Below are positions 1 to 64,000 of a stretch of 64,000 nucleotides of DNA, one piece after another (the first letter of the stretch is position 1; each line of letters begins with the position of its first letter). The stretch covers positions 408,711-472,710 of the forward strand of contig JBAQNJ010000001.1 in NCBI GenBank assembly GCA_049303675.1. Reading direction: 5' to 3'. The notes beneath the pieces were generated by a model. That model had not been told where the DNA came from, did no database searches, and saw only the letters and a list, made by a program, of their open reading frames with translations. The DNA is from Microgenomates group bacterium (GTDB lineage: Bacteria; Patescibacteriota; Microgenomatia; UBA12405). A program made the position numbers and the translations under genes.

Positions 1-450
1 GGGGCTTCACTCTCGGGTAAAACAACCCTTGTAAAATATTTGCGCTCTCTAAAAGTTGACTGTTCCGAAATCGACGAGGAGTTGACCCTCCAAAACGGTG
101 GTACCTATCCTACTGACATTAATCAGAAGCACCTCGAATTAATCCCCAAAATTATCAAGGATTTGTTATCCCAAAAACAGGCACTTTTTTTTACCAATAC
201 CGATTATTTTACCCTTGACGATCTCCGCCTCGCCCGTTCATCAGATTTCAAAATATATTTATTGGATATCAATTTGCCAGAATTAGTTAAACGAAACAAG
301 TATCGTATGGAACATGAAAAGTATGAGGATATGTCGCCATGGTTAGAGGATATGGTTGATTACCAAAATGATCTCAAAAAATCAGGTCTCGTCGACAAAA
401 TCATCGACGCCACCCTACCTGTTGAAGATCTTGCTAAAATCATTCTATGA
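1..450 (+). CDS. P-loop NTPase / nucleotide-kinase-like protein, 5' end lies outside the window
   Basis: Frame 1 from nt 1 reads GASLSGKTTLVKYL (Walker A, GxxxxGKT) in frame with track ORF 40..450. No start codon within the window. Confidence 0.5.
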   Translation, partial: GASLSGKTTLVKYLRSLKVDCSEIDEELTLQNGGTYPTDINQKHLELIPKIIKDLLSQKQALFFTNTDYFTLDDLRLARSSDFKIYLLDINLPELVKRNKYRMEHEKYEDMSPWLEDMVDYQNDLKKSGLVDKIIDATLPVEDLAKIIL

Positions 451-1190
451 TTACTGACTCCTATCAAAAAATATTCGAGGATAAAAAAAGAATTTTAGTT
501 GTTACCGCCCACCCCGATGACCTCGAGCTTTATTGTGGTGGATTAGTTTCTCGGCTGATTGCCGACGGCAAAATGGTCAGATCGGTCAAAGTCACTAGCG
601 GTGACATGGGCTCCCGACTAATCAAAGTCACCCCAGAGGAGCTTCGAACTATTCGTGAGCGAGAAGACTCCGCTGCCATGAAGACACTTGGAATTACATC
701 TAAAAACAACATTTTTTTACATGTTATTGATGGCCAAGTTGAAAACAGTCTGGAAAATATTGGCAAAATTGCCCAGCAAATTCGTCTTTTCCAGCCGGAC
801 CTGATTATCACTCACAACCCCATCGATCCCGTTATCCGTTTTGATGCGGATAATAGTTGGTTCAATCATCGAGATCATCGCGCCACCGGCCAGTTGACCC
901 TCGACGCCGCCTATCCTTACTCCCGCGATATATTATTTTATCCAGAGCATTTTAATGATCCACTCGCCCAGTCTTGGGCCTGTACCGAATTTTTGATCGT
1001 CGACTCCTACGCCGATCAAGACAGCATTTTTATTGATGTCACTGACCATGTTGCCAAACGGGTCGAAGCTCACGCTTGCCACTCATCACAGTATTCAGTT
1101 GAAGCCGCCCAAGAATCAGCCGATTTTTTTACCAAGCAGTGGGATAAAGATAAGAACTACGAAACCTTTCGCCATGTCATCGTTGATTAA
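447..1190 (+). CDS. PIG-L/LmbE family N-acetylglucosaminyl deacetylase
   Basis: VVTAHPDDLELYCGG motif typical of LmbE/PIG-L deacetylases; 247 aa. Confidence 0.7.
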   Translation: MITDSYQKIFEDKKRILVVTAHPDDLELYCGGLVSRLIADGKMVRSVKVTSGDMGSRLIKVTPEELRTIREREDSAAMKTLGITSKNNIFLHVIDGQVENSLENIGKIAQQIRLFQPDLIITHNPIDPVIRFDADNSWFNHRDHRATGQLTLDAAYPYSRDILFYPEHFNDPLAQSWACTEFLIVDSYADQDSIFIDVTDHVAKRVEAHACHSSQYSVEAAQESADFFTKQWDKDKNYETFRHVIVD

Positions 1191-1202
1191 CACATTTACT
1201 AA

Positions 1203-1231
1203 TTGACAACACGTACGTAATCACGTACCAT
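1203..1231 (+). promoter_or_regulatory. sigma70-like promoter (TTGACA-N17-TACCAT) with inverted repeat GTACGT-N4-ACGTAC in the spacer; likely TA operator
   Basis: TTGACA at 1203-1208, palindromic ACGTACGT / GTACGTAATCACGTAC in the spacer, 6 nt upstream of the antitoxin ATG at 1237. Confidence 0.4.
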
Positions 1232-1236
1232 ATATT

Positions 1237-1500
1237 ATGAACCTTCAATCATATACAGCCAGTGATGCACGGAAACAACTTTATACTCTAATTAAAACCG
1301 CTGCATCCGGCTTAGCTCCAATCGAAATTAATTTACTTCATACAGATCCGGTAATCATGATGTCCAAGGCCGACTACGAATCATGGTTAGAGACCCTCGA
1401 TATAATGTCCTCCCCAGAAGAAATTAAGGCCATTAGAGCAGGTAGAAAGAGTCGAAAATTGGTATCCCATGCCCAAATGAAAAAACAGTTTGGTATATAA
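1237..1500 (+). CDS. Phd/YefM family antitoxin
   Basis: N-terminus SDARKQLYTLI is typical of YefM/Phd. 87 aa. Overlaps the downstream toxin by 11 nt. Confidence 0.7.
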   Translation: MNLQSYTASDARKQLYTLIKTAASGLAPIEINLLHTDPVIMMSKADYESWLETLDIMSSPEEIKAIRAGRKSRKLVSHAQMKKQFGI

Positions 1501-1753
1501 TCTTCTTGTGGAAATAGTATTTGAAAATCAAGCTATCAAGCAGTTGAAAAAAATACCTAAGGCTGAAATAAGAAAGATTAACTCAAAAATAGAGAAACTA
1601 TCCCAAAATCCGCATATTGGCAAGCGACTTCAGGGAGAATTGATAACTCTATTTGCGCTTCGAGCTTGGCCCTACCGGATTTTATATGAGATTGAAAAGA
1701 ACAAAATAATCATTTGCTCCATTGGCCATCGGCAGGGAGTATACAAAAAATGA
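1490..1753 (+). CDS. RelE/ParE family toxin
   Basis: 87 aa with C-terminal ICSIGHRQGVYKK, matching the RelE/ParE HRKDIY-type motif. Translationally coupled to the upstream antitoxin. Confidence 0.7.
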   Translation: MVYNLLVEIVFENQAIKQLKKIPKAEIRKINSKIEKLSQNPHIGKRLQGELITLFALRAWPYRILYEIEKNKIIICSIGHRQGVYKK

Positions 1754-1758
1754 CAAAG

Positions 1759-1792
1759 TTATGAAACCTTCCGCCATGTCGTCGTTGATTAG
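1759..1792. repeat. Imperfect direct repeat of the PIG-L gene 3' end (copy of 1157-1190)
   Basis: 1161-1190 versus 1763-1792 are 27/30 identical. The second copy still encodes YETFRHVVVD-stop in the original frame. Confidence 0.8.
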
Positions 1793-2285
1793 TCGGCCAG
1801 CCAGTTTGTCAGACCTAGACATTATTTCGGAGATAGTTTTCTCCTGTGCCACTCGCCTTGCGGATCGCCACTATCCCGATTGGTCTAATTATTACACCAT
1901 CGATCGGTTAAAAGAAAAACTAGAAAAGCAAATTGTCTTTTTGTTTTATGAAGACAATCTCGCAATTGCGGTCGTTTTTTTATCAGACAATGATCTTTAT
2001 TATTATTCCAAAATTGATGTAGCCAAGTTCGCCAATCCGAAGGCTAAAGGGATCTATATCAGTACCCTCTCTGTTCGACCAGAGTGTCAGGGTAGGGGCA
2101 TCACCAGTCAGATAATAAGTTTTTGTGAAAAATATACTCTCCAAAATGACGGTAAATATTTACGCCTCGATTGCTTTGGAGAAGATGAATTATTGGTGAA
2201 TTTTTACAAGAAAAACGGATTTGTAGTTGTCGGCCCCATGTCTGAGGAACCCAAATATTTATTAATGGAAAAACCCCTCACCTAA
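1762..2285 (+). CDS. GNAT family N-acetyltransferase
   Basis: QGRGIT motif (GNAT acetyl-CoA binding Q/RxxGxG/A). Track ORF begins at 1722; the ATG at 1762 is more likely. Confidence 0.65.
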
Positions 2286-2315
2286 TTTTTCATCAATATA
2301 TTACAATAGGTAAAT

Positions 2316-3230
2316 ATGAAAATATATCTGGTTGGACCAGAAAAAGAATATCTTTACTCAGTAGAAGAACTTAATAAAGTCGGTAACGTTGTTTATGTAA
2401 ATAATTTATCGGAAATATTTTCCGATCCAGACGATAAAATATTGGGTATTGCTCCAGGTGTTATTGATTGGAAATTTCCACTAGAAGATCTTAAGAAGAT
2501 TCAGAATTTAAAAGGTATCTGTACCAAGTCATCTTGGGGTTTTTATATTGATATCGAATATTGTCGCCAAAATAATATTCACGTATGCAATGTCCCAGGT
2601 GCCAACTCTCGCTCTGTTGCTGAGTATGCATTTTGGATGATGCTGTCTCTTGCCAGAAAATTACCCCAGCAAATCAGGGATAGTTTCCAAATCCATGAAT
2701 CTGACAATTTACATGTTGAAATAAGCGACAAAAAAATCGGTATTATTGGACTTGGTAAAGTTGGTGGTCATCTTGCCAAAATGGCGCAGGGTTTTGGTAT
2801 GGAAGTATGGTATTCAGGGCGCAGTCCCAAGAAAAATTCCTACAAGTATTCCCCAGTCGAAGATCTATTAAAAAATTGTGATTTTATTTTTGATTGTCTC
2901 GAAAATTGTCCTGAGACTCAAAACTATTTAAATAAAGACAGACTTAGTTTGATGAAATCATCTGCCTATTTCATAAGTGTTATGGGCGGCGCTGGTTGGG
3001 GAGTTGAAGATGACGAATTTTTAGTTCAAATGGTTCAAAACAATAAACTGGCTGGTTTTTCGATCGAGAATGAGCACAAAGGCAACTTTCCTAAGAAATT
3101 CGATGGCAATATTTTTATTCCCCCTGCATATGCTTGGAAAACTGTTGAGGCTCAAGATAGAACCAACAAAATATTTACCGAGACTATCGTCGGTCTTGCT
3201 ACTGGTAAAGTTATTAATGTAATTAAATAA
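2316..3230 (+). CDS. D-isomer-specific 2-hydroxyacid dehydrogenase family, NAD-binding
   Basis: KKIGIIGLGKVGGHLAKMAQGFGMEV Rossmann GxGxxG motif; 304 aa. Confidence 0.65.
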   Translation: MKIYLVGPEKEYLYSVEELNKVGNVVYVNNLSEIFSDPDDKILGIAPGVIDWKFPLEDLKKIQNLKGICTKSSWGFYIDIEYCRQNNIHVCNVPGANSRSVAEYAFWMMLSLARKLPQQIRDSFQIHESDNLHVEISDKKIGIIGLGKVGGHLAKMAQGFGMEVWYSGRSPKKNSYKYSPVEDLLKNCDFIFDCLENCPETQNYLNKDRLSLMKSSAYFISVMGGAGWGVEDDEFLVQMVQNNKLAGFSIENEHKGNFPKKFDGNIFIPPAYAWKTVEAQDRTNKIFTETIVGLATGKVINVIK

Positions 3231-3232
3231 AT

Positions 3233-4213
3233 ATGAAAATAAAAGTCACCGAACTCACCCAGCTTACCTTATCAGCTCTCAAAAAGTATGGCTATTCAGA
3301 TAATGAATCAGCCATAATTTCTAGAGTTCTATTATTCGCCCAACTCAGGGGCAACAATCAAGGTGTCGTCAAACTAATTGGCAAAGGCATACCTCGTCGA
3401 CCGGAGGGGCAAGCACCAATCAATATCAAAGACACCCCTGTTTCTGCCCTAATTGATGGCAATGCCACTCACGCGATTATTGTCATGGATCAGTTGGCAA
3501 ATATCGCCATCGATAAAGCCAAAAAATCAGGAATAGGACTAGTTGGTAGCTTTAATACTTCGGAGTCAACTGGCATTTTAGCCTATTATGTCGACAAAAT
3601 TGCTCGTGCTGGATTCATTGGTCTGGCATTTTCCTCTGCCCCATTCCAAACTACTGCCCCTTTTGGTTCCACCGAGGCTCGTTTTTGCACCAATCCTTTG
3701 GCCTATGGTGTCCCCACCAATTCGGATCCCATTCTATTTGATATGACCACTTCTGCTATGGCCTATTATGGACTGATAGAAGCGAAAACGGCCGGTAAAG
3801 ATGTCCCAGAAAACATAGGTTTTAATTCAGAAGGACAGCCAACTACCAACCCAGCCGAAATCATGGGTGGAGCGTTGCGAACAATAGCTGGACACAAAGG
3901 ATCAGGTCTTGCACTTCTAGTTCAAGTTCTTTGCGGACCTCTTGTTGGTGCCGATTCGTTTAACAGCAATAGTCACAATGCCGGTAATTTTGTTATCGCC
4001 ATCGATCCAAGTTTATTTACACCGACTGATGAATTCAAAAACAGAGTTGCCGATGTCGCCACTAAAATAAAATCAGCTCGAAAAATCAATGGAGTCGATG
4101 ATATATTGTTGCCAGGTGAACGCGGTACTCAATTACAAAAACAAAATATAGATAATGATGAGCTCGAAATTGGTGACAATCTATTAGCTGAGTTACAAAA
4201 AGTAGCTCCATAG
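3233..4213 (+). CDS. Ldh_2 family malate/L-lactate/sulfolactate dehydrogenase
   Basis: Ldh_2 family (AllD/ComC-like) signature including GHKGSGLALLVQVL; 326 aa. Confidence 0.6.
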   Translation: MKIKVTELTQLTLSALKKYGYSDNESAIISRVLLFAQLRGNNQGVVKLIGKGIPRRPEGQAPINIKDTPVSALIDGNATHAIIVMDQLANIAIDKAKKSGIGLVGSFNTSESTGILAYYVDKIARAGFIGLAFSSAPFQTTAPFGSTEARFCTNPLAYGVPTNSDPILFDMTTSAMAYYGLIEAKTAGKDVPENIGFNSEGQPTTNPAEIMGGALRTIAGHKGSGLALLVQVLCGPLVGADSFNSNSHNAGNFVIAIDPSLFTPTDEFKNRVADVATKIKSARKINGVDDILLPGERGTQLQKQNIDNDELEIGDNLLAELQKVAP

Positions 4214-4216
4214 TTC

Positions 4217-4600
4217 ATGAATATCATTCCCCAAAAAAAATCAATTCATGTAGACAAACCGGATGGTACCTCAGTTAATTATTATTTATTTCCTGAATAC
4301 GAAGTTCATTACAATGTAGTTGCCCCCCAGACTACTCAGCAATGGCATCACCATTTGAAAATTACCGAATCAATCCTAATTCTGGATGGTCAAATAGAGG
4401 TTCATTGGGTCGACGTGCATCAGCAAAAACAGCACCAGTTGGTCAAAGCAGGTGATCTGGTTGAAGTTGGCAACACTCCTCATACGTTTGTAAACAGCAG
4501 TAATTCCCCAGTCAAATTTGTCGTCTTTAGGTTTGTCCCGAGTGGCTACAACCAGCAAGAAGTCATCAAAAACGACAAGTTTCTTGATAATATTGACTAA
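4217..4600 (+). CDS. cupin domain protein
   Basis: HHHLKITESILILDGQ...VKAGDLVEV cupin beta-barrel motifs; 127 aa. Confidence 0.5.
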   Translation: MNIIPQKKSIHVDKPDGTSVNYYLFPEYEVHYNVVAPQTTQQWHHHLKITESILILDGQIEVHWVDVHQQKQHQLVKAGDLVEVGNTPHTFVNSSNSPVKFVVFRFVPSGYNQQEVIKNDKFLDNID

Positions 4601-4602
4601 TC

Positions 4603-5406
4603 ATGTTCAAAAATTTATTGATTATTTTTCTCGCCAGTGTCTGGATATCTTTATTAGTCCAATTAGTTCCCCAGCCCCAAGTTTTGGGAGTGACGACTGT
4701 CAACACACCTCCCGCCTCTGGCTATCGTCGCCAATTAGTTAGGACTGACAGTGGCAATTTTTATGTACGCATTATTGCCGCCGATACCAGTAATACTCGC
4801 ATTATCATCGATACTGCTTCTGGCTCAAATTGCGGCAATGATTGTCCGGTTTTATCACTCAAAGATTATGTCAAACGCAATGGTGCCATCGCTGGTATCA
4901 ATGGCGGTTACTTTTGCCCCGCCTCCTATCCAGCCTGTAGCAGCAAAAAAAATAGTTTTGATTTATTGCTGATGAATTCTAAGAAAACTTATTTCAATTC
5001 TGATAACAATATCTATAGTAATAATCCGGCTGTAATTTTTGGAGGTGGATATGTTCGTTTTGTACGCTCTGCCTCAGAGTGGGGGAGAGATACTGGTATC
5101 GACGGTATGATTTCCAATTATCCTCTTTTAGTTTTCAATCGCCAAAATGTTTACGGTGGTTCTGGTGACACCAAGTTGACATCTCGAGGCTCACGGGGTT
5201 TTGTGGCCAACAATGGCAACCGTGTCTATATAGGTATTGTTGAAAGAGCTACGGTAGCGCAGGCAGCCCAAGTCTTGACTACTCTTGGTGTCGACAACGC
5301 TATGAATCTCGACAGTGGCGGATCTACCGCTCTTTGGGCCAATAATGCGTATCGTGCCGGCCCAGGTCGTGCCATCCCCAATGCCATATTATTCGTAGCC
5401 CGTTGA
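4603..5406 (+). CDS. secreted phosphodiester glycosidase-like protein (NAGPA/DUF2233-like)
   Basis: N-terminal signal/TM segment; INGGYF and NLDSGGSTALW motifs. Confidence 0.45.
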   Translation: MFKNLLIIFLASVWISLLVQLVPQPQVLGVTTVNTPPASGYRRQLVRTDSGNFYVRIIAADTSNTRIIIDTASGSNCGNDCPVLSLKDYVKRNGAIAGINGGYFCPASYPACSSKKNSFDLLLMNSKKTYFNSDNNIYSNNPAVIFGGGYVRFVRSASEWGRDTGIDGMISNYPLLVFNRQNVYGGSGDTKLTSRGSRGFVANNGNRVYIGIVERATVAQAAQVLTTLGVDNAMNLDSGGSTALWANNAYRAGPGRAIPNAILFVAR

Positions 5407-5454
5407 TACATATTTTGATATTTACTTTAACTCCAGTAAGTCTATAATTTTCCC

Positions 5455-5745
5455 ATGGTCAAGAAAAGTGATTATGTCACCAAAAAGGATCTAGTAGATC
5501 TAGAGGAAAGATTAGAAATAAAACTAGGCAAGCAATTAGAAGAAAAACTAGATGTAAAATTTGGTGAATATTTTGAGATAATGATCACTAGTGTCCAAAA
5601 AACAATTGATTCTGCTCTAGGTTTACACAAAAGTGAGGTCGAGAAAACCACCACTCAACTGGCTTATGAGGCAGGCGTTATGGAAGGTAAGCTCCAGTCA
5701 CTTGACTACAAAACAGAAGAAAATCCCATAGGATTGGTACTTTAG
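5455..5745 (+). CDS. hypothetical coiled-coil protein
   Basis: 96-aa ORF with charged heptad-like repeats. Confidence 0.3.
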   Translation: MVKKSDYVTKKDLVDLEERLEIKLGKQLEEKLDVKFGEYFEIMITSVQKTIDSALGLHKSEVEKTTTQLAYEAGVMEGKLQSLDYKTEENPIGLVL

Positions 5746-5783
5746 AGAAAAAAGTTTTTGGTTCCGTTGTGTAGCTGATATAA

Positions 5784-6599
5784 TTGGCTGTGTTTACCCA
5801 TCCTGATATAAAAAGTTTTGAGCCAACTCCATATGAATATCCCCGAGGATATTTTGATATCCAATATCAGTTTGCCCAAGAGGTTGTCAGAATAGGTATC
5901 ACTCCTGATATACCGACTGCAGTTGCCAAATATACCTCAATTCCCCGACGCCTTTTTGGTAAAGATTATGTATTGCCTAGCAATTGGCCGGACTTATGTC
6001 ACAGTTCAACTGTCATCTGGAATACATATACTAAGGAAAATGCTCACTTTTTTGTTTCTCCGGAACCAATAAATGATGGCTGTCATCACGGAAGTTTTAT
6101 CTACAAACCATACCCCGATACTGATCTGATAATTGATCGGCCGACAGGGCTACAAAAAATGGAGTTACATTTCAACAATCACCGTGGTCACGTTGGTGAG
6201 TATTCTAGATCCAACTTATCAACACTGACTACCAATCTCTCAGACTTATTTCAGTCAGTTGCCGATCGTAAAAAAGCTGATCCAAATTTTCGACCAGAAG
6301 TCGTTACGCTAGGTTCTTGGATGAACAACTTTACTGGAATCCAGCAGGCATTACCTTCCGAGTTTGTTGACAGTTCTGTAGTAGTTCGTCCACCAAATCT
6401 CTCATTCGCTGGTGACTCTTTGTGGGGACAATTTCTTACCAACAATGCTGGAATTAATAAGCAATATTATCAACATTTTTCCGAAAAAATTGCAACTGCC
6501 GCGGATATTAATGATTTAGTCGATGCCTTTCCTATGCCAGTACTTTTTTCTCGATCTATTATTAAGCCATTTTTTGATAAGTATCAAACTAAGTTATAA
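5784..6599 (+). CDS. hypothetical protein
   Basis: 271-aa ORF, no recognisable motif. Confidence 0.4.
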   Translation: MAVFTHPDIKSFEPTPYEYPRGYFDIQYQFAQEVVRIGITPDIPTAVAKYTSIPRRLFGKDYVLPSNWPDLCHSSTVIWNTYTKENAHFFVSPEPINDGCHHGSFIYKPYPDTDLIIDRPTGLQKMELHFNNHRGHVGEYSRSNLSTLTTNLSDLFQSVADRKKADPNFRPEVVTLGSWMNNFTGIQQALPSEFVDSSVVVRPPNLSFAGDSLWGQFLTNNAGINKQYYQHFSEKIATAADINDLVDAFPMPVLFSRSIIKPFFDKYQTKL

Positions 6600-6605
6600 T
6601 CAAGC

Positions 6606-7328
6606 ATGAAAGATAAAGTCGTAATTGTCACCGGTGCTAGTCAAGGTCTCGGTAAAGAATTATCTTTGCAATTAGTCGCACTTGGCGCCAAGGTAGCTCT
6701 AGTATCTCGTAACGAAAAATTATTAATAGAATTAAAAGAAAAAATTAATAGTAATGGGGGAGTCGCTGAATATTTTATCTGTGACGTTACTGACTTTAAT
6801 CAAGTAAATTCTACAGTAGAAAAAATATTAAAATCTTTTGGTAAAATCGATATTTTAATTAACAACGCCGGTCTCTGGTTACCCGATCAAGTTGCCGCCA
6901 CTGATCAATCTCGAATCGAAAAAATATTTAAAGTTAATTCTCTTGGTCCAATTTATTTTTCTCAAGCAGTAATGTCCCTGTTTGATTCTCAACAAACAGG
7001 CCATCTATTATTTATCAATTCTATCGGTGGATTAAATTATCCAATTATCAAAGATTGGCAAATATACTCTGCCACCAAATGGGCCATTACCGGATATGCC
7101 AAATCGTTAAGTTACAAATACGACAATACTCCAATCAAGGTCACTTCAATTTATCCTGGTCCATTTTCTAGTAACATTGACAAAAATGCTGGTGATGATT
7201 TTGGTGCCGATCGTAGTTTTGAAACACCAGTCGCTGATTTGGCCGAGCAAATAGTCCATGTTTTAAATACTCCGAAAAAACTAATGGTTGATACTCTAGA
7301 ATTAAAAAATACTAACTGGAATTCATAA
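6606..7328 (+). CDS. short-chain dehydrogenase/reductase (SDR)
   Basis: VTGASQGLGKEL (TGxxxGxG) and YSATKWA (YxxxK) motifs. Confidence 0.8.
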   Translation: MKDKVVIVTGASQGLGKELSLQLVALGAKVALVSRNEKLLIELKEKINSNGGVAEYFICDVTDFNQVNSTVEKILKSFGKIDILINNAGLWLPDQVAATDQSRIEKIFKVNSLGPIYFSQAVMSLFDSQQTGHLLFINSIGGLNYPIIKDWQIYSATKWAITGYAKSLSYKYDNTPIKVTSIYPGPFSSNIDKNAGDDFGADRSFETPVADLAEQIVHVLNTPKKLMVDTLELKNTNWNS

Positions 7329-7330
7329 GC

Positions 7331-8215
7331 ATGTACGATTTACTGGAAAAATTAGTTAAAATCTCTCCCCGATTTGGTGTCGACGAAATGAAGGCTGCCA
7401 AAATAATTACAGATGAATTGAGTAAATTAAATATTCCATTTACCGAAGAACCATTTGATTCTACTGTCCCTCGAGTTATCACTGCCGAGCTTTTTGCGGA
7501 TGGTGTTTCTATTCCCTGTCTTAGCAGTACCTTCAAAAGTGGCGCCATAAATAATCTCAATCAAATTCACTTTAGTCCCCACACTGATGATATTAGTGTC
7601 ATCTCCTTTTATGACGAACCATCAGTTTCAGTATCAAAATTGTCAATGTCGGCATTGACTGCTGCCAAAATAATCAGTGGTGAGGTCGTGATAGCTGAAG
7701 AAAAATTTACCACCGAAAATATTTTAGTTGGAAATACTGTTAATCCAAAAAACATTATTTTTGCCCACTTTGATTCCATAATTGGGTCAGGTGCTCTTGA
7801 TAACGCTGCTGGCGTTTCTCTAGTTTTTGAAATTATTAAAACAAACCCAGGGTTGTTACCAGATAATCTTTTCGTTTTTACTGGCAATGAAGAAATCTCC
7901 TATGATGGGGACGATTACGATAGTCACGGCTATCGAGTCTTTGAGAGTGTTCATCAGGATATCTTAAAATCAGCATCTCAAATTATTATTGTCGATGGTG
8001 TCGGTGTCAGTTCACCAATGTTGACTCAAGAGGGAATTGAGTTGGTTTTTCTACTAACCAATCTACCTATTTACCTATCAAAATGTTTTTGGCTCCAAAA
8101 CAATCAAAGATTGGTTCTCCAACACTACCATTCAACCAATGACACTATTGATAATATTAAAATAGAATATTTAAACGAAGCCAAAGAATTACTAATTAAT
8201 AAAATAACTTTATGA
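7331..8215 (+). CDS. M28-family metallopeptidase-like protein
   Basis: AHFDSIIGSGALDNAAGVSLVFEI fits the M28 HxDS...GAxDNxxGV zinc-ligand motif. Confidence 0.5.
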   Translation: MYDLLEKLVKISPRFGVDEMKAAKIITDELSKLNIPFTEEPFDSTVPRVITAELFADGVSIPCLSSTFKSGAINNLNQIHFSPHTDDISVISFYDEPSVSVSKLSMSALTAAKIISGEVVIAEEKFTTENILVGNTVNPKNIIFAHFDSIIGSGALDNAAGVSLVFEIIKTNPGLLPDNLFVFTGNEEISYDGDDYDSHGYRVFESVHQDILKSASQIIIVDGVGVSSPMLTQEGIELVFLLTNLPIYLSKCFWLQNNQRLVLQHYHSTNDTIDNIKIEYLNEAKELLINKITL

Positions 8216-9255
8216 ACTATCGCACCCTTGGTAAAACAGGATTAAAAATTTCCGAAGTTGGCTTTGGCACATGGCAGCTGGCCAATGACCCAAATTGTTG
8301 GATCGGATCAGACATTAATGAAAGTTTAAAATGTCTTTACAAATATGCCGAGGCCGGTGGTAATTTTATCGACACTGCTTGGATTTATGGTTACGACTCC
8401 ACATTTCCCGATCGTCACCCCTCTGAGCAATTAATTGCCAAATTTTTGGACGAATCGGGACACAGAAAAGACATGATTGTCGCCACCAAAATACCCGGTA
8501 AAAATATGAATTGGCCGGCTCTCTATGGTGTGGGTATAGATCAAGTTTTTCCTGATGATTGGATTATTTCTTGTGTCGAAGATTCGCTTCGAAGTCTCCG
8601 CACCGAGTCTCTCGATTTAGTTCAATTTCACGTCTGGCAAGATGAATTCGCCACTCATGACGAATGGAAGCAGACAATTACTAAATTAACTAGGGAGGGT
8701 AAAGTAAAGCATTGGGGAATATCAATTAACGACTATCAGCCCAGTAATTGTCTCCAGACTCTCGATACAGGCTTAATCGCCACCATCCAATTTATATTCA
8801 ATATTTTTCACCAAAAACCGACAGAAAAACTATTGACGTATGCCAAGGAACACAACATTGGTCTAATTGCTCGAGTACCCTTAGACGAGGGCGGTTTGAC
8901 TGGTAAGTATACTGCTGAGACTATTTTTGAGAACGGTGATTTTAGAAAAGAATATTTCACCCAAGACAGATTGGTTGAGCTAGTCCAACGCACTGATGAG
9001 CTCAAAAAATTATTAGGAGAAGAAGCCTCAACTCTATCCGAGCTGGCCCTTCGTTATATTTTATTTTTTGACGAAATGTCTGTGGTTATCCCTGGTATGC
9101 GTCGACTTTATCAAGTTGATTCCAATATCGCTGCTTCTGGCCACAAATTATCATTGGAATTAATGGAAAAACTAAAACAACATGCATGGAATCGCAATTT
9201 TATTCCTATCGGTCGCGATCCCGCCCTCGAATCTACTGGATATATGGAAGCCTAA
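8212..9255 (+). CDS. aldo/keto reductase
   Basis: YRTLGKTGLKISEVGFGTWQL N-terminal AKR signature; 347 aa. Confidence 0.85.
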   Translation: MNYRTLGKTGLKISEVGFGTWQLANDPNCWIGSDINESLKCLYKYAEAGGNFIDTAWIYGYDSTFPDRHPSEQLIAKFLDESGHRKDMIVATKIPGKNMNWPALYGVGIDQVFPDDWIISCVEDSLRSLRTESLDLVQFHVWQDEFATHDEWKQTITKLTREGKVKHWGISINDYQPSNCLQTLDTGLIATIQFIFNIFHQKPTEKLLTYAKEHNIGLIARVPLDEGGLTGKYTAETIFENGDFRKEYFTQDRLVELVQRTDELKKLLGEEASTLSELALRYILFFDEMSVVIPGMRRLYQVDSNIAASGHKLSLELMEKLKQHAWNRNFIPIGRDPALESTGYMEA

Positions 9256-9259
9256 AGTA

Positions 9260-9299
9260 TTGACAAAGTATATACCTATACTATACTATATATAGTATA
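9260..9299 (+). promoter_or_regulatory. Promoter TTGACA-N16-TATACT overlapping an 18-bp perfect palindrome (TATACTATATATAGTATA); likely TA operator
   Basis: -35 at 9260-9265, -10 at 9282-9287. The palindrome spans 9282-9299 and ends at the antitoxin ATG. Confidence 0.5.
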
Positions 9300-9586
9300 T
9301 GAACAACGCGGTTATTACCCTAAAAACAAACAACTCACTTAAATCTGAGGCCATGAAAATTGCCAATGAGCTTGGTTTTAGTCTTAGTTCTCTTATCAAC
9401 GCCTACCTCAAAGACTTAATTCGTACCAAATCAGTCAATTTTAGCGTTAGTGACGAAAGCCATCCCTCCACTTTTATGGTCGATAGTTTACTTGAATCTT
9501 CAAATAACAAAAAATTAGGCAAGGTCTCACCACCTTTTACCGATCCTAAAAAAGCAGTAGAATGGTTAAGAAGCGATAAAAGTTAG
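9299..9586 (+). CDS. DinJ/RelB family antitoxin
   Basis: N-terminal ribbon-helix-helix-like region; located immediately upstream of a YafQ-like toxin. Confidence 0.55.
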   Translation: MNNAVITLKTNNSLKSEAMKIANELGFSLSSLINAYLKDLIRTKSVNFSVSDESHPSTFMVDSLLESSNNKKLGKVSPPFTDPKKAVEWLRSDKS

Positions 9587-9836
9587 ATTTAGTACCAAAT
9601 TTAAAAAACTGTATAAAAAGGCACCTCTTAAAATAAAAAATGCCTTTGATTTTAGTCTTGAATTATTTTTAAATAATCCAGACAATCCCGTATTGAACAA
9701 TCATCGGTTGATCGGCAATTATCGAGGTTATCGTAGTATTAACGTCAATGGTGATTGGCGAGCAATTTATTCACAATATTCCACAGACGAAATAATATTT
9801 GAATCGATTGGTACTCATAGCCAACTATATCGTTAA
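9576..9836 (+). CDS. YafQ/RelE family mRNA interferase toxin, no canonical start codon (possible pseudogene or non-canonical initiation)
   Basis: Frame 3 reads ...KFKKLYKKAPLKIKNAFDFSLELFLNNPDNPVLNNHRLIGNYRGYRSINVNGDWRAIYSQ...FESIGTHSQLYR. This is close to E. coli YafQ (HPLQGSWKGYRDAHVEPDWILIYK...FERTGTHAALFG). The frame opens at 9570 without ATG/GTG/TTG and is +1 relative to the antitoxin. Confidence 0.5.
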   Translation: MKVRFSTKFKKLYKKAPLKIKNAFDFSLELFLNNPDNPVLNNHRLIGNYRGYRSINVNGDWRAIYSQYSTDEIIFESIGTHSQLYR

Positions 9837-9855
9837 TCTGTTAAAATATACCCTT

Positions 9856-10314
9856 ATGACTCCTATTACTTCCTTGGGGCTATTGACGCTCCAAGAAAAT
9901 TTGAAAAACTTAAAAGCCGAGCTGGTGCGGACTTTTGACGAGCGATCGGCCGCCGCCGCTGAAGGGGATTTAAAGGAAAACTCTGCCTACATCTTCATGA
10001 CCGAGCGGGCCAACGTCCTCCAATCCCAAATTGACCAAGCCTCCGCCGATATCAAGGCCGCTGCTATTATTGTTTCCCCCACCAAAACCGACAAAGTGGC
10101 GCTAGGACATCAGGTCAAAATCTTGTTCAAAAACGACAAAAGAGAACTAACGATCACTTTAGTAGGCAAGAATGACAATGCCCTCAAAAAAGGCTGGATT
10201 TCTGGGGATAGCCCACTCGGTATTGCCATCCTCGGCCGTCCCGCTGGTACCACTGTCACCGTCAACGACCAACCCGTCGCCATAATCGAAATATCTAAAG
10301 GGGATATTGAATAA
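9856..10314 (+). CDS. greA: transcription elongation factor GreA
   Basis: N-terminal coiled-coil domain plus C-terminal FKBP-like domain. Track ORF starts at 9799, overlapping the toxin; the in-frame ATG at 9856 gives 152 aa. Confidence 0.8.
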   Translation: MTPITSLGLLTLQENLKNLKAELVRTFDERSAAAAEGDLKENSAYIFMTERANVLQSQIDQASADIKAAAIIVSPTKTDKVALGHQVKILFKNDKRELTITLVGKNDNALKKGWISGDSPLGIAILGRPAGTTVTVNDQPVAIIEISKGDIE

Positions 10315-10324
10315 CACCTGCATC

Positions 10325-10353
10325 AAAAAACCCGTCTTTCGACGGGTTTTTTT
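10325..10353. terminator. bidirectional rho-independent terminator
   Basis: AAAAAACCCGTC-TTTC-GACGGGTTTTTTT between convergent greA and the RRM gene. Confidence 0.8.
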
Positions 10354-10368
10354 AGATTTAAAGATATT

Positions 10369-10731
10369 TTAGTATCTATCACCACCGCCGTAGCTTCCGC
10401 CACCGCGATTTCCACCGCCATAGCTACTGCCACCACTTCGTTGTGGTCCGCGGGAGTAGTTATCACGTCGTGGGGGTCTTTCTTCCATTGGGCGAGCTTC
10501 GTTTACACGAAGGGTTCGACCTTCGAAGTCTTTACCATCCCACATGGAGATGGCTGCATTCATTACTTCTTCAGACTCAACTTCTACAAATCCAAAACCT
10601 TTGGATTGTCCAGTGAATTTATCTTTAATAACAACTACCGAAACAACTGTTCCGGCTTGCGCGAATGCTTCACGCAAACTATCTTCGGTGGTTTGATAAG
10701 ACAAGCCGCCTACGTACAATTTTTTTACCAT
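10369..10731 (-). CDS. RNA-binding protein with RRM domain and Gly-rich RGG tail
   Basis: RNP-2 LYVGGL and RNP-1 KGFGFVEV; C-terminal GGSSYGGGNRGGG. Confidence 0.9.
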   Translation of the reverse strand: MVKKLYVGGLSYQTTEDSLREAFAQAGTVVSVVVIKDKFTGQSKGFGFVEVESEEVMNAAISMWDGKDFEGRTLRVNEARPMEERPPRRDNYSRGPQRSGGSSYGGGNRGGGSYGGGDRY

Positions 10732-10827
10732 TTTGTAAAAAACTATTAATCTGTAGTGGCCTCTCCCTCAAACTTTACTTCAAAGAATCCTCCCTACAGC
10801 TAGGTATTATACAGTATTCTAGTTTTA

Positions 10828-11178
10828 TTGTACGTTTTGGCTTGTTTTGTGTTATTATCCCAATATATGCCTAAAGTAGATCAGCTTACGACTCAAACAA
10901 TTTTTGTTTTAGCAGATTCAATTAAACAATCTCTCACCAGAGATGCTCGGCTTAGAAACAGATGCCGAACAGTTTTAGAATTAAAGATGCGTGGAGGGAT
11001 TAATGTTGCCAAGCGTGAACTAACTGAACTCACCAAGAGACCATATTTAAGAGAAGAAGACCCCCTTATGCAAGGCTTCTTCAAAAGGCATGAGTTAGGT
11101 GTCTCAACTATCGCCAAAGGCCGTCTCGTCTCTATTTTGGCTCAAGACACTTTGGATAGAAGAAAAATTATTAAATAA
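10828..11178 (+). CDS. hypothetical protein
   Basis: 116-aa ORF, no recognisable motif. Confidence 0.3.
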   Translation: MYVLACFVLLSQYMPKVDQLTTQTIFVLADSIKQSLTRDARLRNRCRTVLELKMRGGINVAKRELTELTKRPYLREEDPLMQGFFKRHELGVSTIAKGRLVSILAQDTLDRRKIIK

Positions 11179-11306
11179 CACATTTATTCTGGCTCAATGA
11201 AAGTTTCGGGATGTTTTTCCAGTCAATGTTGCTGCCCATGCCAGATATTTACGGAGAATTGATCGCTTACTGGACACTACCAGAAATTTTGCTATAATCT
11301 GCCCAT

Positions 11307-11573
11307 ATGACAACCCGGCCAAATCAATTTGACGTTGATAAAAATTTTATCAAAATTAAATCATTAGCTGATAGGGCCATTCAAGTTTTTGAGCAGAGTG
11401 AGCTAACTGTAGCAAAATTTGTCGCCGATGATGCACGCCGAGAATTAGAGATATATGACGCTATTGTTGCTCGTGGCATAATATCAAGACAAGCTCTTAG
11501 ACCTAGCCTTGTTAATGAGGTTGTCAAGACTCAATCGGCCCTTCTAGCAGTCAAGGTCCGTCAAAATCTTTAG
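11307..11573 (+). CDS. hypothetical protein
   Basis: 88-aa ORF. Confidence 0.3.
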   Translation: MTTRPNQFDVDKNFIKIKSLADRAIQVFEQSELTVAKFVADDARRELEIYDAIVARGIISRQALRPSLVNEVVKTQSALLAVKVRQNL

Positions 11574-11628
11574 TTTTTGTTTTATTCATAAATCATACTT
11601 CTTAAATCATGAATCTGTTTTTGCTCTC

Positions 11629-11657
11629 TTGACTTCGGGTTTTATTCGGTTTATATT
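11629..11657 (+). promoter_or_regulatory. sigma70-like promoter TTGACT-N17-TATATT upstream of dinB
   Basis: Consensus-like -35 and -10 hexamers in an AT-rich intergenic region. Confidence 0.45.
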
Positions 11658-11936
11658 AATTTAATTGTTTTTATTTTTGTTTTTTAAATTCTGTTAAATT
11701 TTTAAATTTTATGGTCATTAATTCTCCCGTCTCCGTCATCTCCTCCTACAATCACCATCTCAAAAGTGTTGCTCCTCGCAAAGTTCTCTGGGCCGGCAAA
11801 GAATATTTAATCACCAAAACCGGACTCCATCATACTCATCGCATTGGTCGGACATTATTTCATGTTTTTTCGGTTACCGCCAACCATACTTTTCTTCGCC
11901 TGACTCTCAACACTGACAATTTATTTTGGCAGTTAG

Positions 11937-13172
11937 ATGAGGTCGAGGATGCAGTTTAACCCCGCTCCAGCCTTAGTCATGCACCTCGATATCAATTCTT
12001 GTTTTGCCACCATCGAGCAGCAAGCCAACCCCACTCTTCGCGGTCGGCCCATTGCTGTGGCTGCCTACAATTCCCCGCATGGTTGTATTTTGGCCGCCTC
12101 CGTCGAAGCCAAGAAGCTGGGCATAAAAACAGGCATGCGAGTCAAGGATGGTAAGTCCTTATGTTCTGATCTAGTTATTCTCACCCCCGACACCGCCAAA
12201 TATCGTTTTGTCCATCAGTCACTGCACCAGCTTTTATCTTTTTACACCCCCAATTTAGTTGCTAAATCAATTGATGAATTTGTCCTCAATTTTACTCATA
12301 CTCAGTATCATGATTTGTTCTTTGTTAGTCGCCAAATCAAAGAAAAAATTCGTCAGCAAATAGGGGAATGGCTCACCGTTTCTATTGGTCTTGGCCCCAA
12401 CCGTTTTTTGGCCAAGGTGGCCTCAAATCTAAAAAAACCTGATGGGCTGGAAATAATAAATATTGACAATTATCAGTCTGTCTATTCTCGCCTAGAGTTA
12501 ATGGATCTTCATGGCATCAATACTCATCTCTGTGCTCGTCTTCATGCTGGTAATATTTTTAACGTTTCTGATTTTCTGACATCAGACATCTCTCACCTGA
12601 GATCTGTTTTTCACTCTGTCAACAGTTACTATTGGTATCTGCGTCTGCGTGGTTATGAAATAGACAGTATTGATTTCGGTCGTAAAAGTTTTGGCAACAT
12701 GTATTCTCTGCCCCAAAAATTTTCTAGTCTCGACAAGTTATCACCTGTTCTTCACAAGTTAGTCGCCAAAACTAGTTTTCGTCTCCGTAGTAGTGGCCAT
12801 CATGCTCGTGGTTTTTATCTGGGGCTTCTATATTCTGATCATACATTTTGGCATCATCGTTACTCTTGTCCCCAACCAATTTTTAGTGAGACAGATGTTT
12901 ATCGTATATTTCATCGACTTCTCCTCCGTTCTCCTCTAACTCAAAAAGTCGCCAATATCGCCATAACTTGTTTTGATCTTCGTCAAGACAATACTACCCA
13001 GCTTGATTTATTCAATGTCATTAGTAAAAAAATATGTCTTTCTACCGCCATGGACGATATCAATCGACGTTATGGCAGTTTTGTAATTTCGTCTGCCGGC
13101 ATGATTGGCACTCAGTCTTTGGTTCCCGATAGAATTGGTTTTGGCAACATTGATTCATTGACAGATATTTAA
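11937..13172 (+). CDS. dinB: DNA polymerase IV (Y-family translesion polymerase)
   Basis: HLDINSCFATIEQ (palm domain D...E) and KSIDEFVLN (SIDE motif). The likely start is the ATG at 11979, which aligns with E. coli DinB IIHVDMDCFFAAVE. Confidence 0.8.
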   Translation: MRSRMQFNPAPALVMHLDINSCFATIEQQANPTLRGRPIAVAAYNSPHGCILAASVEAKKLGIKTGMRVKDGKSLCSDLVILTPDTAKYRFVHQSLHQLLSFYTPNLVAKSIDEFVLNFTHTQYHDLFFVSRQIKEKIRQQIGEWLTVSIGLGPNRFLAKVASNLKKPDGLEIINIDNYQSVYSRLELMDLHGINTHLCARLHAGNIFNVSDFLTSDISHLRSVFHSVNSYYWYLRLRGYEIDSIDFGRKSFGNMYSLPQKFSSLDKLSPVLHKLVAKTSFRLRSSGHHARGFYLGLLYSDHTFWHHRYSCPQPIFSETDVYRIFHRLLLRSPLTQKVANIAITCFDLRQDNTTQLDLFNVISKKICLSTAMDDINRRYGSFVISSAGMIGTQSLVPDRIGFGNIDSLTDI

Positions 13173-13211
13173 ACTACCACTACACTAGTAGTAGTTATAA
13201 TAATTAAAATT

Positions 13212-13601
13212 ATGAAAAATATTTATGTCTTTATACTTTTATTAGTATTAGTTGCTGCCTCTGGTTATATAATATTAAAACCCAGCACAGATATTGTCTC
13301 GGCTCCACAAACCACCGTTCTGGTCGCCAGTAAAGTTTTCGATATAAAAGGATTAAATTATAGCTATGACCAAAAGGAAATCAAAGTAAAATTAGGTGAT
13401 GTTGTCCAGATAAACTTTACCAACACCGAAGGGTTTCATGATTTCAAAATTGACGAATTCAATCTCGCCACCCAGCAAATAAAAGCCGGTGAAACCGAAT
13501 CTATTTCTTTTGTCGCCGACAAAGCCGGTACTTTTGAGTACTATTGTAGTGTTGGTCAACACCGTGCCAATGGCATGTTTGGCAATCTGATTGTCGAATA
13601 A
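13212..13601 (+). CDS. membrane-anchored cupredoxin (type 1 copper)-like protein
   Basis: N-terminal TM segment; C-terminal YYCSVGQHRANGMFGNL with Cys-x4-His-x4-Met ligands. Confidence 0.55.
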   Translation: MKNIYVFILLLVLVAASGYIILKPSTDIVSAPQTTVLVASKVFDIKGLNYSYDQKEIKVKLGDVVQINFTNTEGFHDFKIDEFNLATQQIKAGETESISFVADKAGTFEYYCSVGQHRANGMFGNLIVE

Positions 13602-13689
13602 TAAGCTATAATTAATCTCTTATCTGTTTTATCCCCCATTTTTCAAGGGGGGATGTCCGAAGCATAGGCGAGGACAGGGGGGTTTTGAA

Positions 13690-14295
13690 ATGCTCACTGA
13701 AGTATTTTTCGACATCGAGACCAAAAAAATATTCGACGATATTACCACCGGCAATCCTGCCGATTTAGGTATTTCCATTATCTCTGTTTACAAGCGCACT
13801 ATTGATGAAAAGCTCAGAGAAATTTCTGGCCAAATGTTTAGTTTTTGGGAAGAGGATTTTCCTAGTATGTGGCCACTTTTTACCAATGCCGACCGTGTGA
13901 TTGGTTTCAATACCCAACATTTCGACATTCCCGCAGTTGCTCCACTGGCTCCATATGATTTTCAAAAATTAAATCATTTTGACATTATGACCCACGTCAA
14001 AGATGCACTAGGGTTTCGTCTTAGTCTCAACTCTATCGCCAGTGAAAGTTTAGGTGAGACCAAAATTGACCATGGGCTCAATGCCGTCAAATATTGGGCA
14101 CAGCATTCTCCCGAATCGTTGGCCAAACTAAAAAAATATTGTGAGGCCGATGTTGATGTCACCCGCAAAGTTTACGATTACGGGCTGGCCCATGGCTTCC
14201 TCAAATTCAAAGACAAGTGGAATAGTGTCCGTACCCTCGAAGTAAATTTTTCCTATCCCAAGGCAGACATCTCTCCCCAAATGGGATTATTTTAG
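13690..14295 (+). CDS. DEDD-type 3'-5' exonuclease (RNase H-like fold)
   Basis: FFDIETKK (D-x-E exo motif I), GFNTQHFD, CEADVDVTRKVY (exo motif III). Confidence 0.55.
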   Translation: MLTEVFFDIETKKIFDDITTGNPADLGISIISVYKRTIDEKLREISGQMFSFWEEDFPSMWPLFTNADRVIGFNTQHFDIPAVAPLAPYDFQKLNHFDIMTHVKDALGFRLSLNSIASESLGETKIDHGLNAVKYWAQHSPESLAKLKKYCEADVDVTRKVYDYGLAHGFLKFKDKWNSVRTLEVNFSYPKADISPQMGLF

Positions 14296-14363
14296 GATTA
14301 CTTGACAACCACGGTACACCTATAATAGAATAAAAAGGCATTGTTATAAATTTAAAATATATA

Positions 14364-14597
14364 ATGCCCAATCCCCTCAATCGCGATCACCGCTCTCCCG
14401 TTTACAACTCTTTTGGTGCCGAAGGTGGTATTCCACTCGATCCACCAGTAGGTAGAGAAATGGTAGTTTCTGATGCACCAGCCGGTAGAGGAGATAAGAT
14501 GATGCCTATGGGCGGTGGTCCTCCAGTAGTTGACTATAGAGTTCCACAAGAAAGCAAATCTGCACCAAAAGTACTTGACTTATCTAAACTAAAATAA
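14364..14597 (+). CDS. small Pro/Gly-rich hypothetical protein
   Basis: 77-aa ORF, low complexity. Confidence 0.25.
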   Translation: MPNPLNRDHRSPVYNSFGAEGGIPLDPPVGREMVVSDAPAGRGDKMMPMGGGPPVVDYRVPQESKSAPKVLDLSKLK

Positions 14598-14599
14598 AG

Positions 14600-15472
14600 T
14601 TATAGTATTTTACTATCATCTCCATCTGTTTTTGAGGGTTGGTTGATGACATAGACATCCGCTTTGTACTCATCTTGCCCGACATGTTCCGCCTCGCCTC
14701 GGAGCACCATTTCATAGGGGCGACAGCTACGACAGCCACTCTCACCATTGGGGCACTTAAATCTTTCCAACTGTCGTGCCAATTTTATCTGTTTAGCCAC
14801 TTTCAGTATTTTTTCATGCGACTGCGCCAACTCAGGTAATTCTTTTTTTGTCAAACTGTCATTAATTCCCAAATACCAATACCATGCCCCATCCACTTTT
14901 CTTTTTTGACAGTTATGAACTAGCAGGTTGTATATCGGTAATTGCAAGCTATCCACCCCTTCTTCATTCTTACTAGTTTTAAAATCAATAATCTCCACAC
15001 TATCAGTATCAGCATTATATTTAAGCCAATCAATTTTGCCACAGAGAATGATATTATCTTCCTCCGATAGCCAATAGTAGGGGAGTTCCATGTTAATTTT
15101 TACCGCCAATTCTGCCACTGGTCCAGGATTATTTTGTACTCTCCGAATCATTTCCTCTCCTCTGACCTTATATTTATATTCAGTATCTTGATCAAAAAAC
15201 CCTCCCATTTTGCCGCCGACTTTTTTCCATGCTTTTTCAAATTTTTCCAGTAGCGGTTGTTTAAATCTTTCACTTGTTTTTAGTTCCGACAGCGACTCGA
15301 CTACCTCGTGAACAGCCGCCCCCAGTGATAGTGGCGGTGAAACTATTTTTATTTTGTGAGTTGTTGTCGGATCCTTGTAAACGTTACGTAAATAATATCC
15401 TCTCGGACACTCTAAGAAGCTACTAATTGATGAATGCGACACCCAGACTGCACTAAATTTATCTTTGGCCAT
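14600..15472 (-). CDS. PD-(D/E)XK nuclease, Cas4/RecB-like with Fe-S cysteine cluster
   Basis: N-terminal LECPRGYYL (Cas4 CPRxxY motif), IIDFKTSK (D-x-K nuclease motif), and C-terminal FKCPNGESGCRSCRPYE (C-x6-C-x2-C). Track ORF extends to 15670; the likely start is MAKDK near 15472. Confidence 0.6.
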   Translation of the reverse strand: MAKDKFSAVWVSHSSISSFLECPRGYYLRNVYKDPTTTHKIKIVSPPLSLGAAVHEVVESLSELKTSERFKQPLLEKFEKAWKKVGGKMGGFFDQDTEYKYKVRGEEMIRRVQNNPGPVAELAVKINMELPYYWLSEEDNIILCGKIDWLKYNADTDSVEIIDFKTSKNEEGVDSLQLPIYNLLVHNCQKRKVDGAWYWYLGINDSLTKKELPELAQSHEKILKVAKQIKLARQLERFKCPNGESGCRSCRPYEMVLRGEAEHVGQDEYKADVYVINQPSKTDGDDSKIL

Positions 15473-15482
15473 ATAATATATT

Positions 15483-16166
15483 ATGCCATTAATTAGACTC
15501 AATAAATACTTGTCTTCACTCGGAGTAGCCTCGCGCCGCAAAATCGACGAATTTACTATCCAAAAAAGAATTACCATCAACAGCCGTACTGCCGTTCTTG
15601 GAGACAAAGTCGATCCAGAAGTCGACAAAGTTATCGTCGACAAAAAAATTATCAATCCACAGCCGCGCAAACTTGTCTATTATTTACTCAACAAACCAAA
15701 ATATGTTCTCTCTAGTTCTTCCGACGATCGCGGCCGCGATGTTGTTACCAACTATGTTCCCCGCGACATTCGCGTTTTTCCTGTTGGTCGACTCGATTAC
15801 GAATCGACCGGACTAATTTTACTGACCAACGATGGTGACCTATCTCTTCGCCTGACTCACCCTCGCTATCATTTACCCAAAGTTTACTTGGTGACTATTT
15901 TAGGCAAAATTACTCCCCAAAAACTCAAGTCGATGAATGATCCCAGTACCGAAACCGAAATTTACGACCAAAAGTCCAACAAAACTATTTTAAAAGTTAC
16001 CCTGTATACTGGCAAAAAGCGTCAAATTAGATTACTCTGCGCCTCACTTCACCTCTTTTTATTGGAGTTGCACCGTATCAGTATTGGTCCAATTAATATC
16101 AACAATTTAGCTCTCGGCGCTTACCGAGAGCTAAAAGTTAGTGAATTAAAAACTATCCGACTTTAA
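15483..16166 (+). CDS. pseudouridine synthase, RsuA/RluB family
   Basis: N-terminal S4 domain (LNKYLSSLGVASRRK) plus catalytic VGRLDYESTGLILLTNDGDL. Confidence 0.85.
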   Translation: MPLIRLNKYLSSLGVASRRKIDEFTIQKRITINSRTAVLGDKVDPEVDKVIVDKKIINPQPRKLVYYLLNKPKYVLSSSSDDRGRDVVTNYVPRDIRVFPVGRLDYESTGLILLTNDGDLSLRLTHPRYHLPKVYLVTILGKITPQKLKSMNDPSTETEIYDQKSNKTILKVTLYTGKKRQIRLLCASLHLFLLELHRISIGPININNLALGAYRELKVSELKTIRL

Positions 16167-16566
16167 CCTCAATTTCTTTTGGCTTGGCCTCTTCGGCAAT
16201 CTTTGCCTTAATGGTAATTATGCCATTTTTTATTTTGGCACTAATACTTTTAGAATCGATCGGCCGATGTAAGGTCGTCACATAATCAACTGCCGTACTC
16301 ATATCCCATTTTTTGACTACCTTACCTTTTCGCTTCTCTTCTTCTGATTCGCTCGATTCACCGTAGATGTGTAATAAGCCATCTTGATAAGTCACCTTGA
16401 TATCTTTTTGATCAAGTCCGGGGACAGATGCTTCTACTGTTACTTCTGTCTCGCTTTCATCTACGTAGACATTCATTCCACTGTTGGCTTGGAAGTTGGG
16501 TAGGTTTTCCTCATCCCACAGTAGTGGACTCCAATTTAATAACGGTTTGAGAGGTAAATATCTCAT
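16153..16566 (-). CDS. Hsp20/alpha-crystallin small heat-shock protein
   Basis: Alpha-crystallin domain with AKIKNGIITIKAKI (AxxxNGVLTV motif). Confidence 0.85.
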   Translation of the reverse strand: MRYLPLKPLLNWSPLLWDEENLPNFQANSGMNVYVDESETEVTVEASVPGLDQKDIKVTYQDGLLHIYGESSESEEEKRKGKVVKKWDMSTAVDYVTTLHRPIDSKSISAKIKNGIITIKAKIAEEAKPKEIEVKVG

Positions 16567-16578
16567 ATTTTTATAAAT

Positions 16579-16594
16579 TAATTGTTAACAATTA
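16579..16594. promoter_or_regulatory. 16-bp perfect palindrome TAATTGTTAACAATTA upstream of hsp20
   Basis: Lies 13-28 nt upstream of the hsp20 start codon on the minus strand, next to a TATAAA -10-like box. Does not match CIRCE, HAIR or CtsR consensus sequences. Confidence 0.35.
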
Positions 16595-16621
16595 GCAGTA
16601 TAAATATCTACTGCCAGCATG

Positions 16622-17860
16622 TCAAGTACCATGTTGCCAGATCTCTTTGGTCAGCTCCCGATAGCTTTTTGTCTCTACCAATTTATATCCTTTTTCTGTC
16701 AATATTTTCACATGATCTACTCCATGAATTGTTTCGCCATAAGATATTACAGTAATATTTTTTTCAACTATCGGAGATCTGATATCTGATATCTGAATAT
16801 CTGTTTTGTAATATTTCACTGGGTCTGCAAAACTATCAATCATATAGACTTTTTCCGGCAAATCACGGCTCAAACTCTTCCAGTCCTCTCGGTGAAAACT
16901 AAGATTAGCTATATAGATTAATCCCCAAATCAAAAATCCAATAGATATATATTTGTTTTCTTTGATTGCCAATCCCATCAAGGGGATTAGGTAGACAAAT
17001 CTAAAATACTGCAGCATCGGCGTAAACATCGAAAAAATTACCCCAATTCCCAATGTTGTCCAAAACAAATAACTATAAATATTTTTTTTAAATAATTTTG
17101 AAAATACCAAAATAGACCATCCTCCGGCAATCAGGTAGTAAACTATTTTTGGATAAAAGCTAATTCTGCCAGAAGTAAATTTCATGGGTATTAGTAACAT
17201 ATTTTTTATATTAACTTTACCCAGCACCAGACTCCAGTTACTCACCATCGTCAACATCTCTGCCGAATGTTTTATCTGTTCTTTCAGTAGTGGCCACATT
17301 AGTAATATTGCCAGCATTGGACCCAATCCAAACATTATCGCTTCTCTGTATTTTTTGTTGAGCAGTAAATATATACCAATAGCTGCGCTCATAAACACTG
17401 AACCATAAAATATGGTAAATCCTAGTCCACACATTACTCCAGTCCACAGATATTTTTTCTTTACCAAAAAATATATAGCCAGAGTCATTACCATAGTTAC
17501 CAGCGAATACATTCTCGCCTCATGCGAGTAATAGATCAGGAGTGGATTAAATGCCACTAGCATCGCCGCATTTACCCCAGCCATTAGATAGACAACATAT
17601 ATAGTGACCAGACAAAATATTATCGATGGCATCCGCGCCGCCACTTCCGAGTATCCAAATATACTCGTCCATGTTTTTAGAATTAGATAATAAACTGGCG
17701 GGTGAAAATCATACTTCGAAAAGTTAGACACAATTCCGCCATAACTATTATTTTTGACTACGTTTACCGATATCGCCTCATCCAGCCACAACGACTGGTT
17801 GGCGACTGATAGGTACAATCCTAGCGACGCTATTAACAAAAGCCATATCTTCATGTACAC
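16622..17860 (-). CDS. polytopic membrane glycosyltransferase, GT39/GT83 (ArnT/PMT)-like
   Basis: First loop WLDEA...HPPVYY (DE and HPPL motifs of GT-C ArnT/PMT); more than 10 TM segments. Confidence 0.65.
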   Translation of the reverse strand: MYMKIWLLLIASLGLYLSVANQSLWLDEAISVNVVKNNSYGGIVSNFSKYDFHPPVYYLILKTWTSIFGYSEVAARMPSIIFCLVTIYVVYLMAGVNAAMLVAFNPLLIYYSHEARMYSLVTMVMTLAIYFLVKKKYLWTGVMCGLGFTIFYGSVFMSAAIGIYLLLNKKYREAIMFGLGPMLAILLMWPLLKEQIKHSAEMLTMVSNWSLVLGKVNIKNMLLIPMKFTSGRISFYPKIVYYLIAGGWSILVFSKLFKKNIYSYLFWTTLGIGVIFSMFTPMLQYFRFVYLIPLMGLAIKENKYISIGFLIWGLIYIANLSFHREDWKSLSRDLPEKVYMIDSFADPVKYYKTDIQISDIRSPIVEKNITVISYGETIHGVDHVKILTEKGYKLVETKSYRELTKEIWQHGT

Positions 17861-17998
17861 TTAATTTACCATGAAAAAAGTCACCAAATCCAAAAAGCTC
17901 AGTCCTCATGATCTCTCTATCAACAAATCAAATTTTTTTCAGGTAATCTTACTTCTCACCGTCATTCTCGCTTCCATTATTATCATTTTTAGCAAAAT

Positions 17999-18850
17999 AT
18001 GATCGATTGGTTGAAGAAAAATTGGGCCATCATTGCTCTTTTAGTTATTGGTATTTTATGGTTGAAGAATAATTATGCCACTGCGCCTATTATGCCTTAT
18101 TCGGGTGGTGGTGTGGCCATGGACTCAGTTGGTTTTGCCGCTCCCTCTACCAAAATGATGGCTTTCCGCGAGTCAGCCCCGACTGATTCTGCCAATAGGA
18201 TAGTTATTCAAGACACCAGTCTGTCCCTGCAAGTCAAAGATGTTTCCCAAGAAATTACTACCATCGAGACTTTAGCCAAAGGTATGGGTGGATTTTTAGT
18301 CAACTCCAATTTATCCAAGCCTGATTCCGCCGCAAGTGGCAGTATCACTGTCCGAGTCCCCGAGGCTAGTCGTACCGATGCCCTTAATGCCTTCAAAAAA
18401 TTGGCCGTCAAGGTGGTCTCCGAGTCAGTTTATGGCAACGACGTCACCGATTCTTATGTCGATCTTCAGGCCCAGCTCGATGTTCTCACCAAAACTAAAG
18501 TCAAATACGAAGACATTCTCGGTAAAGCAGTCCGAGTCGAGGATTTGCTCAATGTCCAGCAGCAGCTGACCAATCTTCAGCAGCAAATTGACAGCATCAA
18601 GGGTCAGCAAAAATATTATGAGCAATCTGCCAAATTAACCAAAATATCAATCTATTTATCTACCGACGAGTTAGCTCTGCCTTATGCTCCCACCAATACT
18701 TGGCGCCCAGCTGTAGTCTTCAAAGAAGCCGTTCGTTCCCTCATCGGCTCACTCCGATCTTTGGGAAATCTTCTTATCTGGGGAATCGTCTATGTACCAG
18801 TCTTAATCCCAGTTGGATTAGTTTGGTGGTATTTTAAACGACGTGACTAA
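17999..18850 (+). CDS. DUF4349-like membrane-anchored protein
   Basis: N-terminal TM, central coiled coil (VRVPEASRTDALNAF...YVDLQAQLDVLT...LTNLQQQIDSIKGQ...ISIYL), C-terminal TM. Confidence 0.55.
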   Translation: MIDWLKKNWAIIALLVIGILWLKNNYATAPIMPYSGGGVAMDSVGFAAPSTKMMAFRESAPTDSANRIVIQDTSLSLQVKDVSQEITTIETLAKGMGGFLVNSNLSKPDSAASGSITVRVPEASRTDALNAFKKLAVKVVSESVYGNDVTDSYVDLQAQLDVLTKTKVKYEDILGKAVRVEDLLNVQQQLTNLQQQIDSIKGQQKYYEQSAKLTKISIYLSTDELALPYAPTNTWRPAVVFKEAVRSLIGSLRSLGNLLIWGIVYVPVLIPVGLVWWYFKRRD

Positions 18851-18962
18851 TTCGCACCCCAATATTATTCTTCCAGATCTCAGTTTGGATTACGGTTTAT
18901 TCCTAGATTTAAAAGCACTTCTATTATTGTTTTTCATAATTGTCACAAACTTCTAATTAACA

Positions 18963-19334
18963 TTATTCGCTAGTTTTGCGCTTTGATCGTAGCTGTTGCA
19001 CAAATCTGCTCATATTATTTAGCACCTCTTTAGTTTCTACACTCTCAAGTACATGTTCTGTAAATTTCACTGCGACTTCATAGTTTGGCTTATCTCGATT
19101 GCTTTCCTCAAACATCTCGAGAAGGTACTGCCTATCTCTATTTTGAACCCGTCCATCTTCTTGGGCCATTATCATTCCGCGGTAAGCAAAGTCAAAAAAC
19201 TCCCTCTCTGTTGGTAGAGAGTATGTTCTCAACATGATTTTGCAGAGTCCAATAACGTAATCGGCCACGTCATTCATTTCTTCAAATCGGTTTACATAGA
19301 CATCATTTTGATAATTCTCATTGTTAGTATTCAT
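18963..19334 (-). CDS. hypothetical protein
   Basis: 123-aa ORF divergent from the regulator gene. Confidence 0.4.
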   Translation of the reverse strand: MNTNNENYQNDVYVNRFEEMNDVADYVIGLCKIMLRTYSLPTEREFFDFAYRGMIMAQEDGRVQNRDRQYLLEMFEESNRDKPNYEVAVKFTEHVLESVETKEVLNNMSRFVQQLRSKRKTSE

Positions 19335-19393
19335 ATTTATTTAATTTCTAATTGCTCATAATATAACTTATAGGACGCGCAGATACTTGACAT

Positions 19394-19428
19394 AACCTGA
19401 CGCAAAACTGGACAAACCTGACACAAAA
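19394..19428 (+). promoter_or_regulatory. Two direct repeats AACCTGAC(G/A)CAAAA, 21-bp periodicity, abutting the regulator start codon
   Basis: Repeats at 19394-19407 and 19415-19428; a TTGACA hexamer at 19387-19392. Confidence 0.4.
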
Positions 19429-20510
19429 TGCTAGAATACTATCGTATTATGTACAACTACAGAATAAAAGAGACTACAAGTTGGGTTGACAAACTTATAT
19501 CCACTCGCGAATCCGGCACAATTATAGGATTGCCAATGTCAGGTAAACTTAAAACGATTGAGTCAGTTTTTGAGTCAAAAAATATAATCGACCATTTATT
19601 AGTTATCGATCTGTCCATCGCTCCAAAGCGAATCTCTGATTTCATATCAGTGGTTCAGCCAAAAATAAACCAGTTTATTTTATTAGGAGGCAAGGTCGTC
19701 TATTTTGAAAATTGCTCAATCAGTTCCAAAAACCGTCGTCGTCAACTAAAGGCAGCTGATTCAATTAGGACCGAAGCTCATCGCTCATATATCCATATTT
19801 TTAGTTTTTCTGAAGATATCTCTTTAAAAACCAAAGCAATCCAAAAATACAAATACCTTAACTCCATTCAAAACAATTGTTATTTTTTTCCTTACGCATC
19901 ACCGTCTGAAATCGCCGAGCTGGTGTCCCAAAACGAAAACCGATACCAAGAAAAAGTCCAACTGTCCTCGCCTGAGATATATTCACAAACCAGCGGTGTT
20001 CCTTATTTAGTAAAATCTTTTTTTCATGGTCACAATCAACTTGGCGACAGTATTCGCCATTATATTTCACAATTTTCTCGTGCTCAAATTAACGAGCTCA
20101 AACATCTGACTCCAACCACCATCAAATCTTACCGTCAGTTAGGTCTATTGACCGACAACGGAGACTTTATATCACCTAGTATTGCCAAAGAAATTTCAGA
20201 ATCAAAAGCTTGTTCAAAATTTGTTATTGATCCAGTCAAAAAACTAATTTCTGTCGATGGTCAATCAGTCGTTACTGACTTAAATAGTTATGAAAAAGAA
20301 ATTCTGTTCAAATTAAAACAAGACAACAAAATTTCTCGTGAAGAAATTGCTGTTTATTGTTATGGTTCCAAAAAAGCATCTAACTATTCAGATTATGCCA
20401 TTGACAAAATTATCTCTCGTCTACGCAATACTCTGACAAATTTAGGCGCTGACCCCTCGGTTATCAAAACCAATCGTGGGTTTGGTTACAGTCTCCACAA
20501 CCATGGCTAG
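19428..20510 (+). CDS. transcriptional regulator with C-terminal OmpR/PhoB-type winged helix and a novel N-terminal domain
   Basis: C-terminal SREEIAVYCYGS...IDKIISRLRNTL...VIKTNRGFGYSL matches the trans_reg_C domain. The N-terminal ~270 aa is not a receiver domain and contains a degenerate P-loop (IIGLPMSGKL). Confidence 0.55.
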   Translation: MLEYYRIMYNYRIKETTSWVDKLISTRESGTIIGLPMSGKLKTIESVFESKNIIDHLLVIDLSIAPKRISDFISVVQPKINQFILLGGKVVYFENCSISSKNRRRQLKAADSIRTEAHRSYIHIFSFSEDISLKTKAIQKYKYLNSIQNNCYFFPYASPSEIAELVSQNENRYQEKVQLSSPEIYSQTSGVPYLVKSFFHGHNQLGDSIRHYISQFSRAQINELKHLTPTTIKSYRQLGLLTDNGDFISPSIAKEISESKACSKFVIDPVKKLISVDGQSVVTDLNSYEKEILFKLKQDNKISREEIAVYCYGSKKASNYSDYAIDKIISRLRNTLTNLGADPSVIKTNRGFGYSLHNHG

Positions 20511-21597
20511 TCAACTTGATACCACACCTCGCCTAATTCAAAATTATTATTACGAACCTAAATTGCGCCCACCCGAGGCTTTTCTGGACCACCGATACCA
20601 AAGACTAGTCGAAATCCTTCACAAATCTCTACCTGACCCCCAAATGATAATGATTGGCTTTTGGCCGACTTATGACACTCGTCTCCTCGATCCGGATACT
20701 GTTGCTCAAATGGGTCAAAGCAGACAAAATCTTGATATTGACATGTTTCTACCGGTCGCCAGAACTGATGATGAGTACTGGACGAGAATATATCAAGAAG
20801 GGTACTCACCCGTGGAATATGCAGCTGCTCCAAATCGTGATCGAAAAATAATTCCTGTTGGCGGCAATCCTAATATTATATTTTTTGACGGTTTTACGTT
20901 CCTCTCACCTAAGCTAAGCCAATTATCAGAAGATGAGCTAAAGCCAATAATCAGCCAGGCTTTCTTCGATCATTTACCCAAAGAACATCGATATCAAAAA
21001 ACGGGACGTACTGGCGACCAATTAACCGTCATTGGTGAAGATGTCTCAATGTGGGGAGCCAATAGACGCGCTCAGCCAGAAGGTGAAGGTCGGCCATATC
21101 TCGAAATTATGCCACTTGTCGTTGATGGCCCGTATGAGGAATATCTAGACCGAACACTGGAGAGGTATGGTTATTCATCTGATCTTAGCCCGCTTTATTG
21201 TCAGGTCTACGAAGGTCAATACACTCCACTTGATCTGCATATACGAAAACCAGAATATTACTCATTTGGAATGTCGGGGCTTCCTGAGTTGAATTATGAA
21301 TATATAAAAGTGTCTCCAGCAAATGCCCTAAATTGGATCAGGCGTGGAGTCAAGACCATTGCTCTGTATTCGCAACTGGCCAACACTACTGGAAATTTAG
21401 GTGAACTTGTCATTCCACAGTTAGAACTTCTTTATCAGCATATCGATGCTATTGCATCCACTCAGCCAGATATTTACGACAGTGTTGAATTAGTTGATAA
21501 AATAAACTCCTCGTTTGCTGTAGTTGCCACAGTATTAAAACAAAGGCTAGGAATCGAAGTTCCGCCTGTTCTCCTAGCCAAATCGGAGCACACCTAG
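20503..21597 (+). CDS. hypothetical protein (about 365 aa), co-directional with the regulator
   Basis: Track ORF 20476..21597; the likely start is MASQLD. No recognisable domain. Confidence 0.45.
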   Translation: MASQLDTTPRLIQNYYYEPKLRPPEAFLDHRYQRLVEILHKSLPDPQMIMIGFWPTYDTRLLDPDTVAQMGQSRQNLDIDMFLPVARTDDEYWTRIYQEGYSPVEYAAAPNRDRKIIPVGGNPNIIFFDGFTFLSPKLSQLSEDELKPIISQAFFDHLPKEHRYQKTGRTGDQLTVIGEDVSMWGANRRAQPEGEGRPYLEIMPLVVDGPYEEYLDRTLERYGYSSDLSPLYCQVYEGQYTPLDLHIRKPEYYSFGMSGLPELNYEYIKVSPANALNWIRRGVKTIALYSQLANTTGNLGELVIPQLELLYQHIDAIASTQPDIYDSVELVDKINSSFAVVATVLKQRLGIEVPPVLLAKSEHT

Positions 21598-21715
21598 TCC
21601 AATTAATCCCGTTACAATTAGATAAATTGCCACCAATACTGACAATAGTTTTGGATTTACCAAAATTAGTATTCCAAAAACTAGTGACATTAAGGGGCTG
21701 ATATTTCTTAACATA

Positions 21716-21744
21716 TTGACTAAATTATATATCTAAAATAATAT
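21716..21744 (+). promoter_or_regulatory. sigma70-like promoter TTGACT-N17-TAATAT upstream of rarA
   Basis: Consensus-like hexamers about 30 nt upstream of the rarA ATG. Confidence 0.45.
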
Positions 21745-21771
21745 AGTGTATATCCGAATAAAACCCAAAAC

Positions 21772-22980
21772 ATGTCCAACCAGCCACTAGCCTCACATCT
21801 ACGTCCCAAAAGTTTAGCCGATTTTGTCGGCCAATCTCATCTAGTTGGCGAGGGCAAGCCTCTCCGTCTGGCCATCGACAACCATCAAATATTTTCCATG
21901 ATCTTTTGGGGGCCACCAGGGGTAGGCAAGACAACTTTAGCCAAAATTATTGCTCACGAAGCCCAAGCAGAGCTATACGAAATGTCCGCAGTCTCTGCCT
22001 CTAAAGATGATATAAAAAAAATTCTTGGTAATTCTGTAGAGACGCGCCATGGCACGTCTCTACCCTTAATAAAAAAAATATTATTTCTCGACGAAATCCA
22101 CCGCTTCAACAAAGCTCAGCAAGATTTTCTACTACCCTACGTCGAGTCAGGTCAATTGACTCTGATCGGTGCCACTACTGAAAATCCTAGTTTTGAGGTT
22201 ATTTCCCCACTTCTTTCCCGCTGTCGTGTCTTTACACTAAAAGAACTTTCTGATACTGAAATTGGACAAATTATTGACAGAACTGCCTCGATTCTTTCAC
22301 CCCTTGTTAAAGGGGGGACTAAAGGGGGGATTGGTAAACGTGCAAAAGATTGGCTAATCAGTATGGCCAATGGTGATGCTCGGCAGGCTATCACTATGAT
22401 TGACAATGCATTTACTCTTTATCAAAAAATCACCATTGATACCTTAAAGTCCACCTTACAAAATTCTTTTCTTCGTTTTGACAAGCAGGGCTCCGAGCAT
22501 TACGACACTATTTCCGCTTTTATCAAAAGTATGCGAGCATCAAATATCGATGCCGCCCTCTATTATTTGGCTCGGATGGTCGAGGCAGGGGAGGACCCCA
22601 AATTTATCGCTAGGCGGATGGTTATTTTTGCCTCCGAGGATATTGGCATGGCCAACTCCAATGCTCTGCTTTTGGCCAATCAGGTGTTTCAAGCCGTCAC
22701 TCAAATCGGCTATCCCGAGTGTGCTATCAGTTTGGCCCATGGAGTGGCATATTTAGCCTCGTCTGCTAAGAATCGATCCGCCTATGACGCACTCCGATCA
22801 GCCCAAGCCGATATCAAAACTTACGGCAATCTCCCTATCCCTCTCAATCTTCGCAACGCGGAGACTTCCCTGATGAAGGAGCTGGGTTACGGCAAGGGCT
22901 ATCAAAAATATACTACCGAATCTTTATTGCCTGACAAGATTAAAAACAAAAAATACTTTAAAAATTTAAAGAAAAAATGA
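21772..22980 (+). CDS. rarA: recombination factor RarA/MgsA (AAA+ ATPase)
   Basis: FVGQSHLVGEGKPLRL...FWGPPGVGKTTLAKIIA Walker A, followed by the MgsA C-terminal domain. Confidence 0.9.
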   Translation: MSNQPLASHLRPKSLADFVGQSHLVGEGKPLRLAIDNHQIFSMIFWGPPGVGKTTLAKIIAHEAQAELYEMSAVSASKDDIKKILGNSVETRHGTSLPLIKKILFLDEIHRFNKAQQDFLLPYVESGQLTLIGATTENPSFEVISPLLSRCRVFTLKELSDTEIGQIIDRTASILSPLVKGGTKGGIGKRAKDWLISMANGDARQAITMIDNAFTLYQKITIDTLKSTLQNSFLRFDKQGSEHYDTISAFIKSMRASNIDAALYYLARMVEAGEDPKFIARRMVIFASEDIGMANSNALLLANQVFQAVTQIGYPECAISLAHGVAYLASSAKNRSAYDALRSAQADIKTYGNLPIPLNLRNAETSLMKELGYGKGYQKYTTESLLPDKIKNKKYFKNLKKK

Positions 22981-23327
22981 AAAAGGTTGGCTTGTCTTCT
23001 CCAGCAATTTTTAATCAAAAAACCATTCGCCGGTTGTGGGATGACAATTGCGAATTATGGTACTTCTCTGTAATTGATGTTGTTGAGGCGCTTACAGACA
23101 GTAGTATCCCACGTCGATATTGGTCAGATTTAAAAAATAAACTAATCCAAGAAGGTAGTCAGGTGTACGAAAAAATCGTACAACTAAAGATGAAGTCCCC
23201 TGACGGAAAAAATTACTTCACTGACTGTGGTGATACTGAAACAATATTTAGAATAATCCAATCGATTCCTTCTCTGCAACGCCGAGACCTCGCTTATGAA
23301 AGCGCTTGGCTTTGGAAAGAGATATAA
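22977..23327 (+). pseudogene. truncated Bro-N/DinD-like gene (5' fragment) fused out of frame to a rarA 3' remnant
   Basis: Residues 1-98 are about 55% identical to the N-terminus of the 277-aa protein at 39910. Homology ends after RIIQSIPS at about 23271, exactly where the rarA 3' remnant begins. Confidence 0.6.
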
Positions 23328-23373
23328 AAAATACACAACCAAAGATTTACTCACAGATAAATTAAAAGGCTAA
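23272..23373 (+). repeat. diverged duplicate of the rarA 3' end (remnant)
   Basis: Frame 1 encodes NAETSLMKALGFGKRYKKYTTKDLLTDKLKG-stop, compared with rarA C-terminus NAETSLMKELGYGKGYQKYTTESLLPDKIKN. About 75% nucleotide identity to 22871-22948. Confidence 0.75.
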
Positions 23374-23401
23374 AAACATTATAAACAAACATAAAAATAA
23401 C

Positions 23402-23863
23402 ATGAAATCGGCATTAGAAAATACTAAAGTACTCTGGAGTCTAATTGAGTTAGCACGTGAATCAAGGAAGTCAAAAAGTGTCAAAGACAATCTTGCATCA
23501 GTATTAATTTATGCAAATTTAGCTGAATTTCTATCAGTGGGGATTCTAGATGCCGTTATATCAAGAATTGATAGTGAATCTTTTCTGAAGAAGTGTAAAA
23601 TTAACCCAAAATCATTTGATGAAAGTAAGTCAAATCTGGAAGCGATAGTTCCAAAGTTAAAATTGTTCAACTTTCCAAATGATTTTAAGATTATTCCTCT
23701 AATACTTAAAGTAAAGGATAATAGAAATAAATTATTTCACAATCTACTAAATATGAACCAAAAAAATCTAAACATGAACAGTCTTATAAGAAATATTCAA
23801 GTGGACACTGAAACATTATTTAAATATTGGTCAGCGATATATAAAGATCTTCTGAGTATATAA
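23402..23863 (+). CDS. hypothetical protein, possible HEPN-domain protein
   Basis: 153 aa, very AT-rich gene. RNKLFH fits the HEPN Rx4-6H motif in the C-terminal half. Confidence 0.35.
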   Translation: MKSALENTKVLWSLIELARESRKSKSVKDNLASVLIYANLAEFLSVGILDAVISRIDSESFLKKCKINPKSFDESKSNLEAIVPKLKLFNFPNDFKIIPLILKVKDNRNKLFHNLLNMNQKNLNMNSLIRNIQVDTETLFKYWSAIYKDLLSI

Positions 23864-23883
23864 AATAAATGCTCACCAAAAAA

Positions 23884-24408
23884 CTAAATATATTTCACTA
23901 ATTTTTCTTCAATATCTTTAGCTATAATTTCTGGCGCATCATGGGAATACATTTTGATATCACCCGTCCTTTGGTATTTATAGAATCTCTCATTTACTTT
24001 TTGGCCCTCCCGACCATTCTCTAGTTTTAAACCCCTGTTCATTTGTCGACTGATAATAATTTTTCTGCTAACTATTATGTCTGGTGATGGTAGCAGAAGT
24101 ACTGAAATCCCTTCCTTTGTTATTGTTTTTTTGTGCAAATTGGCCAAATCTTTGTACACCAAAAACCCAGATGACAATGCAAAAACACAATTATTTTCTG
24201 AGGTATTTAGCAGTTCATAAAACAACTTTGAATTATCGGTACAATATTTTTCATAAACAAAATTAGTATGTAAATATTTGTTCTCTTTTTTTGACCAAAA
24301 TATTTCATCTAGGTCAATTAACTGATAGCCCAAATTTTTTGCCAATATCTTGCCCACAGTTGACTTGCCAACCCCACCAGGTCCTATCATAAATATTCTC
24401 ATAAGCAA
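23884..24408 (-). CDS. P-loop kinase (shikimate-kinase/NMP-kinase-like)
   Basis: IFMIGPGGVGKSTVGKILAKNLGYQLIDLDEIF Walker A plus a kinase-like arrangement; 174 aa. Confidence 0.55.
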   Translation of the reverse strand: MLMRIFMIGPGGVGKSTVGKILAKNLGYQLIDLDEIFWSKKENKYLHTNFVYEKYCTDNSKLFYELLNTSENNCVFALSSGFLVYKDLANLHKKTITKEGISVLLLPSPDIIVSRKIIISRQMNRGLKLENGREGQKVNERFYKYQRTGDIKMYSHDAPEIIAKDIEEKLVKYI

Positions 24409-24428
24409 TAATAGCGCTAAAATATATA

Positions 24429-24758
24429 ATGTCCAAAACCATCGTACCTAGCCTCTTTACTCAAAAAGTCTGGCAGTTGGCACTTTCTATCCCTTATGGT
24501 CGGGTCACCACCTATGGCTATCTCACCGTGGCAGCTGGTGGCCATCCCATGATGGCCCAAATGATTACTACCATTCTTAGTCGTTCAACCAATGTCGATC
24601 GTATCCCGTTTCATCGCATAGTTTATGCCGGCGGTAGAGTATGGCTCGATGATAAGCATCGTAAAGATAGACTAAAACTATATAAATCAGAAAATATAAA
24701 TATTGATAAAAATAATAAGATAATCAACTTCGAAGAGATTGTCTACACTTTTTCTTGA
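24429..24758 (+). CDS. alkyltransferase-like protein (MGMT DNA-binding domain lacking the active-site Cys)
   Basis: TQKVWQLALSIPYGRVTTYGYLT...IPFHRIVYAGG. The canonical PCHRV has Phe in place of Cys. Confidence 0.65.
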   Translation: MSKTIVPSLFTQKVWQLALSIPYGRVTTYGYLTVAAGGHPMMAQMITTILSRSTNVDRIPFHRIVYAGGRVWLDDKHRKDRLKLYKSENINIDKNNKIINFEEIVYTFS

Positions 24759-24769
24759 CATCCTATAAG

Positions 24770-25252
24770 AGGGGAGGTACAATACCCTCACGTCTGAATT
24801 TTCGATGTAGCGTCGAACATATTCGGTCAGCCCTTTTACATTTTTTTTGGTTTGTGCTCAGGTTCACCTGAACTAACAAGTTGCCAATCCCTTGGCCATT
24901 TATTAGTTTAGGTGAAATGAAAATCCCCCCATCAATATATCCGGAGGGATTTTAGCTCACCTGGGCCGGACAGTCGCTCAACAAAGAAACAAAATCCGAG
25001 CGACTGTCCTCAATTACAATAGCTGAATAGTTCTTGGAGCTATTGTAAAAGTCTAGAGGGGCGAGCTCAGTCATCCCTCAAAACCTCCGTGCCGCAAGGC
25101 ACCCCACCCAACAAACCAAAAACCCCGAAAAAAGTACCAAGACCAAAAAAACCAATTTTATATCATTTGATATATTATTTATTTTTTTGCTCTACTTTTT
25201 TCACCCTCCACCTCGCTACATTATCAATTACCCCACTTGGGGTATTTTTTAT
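24770..25252 (+). ncRNA. structured GC-rich non-coding region, candidate ncRNA of unknown class
   Basis: No ORF. Hairpins present: 12-bp stem GGACAGTCGCTC/GAGCGACTGTCC (24970-25012), CAATAGCT/AGCTATTG (25019-25047), GTGCC-GCAA-GGCAC (GNRA tetraloop) near 25091, and a terminator-like CCCCACTTGGGG followed by TTTTTT at 25232-25252. Confidence 0.3.
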
Positions 25253-25567
25253 GTCACAATATGTCTATGTCTACCGATAAAACCACCCGAGGTGATTTCA
25301 AAATTCTTCTGATCATTATTTTATGCTCGACGCTGGTCTGGGGCTTTTTCAAATACAAGAACAAAGTTTTTCTACCCACTGCCACCTCTACCCAGTCCAC
25401 AGTCGCCAAATAATTTAGGGTGTATAATCCGGTATGAAAATATTTGATGGTCTAAATAGTAAAATCCAAACTTTAGTTACTGGTGTCCCCACCGAAGTTA
25501 CCACCATTAATGTTCTAGTCCCTCATCTCTACCCCAAACCACCAGAGGCTAATTGTGAAGTGTTAGT

Positions 25568-26242
25568 ATGATTCCCAAAAAGTCCGGCCCAGAATTACGT
25601 GCGTGGCTTCAAAAATATCTTGGTACCGACAAGCCTACCAACTGTACCCGCTCCATCGATATCAAATACCAAGCTACTCAAATCCTCCACGATTCAATTC
25701 ACAGCGCCACCGAGTTTTATAATTATATCGACCATCTCTATACCACCGGCACCACCTTTGAAGATCTAGCCCTCGCTGCCAGCATATTTAGCCGTGGCCA
25801 TAAATACCGGCAAGACTTTGACTTAAGTTATTTAGATAAATGGCTAAATTACACCGTTGGTTGGGCCGAAGTCGATTCACTATGCCAGTCCAATTTTCAT
25901 GCAATAGAATTGTTAAACAACTGGGACGATTGGCAAAAACTATTAACCAAATTATCAAACAGCCCAAATATTAATCAGCGCCGCGCCTCACTTGTGCTGT
26001 TATGCAAATCTCTAGGTGAGTCAGATGACCTACGTATCTATAATTTGGCGCTATCACTTGTAGAAAAAATGAAACACGAAAAAGAAGTCTTGATCACCAA
26101 AGCCATTTCATGGGTCCTTCGTCAAATGGTCAAGCATTACTCTCCAAAATTAAAGGTATATTTAGACAAAAACAAAGCCACCCTCCCCAAAATAGCCTAT
26201 CGCGAAACTCTCAAAAAAATAACTACTGGTAAGAAGAGTTAG
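25568..26242 (+). CDS. DNA alkylation repair enzyme, AlkD/AlkC-like HEAT-repeat glycosylase family
   Basis: NNWDDWQKLL...NQRRASLVLL...ITKAISWVLRQM pattern of the DNA_alkylation family. Confidence 0.6.
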   Translation: MIPKKSGPELRAWLQKYLGTDKPTNCTRSIDIKYQATQILHDSIHSATEFYNYIDHLYTTGTTFEDLALAASIFSRGHKYRQDFDLSYLDKWLNYTVGWAEVDSLCQSNFHAIELLNNWDDWQKLLTKLSNSPNINQRRASLVLLCKSLGESDDLRIYNLALSLVEKMKHEKEVLITKAISWVLRQMVKHYSPKLKVYLDKNKATLPKIAYRETLKKITTGKKS

Positions 26243-26465
26243 GGTCTTCTGGTACACGCAATACTCTTCTGGCATATTCCCTTCCTTCGTCATCTGTTTT
26301 TTGGGAAACAGAAACATCGACCAATTCGGACTCGACAACAATTTCTACCAGTCTATTAATTGCCTGATCTACCCTAGATTTAGGTAGTTCGCCATAAGTC
26401 CAAGGTTTGACTGGGAGAATGTGGGGTCTCTCTTTTTTTAATTCATCCATGATGTGTTTTATCAC
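26223..26465 (-). CDS. 82-codon ORF in the same frame as, and 2 codons downstream of, the DEAD-box helicase stop; possible severed C-terminal extension
   Basis: Minus-strand frame reads ...FVDGR-TAA-Q-G-V(GTG)-IKHIMDEL.... The single in-frame TAA is at 26472-26474. Confidence 0.35.
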   Translation of the reverse strand: MIKHIMDELKKERPHILPVKPWTYGELPKSRVDQAINRLVEIVVESELVDVSVSQKTDDEGREYARRVLRVPEDPNSSYQ

Positions 26466-26471
26466 ACCTTG

Positions 26472-27731
26472 TTATCTTCCGTCAACAAATGTCAGGGCGT
26501 AGCCCATAGCGTCACCTCGGCCGGTACGACCAATGCGGTGACAGTAGTCATCGTAGTTGTTTGGCTTGTCAAAGTTAATTACATGGGTAATATCGGCTAT
26601 ATCTAGCCCTCTGGCGGCCACATCAGTAGCTACCAATATATTAATCACATTTTCTTTGAACATCCGCACTACTGCCTGACGTTTATTTTGGGGTTTACCA
26701 CCATGGAGTGAAGCTACCTTAAATCCTTTAGTCGATAGGTTGACCGATATTCTCTCCACCATCATCTGAGTAGCTCCAAACACCAACACTTTCTTAAATT
26801 CTTCTTTGGCCAAGAGTTCCTGTAATTTATTTTCTTTTTCATGACGGGGGACTTGCACTATATTTTGTTCCACATGAGATGAACTATCCTGAGTTTTGAC
26901 CGACACTTTGACTGGATCAGTCAGTAGAGTATCAATCAACACTTCCACTTTTTTATTGGTAGTTGCCGAGAAAAACAAAGTTTGTCGAGTCTTGGGGATT
27001 TGGTTCATAATATGTCGGATATCTTCGATAAATCCCATATCTAGCATTCGATCGACTTCGTCGAGAACGACTGTATTCAGTTTAGTAAAATCAATTACTT
27101 TTCTCTGTCCCAAGTCTTTAATTCTTCCAGGGGTTCCAATAATAATATGGGGACCACGGCGAATATCAATTATTTGTTCTCGAATAAATGCTCCCCCAAT
27201 AGCCAGTGCCATATAAACTTTTAGATTTGGCGTAAAAGTTCTAAACTCTTGGCGTATTTGCATGGCCAACTCTCGAGTTGGTGCCAAAATAATTACCTTT
27301 TTATTGGGGTTTTTAATTATTTCATTGATAAGGGGTAATGCAAAAGCAGCCGTCTTCCCAGTACCTGTATTGGCAATTCCTAGTACATCTCGTCCCTTCA
27401 TTACTTCAGGAATTGTTTGGTCTTGAATTGGAGTGGGTTTTATATAACCCTTGGAAACTACGTTGGCTAGGAGTGTGGCATCCATTCCAAAATCGGCAAA
27501 ACTATTAACAGTTATTGTTTCTTCGATCTTGACTACCGGAGTCGCCTTGCGAATAAACAAATTAGTGTCAATATATTCACCAAAACCTGCTTTCTTGGGT
27601 TTGGCCCATTTAGCCGGACCCCGTTTGAACCAGCTTTTAGTGCCACCACTCGATCCGCCGGCACGGCTCCGATAATTGGTATTTGATCCGAAATTTTTAA
27701 AACCACTAGAGGGCTTACTATTGTTGTACAT
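26472..27731 (-). CDS. DEAD-box ATP-dependent RNA helicase
   Basis: Motifs Q, I (ANTGTGKTAAF), Ia (PTRELAMQI), II (DEVD), III (SAT) and VI (HRIGRTGRG). N-terminal Gly/Arg-rich tail. Confidence 0.9.
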   Translation of the reverse strand: MYNNSKPSSGFKNFGSNTNYRSRAGGSSGGTKSWFKRGPAKWAKPKKAGFGEYIDTNLFIRKATPVVKIEETITVNSFADFGMDATLLANVVSKGYIKPTPIQDQTIPEVMKGRDVLGIANTGTGKTAAFALPLINEIIKNPNKKVIILAPTRELAMQIRQEFRTFTPNLKVYMALAIGGAFIREQIIDIRRGPHIIIGTPGRIKDLGQRKVIDFTKLNTVVLDEVDRMLDMGFIEDIRHIMNQIPKTRQTLFFSATTNKKVEVLIDTLLTDPVKVSVKTQDSSSHVEQNIVQVPRHEKENKLQELLAKEEFKKVLVFGATQMMVERISVNLSTKGFKVASLHGGKPQNKRQAVVRMFKENVINILVATDVAARGLDIADITHVINFDKPNNYDDYCHRIGRTGRGDAMGYALTFVDGR

Positions 27732-28132
27732 AATTCATTAAATTGTGGCTAACACTCCGTAGAGGAGTAATATTGCCCACAAATTATTATTATGTACAGC
27801 TATCTGTACCAGGGGGCATTACCTGATTCTTCGCCTTAACTAAATCAGCTGGTATTCTATCACACCCACCCCAAATAGCAAATTTATCCCAATCTAATTG
27901 CTCTTATTGTTATGCCACTTGATTGACTCTTCCTCACCAACGAGGCTTCCTCAGTCATATTTTCGGTAACTGTAAGACTGGCTCTTTCAGCAGCTATTAG
28001 TAATCTGACTTCGTCAGCTTTCCTTCGTCTTGCCTCACCTAGCTTTCTTTTAGCGATCGCCAGATATCTAACCAATACTTTCGTTTGCTCTTCTTCAACC
28101 ATAACGCATTTATATCATAAAAATATCTCTTC

Positions 28133-29746
28133 GTGATAATATTATCCATGTCTCCAGTTACCACAGTCAAAATAACCGGTCCGGCTGGCGCTGGTATCAA
28201 AAGTAGTGGACTCCTCTTTTCCAATATGCTTTTGGCTCATGGTCAAAATCTGCGCGATTATTCCGAATACCCCTCTCTCGTTCGCGGTGGCCACAACACT
28301 TATCAGGTCAGTTTTTCGCCAGGGGAAGTACTTGCCCCCCATTATCAGGTTGATATTTTACTCTCACTTTTGCCCAATCATTGGCAAATGCATAGTTCCG
28401 AGTTGGTAGATGGTTCACTTGTTTTTGGTGAAGATGGCAAAAATATTTTGCCTCTGGCGAATCTGTCCAAGGAATTTGGCAGCCATCTCTATAGCAACAC
28501 TATCGGGTTGGGCGTGATGGTTTTTATTTTGGGTCTCGACAAAACTATCTGTCAAAAAATTGTTGCCGCCAATTATGGTGCGGATTCTCCCAACAACCCC
28601 GCCTTTTTATCTGGCTACACCTATGCTGAGAACAATTTTATGAATTTAAAATTAAATAATTTAGATTTAATTAAAAATTTAAAATTAAAAATTAAAAATT
28701 TTCTCTATGAGGGCAACGAAGCCTTTGGTTGGGGGTTTATTGCCGGCGGGGGCACCTTCTATTCCGCCTATCCCATGACCCCCAGTTCAGGGGCACTGCA
28801 CTTTTTAGCCGCCAAACAGGCAGAATATAAAATCAATGTCATCCATGCCGAGGACGAAATTGCCTGTGCATCGCTCGCTGCTGGCGCTACTTTTGCTGGT
28901 GCCCGGGCCGCTACTGGGACCTCTGGTGGTGGGTTTGCCCTGATGAACGAAACAGTTAGTTTTTGTGGAGCCGCCGAGTTGGGTACCTTATTTTATTTAG
29001 TCTCCCGCCCTGGTCCTGCTACTGGATTACCTACATGGACCGGCCAAGGAGACTTACTATATGCTGTTCATTCTGGCCATGGCGAATTTACCAAAATCGT
29101 CCTCGCCCCTAGTACACAGGCTGAAACATTCGAGTTTGCCTATACCGCCCTCAATTTAGCTGCCCATTTTAATGTCCCGACTATTTTATTATCTGACAAA
29201 TTTATTGCCGAATCAGGTTCTTCTTTACCAGATCTTTCAGTCCAAAAAGTTCCCATTATCAAATCAACTAAAGCAGTCCCAGGTACAGTCGGTTCCGAGT
29301 ATATGGCCAATAGTTACGAACACGATGAAAGTGGTTTTTCTACTGAAGATGCGTTAGTTATCAAAAAAATGGTCGAAAAAAGAATTGCCCTTAGTCAGCA
29401 AATCTCCTTAGTTGCCCCTAAATCTGTTTTATCTGGCTCCGTTTCCGCTCAAGGCCTTATTGTCACTTGGGGTTCGCCTACCCCAGTCATCCAAGAAGCT
29501 CTTCGTTTATCTGGCTCCACCGATTACGCCCTTTTACAAATCCGCACCGTGTGTCCTCTCGATCCTGAACTAGAATCTATTATCAATAAATACAAAAACA
29601 TTATAGTAGTGGAAAACAACGCTACTTCTCAATTGACTCAACTCTTGAAATCTCATTTTAATTTTAATCCCACCAAAACTATTCTCAAATACGACGGTCG
29701 TCCCTTTTTCCCCGAAGAAATAATTAATTTGTTGAATATCAGATAA
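28133..29746 (+). CDS. korA: 2-oxoacid:ferredoxin oxidoreductase, fused gamma-alpha subunit
   Basis: N-terminal gamma domain (VKITGPAGAGIKSSG) and alpha domain (GNEAFGWGFIAGGGTFYSAYPMTPSS...AEDEIACASLAAGATFAGARAATGTSGGG). Confidence 0.8.
   Translation: MIILSMSPVTTVKITGPAGAGIKSSGLLFSNMLLAHGQNLRDYSEYPSLVRGGHNTYQVSFSPGEVLAPHYQVDILLSLLPNHWQMHSSELVDGSLVFGEDGKNILPLANLSKEFGSHLYSNTIGLGVMVFILGLDKTICQKIVAANYGADSPNNPAFLSGYTYAENNFMNLKLNNLDLIKNLKLKIKNFLYEGNEAFGWGFIAGGGTFYSAYPMTPSSGALHFLAAKQAEYKINVIHAEDEIACASLAAGATFAGARAATGTSGGGFALMNETVSFCGAAELGTLFYLVSRPGPATGLPTWTGQGDLLYAVHSGHGEFTKIVLAPSTQAETFEFAYTALNLAAHFNVPTILLSDKFIAESGSSLPDLSVQKVPIIKSTKAVPGTVGSEYMANSYEHDESGFSTEDALVIKKMVEKRIALSQQISLVAPKSVLSGSVSAQGLIVTWGSPTPVIQEALRLSGSTDYALLQIRTVCPLDPELESIINKYKNIIVVENNATSQLTQLLKSHFNFNPTKTILKYDGRPFFPEEIINLLNIR
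28640..28702. repeat. AT-rich repeat (aaattaaaaatt)n inserted in frame at the korA gamma/alpha junction
   Basis: Encodes MNLKLNNLDLIKNLKLKIKNF. The 28-mer aaaaatttaaaattaaaaattaaaaatt at 28673-28700 is identical to 50512-50539. Related copies lie at 29747-29825. Confidence 0.7.
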
Positions 29747-29825
29747 CATACAATATTTCTTTAGATAATTAAAAATTATTAAATTAAAAATTGATTAAAA
29801 ATTTTAAATTAGAAATTAAAAATTT
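29747..29825. repeat. AT-rich (aaattaaaaatt)-type repeat in the korA-korB intergenic leader
   Basis: Several copies of ttaaaaatt/aaattaaaaatt variants. The korB N-terminus MLNLK continues the pattern. Confidence 0.6.
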
Positions 29826-30446
29826 ATGTTAAATTTAAAGTCATCGATTATTCCCACCTGGTGTCCGGGGTGCTATGACTTTATTATGTATCTGGGAATT
29901 GAAAATGCTCTCAAGACACTCGATATCCCTCTTGAAAAAATAGTTATTGTCTATGACATTGGCTGTATTGGTAATATGGCCGATTTTTTCAAAACATATG
30001 CCGTTCACTCTCTTCACGGTCGTTGTATTCCCACTGCTGTAGGTATCAAATTAGCCAATCCAGAATTAACTGTCATTGCTGTTGGTGGTGATGGCGGAGT
30101 CTATGGTGAGGGGATGGGTCACCTTATTGCTTGGGCCAGATCCATTGTGAATATCAATGTCTTTATTTCCAACAACAACGTTTATAGCCTAACCACCGGT
30201 CAAACTAGCCCGACCACTCCCAAGGGTAGCAAGACCAAGTCTACTCCTTTAGGCACTACCAATTTGCCAGTCGATCCAGTCCCGCTGTTAAAAGCTCTCA
30301 ATCCCGACATAGATGCCGTCTCTGTCGATGGTCACAATCCGCCCGAAGTTATCGAAGCCTTCAAAAAAGCCATCCAAAATCCTACTTTTTCTCTCGTCGA
30401 TTGTCGCCAAATCTGCGTTACCTTCGGCAAGCAAATCACTGGCTAG
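29826..30446 (+). CDS. korB: 2-oxoacid:ferredoxin oxidoreductase beta subunit (TPP-binding), short form
   Basis: WCPGCYDF, GIGC-like IGCIGN, GGDGG and NNNVYSLTTGQTSPTTPKGSKT motifs; 206 aa. Confidence 0.8.
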   Translation: MLNLKSSIIPTWCPGCYDFIMYLGIENALKTLDIPLEKIVIVYDIGCIGNMADFFKTYAVHSLHGRCIPTAVGIKLANPELTVIAVGGDGGVYGEGMGHLIAWARSIVNINVFISNNNVYSLTTGQTSPTTPKGSKTKSTPLGTTNLPVDPVPLLKALNPDIDAVSVDGHNPPEVIEAFKKAIQNPTFSLVDCRQICVTFGKQITG

Positions 30447-31222
30447 TCACGTAAGTGCATTAATTCACCGATATTTGCAGCCACAAAAGTTTCCTCATTT
30501 ACTTCTTGTTTGTGTACCGACCATATATCAACTTTGGCATTTTTAATCAACACCCGCTCTCTTACTCCCAGTTCTGCCAGCGGATTAATATCTGCCATTG
30601 GACTATCACCCACACCCATACTTTCTTCTGGTTTTGCTCCAAAAAATCTCATTGCCTTTTTCCATGAGTCTCTGGTTTTATGTCCGTTCTCATCAACTAT
30701 ATATATTTCATCATCTGCAAAATGTTTATCTAGTCCCGACCACTCCATTTTTTTTCGACTCCATGGTTCGTTTCCGTGGGTCACAATATATTTTTCCATG
30801 TCACACTTTTCCAAAAAAGTCATTGTTTTTTCAACTTCTGGATATGATGCAATTGGGGTAGTGTAGACATCTGCCATAATTTGATTGGCTTCTTCGACTA
30901 GTCTATTTGTTATTCCCGATACCCCCGCAAATGTATTTTTTAGTGTAGTTTGCCACCTCTTGGGATTGACTCCTAGTTTGGCAAACGAATCTTTATCCAC
31001 CTCTTCGGTTATTTTTACCCATTCTTCTCTAGTTCGTACCGGTGCTTTTTCCGCCAATAAATCAAACAGTTTATTTTTTTGTCTGATAAACACTGGTCTA
31101 GTCGGGATTAAGGTATCATCTAAATCAAATAATAATTTTTTTATATTCCTTTGTCTGCTCCATTGCCCAAACCTTAGTTCTTTTTCAATTTGTGGACCCT
31201 CATATTGGTTTATTACTCTCAT
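30443..31222 (-). CDS. HAD-superfamily hydrolase
   Basis: LLFDLDDTL motif I (DxDxT) and a C-terminal GDSPMAD-like motif IV. Confidence 0.7.
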   Translation of the reverse strand: MRVINQYEGPQIEKELRFGQWSRQRNIKKLLFDLDDTLIPTRPVFIRQKNKLFDLLAEKAPVRTREEWVKITEEVDKDSFAKLGVNPKRWQTTLKNTFAGVSGITNRLVEEANQIMADVYTTPIASYPEVEKTMTFLEKCDMEKYIVTHGNEPWSRKKMEWSGLDKHFADDEIYIVDENGHKTRDSWKKAMRFFGAKPEESMGVGDSPMADINPLAELGVRERVLIKNAKVDIWSVHKQEVNEETFVAANIGELMHLRD

Positions 31223-31239
31223 TCGTAGTTATATCACAC

Positions 31240-31995
31240 CTATTTTCGCACTGCCACAATACACATAAACATGGGAAATTCTTTGCGAGCCGCATCCTCA
31301 ATCTTAGCCATTCCTCCCTCAGATACTTTGGGACTAATCCACTCCTCAATTTTTTTTATCACCAGTCCATTGTCTAGTAGCATTTCACTATAAGCCGAAA
31401 TTGGATAATGATAAGACCAAGTTCTCTGATTATTTTTATTATCAAACGGGCTGGAGTCTATAGGAATGGTTAAGGGAGTCAGATAACTATCCACTGTCCG
31501 ATATTGCAGATTTTTTTGTCTATCCACTTCCCAATCTGCATGCTTGGGTATTCTAAATGCCGGATGATTGAGGACAATTATTAATTCACCCTCTTTGGCC
31601 ATGTACCGTTCCACATTTTTTATGACCGCAAATTGATTTTTTATATTTTGCAATGCTAAGATTATCGCAACTTTTGTAAATTCCCCCTGTCTTATCTTTA
31701 TATCCTTACTCACATCACTTACCGCAAATTTATGGCTTAGGTCTTTATCTAGCTTTCTAGCTTCCTCAATTAATTCTACCGACAGATCAATTCCCAAATA
31801 TTCTTTTATTTTTGGCAGGGCTCTGGCTAGTACCCCTTGGCCGCAGCCTAGATCGAGCAATCTATCAATCTCTTTCAGTTTCAATAAACGGAGTACATTA
31901 GGCAAAATTACTTCTCTATGAAAATAATTTCCTTTCTCCCCTACAGATTTGTTATACCAATCGCTGACTTTCCCCCACGAGGTGTTTTGCTTCAT
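31240..31995 (-). CDS. class I SAM-dependent methyltransferase
   Basis: RLLDLGCGQGVLARAL motif I. Confidence 0.75.
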   Translation of the reverse strand: MKQNTSWGKVSDWYNKSVGEKGNYFHREVILPNVLRLLKLKEIDRLLDLGCGQGVLARALPKIKEYLGIDLSVELIEEARKLDKDLSHKFAVSDVSKDIKIRQGEFTKVAIILALQNIKNQFAVIKNVERYMAKEGELIIVLNHPAFRIPKHADWEVDRQKNLQYRTVDSYLTPLTIPIDSSPFDNKNNQRTWSYHYPISAYSEMLLDNGLVIKKIEEWISPKVSEGGMAKIEDAARKEFPMFMCIVAVRK

Positions 31996-32085
31996 AGTCT
32001 ATTATATCCAATTAATTTAATTTCCGAAGACTTGCGGTTATAAGACTATTGTGAGAATTTTCTTTACTGCTATAATCGTTTTATT

Positions 32086-33720
32086 ATGACAAAAACTCTC
32101 AATATTTTTCTTGCCCTTTTCCTTACTACTTTTTCCCTCTCCTATTTTTTAGGATCTAAATTAAACATCTTAGTCCAAGCCCGTGATGAAGAGGATTCTT
32201 CAAATTGTGGCTACACCTGTCCCGTTATCCATTGGACATGGCAAACACGCGAAGTCGACGAAGCCGAGCACTATGAATATACCGACAAAGTAATCGATGT
32301 AGCCGGTCATTATGGTAACTGCCCCAATAATTATTCTGTTTATTCACAAGACAACACAAAATGTCGAAAAAATAATGGTAATCACGAAATAATCAATCGC
32401 CCTTGGGTTGACAGTACCTACAAATGCCCTTCAGGCTACCAGAGCAATCCTGGCCACAGCAATTGTCGTCAGCTTATTGCTACTACCTACAAAAATACCG
32501 ATCATTCGGCTGATGTCGCTTATGAAAAATCGTCAGACGGTAATCACTGTCACCGCCCCTCAGACGATACTCTCGAGGATACCTATGATATGGATCATGA
32601 CACCCGCGAAGATTTCAAAGACGAAAATAGTCAAAACAAAGATGCCACTCCAATTGCCTGTCCTACAGCTACACCAACCACTGCTCCTACTTCAACTCCA
32701 GTCTCAACTTCGACTCCCACCCCTACTCCCACCAGTGAAATAACCAACACTCCCACCCCCACTTCAACCGATGAAACTACCAATACTCCTACTCCCACCC
32801 AATCGGAGCAGTCAACTGGCACCCCTTCTCCCACAGTGACCCCTACCAACTCTCCTCATGTTGGTGGTGATGCTGGATCATCGAATAATAATAGTGCCCC
32901 CACTTGTAATGACTCCGACCCAGGCACTCCCCAAAATCTCCAAGCAATTGCCCTAGGTGGTGGCAAAGTTAAGCTAACTTGGGGCAATGCCTCCGGTCCG
33001 GTCACTTCATATGCTGTTGCTTATGGTCCATCTATCGGCAATTATTTATACGGTGATCCCAATGTTGGCAATGTCAACACTTATACCGTTCTTGCGCTCA
33101 GTCCGGGTGGCAAATATTGTTTCTATGTTCAGGCCCAAAATGGCTGTCGTGGTGGTAGTCCTTCAAATGTGGTTTGTACCAATCAGGGCGCTGGCTCACT
33201 TCAAGTCCTCGGTGCCAAGACGAACTACAATCCCTTAGTCGACGGCATTCGCCAGAGCTATGGCGGTTTGGTCTTAGGTACTTCAACTGAATTAATGGCC
33301 ACTGCTGAAGTTGTCTATTCAACTGAAAAACTACCCTCAGGCAATACTCTCGATGAGACTAAATCCATTAGTATTCCTAAAATCGGCATAACTCAAGCTA
33401 TCTATCATCCCCAAAAAATCGGTGATGATTTGACTGTTGGTCATAGAGAAGTTCTAAAAACCTCTCTCAATGGGGCCACAGTTTACTATGGACACAATGG
33501 CTATGATGTCTTCGGGTCACTTTATCTTCTCCGAGTTGGTGATGCTATTAAGTTACACAGTTCCGGTACTGTCTCAAATTATTCAGTCACCTCAACCCAG
33601 TTTGTTCACAAATCAAACGTTGAGGCTATTAAGAGTCAGGGTGATCAAATAGTTTTAGTCACTTGTAGTTTCACCCAACCAGATTATCGCATTATAGTTA
33701 CAGCTTCAATTCAAAAATAA
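32086..33720 (+). CDS. membrane-anchored Cys-rich / Thr-Pro-rich / FN3-like protein with C-terminal sortase domain
   Basis: N-terminal TM; Cys-rich segment; TPTPT repeats; FN3-like PQNLQAIALGGGKVKLTWGNASGPVTSYAVAYGP. C-terminal YYGHNGYDVFGSLYLLRVGDAIKLH...YSVTS...QIVLVTCS...YRIIVTASI matches the sortase GH...GD.I...Y.V...L.TC...R.IV.A pattern. Confidence 0.6.
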   Translation: MTKTLNIFLALFLTTFSLSYFLGSKLNILVQARDEEDSSNCGYTCPVIHWTWQTREVDEAEHYEYTDKVIDVAGHYGNCPNNYSVYSQDNTKCRKNNGNHEIINRPWVDSTYKCPSGYQSNPGHSNCRQLIATTYKNTDHSADVAYEKSSDGNHCHRPSDDTLEDTYDMDHDTREDFKDENSQNKDATPIACPTATPTTAPTSTPVSTSTPTPTPTSEITNTPTPTSTDETTNTPTPTQSEQSTGTPSPTVTPTNSPHVGGDAGSSNNNSAPTCNDSDPGTPQNLQAIALGGGKVKLTWGNASGPVTSYAVAYGPSIGNYLYGDPNVGNVNTYTVLALSPGGKYCFYVQAQNGCRGGSPSNVVCTNQGAGSLQVLGAKTNYNPLVDGIRQSYGGLVLGTSTELMATAEVVYSTEKLPSGNTLDETKSISIPKIGITQAIYHPQKIGDDLTVGHREVLKTSLNGATVYYGHNGYDVFGSLYLLRVGDAIKLHSSGTVSNYSVTSTQFVHKSNVEAIKSQGDQIVLVTCSFTQPDYRIIVTASIQK

Positions 33721-34235
33721 TGAATAAATACATTGTCCTCCTTATTGTTCTTGCCATTGGTGTTGGTTATTTTATGTCCAAGAATACCTTCAAAGGTCAA
33801 ACAGATATCAAAACTCCACCCACCATCGAGCAACAGCTAGGACTTCCTAATGGTTGGACCAAGGTGGAGACCTCAGATACCGATCTCAAATTAGAAAAAA
33901 AAGTTGAAGCTTCTCTCCAGCCCCAAATTGTTTTCAAACAAATAGTCTCCGATGAAGCCACTTCTCCCGCCAAATATACTAATACTATTATTGCCGGTGC
34001 TCGCTCTGCCATTCCTTCATTAAAAATAACCGACGATAAGAGAAGCTCGACCGATACACTTTATACAGCCTTAATTACCGGTAGTTACCTCAATCGTGGT
34101 CAAAAAGTCAACATCCTTCAGCGAGTCTATATTAAAAGTAACAATGTCTTCGTCATGACAGCCTCGTATAACGGAGATCTGAGTGATGAGATAAACAAAA
34201 TTTTTGACAGTCTGGTCAAAGAGAAGAGTTTATAG
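33720..34235 (+). CDS. hypothetical membrane-anchored protein
   Basis: 171 aa with an N-terminal TM segment. Confidence 0.4.
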   Translation: MNKYIVLLIVLAIGVGYFMSKNTFKGQTDIKTPPTIEQQLGLPNGWTKVETSDTDLKLEKKVEASLQPQIVFKQIVSDEATSPAKYTNTIIAGARSAIPSLKITDDKRSSTDTLYTALITGSYLNRGQKVNILQRVYIKSNNVFVMTASYNGDLSDEINKIFDSLVKEKSL

Positions 34236-34742
34236 TCTCTGTCCGACGTCATCCCAGTTCACTACACTCCACCATTTCTCTACATAAGTCTTCTTATCAT
34301 TGAGATAATCTAGATAAAAGGCGTGTTCCCACATATCTAGTACCAAAATTGGCTTGGCTCCATTTAGTCCCAGCAAATTGTGTTTTTCCAGTTGGCCCAC
34401 CGCTAGTCCTGATTCTGTTTTCCACAATACTGCCCAGCCCGATCCTTCGATTGTCAGAGCTGCATTAGTAAATTCTTCCTTAAACTTAGCAAAATCAGGA
34501 AACATTCCTTCAGGTGGCAAATTATTCTCAGTTGGCGAGCGCATGTTATTCCAAAAAATATCATGCATCACCGCTCCATTGTAGTTAAAGCTACTAATTT
34601 TACCCTGTTCTAGGGCAGCATTAAAGTTATTGACATAGGCGGCATAGTGTTTGTCGTGGTGCAGCTCCATTATTTTCTTGGAAATCACCGGTTCGAGAGC
34701 ATCATAAGCATAGGGGAGGGGGTTGATTGTTAGTTGATTCAT
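34230..34742 (-). CDS. sodA: Fe/Mn superoxide dismutase
   Basis: LPYAYDALEPVISKKIMELHHDKHY and DMWEHAFYLDY motifs. Track ORF extends to 34781; the likely start is MNQLT. Confidence 0.9.
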   Translation of the reverse strand: MNQLTINPLPYAYDALEPVISKKIMELHHDKHYAAYVNNFNAALEQGKISSFNYNGAVMHDIFWNNMRSPTENNLPPEGMFPDFAKFKEEFTNAALTIEGSGWAVLWKTESGLAVGQLEKHNLLGLNGAKPILVLDMWEHAFYLDYLNDKKTYVEKWWSVVNWDDVGQRL

Positions 34743-34798
34743 ATCTACTACAACTATAGTAGTAGATAACATTGCTGTCAAGAGTGATAAAATAACTT

Positions 34799-35491
34799 AT
34801 GAAAACATTATTTAAAATACTTTTAGTGCTAGTTATTTTGTTTGTTGTCTTTCCTTTTGCTGCCTATAAATATTTTTTTAGCAGTGGGCCTCGAGACCTA
34901 GGGGTTACTTTTACAGAGTCAGATAGAGCCGCAGCTTATGCTGCCAATGGTGTCGAATCAATCGCTATTACTTCCAGTCCCGATAATCCCCGAGGAATCA
35001 AGTATGAAGGTCAAAAAGATATCCAAGTTTCTTTTACCTCTGAGCAGATCACGGCCCTCAACAACAGTGTCAAATGGGTCAACTACCCCGTGTCGCATGT
35101 CCAGATAAAAATCAATCCCGATGGCACCGGTGAAGCCTCTGGCATTCTAGACATCCGCAAGATATTGTCATGGGTGTCTTTTACCCATCCGGTCAAGGAA
35201 ATCGAAGCCAAAGTTGATGAATATCATATCGGCCTCAACCCTGCTTTTTATCTCAAAGGCAGGGTCACAGTCACGGACAACCGCGTTTCTCTCACCCCTC
35301 AAACGATTGAAGTCGGCCGGATTACTATTCCCCAAAATATCGTCGCCGAAAATATATCTCCAGTCGAAAAATTTGTCGACGCTCGGCTGAGTGCTGTCCC
35401 CAATTTAAAAATCCGCTCACTCAATCTCGATGGCGGCAAAGTTAATTTAGATGCCACTGTACCCGAAAAAGAATATACAGTTCAGCCATGA
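34799..35491 (+). CDS. hypothetical secreted/membrane-anchored protein
   Basis: 230 aa with an N-terminal TM/signal segment. Confidence 0.4.
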   Translation: MKTLFKILLVLVILFVVFPFAAYKYFFSSGPRDLGVTFTESDRAAAYAANGVESIAITSSPDNPRGIKYEGQKDIQVSFTSEQITALNNSVKWVNYPVSHVQIKINPDGTGEASGILDIRKILSWVSFTHPVKEIEAKVDEYHIGLNPAFYLKGRVTVTDNRVSLTPQTIEVGRITIPQNIVAENISPVEKFVDARLSAVPNLKIRSLNLDGGKVNLDATVPEKEYTVQP

Positions 35492-36117
35492 TAAAAAAAT
35501 TCATTCCTTTAATTATTATTTTAATCGGTTTTATAGTTGCTTTTCTATCCTCACCCTATCTACCTAGCCAGTTGGCATCTCATTGGGATGCCAGAGGCCT
35601 TGTCAATGGCTATTCTTCCAAATTATTTGGACTTTACTTTATCCCCGTTCTATCTTTATGTTTTTACTTTTTATTTTTGTTTTTGCCTTCAATCGATCCC
35701 TATAAAAACAACTTCAAACAGTTTGTTCCTCACTACAACAATTTTGTAACTGTTATTCTCGGGTTCTTCTTTTATATCCATTCGTTGACTATTTTTTGGA
35801 ATCTGGGTTATCAATTCAATATGATTCAACTGTTATCACCCGCCTTTTTTGGACTATTTTATTTTACTGCCACGCTGATCCGTGTCGCCAAACGCAACTG
35901 GTTTGTGGGTATTCGGACACCATGGACTATGAGTAGTGACCGAGTCTGGCGGGAGACCCACTCACTTGGAGGTCAGCTCTTTAAATATGTCGCTTTCACC
36001 TGTCTAGTCGGACTATTTTATCCAGATTTGGCAATATTTTTTTTAATTATTCCAGTTCTGGGTATTACATTGTTTCTATTTATTTACTCTTATGTCCTGT
36101 ATTTGCGATATAATTAG
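35488..36117 (+). CDS. hypothetical polytopic membrane protein
   Basis: 209 aa with multiple hydrophobic segments. Confidence 0.4.
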   Translation: MIKKFIPLIIILIGFIVAFLSSPYLPSQLASHWDARGLVNGYSSKLFGLYFIPVLSLCFYFLFLFLPSIDPYKNNFKQFVPHYNNFVTVILGFFFYIHSLTIFWNLGYQFNMIQLLSPAFFGLFYFTATLIRVAKRNWFVGIRTPWTMSSDRVWRETHSLGGQLFKYVAFTCLVGLFYPDLAIFFLIIPVLGITLFLFIYSYVLYLRYN

Positions 36118-36119
36118 CC

Positions 36120-36878
36120 GTGGTTATCATCAAAACACCTAGTCAAATTGAGGGCATTCGTCAATCTTGCCAGCTTGCCGCCCAAACTTTAGAATACACC
36201 GCCTCATTTATCAAGCAGGGGATTAGTACCCAGTTTCTCGATGATCAGGCTAGTGAATTTATCCGATCTCACGGAGCAATCGCTGCCCCACTCGGTTACA
36301 ATGGTTTCCCCAAAAGTATTTGTACTTCAATCAACAATGTTGTCTGCCACGGTATACCCAGCCCCACCGAAATTTTAAATGAAGGTGACATTATCAATGT
36401 TGACATCACCACTATATTAAATGGATATTATGGTGATACCTCAGCTACCTTTCCAGTTGGCAAAGTTTCGGCCCTAGCCAATCAGCTTATCAAGGCGACT
36501 CATGATTCACTTGATCTAGCCATCAATTCCCTCCACCCCAGCAAAGGTCTCAATGCTTCTGTTGGTCAAGTAATTGAAAAGTATGTCGCTCAATTTGGAT
36601 TCACACCCGTCAGGGATCTGGGTGGTCACGGTGTTGGTCTCAAATTTCACGAAGATCCGTTTGTATTCCATTTTGCCACCTCCGATCAAGATACCGTACT
36701 CAAATCAGGGATGATTTTTACTATTGAGCCGATGATCAACGCCAGTTCCAACTGGCATGTCACCCTCGACCCCATTGATCACTGGACAGTCCGTACCGCC
36801 GATGGTTCCCTCTCCGCCCAATTTGAACATACTATATTAATCACCGACACTGGATCAGAAATCCTCACCTTATTATGA
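36120..36878 (+). CDS. map: type I methionine aminopeptidase
   Basis: GTG start; conserved metal ligands including GHGVGLKFHEDP. Confidence 0.9.
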   Translation: MVIIKTPSQIEGIRQSCQLAAQTLEYTASFIKQGISTQFLDDQASEFIRSHGAIAAPLGYNGFPKSICTSINNVVCHGIPSPTEILNEGDIINVDITTILNGYYGDTSATFPVGKVSALANQLIKATHDSLDLAINSLHPSKGLNASVGQVIEKYVAQFGFTPVRDLGGHGVGLKFHEDPFVFHFATSDQDTVLKSGMIFTIEPMINASSNWHVTLDPIDHWTVRTADGSLSAQFEHTILITDTGSEILTLL

Positions 36879-37633
36879 TTCTCTTAGAAGGCCAAAAAGT
36901 TGCCAGTCAAATTATTGAGAACCTCAAGACAAAAGATCTCAGTGCCGTATCACTCCACATAATTCTAGTAGGTCAAGACCAAAATAGTCTAAAATATGTT
37001 TCATTAAAACAAAATAAATGCCAAGAATTGGGCATAAAATGCATCGTCCACCATTTACCCGAAATTACCCCCACCCCCGATCTAATTACTTTGATTCAAC
37101 AACTAAATACCGATCCCGCAGTTACTGGTTTTTTCATCCAGTTGCCCCTACCACCTCATATTGACAAAAATAAAATTTTATCTCAAATTAATCCTCTCAA
37201 AGATGTCGACGGTCTCACTCCGGCTTCACGTTTTACCCCAGCCGTCGTCAGGGGAGTCATCACCCTTCTCGATGCCTACCACCTCTCATTTGCGGAGAAA
37301 ACTGCGGTAATTATCAACGATACCAATTTAATCGGAATTCCTCTGAAAAAAATATTAGAGCAAAGAAAATGTCGAGTAATAATTTGTAATGAATTCACCA
37401 AAAATGTCGCCAAAATTAGCAGGGGAGCTGACTATATTTTTAGTGCCACTGGGGTCAAGGGCCTAGTGACTGCCGACTATATCAAACCCAGTGCAGTAGT
37501 GGTTGATATTGGCGGAGGTGATGTAAATTTTGTCAATGTTTCCGCCCTTTGTAGCTACATCACTCCCACCTTTGGTGGGGTCGGCCCCTTGACCATCGCC
37601 TGTCTACTCCAAAATTTGGGTGAATTGTTATAA
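36875..37633 (+). CDS. folD: bifunctional methylenetetrahydrofolate dehydrogenase/cyclohydrolase
   Basis: KDVDGLTP motif, NAD(P)-binding region, C-terminal GGVGPLTIACLLQN. Confidence 0.85.
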   Translation: MILLEGQKVASQIIENLKTKDLSAVSLHIILVGQDQNSLKYVSLKQNKCQELGIKCIVHHLPEITPTPDLITLIQQLNTDPAVTGFFIQLPLPPHIDKNKILSQINPLKDVDGLTPASRFTPAVVRGVITLLDAYHLSFAEKTAVIINDTNLIGIPLKKILEQRKCRVIICNEFTKNVAKISRGADYIFSATGVKGLVTADYIKPSAVVVDIGGGDVNFVNVSALCSYITPTFGGVGPLTIACLLQNLGELL

Positions 37634-37639
37634 TCCATT

Positions 37640-37867
37640 ATGAGCGTTAGCCCCCAGTTTGAAAAAATATTGCGCCAAATAAATGCCACTGGCGCCGACC
37701 TTGCCCCTCCGGTTCATCCCCTCCACCGAATTCGTGCACTGGAAGACATTAATCAGGAGACTGCAGAAAGTTTTAGAAGATCCAACTTGACCTCCGAGGA
37801 AGTCGATGTGATTTCCGGTCAAATTATTAGACAGGTGGCCATTTATCGCCAACAATTAAATAATTAA
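37640..37867 (+). CDS. hypothetical small protein
   Basis: 75-aa ORF. Confidence 0.3.
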   Translation: MSVSPQFEKILRQINATGADLAPPVHPLHRIRALEDINQETAESFRRSNLTSEEVDVISGQIIRQVAIYRQQLNN

Positions 37868-37870
37868 CAC

Positions 37871-38113
37871 ATGAGAATCCAACTATTTGATCGTGGACTC
37901 CCCCAAGGAAAAAAATTATTTGCCGATATTGAGGCGGTTTGCCAACGTCTCCACATTGATACTGATCCAGAATATATTAAAGATATGAACCGTATTTATA
38001 GTAAGGGCTATCAGGGCAACACTATTTTACTCATCGACAATGAGGTCGCCTTCATCGACAAGTATCCAAATTTGAAGGAGTTGGAGTCTATTATTTCTGA
38101 TTTTATAAAGTAA
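37871..38113 (+). CDS. hypothetical small protein
   Basis: 80-aa ORF. Confidence 0.3.
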   Translation: MRIQLFDRGLPQGKKLFADIEAVCQRLHIDTDPEYIKDMNRIYSKGYQGNTILLIDNEVAFIDKYPNLKELESIISDFIK

Positions 38114-38132
38114 AATTATTTATTAATATTTT

Positions 38133-38894
38133 ATGAACAAAGTGATTTTCAATTCCCTCATATTTGCAGTCCTTGTCTCCTTTATTAGTTATTTATTTCG
38201 TAATTTTTTCCATACCGATTTGTATCTTAGCGATGTTGGCGGTCTCAGTACTTTTATCGGTGCCTTTGCCACCCTTTTTGGTCTACTCTCCGCCTTTGTT
38301 GTTTTCGAGGTCTGGGGCCAATACAACAAGACATCTTTATATGTCGACAAGGAAGCTACCGGTCTCGAGAGATTATATCGTCTAACTCTTTATTTTCGAG
38401 ACAAAAAGCTGACTGCCAAAATGGGTCAGGCTATTAGTAAATATGCCAATATGGTAATTGACGGCAAATTTAAAAAACTTAGCGAAGGAGTTCGTAATAC
38501 CGAAAATGGCTTAGCCTTTAGAGATATTTCCCGAATAATCCAAGACATCAAATTTGACGACAATCATGATGAAATTATTTTTGATCACATCGTATCTCAC
38601 TATGGTGATCTGGCAGAAATGCGTACCGAAAGAATTAATCAAAGTTTGGCTAGGCTCCCCTCACTCCTGAAAACTTTTCTTTATATTGCCTCTGCCTTTG
38701 TGGTCACCTGTCTAGTAATTATGCCATTTGCTAGTGTCTATTATTCCCTATTTGCCGTGTTTTGTATGACTTTTGTCATAGTTATGATCTATTATTTAAT
38801 AGAGGACCTAGACAATCCTTTTGTTGGTAATTGGAATATCACCCCCGAGCCCTTCTCCCGCGCCCTCAAACATATCAATGAGGATTATAAATGA
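38133..38894 (+). CDS. hypothetical membrane protein
   Basis: 253 aa with N- and C-terminal TM segments. Confidence 0.4.
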   Translation: MNKVIFNSLIFAVLVSFISYLFRNFFHTDLYLSDVGGLSTFIGAFATLFGLLSAFVVFEVWGQYNKTSLYVDKEATGLERLYRLTLYFRDKKLTAKMGQAISKYANMVIDGKFKKLSEGVRNTENGLAFRDISRIIQDIKFDDNHDEIIFDHIVSHYGDLAEMRTERINQSLARLPSLLKTFLYIASAFVVTCLVIMPFASVYYSLFAVFCMTFVIVMIYYLIEDLDNPFVGNWNITPEPFSRALKHINEDYK

Positions 38895-39148
38895 GTGACA
38901 GAATAAAACAGTTTTCAAATAATCTTGAGATAGTTACTAAAAGATATAAGGGTACAATTGGTCAAGATTTTTCAGAAAAAGTTACCTTAGCATTAGAACG
39001 AGAATTAGCAGAAAACGAGACCTGCCCGCTGGCCCAAGAAATAGAAGCAACTATTGATATTGCAGCCAAATCACCACGAGACCAGTACCTTCGGTTACAA
39101 AGTTTATTTGTGGTATTGACCCAGCGCGAAGAAGCACTTAAGAAATAG
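38891..39148 (+). CDS. hypothetical small protein
   Basis: 85-aa ORF. Confidence 0.3.
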   Translation: MSDRIKQFSNNLEIVTKRYKGTIGQDFSEKVTLALERELAENETCPLAQEIEATIDIAAKSPRDQYLRLQSLFVVLTQREEALKK

Positions 39149-39893
39149 GCAGGAACAATCTCTTGGCATTCTCATCCACAATCTTTTCTGTCTCTTCAAA
39201 GCTCGTTCCCCAAATCTCGGCCACTTTTTGATAGACATATTTTACATACTCTGGTCTATTTTCCTCACCGCGATGTGGCACTGGAGTCAGATAAGGGGAG
39301 TCAGTCTCCAGTAGTAGCCTATCTTTGGGTATATTTTTAACTACTTCTCCCAGTCCCCCTTCATAGGTCAAGTTGCCATCAATCCCCAAATAAAAAGACT
39401 CTGGTATATTTTTTATTCTCTTAATTCCCCCAGTATAGCAATGAATTACTCCCCTCAAATTCGTATAACTATTTAGTATCGCCAATGTCTCCTCCATCGC
39501 CTTGCGACTATGAATTATCAGTGGTTTATCGTATTTTATCGCCAACTCTATCTGCCTGCGAAACAATATCTCCATATCTTTATAGCCTCCCCTGTCAAGA
39601 GGAGGTACCCGCAGGGGGGAGGGGTTTTGACTAAAATCCAACCCACATTCCCCCACCGCTATGATCTCTTTATTGTTTTTTAGTAGTTCATCCAAATTCG
39701 TAATTGTTAATTCGTAATTCGTAATTATTTCTTGTGGATGAATTCCTACTGCTGCCAACAACTTTGGGTTACTCTTGGCCAATTCAACATTATTTTTCGA
39801 ATCTTCCAAGTTGCTACCAGACAATATTACAAACTTCAAACTGTCAACAGTTATCTGTTCACTTGGGCTAATATGTGAGTGTGTGTCTATCAT
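39138..39893 (-). CDS. tatD: TatD family metal-dependent hydrolase (DNase)
   Basis: MIDTHSHI start, GECGLD and LLETDSPYL motifs. Confidence 0.85.
   Translation of the reverse strand: MIDTHSHISPSEQITVDSLKFVILSGSNLEDSKNNVELAKSNPKLLAAVGIHPQEIITNYELTITNLDELLKNNKEIIAVGECGLDFSQNPSPLRVPPLDRGGYKDMEILFRRQIELAIKYDKPLIIHSRKAMEETLAILNSYTNLRGVIHCYTGGIKRIKNIPESFYLGIDGNLTYEGGLGEVVKNIPKDRLLLETDSPYLTPVPHRGEENRPEYVKYVYQKVAEIWGTSFEETEKIVDENAKRLFLPIS
39695..39729. repeat. heptanucleotide tandem repeat (AATTCGT-like, about 5 units) inside tatD coding sequence
   Basis: aattcgt aattgtt aattcgt aattcgt aattatt. Encodes ITNYELTITNLDE on the minus strand. Confidence 0.7.
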
Positions 39894-39909
39894 AATGATA
39901 TTATAAACT

Positions 39910-40743
39910 GTGGCTACAAAAGATAATTCAGTAATAATTTTTCAAAACAACAAGGTTCGTCGAATTTGGGATGAACAAAAAGAGCTATGGTATTTTTCAG
40001 TTGTCGACATTATTGAAATTTTGACTGGGAGTACAAATCCTCAAGTTTACTGGCGTGTCTTGAAAAAGAGACTAATCGATGAGGGATCAAATGAAACCGT
40101 TACAAATTGTAACGGTTTGAAAATGCTCGCAAGTGATGGCAAAATGAGAATTACTGATGTAGCTGATACCCAAAATATGTTTCGAATTATTCAATCAATC
40201 CCGTCTCCAAAAGCCGAACCATTAAAATTATGGCTGGCCAAGGTCGGATATCAACGATTAGAAGAAATTGAGGACCCTGAATTAGCCATCAATCGTGCAT
40301 TACAAAACTTTCTAAAAAAAGGATATTCAAAAGAGTGGATAAATCAAAGGTTAAAAACAATTGAAGTTAGAAAAGAACTAACAGACGAATGGCAGTCACG
40401 AGGAGTTGAAGAAGGTTTAGAATTTGCAATTTTAACAAATGAAATAACCAAAGCATGGTCAGGCAAAACTGTTCGCGAGTATAAAAATTTCAAAAATCTA
40501 AAAAAAGAAAATTTACGAGATAATATGACCAATTTAGAATTGGTCATAAATACACTTGCCGAAGCAACAACCACTGAAATTTCCAAAGATAGAAAACCTA
40601 AAACACTTAATGAAAGTAAACAAATCGCCAACCGCGGTGGACAAATAGCTGGTAACGCCAGAAAGGAAATAGAATTAGAAACGGGCAAGAAAATAGTTTC
40701 TCCCAAAAACGCAAAAAACACAAAAAATGCTCTGTTATCTTGA
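39910..40743 (+). CDS. DinD-like DNA-damage-inducible protein with N-terminal Bro-N domain
   Basis: N-terminus IFQNNKVRRIWDEQKELWYFSVVDIIEILT is a Bro-N/antirepressor-like fold. The C-terminal part (LRDNMTNLELVINTLAEATTTEISKDRKPKTLNESKQIANRGGQIAGNARKEIELETGKKIVSP) resembles E. coli DinD. It is a paralogue of the fragment at 22977. Confidence 0.55.
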   Translation: MATKDNSVIIFQNNKVRRIWDEQKELWYFSVVDIIEILTGSTNPQVYWRVLKKRLIDEGSNETVTNCNGLKMLASDGKMRITDVADTQNMFRIIQSIPSPKAEPLKLWLAKVGYQRLEEIEDPELAINRALQNFLKKGYSKEWINQRLKTIEVRKELTDEWQSRGVEEGLEFAILTNEITKAWSGKTVREYKNFKNLKKENLRDNMTNLELVINTLAEATTTEISKDRKPKTLNESKQIANRGGQIAGNARKEIELETGKKIVSPKNAKNTKNALLS

Positions 40744-40766
40744 CTCTATACTATTATAAGATATAA

Positions 40767-40982
40767 TTGGCTATGACATTAAAAGATGTACTAAAAAAAG
40801 CCCGCGCAGAAGCAGAGTCGCTTCACTCCGATGTCTACCCAGTAGCACAGCAAGTATTTAATAATATTGGTGAAGCAAACCAAGCAGCTGTTGCTCCACA
40901 ACCACTTAAAATGCGTCAAAAAGCAATAATTATTACAAAAAGCACTACTGGACCCGTCTTTGAACATCCAATCAATAACTAG
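40767..40982 (+). CDS. hypothetical small protein
   Basis: 71-aa ORF. Confidence 0.25.
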   Translation: MAMTLKDVLKKARAEAESLHSDVYPVAQQVFNNIGEANQAAVAPQPLKMRQKAIIITKSTTGPVFEHPINN

Positions 40983-42385
40983 CTGATCCTGCCAAAAAGT
41001 CCGGTTTCTAATGGTTTTATTTCACCCTCCAGCGCTCTGGTAATTTTTTCACAAGTTTCCGGCATGACTGGTGTCAGATAGTAGGCCGCGGCTCGTAAAT
41101 TATTTATACACTCGGTCAACACCTCAATCCTTTTAGGATCATTTGGTTCCAGTTTCCACGGGGTCACTACGTTCAATCTATTGTTTGATTCATCAACATA
41201 TTTTCCAAACACCCAATTTATCGCCTCATCTAATTTTAAATTATCAACTAAATTTATAAATTCTTCATCAGCTCGTAACTCGTAACTCGTAACTGTTAAC
41301 TTATCACTTAGTTTACAAACTCGCGAAACCAAATTTCCCAAATTGTTTGCCAAATCGGCATTATATTTCTCCTTGAATCTATTTATCCCCACATCAGAAT
41401 CATTTTCGCTAGGAAAAGATCTGGTAATCAGGTATCTGGCACCATCCACACCAAACAAATCAATCAATTGTTGTGGGCTAATTACATTACCCAAACTTTT
41501 AGACATTTTTTGTGAATCAATCATATAAAAACTATGAGTAAATGTCTTTTTGGGTAAGTCTATTTTGGCCGATAAAAGCATTGCCTGCCAAATAACTGCA
41601 TGGAACCACAATATTTCCTTACCCAACAAATGCAAATTTGCTGGCCAAAAATCTTTTTTACCCTCTACAAATTGGGTGGCACTATAATAATTAATTAAAG
41701 CATCAAACCACACATACACTGTTTGTTTTGTATCCCAGGGGACTGGTATACCCCACTCGACATTTTCTCGCGATAGGGAAATATCATTGACCCCACCTTT
41801 TAATTTTGCCAGTACCTCGGCCCGTTTTCCTGCAGGATATATATAATTAGTTTTATCATCTTCAATCAACTCGATTAATCTTGGCGCATATTTCGATAAT
41901 TTAAAAAACCAATTTTCTTCAGATTTTTTCACCGTTTTTTCTGGTGGGTGAAGTGGACAATGCCCCTCGTCCAAATCAGTTTCGGTTAAGAACTTTTCAC
42001 AACCAATACAATACCAGCCTTCATATTTGGCTTTATAGACATCGTCATTTTCTTTTATTTTAGTCAAAAATTCGGCCACCACTTTTTCGTGTCTTTTATC
42101 AGTCGTTCGTATAAAAAAATCGTTACTTATATTTAAATTTTTCCAGGCATTGATAAATGTTGGGGCAACTTTATCACAATATGTCTGGGTGTCCAAACTC
42201 TCTTTCTGAGCACATTCGGCTACCTTTTGGCCATGTTCATCAGTCCCAGTCAGAAAAAACACCTCATCCCCCAGTTGTCGGTGAAGTCGAGCGAGGACAT
42301 CTGCCGCCACAGTAGTGCAGGTATGCCCAATATGAGGGATATCGTTGATATAGTAAATCGGGGTCGTAATATAAAACTTAGCCAT
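40979..42385 (-). CDS. metG: methionyl-tRNA synthetase (short form)
   Basis: HIGHTCTT (HIGH) and KMSKSLGN (KMSKS) motifs; Zn-knuckle CPLH. Confidence 0.95.
   Translation of the reverse strand: MAKFYITTPIYYINDIPHIGHTCTTVAADVLARLHRQLGDEVFFLTGTDEHGQKVAECAQKESLDTQTYCDKVAPTFINAWKNLNISNDFFIRTTDKRHEKVVAEFLTKIKENDDVYKAKYEGWYCIGCEKFLTETDLDEGHCPLHPPEKTVKKSEENWFFKLSKYAPRLIELIEDDKTNYIYPAGKRAEVLAKLKGGVNDISLSRENVEWGIPVPWDTKQTVYVWFDALINYYSATQFVEGKKDFWPANLHLLGKEILWFHAVIWQAMLLSAKIDLPKKTFTHSFYMIDSQKMSKSLGNVISPQQLIDLFGVDGARYLITRSFPSENDSDVGINRFKEKYNADLANNLGNLVSRVCKLSDKLTVTSYELRADEEFINLVDNLKLDEAINWVFGKYVDESNNRLNVVTPWKLEPNDPKRIEVLTECINNLRAAAYYLTPVMPETCEKITRALEGEIKPLETGLFGRIS
41273..41307. repeat. heptanucleotide tandem repeat (TCGTAAC x3 plus variants) inside metG coding sequence
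   Basis: tcgtaac tcgtaac tcgtaac tgttaac ttatcac. Encodes VTSYELRADEEF on the minus strand. Confidence 0.7.
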
Positions 42386-42388
42386 TAC

Positions 42389-42697
42389 TTATTTTACCGC
42401 TTTTTTGACAGTCTTTTTGACCACTTTCTTGGCAGTTTTCTTAGTTATCTTCTTTATACCCTCTCCTCCGATCTTCTTGCTCAATTGAGATTTCATTCTA
42501 GCAACTTTGTTTTTATGCAAAATTCCCTTTTTGACCGCTTTGTCCAAGATAGATTGGGCTTCCTTCATATTTTCCATGTTGGGTTGACCCAAGAATTTCT
42601 TAACTAATTCTTTAAATTTGTTTTTTATCACCAAGTTTGTCTTTCGATTTTTAATCGATTTTCGCAGTGATTTTTTAGATGAGGCGCTGATTGGCAT
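42389..42697 (-). CDS. rpsT: 30S ribosomal protein S20 with Lys-rich C-terminal tail
   Basis: MPISASSKKSLRKSIKNRKTNL...GILHKNKVARMKSQLSKKI. Track ORF extends to 42805; the internal Met at about 42697 is the likely start. Confidence 0.8.
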   Translation of the reverse strand: MPISASSKKSLRKSIKNRKTNLVIKNKFKELVKKFLGQPNMENMKEAQSILDKAVKKGILHKNKVARMKSQLSKKIGGEGIKKITKKTAKKVVKKTVKKAVK

Positions 42698-42758
42698 GAC
42701 ATGTATTCTAACTGATAATAAATTCAAATACAAGAATTTATCTTGATTACATAATATA

Positions 42759-44378
42759 ATGACAATCATGTCTCTTCGCGATCTTTTCAAATATGTCAGT
42801 CTCAAGAAATCACACAGTATTTTTTCAGCTAGTCTTGTCCTCGGGATTACCTTCGGATTATCGGCTATTCTCGGGTTTCTCCGGAGTCGTTTTCTCTATG
42901 CTCAGTTTTTCAACTGCTGTGTCTTAGAGCTCGATGCTTACAATGCAGCCTTCCGGTTGCCCGATTTAATCTTCAAATTACTAGTTACCGGTGCACTTTC
43001 AGCGTCATTTATCCCTGTCTTTAGCTCATATTTACACAAAGATGAACACAAGGCATACGAAGTAGCCTCATCTGTGATAAATCTACTTCTGATTGTCTTT
43101 ACCCTCGCTTCACTCTTGGTCTTGATCTTTGCCAAGCCTTTGTCTGGCATAATTGCCCACGGGTTCACCCCCGAGCAACTAGTACTCATGACTAGTCTGA
43201 CACGCATTTTATTAATAGCCCAGGTTTTCTTCCTCATTAGCAACTTCTTGACTGGTATGCTCCAGGTTCACCAGGTATTTATTATCCCCGCCCTTTCACC
43301 CATTGTTTACAATATTTTTATTATTCTCTCTATCTTCATTTTAGCCCCGACCATGGGTATTTATGGAGTAGCCATTGGCTCAGTCGTTGGTGCCTTTTTT
43401 CATTTAGCCATTCAAATTCCCACCGCCAAGGCCATGGGAGTCAAGTATCGTTTTGAAATCAAAACTCAGCTCGCTGGAGTCAAAGAAGTCATTAGACTCA
43501 TGTTACCTCGCAGTTTATCCCTAGGATTAGGTGAAATCGAGAATACAGTGACTTTGTTCTTCGCTAGCAGTTTGGCAGCCGGCTCTATCTCTCTTCTCAA
43601 TCTAGCCATGCAACTAATGTACTTACCCAGTCGAATTTTTGGGACTACAGTCGGTCAAGCATCACTCCCTATTCTTTCCAAAAACATCGCCCGCAACGAG
43701 CTAGATTTATTTAGAGATACTGTTCGTAAGACAATTTCCCAAAGTTTGTTTATTGCCGTTCCTATCACTGTTTTAGTTCTGGTCCATCGCCTAGCTATTA
43801 TCCGCATTGCCTTTGGTACCCGCCAATTTCCGTGGGCTGCTACTCTGCTGACAGCCAAAACTTTGGCCTATCTTACTCCAGCCATTGTTTGTCAAGCTGT
43901 CATTCAAATACTCGTCAGAGCCTTTTATGCCATCCACGATACCAAAACTCCACTTAAAGTTTCTTTCTTCTCTCTGGCCATCAACATTTCCTCAGCCTAT
44001 TTTCTGATTAATTACACCGATCTCGGAATTCTGGGACTAGCCATCAGTGCCTCACTTGGGAATCTCACCCAATGCCTTGGTTTATTTTATCTGTTCATCA
44101 AAACAGTTGACGGCGCTGGATGGCAGCAGACTTATTGGCACTATTTCAAAATATTACTGGCCTCTTTTATATTGGGCCTTACTTCTTGGGTCTGTGTTCA
44201 GTTTTTTGATTTATTTGTGCTCGATACCTCCCGAACCATCAACTTAATAATTTTATCCTCTCTCTCCGTTTTAATAAGTATATTTGTCTATTACTTCATT
44301 GCTATTTATCTACAAATTTCCGAAATATATGATTATCAACACTATTTTGGCAAGCTAACTAGATTTTTCAAAAGATAA
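42759..44378 (+). CDS. murJ: lipid II flippase MurJ (MviN)
   Basis: 539 aa, about 14 TM segments; LPRSLSLGLGEIENTV...GQASLPILS conserved region. Confidence 0.85.
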   Translation: MTIMSLRDLFKYVSLKKSHSIFSASLVLGITFGLSAILGFLRSRFLYAQFFNCCVLELDAYNAAFRLPDLIFKLLVTGALSASFIPVFSSYLHKDEHKAYEVASSVINLLLIVFTLASLLVLIFAKPLSGIIAHGFTPEQLVLMTSLTRILLIAQVFFLISNFLTGMLQVHQVFIIPALSPIVYNIFIILSIFILAPTMGIYGVAIGSVVGAFFHLAIQIPTAKAMGVKYRFEIKTQLAGVKEVIRLMLPRSLSLGLGEIENTVTLFFASSLAAGSISLLNLAMQLMYLPSRIFGTTVGQASLPILSKNIARNELDLFRDTVRKTISQSLFIAVPITVLVLVHRLAIIRIAFGTRQFPWAATLLTAKTLAYLTPAIVCQAVIQILVRAFYAIHDTKTPLKVSFFSLAINISSAYFLINYTDLGILGLAISASLGNLTQCLGLFYLFIKTVDGAGWQQTYWHYFKILLASFILGLTSWVCVQFFDLFVLDTSRTINLIILSSLSVLISIFVYYFIAIYLQISEIYDYQHYFGKLTRFFKR

Positions 44379-44427
44379 TCTTTCTGTTTGTGTTTTAATT
44401 TGGCCCAAATATATATATACTGTTTAT

Positions 44428-44991
44428 ATGCCAGTCAAAAAGGAGATGTCTTTTTTACCAGACGAAGAGGATGTCAACTCTCTCTCGGCCCGTGTCATCC
44501 GCTGGGTCACCACTGTTGGGCGTTTTGTTATTGTCTTTACCGAGCTAATAGTTATTTGCGCTTTTTTATCCCGTTTTTGGCTCGACCGCACCAACTCTGA
44601 TTTATCCGAAGTTGTCCGTCAGCAAAAAGCCATTTTAGAAAGCACCTCAGAGTTTGAAAATGATTATGCCCAGCTCCAAAGACGCCTAGAACTTATCCAG
44701 AAAATATATGCTTCTCAGCCAGAATATCAGACCAAAGTTGATACTCTCATCCAGAGTACCCCCTCCGATATCAATTACAACAGTCTTACTATTACCCACG
44801 ATCCCGACAAAAAAGAAGTTTCCGCCATCATCAATCTCTCTGCCTATCAAGAATCATCCATTGTCAACTTTATCACCAATTTAATTGCCAACCCCAAAAT
44901 AAGCTCAGTCGATATCAAGAAAATTGAAAAAAGGTCCAATGATAATAAATACAATGTCAATTTGTCATTAGTTTTTTCCCAAAAAGTATGA
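44428..44991 (+). CDS. PilN-like type IV pilus/competence assembly protein
   Basis: Short cytoplasmic N-terminus, single TM, periplasmic coiled-coil domain; 187 aa. Confidence 0.4.
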   Translation: MPVKKEMSFLPDEEDVNSLSARVIRWVTTVGRFVIVFTELIVICAFLSRFWLDRTNSDLSEVVRQQKAILESTSEFENDYAQLQRRLELIQKIYASQPEYQTKVDTLIQSTPSDINYNSLTITHDPDKKEVSAIINLSAYQESSIVNFITNLIANPKISSVDIKKIEKRSNDNKYNVNLSLVFSQKV

Positions 44992-45641
44992 GCCTAAACA
45001 TCGACAATCAGGTCAGTCGAATGAGGCCATTGTTTGATTTTATAAAAAAACAACAAGAAAATCGTCAATTCGTTAGGTCGGTTGAAATTACCGCCACTTT
45101 TGTCTTAATTACCTTTTTTCTAATTTTTGCCGTCAGACCAACCATCATCACTATCGCCAGTCTTCGTGGTGATATCGAATCGAAGAAAATCCTCAAGTCA
45201 GAATTAAAAAACAAAATCAATCAAGTTATCCAGGCACAAGACCTCTTTTCCCAAGTCCAAGAGCGATATCAGGTCATAAACAGTAGTCTCCCCGATAGGC
45301 CCAACTTTTATGATGCTGCCGACATAATTACCCAAATTTCCCAAAAAAACAGCATCACCCTCAACTCAATATTATTTGATTTAGAGGTAGTGCCATATAA
45401 AAACGAACCGAGTGTCAAATCATACAGCCTCCAAATCGGAGTTAGTGGATCTTTTGACAGTGCCCTCAATATTGCCTCAGAGTTACTCAAAAACCGTCGT
45501 ACCGACAACATTAGTTCCCTCAACTTTACCACTGGTCTTTCTCCCAATCAGAAAAGCGCCAGCCCCAGCGCCAGTTCCGGAGTCATCACCTCATTTTCCA
45601 CTCATTTTTATTATTGGCCAGCCACTTATGGAAAAAAATAA
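44988..45641 (+). CDS. PilO-like type IV pilus/competence assembly protein
   Basis: Single TM followed by a coiled coil and an alpha/beta domain; translationally coupled to the PilN-like gene. Confidence 0.4.
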   Translation: MSLNIDNQVSRMRPLFDFIKKQQENRQFVRSVEITATFVLITFFLIFAVRPTIITIASLRGDIESKKILKSELKNKINQVIQAQDLFSQVQERYQVINSSLPDRPNFYDAADIITQISQKNSITLNSILFDLEVVPYKNEPSVKSYSLQIGVSGSFDSALNIASELLKNRRTDNISSLNFTTGLSPNQKSASPSASSGVITSFSTHFYYWPATYGKK

Positions 45642-45831
45642 AATATCGGGATATCTCCTTTTAATTAGTGTTTTTACCTTTGCAGCCGTCTTTATTTATA
45701 TTGTTCAAAAAAGTTACGATGGTATGATGAAACCAATCCGTGACGTCAAACAGAGTGTCATAATTAAGCCAATTAATCCCAATTTTGATCTTAGTACTTT
45801 AGATGAAATTGAAAAAAGAGGTACCCCATGA
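45628..45831 (+). CDS. small single-TM protein
   Basis: MEKNKISGYLLLISVFTFAAVFIYIV; 67 aa. Track ORF 45412..45831 overlaps pilO-like; the internal ATG is more likely. Confidence 0.3.
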   Translation: MEKNKISGYLLLISVFTFAAVFIYIVQKSYDGMMKPIRDVKQSVIIKPINPNFDLSTLDEIEKRGTP

Positions 45832-47120
45832 AAAAGGAATTTAAATTCCCTACTATTATTGGTGTTGGGTTTTTGCTCATCTCTGTTTTTGTAGGCGTCA
45901 AGTATTCCACTAGAACAACTACTACCAGTTCAAACGCCTCAGGTAGTTGTCAGCCTGACAATGTCCAGATAACCAATCTCACCCACAATAGCGCTAGCTT
46001 ATCATTTTTAACTTCATCCAAATGTCAGTCCACCGTCTCTCTTGACAATCAAATTATCAAGGATCTCAAGGCAGAGACATTAAATATACCCGAATTATCT
46101 TCTCGGATTCATTATTTTTTTATCAATAATCTCAAGGAAAAGACCACCTACAACTATTCCATTATTTCTGGAGGCAGTACTTACCAAGAAAAATCCTACA
46201 GTTTTATCACTGGCTCTACGCCGATTAGTGGTACTCCCAACTCAAATTTGGCCTGGGGTAAGGTATTCTCACCCGACGGCAAAACCCCGGGTAACGCTCT
46301 TGTTTTTCTAAATATATCTGGGGCCTATCCCCTATCTTCGATGGTCACTACCAATGGCAACTGGTCGATTTCTCTGGCCAGTAGTTTTAATGATACTCAG
46401 ACAAATTGGTTCACCCTCTCGGATACTGTCTCCTCCGAAGATATTATTGTCTATTCCGAAGATGGAGTTTTTACTCAAGTTACCAATTCTACATCACGCA
46501 ATAATCCTGTCCCCGATATCATTATTGGTACCAATTCTCTGGATACTACAAATTATGACACTGCTAAAAATAGTAGTACCGGTCAAGTCGACTCTATCTC
46601 TCCAGTTGTCGATCAAAAAAAAGTCGATATTGCCAATCCTCGCGAGGGTGATATGCTCAATGTCTTGCGACCTGATTTTTTCGGCAGTGCCCCCAACAGT
46701 ACCCAAGTCATTATTGAAGTCCACTCTGACACAGTCATCAATGGCCAAACAACCTCTGACACCAGTGGTAATTGGCATTGGTCACCCCCCCAGAATCTTG
46801 AGCCAGGTCAGCATACTATCACTGTCAAATCACTCAATAAAAACACTGGTATCTGGGAAACAATCACCCGCTCATTTACAGTTCTAGCCTCCGACAACCT
46901 TTCCAGCCCCAACTTCGAGGCATCTGGATCTGCTTCTACACCCTCACCCGCAGCCACATTAGTTTCCACCCTAGCCCCCACGAAGACTCCGGTTCCTACA
47001 ATTCGGACTGCCCACCCTAGTACTACCATCCAGCCGCCAGTTACTGCCAATTATCTGCCTACCATCGTCATATTTATTTTCTCTTTTCTTTTTATATTAA
47101 TCTCGTTTAAACTATTGTAG
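45828..47120 (+). CDS. secreted Ser/Thr-rich surface protein with FN3-like repeats and C-terminal TM anchor
   Basis: N-terminal TM/signal; FN3-like VQITNLTHNSASLSF; C-terminal hydrophobic tail LPTIVIFIFSFLFILISFKLL. Confidence 0.45.
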   Translation: MKKEFKFPTIIGVGFLLISVFVGVKYSTRTTTTSSNASGSCQPDNVQITNLTHNSASLSFLTSSKCQSTVSLDNQIIKDLKAETLNIPELSSRIHYFFINNLKEKTTYNYSIISGGSTYQEKSYSFITGSTPISGTPNSNLAWGKVFSPDGKTPGNALVFLNISGAYPLSSMVTTNGNWSISLASSFNDTQTNWFTLSDTVSSEDIIVYSEDGVFTQVTNSTSRNNPVPDIIIGTNSLDTTNYDTAKNSSTGQVDSISPVVDQKKVDIANPREGDMLNVLRPDFFGSAPNSTQVIIEVHSDTVINGQTTSDTSGNWHWSPPQNLEPGQHTITVKSLNKNTGIWETITRSFTVLASDNLSSPNFEASGSASTPSPAATLVSTLAPTKTPVPTIRTAHPSTTIQPPVTANYLPTIVIFIFSFLFILISFKLL

Positions 47121-48061
47121 TGAGTAAAATATTATTTCAATGGCGTTATCAAATTTTAACAGTAGTTTTTTTGCTACTTTCACTCACCGGTACAATGTAT
47201 TTAGTTGGATATAATCAGGATAATCGAGACAAAGCAGTTGGTAATGACAAGTGTCAGGCTGGCCAAAAATTGTGTCAAGAAAATAAACAGGGTCAAAATA
47301 CCGGCTATCTTTGTGAATGTCTCACCGAGCTAGACCCCAACGATTGGCGCTGCACCACCCAAGATCTAAAAACATGCCCCACCGATAGTGGAGGAGTTGA
47401 TCCCAGTTTTTTTGCTTGTGACCCTCAGGGTAGTATGACTATTGCCGGTCGATGTCTAGTCGCCAAATCAGGATCAAAAATAGATATTGCTTTCAAGTAT
47501 AATTGTCCGGACAAATTTGGGATGAGTAATGGTTGTCAACAAAACGAATCAGTTGTTCAAAATGTCACTAGTGTTTGTTTTGAAAATAATTTTTGTGGCA
47601 CTCAACAAATTGATAGCAAAACAGGCAGCTGCTTCATTAGTGTAGAAGACCATAATGGCTGCAATAATACACCCACAAAGCTACCTTCACCTACTCCCAC
47701 CAAAACACCAGTTCCCACTCGCACACTCACTCCAACACGTACCCCCACCCCAACCAAGACTCCTACTCCTACAAAAACACCTACAATTACGCCTTTTAAC
47801 ACCTCTATTCCTACATATCCAGTTACCAGTACACCAACTCAAGTTGCCACCAACACTCCTACAAATACTCCAACCAATACTCCCACTGGCACTGTTGCTC
47901 CCACAAACACGCCAATGTCTACAAATACCCCGACTGTTATTCCCACTGGACCCAGTCCTACTCGGATAATATTACCCAATGCTGGTTTTGATTTTCCCAT
48001 TCAGGCATTGTCAGTGGTTGGTATAATCACCACACTCTTTGGATTATTAATTCTTCTCTAA
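47120..48061 (+). CDS. secreted Cys-rich / Thr-Pro-repeat surface protein with C-terminal LPNAG plus hydrophobic tail
   Basis: Signal/TM, 16 Cys in the first 170 aa, (TPTPTK)n repeats, and C-terminal RIILPNAGFDFPIQALSVVGIITTLFGLLILL. Confidence 0.45.
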   Translation: MSKILFQWRYQILTVVFLLLSLTGTMYLVGYNQDNRDKAVGNDKCQAGQKLCQENKQGQNTGYLCECLTELDPNDWRCTTQDLKTCPTDSGGVDPSFFACDPQGSMTIAGRCLVAKSGSKIDIAFKYNCPDKFGMSNGCQQNESVVQNVTSVCFENNFCGTQQIDSKTGSCFISVEDHNGCNNTPTKLPSPTPTKTPVPTRTLTPTRTPTPTKTPTPTKTPTITPFNTSIPTYPVTSTPTQVATNTPTNTPTNTPTGTVAPTNTPMSTNTPTVIPTGPSPTRIILPNAGFDFPIQALSVVGIITTLFGLLILL

Positions 48062-48062
48062 A

Positions 48063-48986
48063 GTGAAAGGTAATATAAAAATATTTTCATTACTAGAAGC
48101 ACTTCGACCGAGCCAGTGGATCAAAAATTTAAGTTTATTTGCCGCCGTTATTCTCAATGGACAGCTCTTCAACCTCGAGAGTTTAGTTCCCAGTATTTTA
48201 GCTTTTGTTACATTTTGTTTTTTATCATCATCCTCATATTTAGTGAATGATATTTTAGACAAAGATAAGGATATTCAGCACCCCTACAAAAAAAATCGCC
48301 CCATAGCTAGGGGAGATGTCTCTACCACTGTGGCTACATTTGCCAGCTTTTTTCTGCTCTTTACTGGTCTAGGTATTGCCATGATTATTAGCTCAGAATT
48401 TTTTTTCATCTCGCTTCTCTTTATTATTTTGCAGTATTCCTATTCGTTCTTTTTCAAGAAAAAAGCAGTTGTGGATATCGCCGGAATATCCTTGTTTTTT
48501 ATTATACGTGCCTTTGCCGGTGAAATTGCCTCTGGCTACCACTTACCTATCTGGATTATGTTGACAGTCATTTTTCTGTCTTTATTTATTGCCAGTGGAA
48601 AACGCCGCAGTGAACTCATCAATTCTGGAAAGAAGACCCGTGCCGCACTCAGTGGATATGGTCGGTCACTTTTAAATTTTTATACCACGATGTTTGCTGT
48701 TTGTACTCTAATTGGTTATTCTATGTACGCTTTTTTTGAAGACAAACTAAAGTTTCAGGGCATTATTCATGAATTCTTGTTGGATAATTTTCCTGCTGCT
48801 ATCGATCGAAAGTGGTACATGTTGTCCATCATTCCTGTTATCTACGGAATTATGCGCTACGGACAAATAATTTTTGAAATGCAAGAGGGTGAGAGGCCCG
48901 AACGAGCCATTGCCACCGATATACCACTAATAATTTCCGTGCTCTCTTGGGGGTTGATGATAATTACTATTATTTATGTCCTTTAG
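48063..48986 (+). CDS. UbiA-family prenyltransferase, decaprenyl-phosphate phosphoribosyltransferase (DPPR synthase)-like
   Basis: N-terminal LRPSQWIKNLSLFAAV (RPxQWxKN signature of the DPPR synthase subfamily), NDILDKDKD (NDxxDxxxD) and HPYKKNRPIARGDVS. Confidence 0.75.
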   Translation: MKGNIKIFSLLEALRPSQWIKNLSLFAAVILNGQLFNLESLVPSILAFVTFCFLSSSSYLVNDILDKDKDIQHPYKKNRPIARGDVSTTVATFASFFLLFTGLGIAMIISSEFFFISLLFIILQYSYSFFFKKKAVVDIAGISLFFIIRAFAGEIASGYHLPIWIMLTVIFLSLFIASGKRRSELINSGKKTRAALSGYGRSLLNFYTTMFAVCTLIGYSMYAFFEDKLKFQGIIHEFLLDNFPAAIDRKWYMLSIIPVIYGIMRYGQIIFEMQEGERPERAIATDIPLIISVLSWGLMIITIIYVL

Positions 48987-50487
48987 TTCTGGTTTGTTAT
49001 TTTTTATTGCTTTAATTACCCGATTTTTTGGTTTAACTTGGGGTGGTGGTTTCCCTTTCCATCCAGATGAAAACAACATGGTCAATGCCATTGTGCAAAT
49101 GACCCCTATTAATTTGAATCCTCATTTTTTCGCCTATGGCCAATTTCCCCTATATTTAGGATATATTACCCAGCTAATTCTCGGGTTGCCTCACAACGCT
49201 ATCGCTATTACCTATGTACTCCGTTTCTGGTCAGCCATCTTTTCCACCTTGTCCGTTTATCTTTTTTATCTTATAAACCGGCAACTATTTCCCAAAATAA
49301 ATCCTTTTATTGCCACCTTACTTTTTATATTTACTCCGGGACTCATCCAAATAGCACATTTTGGTACCACTGAGAGTTTGTTGGTTCTTATTTTTTTGTC
49401 GACTATATATCTCTCCCTAAAACTCTATGGTCAGCCATTTCAATACAAATATTATTTTTGGCTAGCTTTAATATGTGGCATTGGAGTCTCTTCAAAACTC
49501 AGCTCCATAGTCTTTATTTTTCCAATATTGTTAGTTTCTCTGATAAGTTTTTTTAAACATAATAAAAAGCTTCATGTAGTTTTTTTTACTTTTTACTTTT
49601 TACTATTTACTTTAGTATTTTTTATATTATTTTCTCCATTCAATATTTTGTCCAGAGCTGATTTTCTCTCAGCCCTTAAATATGAGACCGAAGTCGCCAC
49701 CGGCACATTGTCAGTGTTTTATACTACTCAGTTTAAAAACACTTTACCTTATATATATCAAATAACCCATATCTTTCCATATGTTATTGGACTGCCCCTT
49801 AGTCTATTCTCCTTATTTGGTTTATGTATGTCGTTTAGAAAATATCATCAGTCCCTGTTCATAGTCTATGCCTCAGTTATTTTTTATTTTCTCTATTTTG
49901 GCCAGACATATGTCAAATGGACCCGTTTTATGTCACCTATATTTTTTATATTTCCCCTTATCGCCGCCATCTTTATTAATCAAATCCACTCCAAGAATTA
50001 TAGATATTTTGTTCTGATTGCTGCCATTCTCCCTGGGATATTTTTCCTGAAACTATATCTGTATCCCGATATTAGAATCACCGCTTCAAAATGGATAATC
50101 GAAAATCTACCCGACAAAACAACCATTTTGTCCGAAGGTGGCAATGTCGTCAACATTCCGGTTCTGGAAAATAACTTTGAAATAGACAATTACGACTTTT
50201 ATCAATACCATGTTGACACCTTATCCAAATCTATCGCCAAATCTGATTACATTATCATTCCTTCACGTCGAGTTTTTAAGAATTATAACTATACCTATTA
50301 CCAACATTTATTTGATGGCACACTCGGCTTTTCAAAAATCAAAGAGTTTGTCCCCGACAAATATCTGTTTTTTAATCCAGAAAATGCCGAGGAAACATGG
50401 ACAGTCTTCGACCGTCCTACCATCAGAATTTACCAGAAAACCACTCAACTGTCCCTTGAAGAATACTCTAGTTTATTAGAAAATTAA
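48976..50487 (+). CDS. GT-C polytopic membrane glycosyltransferase (GT39/GT83-like)
   Basis: First loop FHPDENNMVN...NPHFFAYGQFPLY; more than 10 TM segments; paralogue of 50506. Confidence 0.6.
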   Translation: MSFSSGLLFFIALITRFFGLTWGGGFPFHPDENNMVNAIVQMTPINLNPHFFAYGQFPLYLGYITQLILGLPHNAIAITYVLRFWSAIFSTLSVYLFYLINRQLFPKINPFIATLLFIFTPGLIQIAHFGTTESLLVLIFLSTIYLSLKLYGQPFQYKYYFWLALICGIGVSSKLSSIVFIFPILLVSLISFFKHNKKLHVVFFTFYFLLFTLVFFILFSPFNILSRADFLSALKYETEVATGTLSVFYTTQFKNTLPYIYQITHIFPYVIGLPLSLFSLFGLCMSFRKYHQSLFIVYASVIFYFLYFGQTYVKWTRFMSPIFFIFPLIAAIFINQIHSKNYRYFVLIAAILPGIFFLKLYLYPDIRITASKWIIENLPDKTTILSEGGNVVNIPVLENNFEIDNYDFYQYHVDTLSKSIAKSDYIIIPSRRVFKNYNYTYYQHLFDGTLGFSKIKEFVPDKYLFFNPENAEETWTVFDRPTIRIYQKTTQLSLEEYSSLLEN

Positions 50488-50545
50488 AAATTTGTTAATT
50501 AAAAATTGAATAAAAATTTAAAATTAAAAATTAAAAATTATTATC
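50487..50545. repeat. AT-rich (aaattaaaaatt)n repeat forming the leader/N-terminus of the GT-C gene
   Basis: Contains a 28-mer identical to korA 28673-28700. Encodes (TTG)NKNLKLKIKNYY. Confidence 0.7.
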
Positions 50546-52260
50546 CAATAGTAATAATTTTTATGTTGGCACTGTCTGTTAGATTATATGGTCTCAATTG
50601 GGATCAGGGCCAACACCTCCATCCCGATGAGAGAATGATTGTCATGGTCACCGAGAAAATATCTATCCCCACCACAAACCTCTTTTCGGTCGATTCTACC
50701 CTCAATCCTCATTTTTTTGCCTATGGCTCACTGCCAATCTATCTCTTGAAGTTCACTTCGTCATTACTCGTACCCATTTTTCCCCAAATTGGTTCTTATG
50801 AGCAAATAAATTTGTTAGGTCGAGTTATCTCGGCAATTTTTGACTCACTTACAGTTCTTCTGATTTTCCATATTTGCCAACGAATGTTCGAGAACACCCG
50901 ACAAAGCTTATTGGCTGCCTTAGTCTATACAGTCTCCATTTTACCCATTCAGTTGTCTCATTTTTATGCCGTAGACACTATTCTCACTTTTTTTATCTTC
51001 TTCACCCTTTTACAGCTTATAGCCTATTTTCAAAATCAAAAAATATTTAATTTACTGCTTGCTAGTATTGGTATTGGATTGTCTCTGGCTACAAAAATTA
51101 GTGCCACTGTCTTAGTTGCCTCACTCGGTACTAGTCTTGTTGCCGGTATCTTACTCACAATTAGAAATCAAATTTTTTCCCACAACCAACCGCTCCATCA
51201 AAAAATATCATCATTTATTGGGCACATATTCAGTCTAAAAAAGCTCAGACATTCACGTCTCTCAATAATAATTAAAGTATTTTGTTTGCTAATATTTACT
51301 TCTACTATAGCTGCGGTTGTTTTTATAGTTTGTGAACCATTTGCCCTCATCGATTACCCCAATTTTATTCGGCAGATAATGGAACAGCAGGCCATGACCA
51401 AAAACGCCTTTGTTTTTCCCTACACTCTCCAGTATGTCAACACCACTCCGTATTTATACCAATTAGAAAATATATTTTTATGGGGATTAGGTCCAATTAT
51501 TGGGACATTATCTTTTATTGGGTTTATCATCGTTAATATCAAACTCGTCAAAGGTCTTATTGTCCCTGGCAATGATCAATCAGAGGGTGCCCAATTAATT
51601 ATCCTCACATTTTTTTTGGCATATTTTTTCGTTGTGGGTGGTTTTGCTATCAAGTTCATGCGGTATTGTTTACCTCTTTATCCAATTTTTATAATTTACG
51701 CTGCCCATTTACTTACTAGTATTAAATCAAAGTTTGTTGTTTTATTTATTTTCTTAGGACATCTATGTTTATTGTTTGCTTTTTTGGCTATTTATCGTTT
51801 GCCCAACACCCGTGTCACCGCCACCAATTGGATAAACAGTCAGGTTCCCCAAGGTTCAACTATTCTCATCGAGCATTGGGACGATGCCCTACCCCTAGGT
51901 TATTTAAACAATCTTAATCAAATCTCTTTGCCGCTTTATGATAGTGACAGTGATCCCCATAAATGGAACTTTATCAACCAAATGTTGGTCCGTGGCGACT
52001 ACATAATTATTGCCAGTAACCGCCTCTCTACCCCACTTCCAAAATTAGTCAACTGTGACCAGTTACCCGAAGACAAGTGTTATCCCCTTACTGCTCGGTA
52101 TTATCGTGATTTATTCGCGGGTAATCTAGGTTACACAAAAGTCGCCGAATTTACCAGCTATCCTACTTTATTTGGATTTTCTGTCAACGATCAATCAGCT
52201 GATGAGTCCTTTACTGTCTATGATCATCCTCAAATAATGATATTTAAAAAGACATTTTAG
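50506..52260 (+). CDS. GT-C polytopic membrane glycosyltransferase (GT39/GT83-like), paralogue
   Basis: LHPDERMIVM...NPHFFAYGSLPIY; 584 aa. TTG start per track; the start is uncertain and the next ATG is at about 50563. Confidence 0.6.
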   Translation: MNKNLKLKIKNYYPIVIIFMLALSVRLYGLNWDQGQHLHPDERMIVMVTEKISIPTTNLFSVDSTLNPHFFAYGSLPIYLLKFTSSLLVPIFPQIGSYEQINLLGRVISAIFDSLTVLLIFHICQRMFENTRQSLLAALVYTVSILPIQLSHFYAVDTILTFFIFFTLLQLIAYFQNQKIFNLLLASIGIGLSLATKISATVLVASLGTSLVAGILLTIRNQIFSHNQPLHQKISSFIGHIFSLKKLRHSRLSIIIKVFCLLIFTSTIAAVVFIVCEPFALIDYPNFIRQIMEQQAMTKNAFVFPYTLQYVNTTPYLYQLENIFLWGLGPIIGTLSFIGFIIVNIKLVKGLIVPGNDQSEGAQLIILTFFLAYFFVVGGFAIKFMRYCLPLYPIFIIYAAHLLTSIKSKFVVLFIFLGHLCLLFAFLAIYRLPNTRVTATNWINSQVPQGSTILIEHWDDALPLGYLNNLNQISLPLYDSDSDPHKWNFINQMLVRGDYIIIASNRLSTPLPKLVNCDQLPEDKCYPLTARYYRDLFAGNLGYTKVAEFTSYPTLFGFSVNDQSADESFTVYDHPQIMIFKKTF

Positions 52261-52279
52261 ATCATTTAAATATGATATA

Positions 52280-52873
52280 TTGGTTAATACAAAAACAAAT
52301 ATGAATTTACTCTTTTGGCAGCCACAAAAAAATTACTATCAAATTATAGCGTCATCAGTTTTTGGAAAATTTTTACTAATATCTTCAAACTATATTACCT
52401 GGATTTTCCTAATTTATCCCTCCTATCTACTGGTCAAATTCGATTCCAATATATTTTGGCAACTACTATTTGCCACAGTTCTAGGAGAAATAATTGAGAA
52501 GGTTGTTAAACTGAAGAAATACTGGAAAAGACCGACCTTCGCCAAAAGTATTGATGTGCCTTACGGATTGATTAAGTCGTGGTATCTCACCGGTTCATTT
52601 CCCTCCGGCCACACCATCAAAGCCACTTTTTTTTTGTTGTTGCTCCTCCACTACCAACTATTTTTTTTGGCCTTTATACTCGTAATTGTCCCCCTCTTAT
52701 ATTTTCGTGTCTTAATTGGTTTTCACTATCCCATAGACATTATTGGAGGAATTGTCATTGGTGCTGTTATTTACTTTCTGGTAACCTATATCCAAATGCC
52801 ACCAGTCATAAATCAATATATCCAAAATATTTTTTCTGTCATTTTTTATTATCCGATTAAGCTAGGAATATAA
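52280..52873 (+). CDS. PAP2-superfamily phosphatase (polyprenyl-phosphate/phospholipid phosphatase)
   Basis: PAP2 motifs KRPTF...PSGH...RVLIGFHYPIDIIGG (KxxxxxxRP, PSGH, SRxxxxxHxxxD). Confidence 0.7.
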   Translation: MVNTKTNMNLLFWQPQKNYYQIIASSVFGKFLLISSNYITWIFLIYPSYLLVKFDSNIFWQLLFATVLGEIIEKVVKLKKYWKRPTFAKSIDVPYGLIKSWYLTGSFPSGHTIKATFFLLLLLHYQLFFLAFILVIVPLLYFRVLIGFHYPIDIIGGIVIGAVIYFLVTYIQMPPVINQYIQNIFSVIFYYPIKLGI

Positions 52874-52874
52874 C

Positions 52875-53921
52875 ATGTCCCTGCCAAAAACTATATTAAT
52901 CACTGGCGGATCGGGATTTCTCGGTATAAATTTGACCCGTTTTTTATTGAAAAAAGGTTACCGAGTAATTGTTTACGACATTGCCAAATTTGACTATCCC
53001 GAGAAAGACAAGGTAACTTGCCTGATCGCCGATGTCAGGGATAGGACTGCTCTAAAAAGGGCTCTTAGAGGTGTCGATGTCGTTGTCTCTGCTGCGGCAG
53101 CACTACCCCTCTATCCCCGCACCGAAATACTATCAACAACTATTGATGGTACTCGAAATGTTTTAGAGATATCTCAGAGTTTGGGAATCAAACGGGTCAT
53201 TTATATTTCGTCTACCGCTGTCTATGGAATCCCCGATCACCATCCTCTGTTAGAGGATGACAAATTATATGGTGTCGGTGCCTATGGAGAAGCCAAGGTG
53301 GAGGCAGAAAATATCTGCAATCAATACCGTCAAAATGGTTTTTCTGTTCCGGTCATTCGACCAAAATCCTTTGTTGGCCCAGAGAGATTGGGAGTATTTT
53401 CCTTATTCTACGATTGGGCCAAGGATGGTAAAAACTTCCCTATGATGGGGGATGGTAAAAATAAGTACCAACTACTCGACGTCGAAGACTTATGTCAAGC
53501 CATCTTTACCTGTATTACCGGTAAAGATAGTCAGGTAAACCACACTTTCAATATTGGAGCCAAGGAGTTCACCACCATGAAAGCAGACTATCAGGCAGTA
53601 CTAGACTTTGCCGGTTTTCACAAAAAAATAATTTGTTTTCCCAAAAAACCAATGATAACTGCCTTAAGAATATTAGAATTTTTTCATCTCTCTCCTCTTT
53701 ACAAATGGGTCTACGAAACTGCCGGTGAAGACTCATTTGTTTCTATCGCTAAGGCCGAAAAACTGTTAGGTTACAAACCAAAGTTTTCCAATAAACAGGC
53801 TCTAATCAGAAACTATAAGTGGTATTTGGCCAACTTAGACAAGTTCACCGGACTTTCTGGTGTCAGTCATCGAGTGCCCTGGAGTCAAGGTATACTAACA
53901 TTAGTCAAAATATGTTTCTAA
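52875..53921 (+). CDS. NAD-dependent epimerase/dehydratase (extended SDR)
   Basis: ILITGGSGFLG (GxxGxxG) and YGEAK (YxxxK); 348 aa. Confidence 0.8.
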   Translation: MSLPKTILITGGSGFLGINLTRFLLKKGYRVIVYDIAKFDYPEKDKVTCLIADVRDRTALKRALRGVDVVVSAAAALPLYPRTEILSTTIDGTRNVLEISQSLGIKRVIYISSTAVYGIPDHHPLLEDDKLYGVGAYGEAKVEAENICNQYRQNGFSVPVIRPKSFVGPERLGVFSLFYDWAKDGKNFPMMGDGKNKYQLLDVEDLCQAIFTCITGKDSQVNHTFNIGAKEFTTMKADYQAVLDFAGFHKKIICFPKKPMITALRILEFFHLSPLYKWVYETAGEDSFVSIAKAEKLLGYKPKFSNKQALIRNYKWYLANLDKFTGLSGVSHRVPWSQGILTLVKICF

Positions 53922-55984
53922 CTGACTTCAACTATATCTTCTTCTGGTGGCTGGTCTATTTTGTCTTTGGGATGGCAGGACTACCGCTAACTTTTTATTT
54001 TTTTGGTAAATTTTGGGACAAAGGCTATATTTTTGCCAAGACAATTGGCTTAGTTATCACCACCTTTTTTATTTTGGTTTTTGGTATTTTCAAATTAATT
54101 CCCTTCTCTTCTGTCTCAGTAGTTTTTTTGATGATGGCCACTGCCTTAATCGGGCTTATTTTACTTAAGCAAAAAAATACTTTGAATACTTTTAATAGTA
54201 TTATCAGAACACATTGGAAAATATTTTTATTTGAAGAAATTATCTTTTTATTAATTCTTACCCTCTGGAGTTATATTCGTGGTTTTGCCCCCGACATCGA
54301 AGGGCTAGAAAAATTTATGGACTGGGGATTTGTCAATTCGGCTCTTCGTTCTCAATTCATGCCCCCCCTTGATATGTGGTTCTCTGGTTTCCCCATAAAT
54401 TATTATTATTTTGGTCACCTCGAAATTGCCGTCTTGGCCAAAATAAGTACCCTTGATTCAGCTATAGTCTACAATTTAGCCATTGCTTCAACTTGTGCCC
54501 TGACTTTTGTTAATTCATTTTCCCTCGTGAGTAACCTCATTGCCAAATCCCTTTCAAAAATAAATTTACGATTAGTTGTACTCGGTGGGCTACTCTCTTC
54601 CCTGTTGTTAACTTTTGGCGGTAATCTACATCCTCTTTACAAAATTGGTGCCAACATAATCAAAAACGAAAGTCGGCTGATTATAAATCAAAAAACACTG
54701 ACTCAGGCTTCTTCATCTTATTGGTATCCGGATGCGACTCGGTTTATCGGCTTTGATCCAGATGTCCCTGACAAAACTATTCATGAATTTCCTTTATATA
54801 GCTTCGTCGTCGCCGATCTTCATGGACACATGAACGACATCCCCAACATATTATTGTTTATGGCGGTTTTACTTAGCTTATTTTTATTTAATTCTATTCA
54901 GAGTTTCTCTTGGGTCTTGATTCTTCCTTCCGCCTTTCTATTGTCTGTCGCCTACATGACCAATGCTTGGGATTTTGCAGTTTATGGACTTCTCTATGGC
55001 ATTTTTAGTGTTTTGTCACTATGGAACAGCCACAATTTTCGTCAGGCCATCATTGTCACCACCATCAACGGTCTGCTTGTCATTGTCTGTTGGTATATTT
55101 TCACCATACCTTTTTCACTCAATTTTTCTCCCATGACAGAGGGTCTCCGTTTATCTGATTCCCATTCACCTTTTTATCAACTTTTCGTGCTTTATGGCGG
55201 CTTTTGGCTAATTGCCCTGCCCTTTATTTTATTGGCAATAAAAAAAATGTTTTTTCATCACTTTTCACTAATCACTGATCACTTTATTCTTGCTCTAATT
55301 ATTACTGCCACCATTCTAATTATTATTCCCGAAGTTGGTTATATTAAGGATATTTATATATTTGAGCATCGTCGGGCCAACACCATGTTCAAACTGGTCT
55401 ATCAGGCTTTTATCTTGTATTCTTTAGTTTCTGGCTACATATTGGTCAAATTTCGACAAAACCTGTTTGCCAAAATCATTATCATTTTAGTCATGGCTAG
55501 CCATCTAATTTATCCTTTTTTTGCTATCAAGGGCTATTATCCCCTGACTGAATATAAAGGTATCTGGGGTCTCAACTTTCTCAAAAACAACTACCCCGAC
55601 AATTTGACTGCTATTAATTGGCTTAACAAAAATATCTCCGGCCAACCCGTAATTTTGGAGGCTGTCGGCGATAGTTACACTACCTTTAATCAGGTTTCCA
55701 TGGCTACTGGTTTACCTACTGTTGAGGGCTGGATAGTTCACGAATGGCTCTGGCGCGGCGGTTATGACCAGCCCAGTGCTCGTCAAAACGATGTCCAAAA
55801 AATATATGAATCTAGTGACCCAACCGAAGTTAGAAGTCTACTCCAAAAATATTCAGTCGAATATATTTTTGTAGGTGACAAAGAGAGAGAAAAATATTCA
55901 ACTCTGGACGAAAAAATGTTTGAAAATATCGGTGCCAAATCTGTCTTTCAGTCAGGGCAAACAAAAGTTTATAAAATATTTTAA
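53912..55984 (+). CDS. large polytopic membrane protein, putative GT-C-like glycosyltransferase with C-terminal soluble domain
   Basis: About 690 aa, more than 12 TM segments, YYYFGHLEIA loop, C-terminal extracytoplasmic domain of about 170 aa. Track ORF starts at 53819 inside the epimerase gene; the ATG at 53912 is more likely. Confidence 0.45.
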   Translation: MFLTDFNYIFFWWLVYFVFGMAGLPLTFYFFGKFWDKGYIFAKTIGLVITTFFILVFGIFKLIPFSSVSVVFLMMATALIGLILLKQKNTLNTFNSIIRTHWKIFLFEEIIFLLILTLWSYIRGFAPDIEGLEKFMDWGFVNSALRSQFMPPLDMWFSGFPINYYYFGHLEIAVLAKISTLDSAIVYNLAIASTCALTFVNSFSLVSNLIAKSLSKINLRLVVLGGLLSSLLLTFGGNLHPLYKIGANIIKNESRLIINQKTLTQASSSYWYPDATRFIGFDPDVPDKTIHEFPLYSFVVADLHGHMNDIPNILLFMAVLLSLFLFNSIQSFSWVLILPSAFLLSVAYMTNAWDFAVYGLLYGIFSVLSLWNSHNFRQAIIVTTINGLLVIVCWYIFTIPFSLNFSPMTEGLRLSDSHSPFYQLFVLYGGFWLIALPFILLAIKKMFFHHFSLITDHFILALIITATILIIIPEVGYIKDIYIFEHRRANTMFKLVYQAFILYSLVSGYILVKFRQNLFAKIIIILVMASHLIYPFFAIKGYYPLTEYKGIWGLNFLKNNYPDNLTAINWLNKNISGQPVILEAVGDSYTTFNQVSMATGLPTVEGWIVHEWLWRGGYDQPSARQNDVQKIYESSDPTEVRSLLQKYSVEYIFVGDKEREKYSTLDEKMFENIGAKSVFQSGQTKVYKIF

Positions 55985-55994
55985 GTGTCTTCCT

Positions 55995-56030
55995 TGTTAA
56001 TTCGTAATTCGTAATTGATAATTAGTAATT
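55995..56030. repeat. heptanucleotide tandem repeat (TCGTAAT x2 plus variants), intergenic upstream of uvrD
   Basis: tgttaat tcgtaat tcgtaat tgataat tagtaat. Same family as the repeats at 39695 and 41273. Confidence 0.7.
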
Positions 56031-56036
56031 AAATAT

Positions 56037-57914
56037 ATGTCCGATCTACTTCACGGGTTGAACCCTGCTCAACGCCAAGCAGTCCTCCATAACGGCTCTC
56101 CTTTGCTGCTTTTAGCTGGCGCTGGTTCTGGAAAAACTCGTGTCTTGACACATCGAGCTGCCAATTTAATTCTTACCCACCAGGCAACTGCATCCCAAAT
56201 ATTATTGCTCACATTTACCAACAAAGCCGCCATGGAGATGAAAGATAGAATGGGAAAATTAATTAATAATCCAAAAAACACAGTATTTGCAGGCACATTC
56301 CACTCTTTTTGTTGTCGTATCTTAAGAAAAGATGGTCATCACTTAGGCATTCGCCCTGATTTTGTTATCTACGATTCTGACGACCAAGAAACACTTATTA
56401 AAAATATTTTAAAAGATCTCAATTTAACTACTCAAGAATTCAAGCCTAGTTCTGTCATGTACTTTATCGAAGACTGCAAAAATAAATATATCTCTGCCGC
56501 CGACTCCGAAAACATCTCCACTGGTTTTTGGAACAAGCAGGCTAGTAAAATTTACCACCTCTATCAACAAAAGCTTACTGATTATCAAGCCCTTGATTTC
56601 AACGATCTCTTATTCAAAACAGTCAAGTTATTTAATGATTTTCCCGAAGTTTTAGATAAATATCAAGAGATCTATCGCCACATTTTAGTCGACGAGTATC
56701 AGGACACCAATCAAATTCAATATTTACTGACTCGTCTTTTGGCCAACAAATATTTTCAGGTAACTGCAGTCGGCGATGCCTCACAGGCAATCTATGGTTG
56801 GCGTGGCGCCAATTACAAAAATTTAGTTAATTACACCAATGACTTTGCCAATGCTACCACTATCAATCTCGAAGAAAATTATCGCTCCACCCAAATAATT
56901 CTAGATGCTGCCAATTCCGTTATCCAGAAAAATAATTCCCATCCAGTCCTTAAGTTATTTACCCGCAAAAAATCTTCTGACTTAATTAAAATATTTGCCG
57001 CCGACTCCGAAGTTGCTGAGGCGGATTATATTGCCTCTAAAATTCAATTTATCTATGCCAACCTGCGTATTCCCTATCGACAAATTGCTGTCCTCTACCG
57101 GATGAATGCCCAATCTCGTGTCCTTGAAGAGGCTTTTCTCAAATACTCTATCCCCTATGTTTTAATTGGTGGGCTACGTTTTTATGATCGCTCCGAAGTC
57201 AAAGATGTTATTGCCATGCTCCGAGTTGTTCGCAACAGTGATGACCACCTTTCCCAAGAACGGGTCCAAAAAGCCATCGGTAAACGCAAAAAAGTCTTAT
57301 TCGATCAACATCTACCCGACATCGACGTCGACCACCTATCCTCCACTCAAATTCTCGAATCAGTGCTCAACTTTTCTAGCTATTTGTCAAAATATGACGC
57401 CACCGAAGAAGACGACCAAAAGAGAATTGAAAACATCAAAGAATTATCCTCGGTGGCTGCTACCTATCCCTCACTCAATGATTTTTTAGAAAACATCGCC
57501 CTAGTTCAGCAAGAATATTCTATTCAGGAAAAAAATAAGAAAAAAGAAAGCCGCGAAGGCGTTCGTCTCATGACTCTCCATAGTAGCAAAGGTCTCGAGT
57601 TTGAAGTGGTATTTTTGGTGGGCTTTGAGGAGGGGATTTTACCTCATTCTCGGTCAATGATTGATGATTCGGATATCGAGGAGGAGCGTCGACTTTGTTA
57701 TGTTGGTATTACCCGAGCCAAGGATTATTTATATATTTCCTATGCTACACGGCGACTATTTTTTGGCAAAAGTTCTTTAAACGAACCTTCCCGATTTCTG
57801 ATTGATATCCCCGAAAAACTAATTGAGTTTGAAAAATCATTAGACATCTCCCACGATTTACGAAAACCAAAAAAAGAAAGTAGCGATTTAGTCTACGACC
57901 CTGATATATACTAG
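56037..57914 (+). CDS. uvrD: UvrD/PcrA/Rep family ATP-dependent DNA helicase
   Basis: LNPAQRQAV...LLLAGAGSGKTRVLTHR (motifs Q and I), DEYQDTN (motif II), C-terminal VGITRAKD. Confidence 0.9.
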   Translation: MSDLLHGLNPAQRQAVLHNGSPLLLLAGAGSGKTRVLTHRAANLILTHQATASQILLLTFTNKAAMEMKDRMGKLINNPKNTVFAGTFHSFCCRILRKDGHHLGIRPDFVIYDSDDQETLIKNILKDLNLTTQEFKPSSVMYFIEDCKNKYISAADSENISTGFWNKQASKIYHLYQQKLTDYQALDFNDLLFKTVKLFNDFPEVLDKYQEIYRHILVDEYQDTNQIQYLLTRLLANKYFQVTAVGDASQAIYGWRGANYKNLVNYTNDFANATTINLEENYRSTQIILDAANSVIQKNNSHPVLKLFTRKKSSDLIKIFAADSEVAEADYIASKIQFIYANLRIPYRQIAVLYRMNAQSRVLEEAFLKYSIPYVLIGGLRFYDRSEVKDVIAMLRVVRNSDDHLSQERVQKAIGKRKKVLFDQHLPDIDVDHLSSTQILESVLNFSSYLSKYDATEEDDQKRIENIKELSSVAATYPSLNDFLENIALVQQEYSIQEKNKKKESREGVRLMTLHSSKGLEFEVVFLVGFEEGILPHSRSMIDDSDIEEERRLCYVGITRAKDYLYISYATRRLFFGKSSLNEPSRFLIDIPEKLIEFEKSLDISHDLRKPKKESSDLVYDPDIY

Positions 57915-57917
57915 TCT

Positions 57918-58967
57918 ATGATTACTCGAATACTTTATGACGAGGAAAAGCTAGCCTACAACAAGCTGGTCAAGCACCCTATCCAAACGTGGGAATGGGG
58001 TGATTTTCAGAAGAAAGAGGGTCATCGAGTCTATCGTCTTGGTGTATTCGAAAATGACAAATTGATTTCTGCCTACAGTGTTAGTTTTCATGGTATTCCT
58101 CACACCAAATATTCTATCGGTACAATTTTGCGCGGACCAGCTATTGATATCGAAATGATCAACAACATCCGCAAAATTGCCCTCGACGAAAACGCCATCT
58201 TTGTCAAATTTGAGCCAGATGTCTATCAAAAAACTTTTGACCTCAACAATCAACCGACAACTGTCAACGAGCTCCCTCATTTTAATGATCTTCATGTCTC
58301 TCCCAAGGTGGCCTTTTATCCTTATTCTTATGTAATTGATTTGTCTCAGACCGAAGACGAGCTCTTAGCTGCCATGCATAGCAAAACACGTTACAATATC
58401 AAAATTGCCAATCGTCACGGAGTGAAAGTGGAGGAGGTCAATACCGCTGCTGGCTTTGCCAAATATTTAGAATTATTGTTTGATACCACCAAGAGGCAGG
58501 GATTCTATCTCCATTCTCACAATTATCACCGTACCCAATGGGAAATACTTCAGAAAACCAAAATCCCTCACATTATGCTCGCCTCCTATCAAGGCAAGGT
58601 GCTCTCTGCCTTCATGCTATTTACACTCGGCAAAAAACTATTTTATCCCTATGGCGCTTCACTCGATATCCATCGGGAAGTCATGGCCCCCACCCTTCTG
58701 ATGTGGGAATGTATCAAGTTTGGTAAGCAAATGGGTCTCAAAACTTTTGACATGTGGGGCAGTCTCGGCCCCGATGCTCGCGAGTCCGATCAAGGCTATG
58801 GTTTTCATCGCTTCAAACAAAGTTATGGCGGTCAGCTAGTTCAATTTATCGGCACTTATGATCTAGTTATTTCACCCAAACTTTATCAACTCTACAATCT
58901 AGTTGACAAATATCGCTGGAAACTATTGCGCCTTCGCGCCGATATAATTGGCAGATTTAAATCATAA
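57918..58967 (+). CDS. FemAB-family aminoacyl-tRNA-dependent peptidyltransferase-like protein
   Basis: 349 aa with two GNAT-like halves: LRGPAID...FVKFEP and SYQGKVLSAFMLFTLGK...YPYGAS pattern of FemX/MurM. Confidence 0.55.
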   Translation: MITRILYDEEKLAYNKLVKHPIQTWEWGDFQKKEGHRVYRLGVFENDKLISAYSVSFHGIPHTKYSIGTILRGPAIDIEMINNIRKIALDENAIFVKFEPDVYQKTFDLNNQPTTVNELPHFNDLHVSPKVAFYPYSYVIDLSQTEDELLAAMHSKTRYNIKIANRHGVKVEEVNTAAGFAKYLELLFDTTKRQGFYLHSHNYHRTQWEILQKTKIPHIMLASYQGKVLSAFMLFTLGKKLFYPYGASLDIHREVMAPTLLMWECIKFGKQMGLKTFDMWGSLGPDARESDQGYGFHRFKQSYGGQLVQFIGTYDLVISPKLYQLYNLVDKYRWKLLRLRADIIGRFKS

Positions 58968-59210
58968 TTCAATTAGGTCAAGTCTTAGAGTACCACTGTA
59001 TGGTTTATCAAGTATCGCATTTTCTGCTTCTAATACCGTTATTACCCTTGCACTAGATATTAGTGCAAAGTTCCTATCTCGACTTTCACCATCAATTACC
59101 CAACGATGAAGGGCTTTTTTCCTATCGTCTTCAAAATATGCGATTAGTTTATCTCTATTTGTTATCAATTGTTCATCAGCCATGCCAGATAATATCATAA
59201 AACAATTCAT
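58962..59210 (-). CDS. hypothetical small protein
   Basis: 82-aa ORF. Confidence 0.3.
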   Translation of the reverse strand: MNCFMILSGMADEQLITNRDKLIAYFEDDRKKALHRWVIDGESRDRNFALISSARVITVLEAENAILDKPYSGTLRLDLIEL

Positions 59211-59230
59211 AATCCGAGTATTATTTACCT

Positions 59231-59817
59231 ATGCCATGGATTAATTATCCATTTAAATTTGAAAAACGGTACCGTCGGGTGGTTGGGATTATTCCAATAA
59301 TGGATATTATTTTATAACAATTTGTACCAAGGATAGGGTGAATTATTTTGGTGAAATTGTTAATAACAAAATGTATTTATCTGAAATTGGTGATCTGGTT
59401 AGTAAATATTGGTGCGAAATACCACATCATTTTAATGATATTAGAATTGATAAATACGTCGTTATGCCAAATCATTTTCATGGAATATTAATCGTAAACA
59501 AAACCAACAATAATGTAGGAACGCATTATAATGCGTTCCTACCAACAGGAATAAAAAACAATGTTGATTTACAACAACCGGCCGTTAACGCTAAATATAG
59601 AGATTTGGCGAATAAATCAATCCAAACAATTCCCTTGGCAATCAAATTATTTAAAAGATCTGTTAAAAAATATGCCAACCAAAACAATATCACCTTTGCC
59701 TGGCAACCCCGATTTCATGATCGGATTATCAGATCAGAAAAAGAATATTGGGCAAAACGAATTTATATTGAGAACAATCCCGAAAATTGGGGGAAAGATA
59801 TTGAACATCTTATGTAG
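59231..59817 (+). mobile_element. IS200-like / REP-associated tyrosine transposase (RAYT, HUH-Y1) gene, frameshifted, carrying a palindrome insertion
   Basis: ATG at 59231 (MPWINYPFKFEKRY, frame 2), then frame 1 from about 59263: GGWDYSNNGYYFITICTKDRVNYFGEIV (RAYT N-terminal signature), VMPNHFHGIL (HuH) and YIENNP (catalytic Tyr). The frameshift lies near 59265-59275. Confidence 0.7.
59515..59542. repeat. 28-bp perfect palindrome GTAGGAACGCATTATAATGCGTTCCTAC (REP-like), copy inside the RAYT coding sequence
   Basis: Identical to 59814-59841. Encodes VGTHYNAFLP within the transposase. Confidence 0.85.
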
Positions 59818-59841
59818 GAACGCATTATAATGCGTTCCTAC
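59814..59841. repeat. 28-bp perfect palindrome GTAGGAACGCATTATAATGCGTTCCTAC overlapping the RAYT stop codon
   Basis: Exact second copy, 299 bp downstream of the first. Confidence 0.85.
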
Positions 59842-59925
59842 ATGAATAAATAATCAAACCTTAATAATCTTCAACATAAAAATTCAAACCATAACATTCA
59901 ATTATTTATTAGGTTAAAATACCCT

Positions 59926-60228
59926 ATGTCCTCAATCATTACCGATGATGTTATTACAAAAGTAGCGAAGTTGGCCAGAATCAACATTCCTACCAAAAAA
60001 GTCAGTTTATTTGCCAGTCAACTTGAGCCAATATTAGAACATTTTGAGTCCTTATCAAAAGTTGACACCAAAAATGTTATCCCTACCTATCAAACCACTG
60101 GTTTAAATACCACTCTCCGTAATGATGACATTGATACAAATCGTATGTTAACCCAAAAACAGGCAACATCAAACGCACCAAAATCACAAGATGGCTATTT
60201 TGTTACTTCCGCCACTATTCACAAATAA
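59926..60228 (+). CDS. gatC: Asp-tRNA(Asn)/Glu-tRNA(Gln) amidotransferase subunit C
   Basis: 100 aa, VAKLARINIP...LEPILEHFESL GatC pattern, immediately upstream of gatA. Confidence 0.8.
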   Translation: MSSIITDDVITKVAKLARINIPTKKVSLFASQLEPILEHFESLSKVDTKNVIPTYQTTGLNTTLRNDDIDTNRMLTQKQATSNAPKSQDGYFVTSATIHK

Positions 60229-60229
60229 T

Positions 60230-61651
60230 ATGTTACTAGACAAATCAATTTCCGAATTAGCCTCAGGTCTACGTGCCAGCGAGTTTACCTCAGTCCATTT
60301 GATCAATGAATGCTATGACAATATTGAAAAATATAACTCAAAGGTCAATGCTTTTATAACTATAATTCCTCGTCAGACTGCATTATCAAACGCAAAATCC
60401 ATTAAATTTACCTCTCCCCTATCCGGCATTCCTTTTGTTCTCAAAGACTGTTTTGTCACCGAAGGGATAAGAACTACTGCTGCCTCAAAAGTATTAGAAA
60501 ATTTTATTCCACCCTACAGTGCCACAATTTACAAAAAACTAATTGATGCCGGGGCGATATTAATTGGCAAAATGAATATGGATGCTTGGGGACATGGTGG
60601 ATCATCGGAAAATACAGACTTTGGCCCAGTCAAAAATCCTTGGGATTTATCTCGTGTGGCTGGCGGTTCCGGCGGAGGTCCAGCGGTTGCTATCGCCACT
60701 CGTATGGCAGTTTTTGCCATCGGCGAAGACACCGGCGGTTCAATTCGTAATCCTGCCGGATGGACTAACACCACTGGTTTAAAAGTAACCTATGGCCGAG
60801 TTTCTCGTTATGGCGCCATTGCTTATGCTTCATCTTTTGACACTGTCGGTCCGGTAGCCAAAACTGTCGATGATTGTGCCATTGTTCTGGAAACAATCGC
60901 TGGTGTTGATCCCTACGACGCCACCTCCTCACCACATCCAGTTCCCAGTTATTCAAAATTGCTAAATAAAAATTTGTCAGAAGTAACTGTCGGTATTCCC
61001 CAAGAATTTTATGGTGAGGGGATTGATCTAGAAATAAAAGAGGCTGTCCTAAAAGTTTCGACTGATTTGCAAAAAGCTGGTGCCAAAATCAAAGAAATTT
61101 CTATGCCACTTTTTGACCTATGTTTACCGGTATATTATTTAATTGGACCCAGTGAAACTTCTTCCAATTTAGCCCGATATGATGGCATCCGTTATGGTCA
61201 GGATCGACAAAATTTTACTGACGAAACCATTCGCCGAATCTTAATTGGAACTTATGCCCTGTCTGCCGGTTACTACGATGCCTACTACAAAAAAGCCCAG
61301 CAGGTTCGGACTCTTTTTATCGAAGAATACAAAAAAGCCCTTGATCAGTGTGATATTTTGCTTCAGCCAATAATGCCTGCTCGTCCACCAAAATTTGGTG
61401 AGTTACTTTCCGATCCACTCCAAAATTTATTAGCCGATATTTATACTGTTTCCCAAAATCCTGTCGGTGTCCCCTCTCTAGCTCTTCCCTGTGGATTTAC
61501 CAAATCAGGATTACCCATTGGCGCCCAAATTGTCGGCAAAATGTTTTCCGAAGAATTGCTACTTAGTATCGGTCATGAGTATCAAAAATTAACAAATCAT
61601 CATTTAAAGTCTCCCTTGTTAAAGGGAGATTTAGAGGGATTGAAATTATGA
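60230..61651 (+). CDS. gatA: Asp-tRNA(Asn)/Glu-tRNA(Gln) amidotransferase subunit A (amidase signature)
   Basis: Amidase signature region GGSSGGSAAAVA-like (AGGSGGGPAVAIA) and Ser-cisSer-Lys residues. Track ORF starts at 60191; the ATG at 60230 follows the gatC stop. Confidence 0.9.
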   Translation: MLLDKSISELASGLRASEFTSVHLINECYDNIEKYNSKVNAFITIIPRQTALSNAKSIKFTSPLSGIPFVLKDCFVTEGIRTTAASKVLENFIPPYSATIYKKLIDAGAILIGKMNMDAWGHGGSSENTDFGPVKNPWDLSRVAGGSGGGPAVAIATRMAVFAIGEDTGGSIRNPAGWTNTTGLKVTYGRVSRYGAIAYASSFDTVGPVAKTVDDCAIVLETIAGVDPYDATSSPHPVPSYSKLLNKNLSEVTVGIPQEFYGEGIDLEIKEAVLKVSTDLQKAGAKIKEISMPLFDLCLPVYYLIGPSETSSNLARYDGIRYGQDRQNFTDETIRRILIGTYALSAGYYDAYYKKAQQVRTLFIEEYKKALDQCDILLQPIMPARPPKFGELLSDPLQNLLADIYTVSQNPVGVPSLALPCGFTKSGLPIGAQIVGKMFSEELLLSIGHEYQKLTNHHLKSPLLKGDLEGLKL

Positions 61652-62232
61652 TATTTGATGCCGCCATAGTATTGGGAACCGGAATCAAACAAGACGGCTC
61701 TCTCCCAGACAGCTGTCTTTCCAATCTCAAAACCGCTATCAAATTATACAAAGATAAAAAAGTTTCCAAACTAATCTTCTCCGGTCGCTGGGCATGGAAC
61801 TGCAAGTTTACGCCCCCACTTACTGAAGCATTGGCTATGAAGCAAATCGCAATTAGTCGCAATGTCCCTGAATCGGATGTCTTCATAGAAGACAAATCAG
61901 TCACCACTGTCTCCAACATCTGTAACCTCAAACAAAATATTTTAATCCCCAACAATTATAAAAATATTATTTTAGTCTGTATTTCCGATATTGTCCGTGA
62001 TCGCAATGAATACAATTTAAAAATGGTGTTGGGTCCAGAATACACCTATGATATTGTTATCACCGACTCAGTCTACACACCTGAAAAATATGAAGAATTA
62101 AAAAACATTGAAACTGAAAAGTTGGGTGAATGTAAAAAATTTTATGTGGGTATCGCCGCTGGCGATCATCAGACAATACTCGAAAAATCAGATTACGATT
62201 TGCAAAAAAATTATCTTCACTTCAAAACATGA
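61648..62232 (+). CDS. DUF218 (YdcF/ElyC/SanA-like) domain protein
   Basis: DAAIVLGTGIKQDGS...LIFSGRWAW...EALAMKQIAISRNVPESDVFIEDKSVTTVSN, the DUF218 pattern. Confidence 0.55.
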   Translation: MIFDAAIVLGTGIKQDGSLPDSCLSNLKTAIKLYKDKKVSKLIFSGRWAWNCKFTPPLTEALAMKQIAISRNVPESDVFIEDKSVTTVSNICNLKQNILIPNNYKNIILVCISDIVRDRNEYNLKMVLGPEYTYDIVITDSVYTPEKYEELKNIETEKLGECKKFYVGIAAGDHQTILEKSDYDLQKNYLHFKT

Positions 62233-62765
62233 ACAATCCTTGGAAAACAATTAAAAAAAATATTATATACAAAAATAATTTTGGCTATACTGTTCGTGAT
62301 GATGATGTCATCACTCCCGCCGGTAAACCAGGAAAATTCATGGTTATCGAACACGACGATTTTGTGGTAATTGTTGCAGTTACCCCCGACAAGCACATTG
62401 TTTCAGTGCGTCAATGGCGTTATGCTAGGGAACAGGAATGTTTAGAGTTACCAGCCGGAAGTATTAATGAGGGTGAGGAAATTTTATCTGCCGCCAAACG
62501 AGAACTCCAAGAAGAAACTGGTTATAGCAGTGACAATTGGCAAGAATTACATTCATATTACGCTGGTTTAAATGCTATGAAAATTCGAGGACATATATTT
62601 TTAGCCAAAGATGCTGTACTATCCTCAGAACCACACAATGATGAGACAGAAAATATCATCGTCGAAACTCATACTTATTCAGAATTATTAGATATGATCG
62701 ATCAAAATGTTATCGCCAACGAGCACTCAATACTTGGATTATTTTTTGCAAAAAAATTTCTATGA
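62229..62765 (+). CDS. NUDIX hydrolase (ADP-ribose pyrophosphatase-like)
   Basis: Nudix box GSINEGEEILSAAKRELQEETGY. Confidence 0.85.
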   Translation: MNNPWKTIKKNIIYKNNFGYTVRDDDVITPAGKPGKFMVIEHDDFVVIVAVTPDKHIVSVRQWRYAREQECLELPAGSINEGEEILSAAKRELQEETGYSSDNWQELHSYYAGLNAMKIRGHIFLAKDAVLSSEPHNDETENIIVETHTYSELLDMIDQNVIANEHSILGLFFAKKFL

Positions 62766-64000
62766 CCATCACACCAATAATAGGACTAGAGGTCCACATC
62801 GAACTAAAAACAAAATCAAAAATGTTTTGTGGTTGTGATGCCTCTCATTTCCATGTCGAGCCCAACACCCACACATGCCCAGTTTGTCTAGGGCTACCGG
62901 GAGCTCTGCCCATCCCCAACAAAACCGCCTGTGAGTGGACTATCAAATTGGGTCTAGCCCTAGGTTGTACTATCAATAATGAAACTTTTTTTGAACGCAA
63001 AAATTATTTTTACCCCGATCTGGCTAAGGGCTATCAGATTACCCAGCTCCAAAAACCATTTTCAATAAATGGCAAATTAAATATTGATGGCCACGAAATC
63101 CGTATCAATCGCGCCCATCAAGAAGAGGATACTGGCAAGTCTGTCCACCTGAATGGTGAAACACTTTTAGATTTCAATCGCTCCGGTGTACCCCTAGTCG
63201 AAATTGTCTCCGAGCCGGATATTACCAGTCCCGAGGAAGCCAAAAAATATTTACTCAAAATCCAGCAAATTGTCCGATACCTAGGAATTTCCGATGCTGA
63301 TATTGAAAAGGGTAGTATGCGTTGTGAGCCAACTATAAATGTCAACATTGACGGTAATTTTACCCCACTAGTCGAAATCAAAAATGTCGCTTCGCTCACC
63401 GGCGTCATGACCGCCATCCAGTTTGAAATAGATAGACAAATTGATCAATACAGCCAAGATAAAATCACCAAAAACTCGACCAACAAGACGACTCGCGGTT
63501 GGGACGCCGACAAAAATCAAACTTTTTTACAGCGGGACAAAGAGGGGAGCGCCGACTATCGCTATTTCCCCGAGCCCGATATCCCGCCAATAATTTTTTC
63601 CAAAGATCAAATCGATGAAATCAAAAAAACTCTCCCTGAAATGCCCGATGCCAAAATCGCCAAATACAAGGCCTTAAAATTATCTGACTATGACGCCAAT
63701 TTATTGTCAGAAAATCAAATGTTCTCTGCTATTTTTGAAAAAGTTTTAGACAATTCAACCGATAGTGAGTTTGCTAAATTTATTGCCAATTTATTAATTG
63801 GTCCTCTCAAAACTATTGAAATTAAAATCGACAAAATTAACCCAATATATTTTAAAAATTTATTTGACGACAGAGACAAATTATCATCTACTGCCATCAA
63901 ACAATTAATTTTGGATTCTTACAGTTCTGATACTAATCCCCTCATACTAGCCAAAGAAAAAAATCTTTTTCAGGTATCGGACACAGGAGCAATTGAAGAA
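62762..64000 (+). CDS. gatB: Asp-tRNA(Asn)/Glu-tRNA(Gln) amidotransferase subunit B, 3' end lies outside the window
   Basis: MTITPIIGLEVHIELKTKSKMFCGC...THTCPVCLGLPGALP...NYFYPDL, GatB N-terminal domain. The ORF is open to the window end. Confidence 0.9.
   Translation, partial: MTITPIIGLEVHIELKTKSKMFCGCDASHFHVEPNTHTCPVCLGLPGALPIPNKTACEWTIKLGLALGCTINNETFFERKNYFYPDLAKGYQITQLQKPFSINGKLNIDGHEIRINRAHQEEDTGKSVHLNGETLLDFNRSGVPLVEIVSEPDITSPEEAKKYLLKIQQIVRYLGISDADIEKGSMRCEPTINVNIDGNFTPLVEIKNVASLTGVMTAIQFEIDRQIDQYSQDKITKNSTNKTTRGWDADKNQTFLQRDKEGSADYRYFPEPDIPPIIFSKDQIDEIKKTLPEMPDAKIAKYKALKLSDYDANLLSENQMFSAIFEKVLDNSTDSEFAKFIANLLIGPLKTIEIKIDKINPIYFKNLFDDRDKLSSTAIKQLILDSYSSDTNPLILAKEKNLFQVSDTGAIEE

Follow-up and report, generated by a model that had tools for sequence, protein, structure and literature searches.

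Probable insertion of a toxin-antitoxin cassette with duplication of a PIG-L/GNAT gene overlap in a Microgenomates bacterium

The movement of chromosomal toxin-antitoxin (TA) cassettes without mobile-element genes is still poorly explained. [quoted passage not shown] (in Gene in 2000, volume 259, page 99). RM gene complexes inserted in this way are associated with a direct repeat of more than 30 bp, which in H. influenzae likewise extends over a gene's 3' end (Furuta, Abe, and Kobayashi, NAR 2010; PMC2853133). In two TA reviews, the term was encountered in reference lists only. The locus analyzed here gives a before-and-after picture of such a move, with a minimal cassette running from promoter to toxin stop, an empty site in relatives, and an RM-like target duplication. 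It shares with the RM cases a small addiction-type unit, a direct target duplication of more than 30 bp (33 bp here), the lack of transposase and integrase genes in the insert, and an empty site that carries just one repeat copy in related genomes. The repeat of the RM cases is unique rather than dispersed; here it occurs twice in the window (the whole 64-kb stretch of DNA that was analyzed). The locus differs in its cargo, a type II TA pair and not an RM system, such that only the mode of insertion is common to both; in a duplication that matches the functional overlap of two genes to the base, with copies that have since specialized; and in its host, a bacterium of the CPR/Patescibacteria.

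Other mobile systems share fewer of these properties. Integrase-borne islands and prophages likewise place foreign DNA between direct repeats of a gene's terminal sequence (33 nt here) and leave that gene intact, whereas the insert in the window, of just 569 bp, comes with neither a recombinase nor arm sequences, the relatives of the cassette bear no att copy of their own, and the downstream repeat is the start of a GNAT acetyltransferase gene, not a redundant terminus. Integron TA cassettes are also compact, mobile, promoter-bearing units among unrelated genes, but no integron integrase or attI lies nearby, the 6 nt that follow the toxin stop (CAAAGT) leave no room for an attC site, and integron insertion, unlike the event seen here, produces no 33-bp target duplication. 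Insertion sequences, transposons, and MITEs carry terminal inverted repeats and make a short duplication of fixed size; no inverted repeats pairing the ends of this insert were found, and none of the other copies of the cassette has the 33-bp duplication.

The features of the locus are the following.

447 to 1190, forward strand: PIG-L/LmbE-family deacetylase, 247 aa (Pfam PF02585, 92.7 bits)
1158 to 1190, forward strand: repeat copy 1, TACGAAACCTTTCGCCATGTCATCGTTGATTAA, the end of PIG-L (YETFRHVIVD-stop), with the GNAT-frame ATG gone (TAT>TAC)
1191 to 1202, forward strand: left junction spacer CACATTTACTAA, from the PIG-L stop to the -35 box, not conserved in cassette relatives
1203 to 1231, forward strand: promoter-like site (TTGACA, 17 nt, TACCAT)
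1237 to 1500, forward strand: Phd/YefM-family antitoxin, 87 aa (Pfam PF02604, 36.3 bits against a cutoff of 29.8)
1508 to 1753, forward strand: RelE/StbE-family (ParE/RelE superfamily) toxin, 81 aa, GTG start (PF05016, TIGR02385)
1754 to 1759, forward strand: right junction spacer CAAAGT, from the toxin stop to repeat copy 2
1760 to 1792, forward strand: repeat copy 2, TATGAAACCTTCCGCCATGTCGTCGTTGATTAG, the 5' end of GNAT (ATG at 1761, MKPSAMSSLI...), with the old PIG-L frame still readable
1761 to 2285, forward strand: GNAT acetyltransferase, 174 aa from the ATG at 1761 (Pfam PF00583, PF13673, PF13508)

The two copies are spaced 602 nt start to start, with 569 nt between them, and no similarity is seen in the sequence past either end of the 33-bp repeat. 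They are identical at 29 of 33 positions with the Tyr codon included, and at 27 of 30 over the segment in which an earlier note on this DNA had recognized a duplication of the PIG-L 3' end, which is thereby confirmed, as is its observation that the downstream copy reads YETFRHVVVD-stop in the PIG-L frame. Copy 1 comprises the last 11 codons of PIG-L, stop included, and 60 homologues of this protein conserve the motif (Y/F)ETFR.V..D-stop at the C terminus. Beyond PIG-L and GNAT, the neighbors of the cassette are 2-Hacid_dh and Ldh_2 genes.

The insert is a compact Phd/YefM-RelE operon, and the promoter/operator and Phd-RelE pair that the earlier note had placed between the copies were borne out: the site is promoter-like and contains a palindrome, and the pair is made up of a PhdYeFM antitoxin and a toxin of the ParE/RelE superfamily. 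The promoter, at 10/12, is the top promoter match within positions 1 to 3000. Its spacer holds two GTAC-core boxes (1213 to 1216 and 1225 to 1228; palindrome GTACGTaatcACGTAC), which are presumed to be the antitoxin operator. YefM-type operators consist of paired GTAC-core palindromes 12 bp apart, and the window promoter appears to share this arrangement with Phd/YefM-RelE operons of the YefM-YoeB/RelBE-like kind. In an alignment of five cassette relatives, TTGACA and the motif ACGTACGT...CGTAC are invariant. The toxin scores 43.6 bits against Pfam PF05016 (cutoff, 23) and 31.5 bits against NCBIfam TIGR02385, RelE_StbE (cutoff, 27.9).

With its two small genes in the order antitoxin then toxin, the bicistronic unit follows the usual plan of Phd/YefM-RelE type II operons; the relatives found are only 60 to 91% identical to it and all come from uncultured CPR-type contigs. 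The antitoxin homologues across that range are each 87 aa long, and the toxin homologues, called as 81 aa, start 7 to 8 nt past the antitoxin stop (7 nt in the window). Homology among the relatives ceases at the toxin stop codon, and the conserved unit runs from the -35 box to that stop and no further. The insert is by its families a type II TA system combining a Phd/YefM antitoxin with a RelE/ParE-superfamily toxin, in which the toxin would be expected to inhibit growth by ribosome-dependent mRNA cleavage and the antitoxin to neutralize it. With a GC content of 37 to 39% against 30 to 47% nearby, its composition gives no foreign mark, and no paralogue of the cassette was found within the 64-kb window.

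Among relatives of the cassette, the closest antitoxin (91% amino acid identity) lies on a 2,655-bp contig of JGI sample 3300075153, which carries PIG-L, ORF195, and Phd and, past an uncalled gap of 262 nt, a gene for a protein of 114 aa. The PIG-L protein of this contig, of 249 aa and probably P0023, is only 70% identical to that of the window. The remaining relatives (60 to 72%) follow a Peptidase_M50 gene or a gene for an unknown protein of 226 aa, or lie between other genes. The two closest copies of the cassette are both no more than one gene from a PIG-L gene, and in three independent contexts the TAA stop of the upstream gene precedes the antitoxin ATG by exactly 46 nt.

The earlier note had also treated the downstream copy as a leftover PIG-L terminus, and this fails, as copy 2 forms the 5' end of GNAT. 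The GNAT protein is 60% identical to its orthologue in L002 over the whole length, N terminus included, and the N terminus MKPSA is common to P0128, P0129, and the reading frame of L026; P0128 begins MKPSATSLLTN, a PIG-L end read in the +1 frame. The predicted start of GNAT is the conserved ATG at 1761, with copy 2 as its working 5' end. Translation from an alternative ATG at 1776, the choice of the gene callers in L024 and L025, would give 169 aa.

Three Microgenomates/Shapirobacteria contigs hold the empty site. In L002, L003, and L026, PIG-L is followed directly by GNAT, the 33-mer occurs once, and the TA module is lacking, just as the earlier note had predicted for related genomes, and these syntenic relatives bear out that the cassette is an insertion. 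Amino acid identity to the window is 79% for PIG-L and 60% for GNAT in L002/L003, and 66 to 67% and 53%, respectively, in L026. In all of them the conserved Tyr-Glu codons of PIG-L contain the GNAT ATG, which gives an out-of-frame overlap of 32 nt between the genes; the 33-bp duplicated segment corresponds to this ancestral overlap plus one base. L002, L026, and copy 2 of the window all carry TATGAAACCTTCCGCC unchanged, even at silent sites, and codon identity at conserved residues reaches 8/8 between copy 2 and L026, compared with 0.44 to 0.50 in the body of PIG-L. Sequence comparison thus shows an ancestor whose PIG-L and GNAT genes would have shared 32 nt in different reading frames.

The useful syntenic relatives were obtained through exact-protein look-ups; scans of genome collections and metagenomes with the PIG-L protein returned distant or nonsyntenic loci only (L001 and L010 to L013). 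A further candidate for an empty site, L014/L015, was rejected since its downstream gene is unrelated to GNAT. In L014/L015, an ATG inside the Tyr-Glu codons is used by, or called for, other downstream genes too.

When the differences between the copies are polarized with L002 and L026, a pattern consistent with specialization is seen. In copy 1, a T>C change keeps Tyr and removes the GNAT ATG, and a C>T change keeps Phe and would be S>F in the GNAT frame; both derived changes are thus silent in the PIG-L frame and nonsilent in the GNAT frame. In copy 2, an A>G change keeps a Ser of GNAT and amounts to I>V in the PIG-L frame; the remaining difference, the fourth, is between TAA and TAG. For random substitutions, silence in either frame would be the outcome in only 21 of 99. 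These three polarizable substitutions show a pattern in which each copy would, after the duplication, have kept just the frame that it still served.

The reading that we favor, with a probability of roughly 0.6, is that the TA operon entered the PIG-L/GNAT overlap and that the 33-bp duplication was made in place, with neither a cassette-encoded nor a site-specific recombinase taking part. As copy 1 completes PIG-L and copy 2 starts GNAT, the insertion would have parted the genes and damaged neither. It can be hypothesized that the duplication was copied from the DNA of the recipient itself as the cassette went in, through staggered-break fill-in or a template switch in repair or replication acting on horizontally transferred DNA; we know of no enzyme that would cut here with a stagger of 33 bp. 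The survivors would be only those insertions that duplicated the whole overlap, because in these both genes were kept working, and selection of this kind may account for repeat boundaries that match the gene overlap, for which an att site gives no explanation. The stop of the toxin gene precedes GNAT by 7 nt, and GNAT translation now probably follows directly on that of the toxin, on transcripts that could come from the PIG-L operon, from an autoregulated TA promoter, or from both. We infer this mechanism from the footprint that the event has left.

The locus is a clean and fairly ordinary footprint of the entry of a TA cassette without transposase or integrase. It also illustrates how overlapping genes can be parted by duplication of their common bases, after which the copies specialize, a small natural escape from the constraint of overlap. 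As a single event, its value is that of a well-documented example and a search template rather than of a new kind of system.

It is conceivable, if rather unlikely, that the terminus was instead supplied by a donor, in which case the cassette already lay just behind PIG-L in a related genome, copy 1 is foreign, and copy 2 is native. On one side, homology within or at the PIG-L end would have allowed either a small circle to integrate by a Campbell-type single crossover or a linear fragment to undergo homology-facilitated illegitimate recombination, and on the other side illegitimate joining would have taken place 33 nt upstream of the recipient PIG-L stop. A Campbell-type crossover was one of two routes proposed in the earlier note, and a donor-supplied end may have been acquired in this way or by a one-sided homologous crossover. 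The copies do differ at 4 of 33 positions and, with the nearest PIG-L relative at 79%, these four differences could be original if one copy is donor derived. Copy 1 deviates from the GNAT-bearing relatives exactly where a PIG-L gene without GNAT overlap could vary, and L014 too has TTT at position 12; the same silent pattern would also be expected if copy 1 represents such a donor PIG-L.

That the closest cassette relative also stands beside PIG-L, in another lineage, could hint at targeting or homology-assisted transfer and not random insertion. CPR bacteria commonly encode DNA-uptake genes. Many of the insertions with long target duplication are found in naturally competent species (PMC2853133). 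A donor-supplied end fits poorly, however, with the PIG-L of the window, which both as a whole and in its C-terminal 30 residues is closest to P0002 and not to the PIG-L of the closest-cassette contig; being closest to P0002 throughout, it carries no mosaic signal, and none is seen along PIG-L in comparison with L002. Moreover, in the JGI 3300075153 contig the cassette follows ORF195 and not PIG-L directly, the cassette relatives for which DNA is available hold no PIG-L-like sequence, and the proposal only places the first joining of PIG-L to the TA unit in a different genome.

We consider it improbable that CPR bacteria harbor a class of addiction cassettes, this Phd-RelE unit among them, that lack a recombinase and enter chromosomes at gene ends, perhaps in preferred neighborhoods, by a dedicated long-target-duplication process, the same unexplained process as proposed for RM systems. 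If so, gene-overlap junctions flanked by duplicated overlaps would be a searchable signature of that process.

A TA arrangement older than the lineage of the window, with loss of the cassette from L002, L026, and P0128 through repeat-to-repeat recombination that regenerated the overlap, seems very unlikely. Recombination between 33-bp direct repeats would give precise excision and leave exactly the single-copy overlap of the relatives, but three independent precise losses would be required in place of one gain, and the overlap of the relatives bears the marks of long-term dual-coding conservation. The closest relative of the cassette, at 91% compared with approximately 70% for the host genes, indicates recent horizontal movement. 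An initial insertion with duplication would in any case be needed, and the timing alone would differ.

Slightly less credible again is the other route of the earlier note, attP/attB-like recombination, in which the 33-mer is the att core of a tyrosine or serine recombinase acting in trans and the 602-bp unit is a mobilizable mini-element or island remnant that targets the PIG-L 3' end. Direct repeats of a gene's 3' end around foreign DNA are the classical footprint of an integrase, two cassette relatives lie near a PIG-L gene, and in one of them, L017, two genes upstream there is a gene of the rve family. Nonetheless, no recombinase or other mobile-element gene was found in 1191 to 1759 or in the flanking genes, the insert holding the TA genes alone, and the nonconserved DNA between the conserved cassette and the repeats amounts to just 12 nt and 6 nt, which therefore leaves no room for arm sites. 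Around the cassette relatives at four other loci (L017 to L023), no flanking repeats were found, with weak AT-rich matches staying within the shuffle range (one in L017, for instance, being 24 nt at 79% identity, with a score of 23 against a null maximum of 25), and no PIG-L-like 33-mer was present (best match, 13 to 16 mismatches). Viral contigs scanned for the antitoxin and the 33-mer gave no match. With the repeat, PIG-L-like sequence, and an integrase in the cassette unit all lacking at these four loci, attP/attB recombination is left unsupported. The limits of the repeat coincide with the gene overlap, and any simple crossover inside the 33-mer would need a host site (an attB reading TAC...TTT) that already lacked the otherwise invariant GNAT start codon. 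Of the overall reading in the earlier note, insertion, empty site, and a repeat that is no common motif therefore stand, whereas att recombination finds no support and a leftover PIG-L terminus falls.

That chance or compositional similarity, or an assembly artefact, lies behind the repeat can be dismissed, even though a 14-nt AT-rich repeat at two neighboring gene starts of the same locus proved to be shared start-codon context: the 33-nt copies are not AT rich, a degenerate 33-mer (up to 3 mismatches) has just these two sites in the window and 0 matches in 100 dinucleotide-preserving shuffles, local alignment of the cassette flanks reaches a score of 49 where shuffles attain 27 at most, relatives hold a single-copy homologue at the same place, and three independent assemblies agree, with L024 and L025, from other sequencing runs, identical base for base to the window over the cassette, which rules out an artefact. 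A common or low-complexity motif, which the earlier note had named as what would speak against its reading, is excluded by the same searches. The 14-nt perfect repeat, TAAATATGAAAATA (2310 to 2323 and 3227 to 3240, at the starts of 2-Hacid_dh and Ldh_2), was considered as a second target duplication and rejected; the 2-Hacid_dh orthologue of L016 also starts MNIYLVG, with a similar upstream context, and the repeat is therefore ascribed to a start-codon context that the genes share.

The comparisons presented here show that a minimal toxin-antitoxin (TA) operon entered a functional overlap between a PIG-L and a GNAT gene, that the overlap was duplicated, that both genes survived and that the two copies have since specialised. 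The arrangement of the locus is as follows.

447-1190, + strand: PIG-L/LmbE-family deacetylase gene (PF02585)
1203-1231, + strand: sigma-70-like promoter match, TTGACA-17 nt-TACCAT, the best match in the first 3 kb
Spacer of that promoter match, + strand: GTACGTaatcACGTAC, with two GTAC cores 12 bp apart
1237-1500, + strand: Phd/YefM antitoxin gene (PF02604)
1508-1753, + strand: RelE/StbE-family toxin gene, GTG start, 81 aa as in homologues (PF05016; TIGR02385 above cutoff)
1761-2285, + strand: GNAT acetyltransferase gene
3' of GNAT, + strand: 2-hydroxyacid dehydrogenase and Ldh_2 genes

The cassette is bracketed by direct repeats, copy 1 (TACGAAACCTTTCGCCATGTCATCGTTGATTAA, 1158-1190) and copy 2 (TATGAAACCTTCCGCCATGTCGTCGTTGATTAG, 1760-1792), which match at 29 of 33 positions and begin 602 nt from one another, and the PIG-L 3'-end repeat described in the earlier note (27/30 over its coordinates) is thereby confirmed. 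A degenerate search allowing up to 3 mismatches finds the 33-mer at just two sites in the 64 kb and at none in 100 shuffles, local alignment of the cassette flanks reaches a score of 49, where shuffled sequence never exceeds 27, and the likeness breaks off sharply on both sides. L024 and L025, assembled independently from different sequencing runs, match the window across the region with no differences, which shows that the arrangement is genuine and that the population in question is fixed for it. The host is a Microgenomates-group (CPR/Patescibacteria) bacterium, and a PIG-L protein identical to the window's is also recorded on a 998-kb contig. The copies now share no perfect block longer than 10 nt, so homologous recombination is probably no longer likely to excise the cassette.

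Placing the locus beside its relatives reveals what was duplicated. In the closest relative, L002 (second assembly L003; PIG-L 79% and GNAT 60% identical), GNAT lies directly 3' of PIG-L, the 33-mer is single and TA genes are absent, and the same layout is seen in L026 (PIG-L 66-67%, GNAT 53%), again with one 33-mer and no TA genes; such empty sites, which the earlier note had proposed to look for, favour insertion. In both relatives the GNAT frame begins at an ATG within the PIG-L C-terminal Tyr-Glu codons (T-ATG-AA) and reads through the PIG-L stop, so that the two genes share a 32-nt overlap in different frames. The repeat is this overlap plus one base. The N-terminus of a third GNAT relative (P0128), MKPSATSLLTN, is a +1-frame reading of a PIG-L end, and of the possible start codons only the upstream ATG is common to all four GNAT genes, internal candidates being shifted or missing. 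The PIG-L motif (Y/F)ETFR.V..D-stop is kept in 60/60 homologues inspected. Dual coding in the single-copy state is supported by the invariance of TATGAAACCTTCCGCC in L002, L026 and copy 2, including silent PIG-L sites, and by identical codons at 8/8 conserved residues between copy 2 and L026, compared with 0.44-0.50 in the PIG-L gene body; for copy 1 this identity is down to 5/8 and 5/10.

A non-GNAT gene (190 aa, no Pfam match) in another relative, L014 (1620-2192) and L015 (913-1485), is likewise called from the ATG within the PIG-L Tyr-Glu codons, with the same 32-nt overlap. Gene content 3' of PIG-L varies in nearly every relative examined (GNAT, ORF190, TsaD, a 350-aa ORF, a 61-aa ORF). 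TA modules from more than one family turn up around PIG-L: Shapirobacteria contigs L004-L009 carry, at about 1800-2800, a different Phd antitoxin paired with a PIN-domain toxin, upstream of their PIG-L orthologue by two genes.

Copy 1 now supplies the last ten codons and stop of PIG-L, and GNAT begins in copy 2 (MKPSAMSSLI...). Taking L002 and L026 as outgroups polarises three of the four sites at which the copies differ.

Differences between the copies, by position in the 33-mer
Position 3: copy 1 changed, T>C; silent in PIG-L (Tyr), ATG destroyed in GNAT
Position 12: copy 1 changed, C>T; silent in PIG-L (Phe), S>F in GNAT
Position 22: copy 2 changed, A>G; I>V in PIG-L, silent in GNAT (Ser)
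Position 33: not polarisable, TAA versus TAG; PIG-L stop in both copies, GNAT N (AAC) in copy 1 and S (AGT) in copy 2

All three polarised changes are silent in the frame that the copy still uses but not in the one it has given up, whereas only 21/99 random substitutions are silent in a given frame; such a pattern is to be expected if each copy serves a single gene. As the earlier note observed, the downstream copy still reads YETFRHVVVD-stop in the PIG-L frame, but it is no relic terminus, as the GNAT 5' end depends on it.

We favour a duplication that would have been templated by the recipient itself as the cassette inserted, through staggered-break fill-in or template switch. Selection would then retain only events duplicating at least the whole overlap, which would explain why the repeat edges coincide with the GNAT ATG and the PIG-L stop. 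The main rival, which preserves the Campbell-type crossover (linear or circular form) of the earlier note, is a donor fragment in which a PIG-L end already lay beside the cassette and whose left side recombined homologously, the right side illegitimately, which would make copy 1 foreign. The silent changes fit this donor end as well as in-place duplication, and the evidence against it is confined to two points, namely that PIG-L carries no mosaic signal and that PIG-L-like DNA is absent from other cassette copies. Classical attP/attB integration at the PIG-L 3' end, also raised earlier, is poorly supported, as there is no recombinase, no room for arm sites and no element-borne core found, and crossover within the core needs a host site without the invariant GNAT ATG. 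Neither recombinase nor transposase genes are present in the insert or next to it, and its ends carry no inverted repeats.

Close relatives of the antitoxin number only six in a search of 5.8 billion proteins (60-91% identity, all 87 aa), and their cassettes occupy different contexts.

L019-L022: after Peptidase_M50
L017/L018: after an unknown 226-aa gene, with an rve-family gene near
L023: between a minus-strand polyprenyl synthetase gene and another minus-strand gene
JGI metagenome 3300075153 (2655-bp contig, 91% antitoxin): after ORF195, itself 3' of a PIG-L gene

Homology in a five-cassette alignment runs from the -35 box to the toxin stop codon. The other copies show no flanking repeats and no 33-mer-like sequence (best match 13-16 mismatches), and neither antitoxin nor 33-mer was found in the viral contigs scanned. 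Between the window and the JGI genome, whose PIG-L is probably P0023, the antitoxins are 91% and the PIG-L proteins about 70% identical, a discrepancy that speaks for horizontal transfer of the cassette. In the JGI gene table, that of the closest cassette relative, the unrelated ORF195 shares 32 nt with PIG-L, and its stop, only 18 nt from the antitoxin ATG, falls within the cassette promoter; no toxin is called in the 262-nt gap 3' of the antitoxin. In three independent contexts, namely the window (1188-1237), L017 (3952-4001) and L021 (3516-3565), exactly 46 nt separate the antitoxin ATG from the TAA of the preceding gene on the same strand; in L019 (1366-1405) the distance is 36 nt. The 46-nt span is constant though the stop-to--35 and -35-to-ATG distances each shift by 1-2 nt, one lengthening as the other shortens, and it may result from compaction down to a minimal promoter or mark a defined left boundary of the unit.

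The TA pair itself is an ordinary Phd/YefM-RelE family member. [quoted passage not shown] 2000, as cited there) and recognised by a repeat >30 bp, no mobility genes and a one-copy empty site; in some of those cases the repeat likewise overlaps a gene 3' end (PMC2853133). All three marks are present here, and the locus differs in its TA cargo, its CPR host and a duplication that is exactly a dual-coding overlap. Seven papers use that term and "toxin-antitoxin" together; in two TA reviews consulted it stands only among the references, and we found no application of it to a TA pair proper. The earlier observation is thus upheld and its interpretation supported in part, the locus being a well-resolved case in which an insertion mode already known carries new cargo and has a neat consequence, and not a new kind of system. 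It is improbable that CPR bacteria harbour a recombinase-less class of addiction cassettes with a dedicated route for such insertion, an idea kept alive by the two closest cassettes both lying within one gene of PIG-L and by the 46-nt TAA-ATG spacing in three contexts.

Other repeats occur in the window. A perfect 14-nt repeat, TAAATATGAAAATA (2310-2323 and 3227-3240), stands where two neighbouring genes, for 2-hydroxyacid dehydrogenase and Ldh_2, begin; it was considered as a duplication and judged a shared AT-rich start context, because the L016 orthologue of the former likewise starts MNIYLVG. In L026, Ldh_2 directly follows GNAT with a near-identical upstream context, and such start-context repeats could mediate precise gene loss. 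A 159-aa ORF without Pfam match (59338-59841), followed by GatC and GatA-like genes, contains MPNHFHGIL, which resembles the HUH motif of IS200/RAYT-type transposases, and two identical 28-nt palindromes, GTAGGAACGCATTATAATGCGTTCCTAC, one inside it (59515-59542) and one over its stop codon (59814-59841). A family of very AT-rich AAAAATTTAAAATTAAAAATTAAA-like repeats, in part arranged as adjacent 25-nt units, lies at 28643-28701, 29767-29844 and 50487-50535, and short tandem ACTCC(C/T)AC(C/A)-type repeats at 32713-32784 and 47765-47949 probably code for linkers rich in Thr and Pro within large surface or secreted proteins.

Follow-up and report, generated by a model that had tools for sequence, protein, structure and literature searches.

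The question raised by this locus, from a tiny, uncultured bacterium of the CPR, is how a single rarA gene came to be followed by a second, diverged copy of its own 3' end, with a truncated Bro-N/DinD-like gene in between. We analyzed the arrangement across the whole 64,000-nt stretch of DNA (the window) and in related DNA. The features concerned, including a reference gene elsewhere in the window, are as follows.

21772..22980, + strand: rarA (mgsA), an intact ORF of 402 aa
22853..22980, + strand: tail 1, the functional rarA 3' end, RNAETSLMKELGYGKGYQKYTTESLLPDKIKNKKYFKNLKKK-stop, delimited by local alignments; this segment is repeated downstream
22977..23327, + strand: ORF116, a Bro-N/DinD-like gene up to codon 99 (homology 22977-23274), then 17 out-of-frame codons
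23271..23275, + strand: joint between Bro-N homology and rarA-tail homology, from reading the sequence; TCT(C) overlap of 3-4 nt
23275..23394, + strand: tail 2, a displaced or imported rarA 3' end and pseudogene fragment, CNAETSLMKALGFGKRYKKYTTKDLLTDKLKG-stop, delimited by alignments, in a frame that differs from that of ORF116
23402..23863, + strand: ORF153, no Pfam match; starts 7 nt past the presumed original stop of tail 2
23884..24408, - strand: P-loop kinase gene (SKI/AAA_33 family), Pfam SKI 4e-13, GC 32.6%
24429..24758, + strand: ogt-like gene (DNA_binding_1), Pfam 1.9e-13; conserved right flank of the variable interval
39910..40743, + strand: full-length Bro-N/DinD-like paralogue of 277 aa, Pfam Bro-N 9.4e-10; reference for the truncation

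Structure of the rarA 3' end

The full-length rarA ORF contains all the Pfam domains of the RarA/MgsA family of AAA+ ATPases, namely AAA, AAA_assoc_2, and MgsA_C (3.3e-50), and its closest relatives in a large protein database are RarA proteins of Ca. Shapirobacteria at 85% aa identity. Tail 1 has the canonical end, ...LLPDK(I/L)K(N/G)KKYF..., seen in the compared rarA loci and RarA proteins, and it outscored tail 2 as the nearer match in 80 of 80 loci and 120 of 120 proteins. The gene is intact and rarA itself is unaffected; the extra tail is junk.

The start of ORF116 overlaps the rarA stop (ATGA). Residues 7-99 align to residues 6-99 of the 277-aa Bro-N protein with 48 of 94 positions identical (51%; BLASTP E=2e-30), and homology to the gene at 39910-40743 stops exactly at RIIQSIPS, residue 99. 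The Bro-N gene is thus truncated, as had been predicted. The C-terminal two thirds of a 270-280 aa Bro-N protein are missing, no such fragment occurs elsewhere in the window, and the last 17 codons of ORF116 read the rarA tail copy out of frame. ORF116 alone has no Pfam match at E<=0.01; its Bro-N domain is assigned via the window paralogue, which matches PF02498, a domain that many of its database relatives also carry. Many short Bro-N proteins with 63-76% identity to ORF116 are found in CPR metagenomes. A cluster of truncations just after the Bro-N domain was considered as a possible recombination site, but end points scatter from residue 96 to 210, and many database Bro-N proteins are probably cut by contig ends. 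Bro-N is not a conserved neighbor of rarA either, being present in the flanks of 3 of ~160 rarA loci and adjacent in none.

The joint between the two homologies is sharp. Bro-N homology (...ATT CCT TCT C) runs to 23274, and rarA homology is in register from ~23271, before GCAACGC at 23276, which places the end of one at most 4 nt from the start of the other. This looks like an illegitimate joint, possibly formed at 3-4 nt of microhomology.

Tail 2 is a genuine relative of the rarA end. Its local nucleotide score against the rarA tail is 63, versus 17.8 +/- 2.7 with a maximum of 30 for 1000 shuffles, and the similarity therefore holds under shuffled-sequence controls. A second nucleotide scoring scheme gives z=16.3 against tail 1, and 22 of 30 residues are identical at the protein level (BLASTP E=7e-15); a diverged rarA terminus does lie behind the truncated Bro-N gene. 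Two details of the original prediction had to be revised. Identity between the tails, put at ~75%, is 69% over 93 in-frame nt and 71% over a 130-nt gapped alignment. Furthermore, the copy was thought to end at a stop at 23371, and similarity to rarA ends, best to that of a related locus (L092), extends to ~23394, with the ATG of the next gene beyond it at 23402. The result is a pair of direct repeats of ~128 nt (22853-22980) and ~120 nt (23275-23394), both longer than 30 bp, in which the longest identical in-register run is the 7-nt GCAACGC. Residues that are invariant in the compared orthologues are altered in tail 2 (GYGKGY to GFGKRY and LLPDK to LLTDK), and a nonsense codon, TAA, stands where orthologues read AAA. 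Judged from its sequence, tail 2 is decaying, and its own reading frame is not translated.

The same arrangement is present with 0 mismatches over 5438 nt in the Logan assembly of SRR28062879, which is separately deposited from a run that is not necessarily independent of the NCBI data. As no identical run between the tails exceeds 7 nt, a k-mer assembly loop cannot have made the repeat. As a side observation on method, a repeat search with 6-nt seeds missed the rarA tail repeat because it is too diverged, and scored local alignment was needed.

Two alleles and a variable interval

Next, we analyzed how the two tails differ. Of the codon differences between them, 13 are synonymous and 9 non-synonymous, and the nucleotide differences are distributed 8/4/17 over the three codon positions. 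As a null model we used in-place duplication with neutral decay, simulated 4000 times, which gave means of 4.9 synonymous and 16.3 non-synonymous codon differences. The observed pair of values was reached jointly in 0 of 4000 simulations (P<1/4000); taken singly, 9 or fewer non-synonymous differences occurred in 0 of 4000 and 13 or more synonymous ones in 1 of 4000. Third-position identity between the tails is 45%, not above that to unrelated orthologues. Therefore, one tail evolved in another genome, where it served as a functional end of rarA. This pattern of substitutions shows the tails to be two alleles that come from separate lineages, in agreement with the original proposal that one of them belongs to a different rarA lineage.

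Which tail is the newcomer is less obvious. Tail 2 is 75% identical in nucleotides to the L092 rarA tail, versus 69% to tail 1. GC3 is 0.42 in both tail 2 and the rarA body and 0.58 in tail 1, which mildly favors tail 2 as the native end. The base composition of the genes behind tail 2 points the opposite way. ORF153 has a GC content of 28.6%, compared with 39.7 +/- 3.8% for 56 ORFs, and is the lowest among window ORFs of at least 150 aa; it and the P-loop kinase gene are the lowest-GC genes of the window, which favors the tail 2 side as incoming. ORF153 has no close relatives in JGI metagenome contigs, and the P-loop kinase gene is missing from the same interval in relatives.

The interval itself is variable. 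An ogt-like gene is found downstream of rarA in five related loci (L088, L089, L090, L092, and L105) with different genes between, and the rarA-to-ogt interval acts like a hot spot bordered on both sides by conserved genes. A single tail is present at ~160 other rarA loci, and the nearest rarA is only 75% identical at the nucleotide level. Neither an empty site nor a donor was found among relatives, which reach at most 73% aa identity in genome contigs and at most 85% aa or 75% nt identity in the large protein database. A sliding-window comparison with six relatives at 72-75% identity revealed no mosaic breakpoint within rarA.

Duplicated gene tails at other loci

The original prediction drew a parallel between the rarA locus and a toxin-antitoxin (TA) locus at 1.2-1.8 kb in the same window, with the following features.

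1158..1792, + strand: PIG-L/TA locus, the parallel case, consisting of PIG-L tail, TA pair, and tail copy, then a GNAT gene from ~1806
1158-1190, + strand: PIG-L gene tail, YETFRHVIVD-stop, the 3'-terminal 33 nt of a PIG-L family gene
1237-1500, + strand: Phd/YefM antitoxin, between the PIG-L tail copies
1490-1753, + strand: ParE/RelE toxin, between the PIG-L tail copies
1760-1792, + strand: PIG-L tail copy, YETFRHVVVD-stop, 29/33 nt identical, z=13.3

The architecture is indeed shared, as the 33-nt PIG-L tail is repeated around the Phd/YefM-ParE pair, with 2 synonymous differences and 1 conservative codon difference between copies. The nearest relatives of the TA cassette (68-69% aa identity) have neither a PIG-L tail nor any other tail repeat alongside, and flanking gene-tail repeats are also absent from three other truncated Bro-N loci (L081, L084, and L087).

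We then scanned 1.52 Mb of related DNA, and tail duplication was detected at seven other places, with z from 10.8 to 91. The seven comprise the PIG-L/TA locus, four rarA loci other than that of the window, one secA locus, and a CAP-domain gene with a GH1 gene behind it; the architecture is recurrent, as proposed. Four further matches from the scan were discarded, L052 and L144 as tandem paralogues and L042 and L016 because they look like spurious or low-complexity ORFs. The cargo is unrelated from case to case and includes TA pairs, small membrane proteins, MazG-like genes, a GH1 glycosidase, and bare hairpins. At the secA locus (L133), three copies of the secA tail lie between successive small genes. 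One rarA locus (L174) has tails of 131 nt that share a 71-nt identical tract with allelic differences on either side, and all 8 differences between them are synonymous. Over all cases together, 41 of the codon differences between copies are synonymous and 16 are non-synonymous (p=1e-13 against 25%). A mirror scan of 2243 ORFs for duplicated 5' gene heads found none that was convincing. For rarA alone, 5 of 165 loci have duplicated tails and 0 of 165 have duplicated heads (p=0.06).

Origin of the arrangement

A recurring integration mechanism dedicated to the ends of protein-coding genes had been suggested as the source of such loci. No recombinase was found within 5 kb of the rarA locus, Pfam searches of all genes at 16.6-27.7 kb and 0-3.2 kb returned no mobile-element genes, and phmmer searches with Xer and rve seeds found no homologues in the 64-kb window. 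The locus has no tRNA gene or Rfam match, and its promoter- and terminator-like matches are no more than expected by chance. Additionally, the left borders of the duplicated rarA tails vary, falling at RNAET in the window, GNLPIP in L174, KGY in L173, GEGY in L122, and GYGR in L172. The lack of a recombinase, a tRNA gene, and a core longer than 7 nt, together with left borders that vary across five rarA cases, argues against an integrase att site. With the illegitimate-looking joint added, these results speak against a dedicated mechanism.

We instead favor, with a probability of roughly 60%, the view that the locus is the scar of a recombinase-free import of horizontal DNA, made by one homologous and one illegitimate joint, and not a working device. 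DNA from another Shapirobacteria-like lineage, including the rarA 3' end of that lineage, would have entered by recombination the variable interval that separates rarA from the ogt-like gene. One end would have been resolved by homology inside a conserved flanking gene, and the other by an illegitimate joint fusing codon 99/100 of the Bro-N/DinD-like gene to about codon 361 of the rarA copy. An import with these two joints would therefore put two rarA ends from two lineages in one genome, with tail 1 completing the working rarA and tail 2 left to decay. The likely route would be DNA uptake and RecA-type recombination with no dedicated recombinase, either by homology-facilitated illegitimate recombination or by an equivalent single crossover of a circularized fragment. 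Because the nearest rarA is only 75% identical in nucleotides and no donor or empty-site genome was found, we infer these details of the pathway. By a slight preference, the imported piece may be the low-GC segment from 23275 to ~24410, comprising tail 2, ORF153, and the P-loop kinase gene; the Bro-N gene would then have been resident directly behind rarA and would have lost its 3' part at the joint. This accounts for the observations no less well than the Bro-N insertion of the original prediction. Nearly as probable is the mirror direction, in which tail 1 and the Bro-N fragment came in and a native tail 2 was displaced. What counts against the import reading is the lack of duplicated heads, as a purely symmetric process of one-sided homology should yield heads too.

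Homology-facilitated illegitimate recombination is known from Acinetobacter, Pseudomonas stutzeri, and pneumococcus. Like the import proposed here, it resolves one end by homology in a conserved anchor and the other at a joint of short microhomology, inserting foreign DNA and truncating a resident gene, with no need for an element-encoded enzyme. We know of no description in which a second copy of the 3' end of the anchor gene is a hallmark of the process, and it does not predict the absence of mirror-image 5' head duplicates. The known cases come from laboratory selections, whereas here we infer donor, recipient, and anchor. Published descriptions cover three species with natural competence as well as conjugation in E. 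coli (PMC3240628). Among cultivated Saccharibacteria, natural competence has been shown (PMC10633639).

The closest known kind of arrangement to the rarA scar is insertion with long target duplication, which was reportedly described by Nobusato et al. in 2000. In both, direct repeats that vary in length from tens to hundreds of bp enclose a short gene unit, some of the repeats overlap gene 3' ends, and there is neither a transposase nor an integrase. The known cargo, often an addictive module, consists of restriction-modification genes; here TA pairs are among the cases, but so are a Bro-N fragment, MazG-like genes, and others. Most documented cases of such insertions without mobility genes come from species with natural competence (Furuta, Abe and Kobayashi 2010; PMC2853133). 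Their repeats correspond to one copy in other genomes and are near-identical to each other and to the empty target (43-47/46-47 bp and 384-417/~400 bp; PMC2853133), whereas the window tails are 69% identical. The copies studied here differ mainly at synonymous sites and are therefore two alleles rather than a duplicated target.

A more active process is conceivable, and we consider it unlikely, although it is the best of the alternatives. Small CPR cassettes might move recombinase-free, each with a copy of a highly conserved core-gene 3' end (from rarA, secA, or others) that serves the host RecA as a homology "address". A small circle containing a rarA tail and the Bro-N fragment, produced in a donor by excision between direct repeats or by illegitimate deletion, would have recombined with the resident rarA tail in one Campbell-type crossover mediated by RecA, and so become integrated there. 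The regenerated direct repeats would permit excision and re-integration at the same gene end elsewhere, and could build arrays. The three secA tails between small genes in L133 are cassette-array-like, and the 71-nt identical tract flanked by allelic differences in L174 is as expected around a crossover. The repeats are also the most conserved 3' codons of conserved genes (rarA LLPDKLKGKKYF, secA KKYKKCHG), which would give homology across lineages, and a similar cycle of invasion, amplification, and release has been proposed for restriction-modification units with long direct repeats (PMC2853133). However, the TA and truncated Bro-N relatives found elsewhere occur in other contexts without gene-tail repeats, and therefore the cargo is not visibly travelling with the tail. 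Identity of 69% with no run above 7 nt is too little for RecA unless the divergence is mostly later decay, a circular form was never seen, and a Bro-N fragment is useless cargo. Integron cassette arrays offer a comparison, with small, often promoterless genes, a recurring short element, and a fixed entry point, which L133 resembles. They differ in that the recurring element here is the coding 3' end of a neighboring conserved gene, and no IntI integrase gene was found among the ORFs examined (by Pfam on three L133 ORFs and in the window with Xer-like and rve seeds). If cassettes did move in this way, repeated rounds would build integron-like arrays such as the one in L133, and the excess of duplicated tails over heads would be a real polarity of the process.

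An improbable alternative is that an integrase-bearing prophage or island, whose first gene was Bro-N, entered the rarA 3' end site-specifically and supplied a new tail (attL), and that a later deletion removed everything from Bro-N codon 100 through to attR. Prophages and integrative elements are well known to target the 3' ends of tRNA, tmRNA, and some protein genes and to bring a substitute end with them; in these, too, the incoming 3' end restores the gene, and the former end comes to lie on the far side. Viral contigs often carry full-length Bro-N relatives (155 matching stretches in IMG/VR), and L174 has a tyrosine recombinase gene ~520 nt beyond its second tail. That gene, however, lies outside the repeat-bounded segment and is a conserved syntenic neighbor of rarA in insertion-free relatives such as L076. 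Elements of this type depend on an integrase and on an att core that is defined and fixed in position, whereas neither was found at the rarA locus and the borders vary among cases. The deletion would, moreover, need to end exactly at the start of attR. Elements carrying a rarA fragment beside Bro-N, which the original prediction had led us to expect, were not seen, as 0 of 80 IMG/VR viral loci with full-length Bro-N relatives hold one; taken with the missing recombinase and Xer or rve homologues, this leaves little of the decayed circular element that had been envisaged.

Least credible is a tandem or segmental duplication of the rarA end in place, after which the unused copy diverged with no foreign DNA involved: it is the simplest class of event, and the 8/4/17 codon-position counts alone are not significantly off a rough 1:1:2 by hand calculation, but the simulations, the third positions, and the 8 of 8 synonymous differences in L174 contradict it, and a tandem copy predicts Bro-N again after tail 2, where an unrelated low-GC gene stands instead.

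Returning to the import scar that we favor, its interest lies in the biology of the CPR/Patescibacteria, which have ~1-Mb genomes and few recognizable mobile elements, yet vary in gene content between close lineages. The rarA locus would be a datable footprint of how this variation arises. With seven similar scars in only 1.5 Mb, such footprints could be mined across thousands of CPR genomes. This could measure recombinase-free gene gain, identify hot spots such as the rarA-to-ogt interval, and show which cargo is retained, whether TA pairs, nucleotide-cleaning enzymes, or glycosidases. Read in this manner, the scars extend insertion with long target duplication beyond restriction-modification genes and into a new part of the bacterial tree.

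The rarA 3' end and the variable interval behind it

The rarA gene is full length and intact, and its closest RarA proteins belong to Ca. Shapirobacteria, with a best identity of 85%. It is followed by ORF116, at a joint where the natural rarA end (...KNLKKK-stop) and a natural Bro-N start (MKKV..., as in relatives) overlap in a shared ATGA. The junction between rarA and the next gene is likewise tight or overlapping in comparison loci L089, L090, and L105, with a different gene in each. The features are as follows, where tail 1 is the working rarA 3' end and tail 2 a second one.

21772–22980: rarA, with AAA, AAA_assoc_2, and MgsA_C domains; tail 1 at 22853–22980
22977–23327: ORF116, Bro-N/DinD-like (NCBI protein WAV41_00200)
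23275–23394: tail 2
23402–24408: ORF153 and a convergent SKI/AAA_33 P-loop kinase gene
24429–24758: ogt-like gene, the far flank of the variable interval

Residues 7–99 of ORF116 align with residues 6–99 of the full-length, 277-amino acid Bro-N gene at 39910–40743 (51% identity, E=2e-30), and the match terminates precisely at RIIQSIPS. Relatives then continue with PKAEPFKLWLA..., whereas ORF116 continues with LQRRDLAYES..., which is the second rarA end translated out of frame. In its own frame, tail 2 reads CNAETSLMKALGFGKRYKKYTTKDLLTDKLKG-stop. Past this TAA at 23371, rarA similarity extends to the natural rarA stop region at ~23392, most clearly against the rarA of comparison locus L092, and the ATG of ORF153 follows just after it at 23402. 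The Bro-N gene is truncated, leaving ORF116 as a stand-alone Bro-N domain at most, and tail 2 is a pseudogene.

Local alignment of 22840–22985 with 23255–23385 scored 63, beyond the shuffled-sequence controls (17.8 ± 2.7, maximum 30, in 1000 shuffles). An alternative scoring scheme gave z=16.3 for the two tails, and their peptides share 22/30 identities by BLASTP (E=7e-15). The original prediction of a truncated Bro-N gene followed by a second rarA end is therefore confirmed, with a nucleotide identity between tails of 69% over 93 in-frame nucleotides, somewhat lower than the ~75% it claimed. The longest run common to both tails is ≤7 nt, which makes a repeat-driven assembler loop impossible. 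The same 5.4 kb is found with 0 mismatches in the Logan assembly of run SRR28062879, which was separately deposited but is not necessarily independent data.

The stretch from rarA to the ogt-like gene is a variable interval with conserved flanks, holding different genes each time in relatives, including GrpB, radical SAM, RhuM/Fic, peptidase S51, MazG-like, and NUDIX genes. In the window, it contains ORF116, tail 2, ORF153, and the kinase gene, with only 20 nt between the start of the latter and the divergent ogt-like gene. ORF153 and the kinase gene have the lowest GC of the window's genes: ORF153, at 28.6%, is the lowest of 56 ORFs (39.7 ± 3.8%), and the kinase gene, at 32.6%, is under the 5th percentile. 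ORF153 matched no family and had no close relative in JGI contigs. The two genes may be an acquired module.

A separate observation concerns strand composition. GC skew across 1–64000 is negative in every 1-kb window except 2001–3000 and 5001–6000, and the cumulative skew falls near-steadily from -0.1 to -8.2. Most long ORFs lie on the + strand, so the gene-rich strand is C-rich, which reverses the usual leading-strand pattern. One paper reports a strand-composition oddity in another Microgenomates genome (PMC7143001).

Origin of the second tail

Over 31 aligned codons, tails 1 and 2 have 9 identical, 13 synonymous, and 9 amino acid-changing codons, with differences of 8/4/17 by codon position. 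We simulated a duplication in place, with neutral decay of the unused copy and only synonymous drift of the used one, run to the observed 29 differences. The simulated means were 4.9 synonymous and 16.3 non-synonymous codon differences; among 4000 simulations, ≤9 non-synonymous differences occurred 0 times and ≥13 synonymous differences once. Local duplication in place is therefore rejected. Third-position identity between the tails is 45%, not above that of tail 2 with orthologues of other CPR classes. Among 77 orthologous tails, a single one rivals tail 1 in closeness to tail 2, and it is the closer of the two; the L092 rarA end is 75% identical to tail 2. Together, the synonymous bias, the simulation, the third-position divergence, and the closeness of L092 show that the bulk of the divergence arose while both tails were working RarA C-termini in separate genomes, in line with the predicted origin of one tail in another lineage.

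Tail 1 is the canonical rarA end, as it outscores tail 2 in 80/80 species-representative loci and 120/120 best database proteins. Tail 2 is changed at sites invariant in those loci and proteins (GYGKGY to GFGKRY and LLPDK to LLTDK), and its TAA replaces the lysine codon preceding the KYF of other rarA ends. Tail 2 is a decaying copy.

Recurrence of duplicated gene ends

Scanning all ORF tails in the window, we found a repeated tail only for rarA and the PIG-L gene (447–1190). The last 33 nt of the latter reappear (29/33) beyond a Phd/YefM-ParE toxin-antitoxin pair, the same architecture, as had been proposed for this locus at 1.2–1.8 kb. The toxin-antitoxin cassette has a promoter-like TTGACA of its own, with repeats of an operator-like ACGTACG motif behind it (1191–1236). 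Both are conserved in 68–69% identical relatives behind unrelated genes (L175 ~3195–3234, L177 ~3195–3230), which marks the cassette as an autonomous promoter-plus-two-gene unit.

A scan of 2332 ORF tails in 1.52 Mb of loci, mostly CPR DNA around rarA, yielded six further significant cases, bearing out the claim of recurrence.

Duplicated gene ends in comparison loci
L174: rarA; tails of 131 nt, 94% identical, with two small membrane-protein genes between
L173: rarA; YafQ-type toxin-antitoxin pair between tails
L122, L172: rarA; tails parted only by a hairpin-containing spacer of 48–108 nt
L133: secA; three KKYKKCHG-stop tail copies between an unknown gene, a MazG-like gene, and a DUF1653 gene
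L119: CAP-domain gene; tail recurs beyond a GH1 glycosidase gene

In L174, 8/8 differences are synonymous, all within the first 60 nt. When the seven gapless cases are pooled, the copies show 41 synonymous and 16 non-synonymous codon differences (p=1e-13, tested against 25%). As a rule, therefore, the gene end was imported here as a second allele.

The secA gene of L133 (1857–2700) ends ...GKKYKKCHGA-stop, and its last ~30 nt occur three times, at 1862, 2244, and 2665. The first ORF (125 aa, unknown) runs into the second copy (ERKYKKYYGV-stop); the third copy contains the start of the DUF1653 ORF. A secA-tail 30-mer matched only true secA ends and these copies on both strands of 3.1 Mb. The arrangement looks like an integrase-free cassette array. 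In L122:2025–2220 and L172:5132–5400, the second rarA tail lies 48 and 108 nt past the stop, respectively. Each spacer is roughly a GC-rich inverted repeat (CCCTCCGAAGCTCTT...AAGAGCGTAGGAGGG and GCCCGCGCGT...ACGCGCGGGC) and could be a terminator or small palindromic element.

Two other kinds of repeat were seen. In three different CPR genomes, a gene of 586–727 aa ends in a Zn-ribbon-like KTIPERCSNKxC...GRKK-stop, with a second copy 120–220 nt past the stop (L012:11006–11269, L009:9771–10132, and L071:12259–12542, minus strand). Rather than an import scar, this may represent a tandem Zn-ribbon module interrupted by a stop or frameshift. In L013, a near-identical 41-nt element (4052–4092 and 4762–4802) sits at the 3' ends of two consecutive genes, just 5' of a 285-aa ORF that presumably resembles an IS200/RAYT-type Y1 transposase (motif LMPNHFHLLL).

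No tail repeats occur at three other truncated Bro-N loci or at the three nearest relatives of the toxin-antitoxin cassette, and their contexts are unrelated. Bro-N lies directly behind rarA nowhere else among the loci scanned, and 80 viral contigs with full-length Bro-N relatives carry no rarA fragment. The cargo is thus not visibly travelling with its tail, and the proposed circular element, in which a rarA fragment would accompany a Bro-N gene and an integrase, was searched for in the collection scanned and not found. A mirror scan of 2243 ORFs gave no convincing duplicated 5' gene heads, a deficit that fits none of the mechanistic models cleanly.

The best 120 relatives of the Bro-N fragment (22977–23273) are all ≤201 aa, compared with ~270–280 aa for the full-length family; the best 150 cluster representatives span 85 to 383 aa. 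Three short relatives examined on long contigs proved to be real truncations, lying as intergenic remnants at unrelated loci; many of the rest may have been cut off by contig ends. Truncation points concentrate right past the domain (residues 96–120) but spread to 210.

Mode of acquisition

At the right joint, Bro-N homology runs until 23274 and in-register rarA homology begins at ~23271, an overlap of 3–4 nt, TCT(C). This resembles an illegitimate joint. The best-supported reading of the sequences is a recombinase-free import of related-lineage chromosomal DNA into the variable interval. One end of the import would have been resolved inside a conserved flanking gene and the other joined illegitimately. 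A donor fragment extending into the donor's own upstream conserved gene would carry that gene's tail along, as a pseudo-tail at native spacing from the donor's downstream gene. Such an import would account for the tight junction of tail 2 and ORF153 and for the gene truncation at the joint, as well as for borders that vary, the bias to synonymous changes, and the lack of an enzyme gene. Natural competence has been demonstrated in cultivated Saccharibacteria (PMC10633639). We slightly prefer tail 2, ORF153, and the kinase gene as the incoming piece, with Bro-N as a resident casualty, based on low GC and the canonical replacement topology. Tail 2 and the rarA body have equal GC3, with tail 1 higher, which points in the opposite direction. 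At 75% nucleotide identity, the nearest genome is too distant to fix the direction.

A Campbell-type crossover of a circular molecule carrying tail plus cassette would yield the same product and is a rival reading. Dedicated end-targeting integration, as in the original prediction, is not supported. No recombinase gene lies between 16.6 and 27.7 kb, and the 64-kb window lacks any Xer or rve homologue. The locus has no tRNA gene or Rfam match, and its promoter- and terminator-like matches are not above chance. In each of the five rarA cases, the duplicated rarA segment has a different left border, arguing against a fixed att site. All three hallmarks of an integrase att system tested (integrase, identical core, fixed position) are lacking at the locus. 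The tyrosine recombinase gene close to L174 is not part of the segment bounded by the repeats and is a conserved rarA neighbor in insert-free relatives such as L076. In this Kaiserbacteria-like CPR lineage (L076:7147–7200, L161, L174:6374–7321), the XerC/D-type gene is the conserved downstream neighbor of rarA, and the space between them varies in L161 and L174.

Among described phenomena, insertion with long target duplication comes closest. It is known from Helicobacter, Haemophilus, Neisseria, and others, where it involves restriction-modification genes, with direct repeats of >30 bp and variable length, no mobility genes, and mostly competent hosts (PMC2853133). The anatomy is common to our cases, but the cargo differs, and the repeats here are two alleles rather than a duplicated target. 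In its working, the locus would also resemble homology-facilitated illegitimate recombination.

Of the earlier interpretation, the truncation, the foreign-lineage tail, and the recurrence stand; the integrase-bearing circular element and dedicated mechanism are not supported. The feature is a genuine and fairly old scar of recombination that has no function in itself, and the locus is one example of a recurrent footprint left by gene gain in CPR genomes, which can be mined.

Follow-up and report, generated by a model that had tools for sequence, protein, structure and literature searches.

A sortase domain joined to a substrate-like ectodomain and an internal sorting-signal-like element in a Microgenomates bacterium

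The open reading frame at positions 32086..33720 (forward strand) of the 64,000-nucleotide stretch of DNA analysed here, which we call the window, encodes a protein of 544 amino acids in which an ectodomain resembling a sortase substrate is joined to a sortase domain. We are highly confident that the product is an active sortase, a sortase-family cysteine transpeptidase, and nearly as confident that the enzyme was built on a chassis derived from a substrate. The predicted order is Sec leader, variable Cys-rich adhesin-like module, Thr/Pro-rich (TP) stalk, FN3 domain, tether and sortase barrel. To our knowledge characterised sortases are all separate membrane-anchored enzymes, the substrates of which are found through a membrane-retained C-terminal signal. 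In the literature searched we encountered descriptions of engineered tags only, none of natural sortase-substrate fusions or of CPR sortases, and the combination of a sortase, a substrate body, an internal sorting signal and a constant partner gene was not found there.

The reading frame, listed in the preliminary description of this DNA, is real. A deposited protein (P0001), titled 'MAG: sortase [Microgenomates group bacterium]', is 100% identical to its product and 36 homologues (P0002-P0037) share the pairing of PF04203 with PF00041. The clade of fused sortases is small, with about 60 clusters among 1.84 billion, and is specific to CPR bacteria (Shapirobacteria/Microgenomates). The architecture had been called non-canonical and this is upheld; a Cys-rich module, TP linker and FN3 domain all precede the sortase domain. 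The surrounding genes are of the housekeeping type and no pilin genes adjoin.

The sortase catalytic domain comprises residues 428-544 (33367..33717, forward strand) and carries no C-terminal TM segment. The HMM search that had been suggested matches PF04203 to residues 428-541 (E=1.4e-16, 60.8 bits against a gathering score of 26.6) over profile positions 1-123 of 125, and TIGR01076 gives 42.5-46.4 bits against a cutoff of 39.35, placing the domain in the sortase superfamily. The elements quoted earlier, YYGHNGY, GDAI, NYSV, LVTCS and YRIIVTAS, are all present. The catalytic residues His470, Cys527 and Arg535 (nucleotides 33493-33495, 33664-33666 and 33688-33690, forward strand) are invariant in alignments of 29 and of 49 homologues and line up with the motifs GH(R)G, TC(T) and (H)R in class C and class A sortases of known structure. 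An AlphaFold2 model, with pLDDT values of 85-97 over residues 417-544, displays the eight-stranded β-barrel of the sortase fold. A Foldseek search with the domain returns class A, C, D and E sortases with E values from 6e-9 and an RMSD of 3.2-4 Å over 130-145 residues. The profile match, the invariant residues and the predicted fold bear out the proposal of a genuine sortase-fold domain with a His-Cys-Arg triad.

Assignment of the domain to a known class was considered and rejected. No NCBIfam subfamily model for classes A-F or GN reaches its cutoff (140-166 bits); the best score, for class C, is 32-36 bits against a cutoff of 160, with classes D, GN and E at 18-28 bits, and the domain is left unclassified. 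It shares 22-35% identity with stand-alone CPR sortases.

The N-terminal domain (residues 33-192, 32182..32661, forward strand) belongs to no Pfam family and constitutes a hypervariable, swappable 'cargo' module. Sixteen cysteines had been ascribed to it. There are eight (positions 41, 45, 79, 93, 114, 127, 155 and 192), and the entire protein has 13. TSP1 or DUF4215 modules stand in for this domain in other family members, among them the one at L022, a locus orthologous to that of the window, and such exchange of the N-terminal module is typical of exposed adhesins. The TP-repeat linker (residues 186-262, 32641..32871, forward strand) and the FN3-like module (residues 274-366, 32905..33183, forward strand) had both been recognised correctly. 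The former is 68% Thr, Pro and Ser, and varies in length across the family. The latter matches PF00041 over residues 281-363 (E=1.3e-10, 41.7 bits, gathering score 25), is modelled with pLDDT above 90 and resembles FN3con (PDB code 4u3h) in sequence (E=2.3e-9) and in fold (Foldseek TM-score 0.74, target-normalised). Four of its cysteines, at positions 274, 345, 354 and 364, are invariant.

The idea that the N-terminal region is a plain anchored stalk does not hold, given full-length homology to real sortase substrates. A protein of 420 residues, P0039, is collinear with the window protein through leader, Cys-rich domain, TP linker and FN3 domain as far as QVLGA(S/K)T (E=6e-47); beyond this VLG box it continues with MAGTG, a TM helix and a basic tail. 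A second, P0040, aligns with E=6e-55, and P0040 and P0051 have the same Cys-rich domain and the same type of sorting-signal ending. The 8-Cys domain is homologous to the N-domains of these three canonical substrates and of P0038. Bona fide substrates of the lineage end in VLGAST-MAxTG, a TM helix and a basic tail, and the NCBIfam sorting-domain models match neither such tails nor those of the tail proteins in the window. In the fused protein a tether of about 60 residues and then the sortase domain stand where a substrate has its TM helix and basic tail. Seven relatives with a canonical tail are known, and in all four contexts examined a separate classical TM-anchored sortase gene follows. Since this split arrangement of substrate then sortase exists, the window protein represents its fused counterpart.

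Dedicated sortase-substrate pairs offer a close genetic parallel, in that each sortase is coupled to a surface protein of its own. One example is the 'marine' sortase of class GN and its single target (TIGR03784). The CPR gene pairs (L001, L002, L025 and L026) also have the Cys-rich domain and VLG-box signal in common with the window protein. The pairs consist of two genes whereas here there is a single polypeptide, which has neither the TM segment and basic tail of the substrate nor the TM anchor of the sortase, possesses a conserved tether instead, and is accompanied by a separate PsbP-like membrane protein. The streptococcal AbpA-SrtB locus is a further dedicated pair (PMC4974636).

The tether (residues 367-427, 33184..33366, forward strand) is predicted to be flexible, with AlphaFold2 pLDDT of 39-60 and a short helix at residues 383-391, and includes many invariant positions. 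A first VLG box, VLGAKT (residues 374-379), together with the NYNPLVDGI helix (residues 380-388) occupies 33205..33249 on the forward strand. The box aligns with VLGAST of P0039 exactly where the substrate homology stops, and Leu375, Gly376, Asn380, Asn382, Pro383 and Gly387 are invariant in alignment A1. Then follows an internal sorting-signal-like element, VLGTST-ELMATAE (residues 396-408, 33271..33309, forward strand), which unites the VLG box of the lineage with an LPxTG-like pentapeptide. The putative scissile bond is Thr406/Ala407 and the core of the signal sits some 20 residues ahead of the catalytic barrel. Profile-profile comparison of the tether with seven real sorting-signal tails using hhalign gives a probability of 92.9% and E=3.6e-7. 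Across 49 sequences of 24-74% identity Leu397, Gly398 and Thr406 never vary, and the VLG box with Thr406 is conserved as strictly as the catalytic residues, even at 24% identity. Relatives that lack the FN3 domain show LPKTG, LPTTG, FPKTG, LPATA or FPPTG at the LxxT position; P0125 has LPDAG, without threonine, and P0055 has FPATD at the position of the internal motif. The protein is substrate-like and yet not a canonical substrate, because after the pentapeptide come KLPSGN and the sortase domain, not a hydrophobic helix and basic tail. We lean towards the view, based on these alignments, that the internal motif engages the active site.

The KLPSGN motif (residues 415-420, 33328..33345, forward strand) directly precedes strand β1. 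Pro417 is invariant, and Leu416, Ser418 and Asn420 are at least 90% conserved in the 49 sequences. This motif may simply cap the barrel and does not align with the LPQSG tails discussed below. We presume that a similar LPxGW in the partner protein is most likely a strand motif with a structural role in the DcrB/PsbP-type fold. An 18-repeat match of KLPSGN type in P0126 was set aside as coincidental, being a common Ig/cadherin strand motif (SLPSGASLDETTG).

The leader (residues 1-32, 32086..32181, forward strand; MTKTLNIFLALFLTTFSLSYFLGSKLNILVQA/RDEED) is a probable cleavable Sec signal peptide with an h-region of about 20 residues and is the sole hydrophobic segment of the protein. It had been regarded as a membrane anchor. 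A V-x-A site is conserved at its end in the family consensus and the leaders listed, acidic residues follow, and the leader aligns with that of the canonical secreted substrate P0039; for these reasons it reads as a cleavable signal peptide. Cleavage at V-x-A, leaving no permanent anchor, is probable. Removal of the leader would give an enzyme with no membrane anchor of its own, which might then be held at the membrane by a TM-anchored protein of the PsbP/DcrB fold, the product of the next gene.

That gene (33720..34235, forward strand) encodes 171 residues with an N-terminal TM helix and an ectodomain, and is putatively co-transcribed with the sortase, its start codon overlapping the sortase stop codon (ATAATGA). 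The operon is conserved. The partner gene comes immediately after the sortase in all loci with readable downstream sequence, including those of distant FN3-less and minimal members, even where the other neighbours all differ, and is the most constant companion of the fused enzyme. A classical stand-alone sortase carries a TM anchor itself and lacks a partner gene of the PsbP/DcrB type. A functional link between partner and fused sortase is likely. The AlphaFold2 model of the partner (pLDDT 85) retrieves 3lyd, PsbP, LpqN, MTC28, DcrB and Eag chaperones in Foldseek, with E values of 1.7e-7 to 1e-4 and TM-scores of approximately 0.5-0.6. The Pfam DcrB model PF08786 scores 21 bits, below the threshold of 27.2, and a precomputed match to it exists for the homologues P0088, P0089 and P0093. 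On the basis of the model the partner is placed with the PsbP/DcrB/Mog1-fold envelope proteins, an α-β-α sandwich, by fold and not by function.

The reading that we tentatively prefer is of a secreted, partner-docked sortase whose own tethered signal engages the active site, either to be cleaved, so anchoring the ectodomain, or to serve as a lid. In the first case the tethered signal would be presented to the active site of the same or a sibling molecule and cleaved, most likely after Thr406. Transfer of the N-terminal ectodomain to a cell-wall nucleophile would follow, as for an ordinary sorted protein ('self-sorting'), and the catalytic domain, still bound to the partner, could afterwards work in trans on tail-bearing proteins, for example the product of 47120-48061. 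The TP stalk and the variable module are N-terminal to the motif, as in wall-anchored proteins. Judging from sequence comparison we incline slightly against cleavage and self-anchoring actually taking place. We are more doubtful of the full scheme, a single-polypeptide self-sorting system in which a hypervariable adhesin module is joined to the CPR wall or, conceivably, to a host-envelope amine, with the PsbP-like partner as the dock. Counter-arguments are that cleavage would unanchor the enzyme and make it single-use for its own cargo, and that P0125 and P0055 depart from the motif. There are also minimal members nearly devoid of cargo, P0095 (216 residues) and P0125 (215 residues), both complete, and the VLG/LxxT element is wholly absent from P0120 and P0130. 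With members that have no cargo and some that have no motif, self-anchoring of cargo cannot be what the clade as a whole is for.

There is an engineered precedent, for SrtA fused to LPXTG self-cleaves according to PMC4658790, citing Mao 2004. In such SrtA-LPXTG-target fusions enzyme and motif also share one chain, and self-cleavage, intra- or intermolecular, occurs at T/G. They are artificial and ordered enzyme-motif-cargo; here the order is cargo-motif-enzyme and self-cleavage is only proposed. With this order the cargo would be the acyl donor, as in natural sorting.

Somewhat unlikely, in our estimate, is that VLG-LxxT(A/G) binds uncleaved in its own groove and gates the active site of an enzyme that acts solely in trans. 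It is similarly questionable that the N-terminal modules, as this would entail, serve the enzyme as accessory domains for targeting or adhesion. In support, the motif is kept beside the barrel even in minimal members without cargo, P0120 and P0130 excepted, and class C sortases, solved structures of which are among the Foldseek matches, have established lids N-terminal to the barrel (PMC11131087). The residue after the threonine is alanine in 34 of 37 FN3-type members and glycine in all seven real tails, so that alanine could mark an uncleavable mimic. However, residues 367-427 hold no DP[WFY] class C lid motif and the AlphaFold2 model, in which the tether is of low pLDDT, shows no docking of the internal motif in the active site, a point that counts against self-cleavage as well. 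The canonical LPKTG or LPTTG of distant members, carried on a flexible tether, would be hard to shield from cleavage, and a lid leaves both the collinearity with complete substrates and the N-terminal stalk and variable module unexplained.

The comparison with class C sortases extends further. Shared features are a cleavable signal peptide (predicted here) and a conserved segment N-terminal to the barrel that could occupy the active site, and class C supplies the best PDB and NCBIfam subfamily matches of the sortase domain (8t28, E=6e-6; NF033745), albeit far below the class cutoff. Besides the missing lid motif, the window protein differs in that it ends after the last strand with no C-terminal TM anchor and has no associated pilin genes. 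Moreover, its tether segment shows homology to a real sorting signal and lies behind a whole substrate-like ectodomain.

Sortases of classes A, D and E are anchored N-terminally, and the class E sorting motif is LAxTG. An ordinary housekeeping sortase of this kind, with a permanent N-terminal anchor, a decorative stalk and a functionless relic of a motif in the linker, is an improbable description of the window protein. The fold and His-Cys-Arg triad are the same, LAxTG resembles the [ML]AxTG signals of the lineage, the h-region of the leader is long and candidate LPxxG substrates are encoded 13 kb away. Against this, these enzymes are about 200 residues in length compared with 544, no uncleaved N-terminal anchor is evident here and no class cutoff is reached. 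The leader has a conserved V-x-A site, and secreted substrates carry homologous leaders. A relic would not have stayed invariant at Leu397, Gly398, Thr406 and Pro417 over sequences so diverse, an N-terminal anchor would mean that the TP stalk keeps the catalytic domain at a distance from lipid II and from substrates retained in the membrane, and the universally linked partner gene would be unexplained.

Less probable still is that the fusion is a substrate of a classical sortase encoded elsewhere in the genome, which would cleave the internal motif, anchor the ectodomain to the wall and set free the sortase domain, either a soluble enzyme or a by-product. TM-anchored sortases do process VLG-box tails in related CPR genomes, and it is these tails that the internal element matches in hhalign. 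Yet neither the 64-kb window nor the flanks of approximately 20 kb at 12 fusion loci contain a second active sortase, the genome of the related Ch65 reportedly encodes 'a sortase' (PMC7143001), and the motif is without the TM helix and basic retention signal that classical sortases need. The sole sortase-like open reading frame near the fusions, L008 13895-14500, was rejected as an active enzyme; it has neither the His nor the Cys. That a frameshift or mis-assembly has joined a substrate gene to a downstream sortase gene is effectively refuted, for although adjoining, slightly overlapping genes of these two kinds do occur in related genomes, the fused architecture recurs in independent sequences from many samples, about 37 of them of FN3 type and at least 13 without FN3, its junction is a dedicated conserved tether and not a TM tail run into a TM anchor, and the low identity to stand-alone sortases is a further objection.

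The secreted, partner-docked arrangement that we prefer is directly testable. It would amount to a different layout of surface sorting, in which the enzyme replaces the membrane tail, the motif lies in cis and a membrane partner is proposed to be relied upon. CPR/Patescibacteria are a huge, mostly uncultured group with an episymbiotic lifestyle that depends on surface proteins, and the locus offers a clonable case for asking how such cells display fast-diversifying adhesin modules. Self-cleavage, if true, would make this the equivalent in nature of engineered sortase tags and a possible protein-ligation tool. There is also an annotation gap, as the curated models searched miss both the 'VLG box' signal of the lineage and the PsbP-like partner.

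Two proteins in the window are candidate trans substrates, and the TP-rich regions and C-terminal hydrophobic tails noted earlier for them are confirmed in both. The first (47120..48061, forward strand, 313 residues) has a leader, a Cys-rich domain, a TP linker and the tail PTRIILPNAG-FDFPIQ-TM-LILL. Its LPNAG, singled out in the preliminary description, is no chance match, for the tail is near-invariant across seven homologues as GPSPTRI(I/V)LP[QNE][TSA]G[VFI][ED]FP.Q, TM and LILL, with the pentapeptide variants LPQTG (in two of them), LPQSG, LPESG and LPNAG. This tail has neither a basic end nor a VLG box. Because LPNAG belongs to a conserved LPxTG-like C-terminal element the protein is a reasonable candidate, and it is plausible, from co-occurrence alone, that the fused sortase acts on it. 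A common origin of its Cys-rich domain and the 8-Cys domain was rejected, as the TP repeats alone match. A scan of 422 open reading frames for a leader and a C-terminal TM tail found no more clear LPxTG proteins near the fusions.

The second (45828..47120, forward strand, 430 residues) has a Big_13 domain, a TP-rich region and the tail PPVTAN-YLPTI-TM-KLL, and is by sequence a weak candidate. A homologue in L020/L021 ends PPVTGD-TAPTI-TM-KFIK (two independent sequences only). The P1' residue of the internal motif shows no covariation with that of the PPVT(A/G) tail of the same genome, the window having TA/TA and L022 with L020 having TA/TG, a comparison of two data points only.

The 544-residue protein encoded at 32086-33720 on the forward strand belongs to the sortase superfamily and falls outside every curated class. 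Residues 428-541 give a full-length match to the Pfam Sortase domain (E = 1.4e-16; 60.8 bits, threshold 26.6). The cutoff of the generic NCBIfam sortase model is passed, whilst the class-specific models C, D, E, F and GN stay at 18-36 bits, their cutoffs being 140-166. The sortase motifs quoted in the preliminary description are present; His470, Cys527 and Arg535 are unchanged across alignments of 29 and of 49 homologues, and in solved class C and class A sortases their counterparts are the catalytic motifs GH(R)G, TC(T) and (H)R. An AlphaFold2 model of residues 268-544 comprises an FN3 sandwich and a sortase barrel, both confident, and matches FN3con and also solved sortases of classes A, C, D and E (E from 6e-9, RMSD 3.2-4 Å over 130-145 residues). 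The Thr-Pro linker and FN3-like module proposed to precede the sortase are likewise borne out, with Thr, Pro and Ser making up 68% of residues 186-262 and a Pfam fn3 domain at 281-363 (E = 1.3e-10). The N-terminal domain, thought to carry 16 cysteines, has eight. The best forward-strand promoter-like site (32049-32076; TTGTGA, 16 nt, TG-TATAAT) ends 10 nt before the ATG at 32086, which would mean that the mRNA is leaderless or has a very short leader; such sites are not above chance in this region (seven found, 6.4 expected).

A 998-kb contig carries an identical protein, on record as 'MAG: sortase [Microgenomates group bacterium]', and the fn3 plus Sortase architecture is common to 36 further homologues. 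An exhaustive HMMER search of 1.84 billion representative proteins with only the tether, the segment between FN3 and barrel, and the sortase (residues 368-544) gave 142 matches at E <= 1e-3. The tether is aligned in only about 60 of these, the weaker matches being ordinary sortases of 160-250 residues aligned over the barrel alone; the fusion clade is therefore small and CPR-restricted. When a single genome was scanned for each species, 17 loci emerged; the majority come under the title of Candidatus Shapirobacteria or Patescibacteria MAGs, and several have other, probably wrong, labels. The window itself has negative GC skew in 31 of 32 consecutive 2-kb windows, the cumulative value dropping near-linearly to -4.1, and most of its genes lie on the forward strand. 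This agrees with the one-directional skew in complete genomes of related Microgenomates (order UBA1400), read by Kadnikov et al. as possibly reflecting unidirectional replication (PMC7143001).

What precedes the enzyme resembles a sortase substrate. Seven homologues without a sortase domain (P0038, P0039, P0040, P0041, P0051, P0060 and P0064) have the N-terminal domain and/or FN3 in common with the window protein and end in a tripartite signal of (Q/K)VLGAST-[MLY][APG]xTG, hydrophobic helix and basic tail. P0039 and the window protein run collinear through leader, Cys-rich domain, Thr-Pro linker and FN3 to QVLGA(S/K)T (36% identity over 408 residues, E = 6e-47), and P0040 matches the Cys-rich domain with E = 6e-55. 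In all four contexts examined among these relatives a separate sortase gene (184-216 codons) follows the substrate gene, overlapping it in three pairs and separated from it by one gene in the fourth. These stand-alone enzymes have a classical basic and transmembrane N-terminal anchor; the two compared are only 22-35% identical to the fused domain. Judged by sequence, the window protein is a putative sortase substrate in which the enzyme replaces the membrane tail.

The conserved family core begins at Cys274 and consists of FN3, a tether of about 60 residues and the sortase. The region N-terminal to it is hypervariable, with various Cys-rich modules, TSP1 repeats or DUF4215 and Thr-Pro linkers of varying length. 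At L022, a fully syntenic orthologous locus (4232-6001), TSP1 repeats stand where window positions 32182-32661 encode the 8-Cys domain; FN3, tether and sortase are about 60% identical whereas the N-terminal modules are entirely different, which has the look of an exposed module being exchanged as a cassette.

The tether itself appears to retain the sorting signal. After FN3 the fused proteins read VLGAKT-NYNPLVDGIRQSYGG-LVLGTST-ELMATAE-VVYSTE-KLPSGN, then strand beta1. Across 49 sequences 24-74% identical to the window protein, the sole invariant positions outside the barrel are Leu397 and Gly398 of the VLG box, Thr406 and Pro417. Thr406 is the threonine of L-x-x-T-A/G, and at the same position FN3-less relatives carry the textbook pentapeptides LPKTG, LPTTG, FPKTG, LPATA and FPPTG. 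Profile-profile comparison with the seven real sorting signals places GG.VLG..TeL..TAe on GQVLGAST-MA.TG (92.9% probability, E = 3.6e-7). A flexible tether is predicted (AlphaFold2 pLDDT 39-60), and the class C lid motif DP[WFY] was not found in it. The HMMER search also returned P0126, a giant Ig/cadherin-repeat protein of 2565 residues, whose 18 near-identical repeats carry SAESLPSGASLDETTG; the likeness to the tether segment KLPSGNTLDET was judged coincidental, a common strand motif.

How is the enzyme held at the membrane? The protein ends directly after the last sortase strand, with no C-terminal transmembrane segment. Its sole hydrophobic segment, taken earlier for a permanent anchor, is alignable with the leaders of secreted substrates, with acidic residues after the conserved [VILT]-x-A site that closes it; it looks like a cleavable signal peptide. 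A 171-residue partner is encoded at 33720-34235, its start codon overlapping the sortase stop codon. This gene lies immediately 3' of the sortase in every locus with downstream sequence, including L022 and four loci whose other neighbours differ (L010, L012, L013, L017), and follows the minimal members P0095 and P0125. The product has an N-terminal transmembrane helix and an ectodomain of PsbP/DcrB/LpqN/MTC28/Eag fold (AlphaFold2 pLDDT 85; Foldseek E = 1.7e-7 to 1e-4). It does not follow the stand-alone sortases in the two pairs with downstream genes checked, and the other two contexts contain no DcrB-family gene. This complementary pattern, own anchor without partner or partner without anchor, suggests a role for the partner in tethering or organising the sortase at the membrane.

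The most economical reading is of a secreted, anchor-less sortase that would dock on the PsbP-like partner, the tether offering the active site a replica of the sorting signal used in this lineage. Cleavage would then occur after Thr406 and the N-terminal ectodomain be transferred to a wall nucleophile. We tentatively favour these last steps, short of even odds, since variable module, stalk, FN3 and signal follow one another exactly as in a wall-anchored protein, the variable module is cassette-swapped like an exposed adhesin, a canonical LPKTG or LPTTG on a flexible tether beside a sortase would be hard to shield from cleavage, and engineered sortase-motif fusions are reported to self-cleave (PMC4658790). 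The main rival, possible though rather less probable, is that the motif acts as an uncleaved, lid-like pseudo-substrate. On its side are P0095 and P0125, which have almost no cargo, P0120 and P0130, from which the motif is missing altogether, a P1' residue that is Ala in 34 of 37 FN3-type members as opposed to Gly in all seven real tails, and the lack of a confident docked conformation from AlphaFold2. An ordinary housekeeping sortase on a stalk, its motif a mere relic, is unlikely, as it leaves motif invariance and partner unexplained, and processing of the fusion by another sortase is more doubtful still, the available sequence holding no candidate enzyme. Conservation of the architecture excludes an assembly artefact.

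Elements of the fusion have parallels. Class C sortases have a cleaved leader, as predicted here, and, ahead of the barrel, a functional segment; dedicated sortase-substrate pairs display one-to-one coupling; engineered self-cleaving sortase tags place motif and enzyme in one chain. Compared with all three, the fusion alone joins the enzyme to a substrate body, has both transmembrane elements replaced, keeps the sorting signal internally and is accompanied by a separate PsbP-fold membrane protein that it presumably requires. Full-text literature searches found no description of such a fused system or of CPR sortase families. The window protein is already annotated 'sortase' with its logic unrecognised, and that logic is directly testable.

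Might the enzyme also act in trans? Only two secreted-type ORFs in the window have C-terminal hydrophobic tails, and both are candidate substrates. The tail of 47120-48061, PTRI(I/V)LP[QNE][TSA]G[VFI][ED]FP.Q followed by a transmembrane segment and LILL, is near-invariant in seven homologues (LPQTG in two), so the LPNAG noted previously is a genuine conserved LPxTG-like element, here without basic tail or VLG box. That of 45828-47120 is PPVTAN..PTI-TM-KLL, and its homologue has PPVTGD..PTI-TM-KFIK. Both genes lie in a conserved cluster (window 42759-52260; L020 5590-14978; L021) ordered MurJ, a PilN-like protein (187 residues), a 217-residue ORF with no family match, a short transmembrane protein, the Big_13 Thr-Pro-rich and then the Cys-rich, Thr-Pro-rich LPxxG-tail protein, a UbiA prenyltransferase and two PMT_2 (protein O-mannosyltransferase-like) glycosyltransferases. 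Cluster and fusion occur together in at least two genomes, those of the window and of L020/L022, with part also at the end of L007. Speculatively, this suggests a module for surface-protein export and O-glycosylation of Thr-Pro-rich linkers.

Other tails were seen near these loci. Large secreted proteins (884-954 residues) encoded a few kilobases from the fusion at L008 (2647-5301), L009 (2015-4681) and L017 (1844-4708), all on the reverse strand, have no homologue in the window and end in G(E/T)(V/I)LG-x6-(C)LPE(E/K)N-I(V/I)PY, a transmembrane segment and a basic tail, a third type combining VLG box and LPxxN motif. At L025 a 320-residue secreted protein (6661-7623), whose gene separates substrate P0038 from its stand-alone sortase, has the terminus ILGSST-DQNKN..TM-basic. 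This tail keeps the VLG box but has no xxTG pentapeptide, so that, of all determinants of C-terminal signals in these CPR, the [VI]LG(A/S)ST box may be the one that varies least. NCBIfam models matched none of the tails searched, namely those of the canonical substrates and of the window's tail proteins. A 283-residue ORF of the window (17999-18850, +), with no family assignment, ends in a hydrophobic helix and KRRD, with no recognisable LPxTG-like or VLG motif. Finally, a 201-residue ORF at L008 (13895-14500, -) is sortase-like, matching a stand-alone CPR sortase in phmmer at E = 9e-7, but has neither the catalytic His nor the catalytic Cys and may be a pseudo-sortase; it adjoins a family-2-like glycosyltransferase gene, assigned by eye, and two uncharacterised genes.
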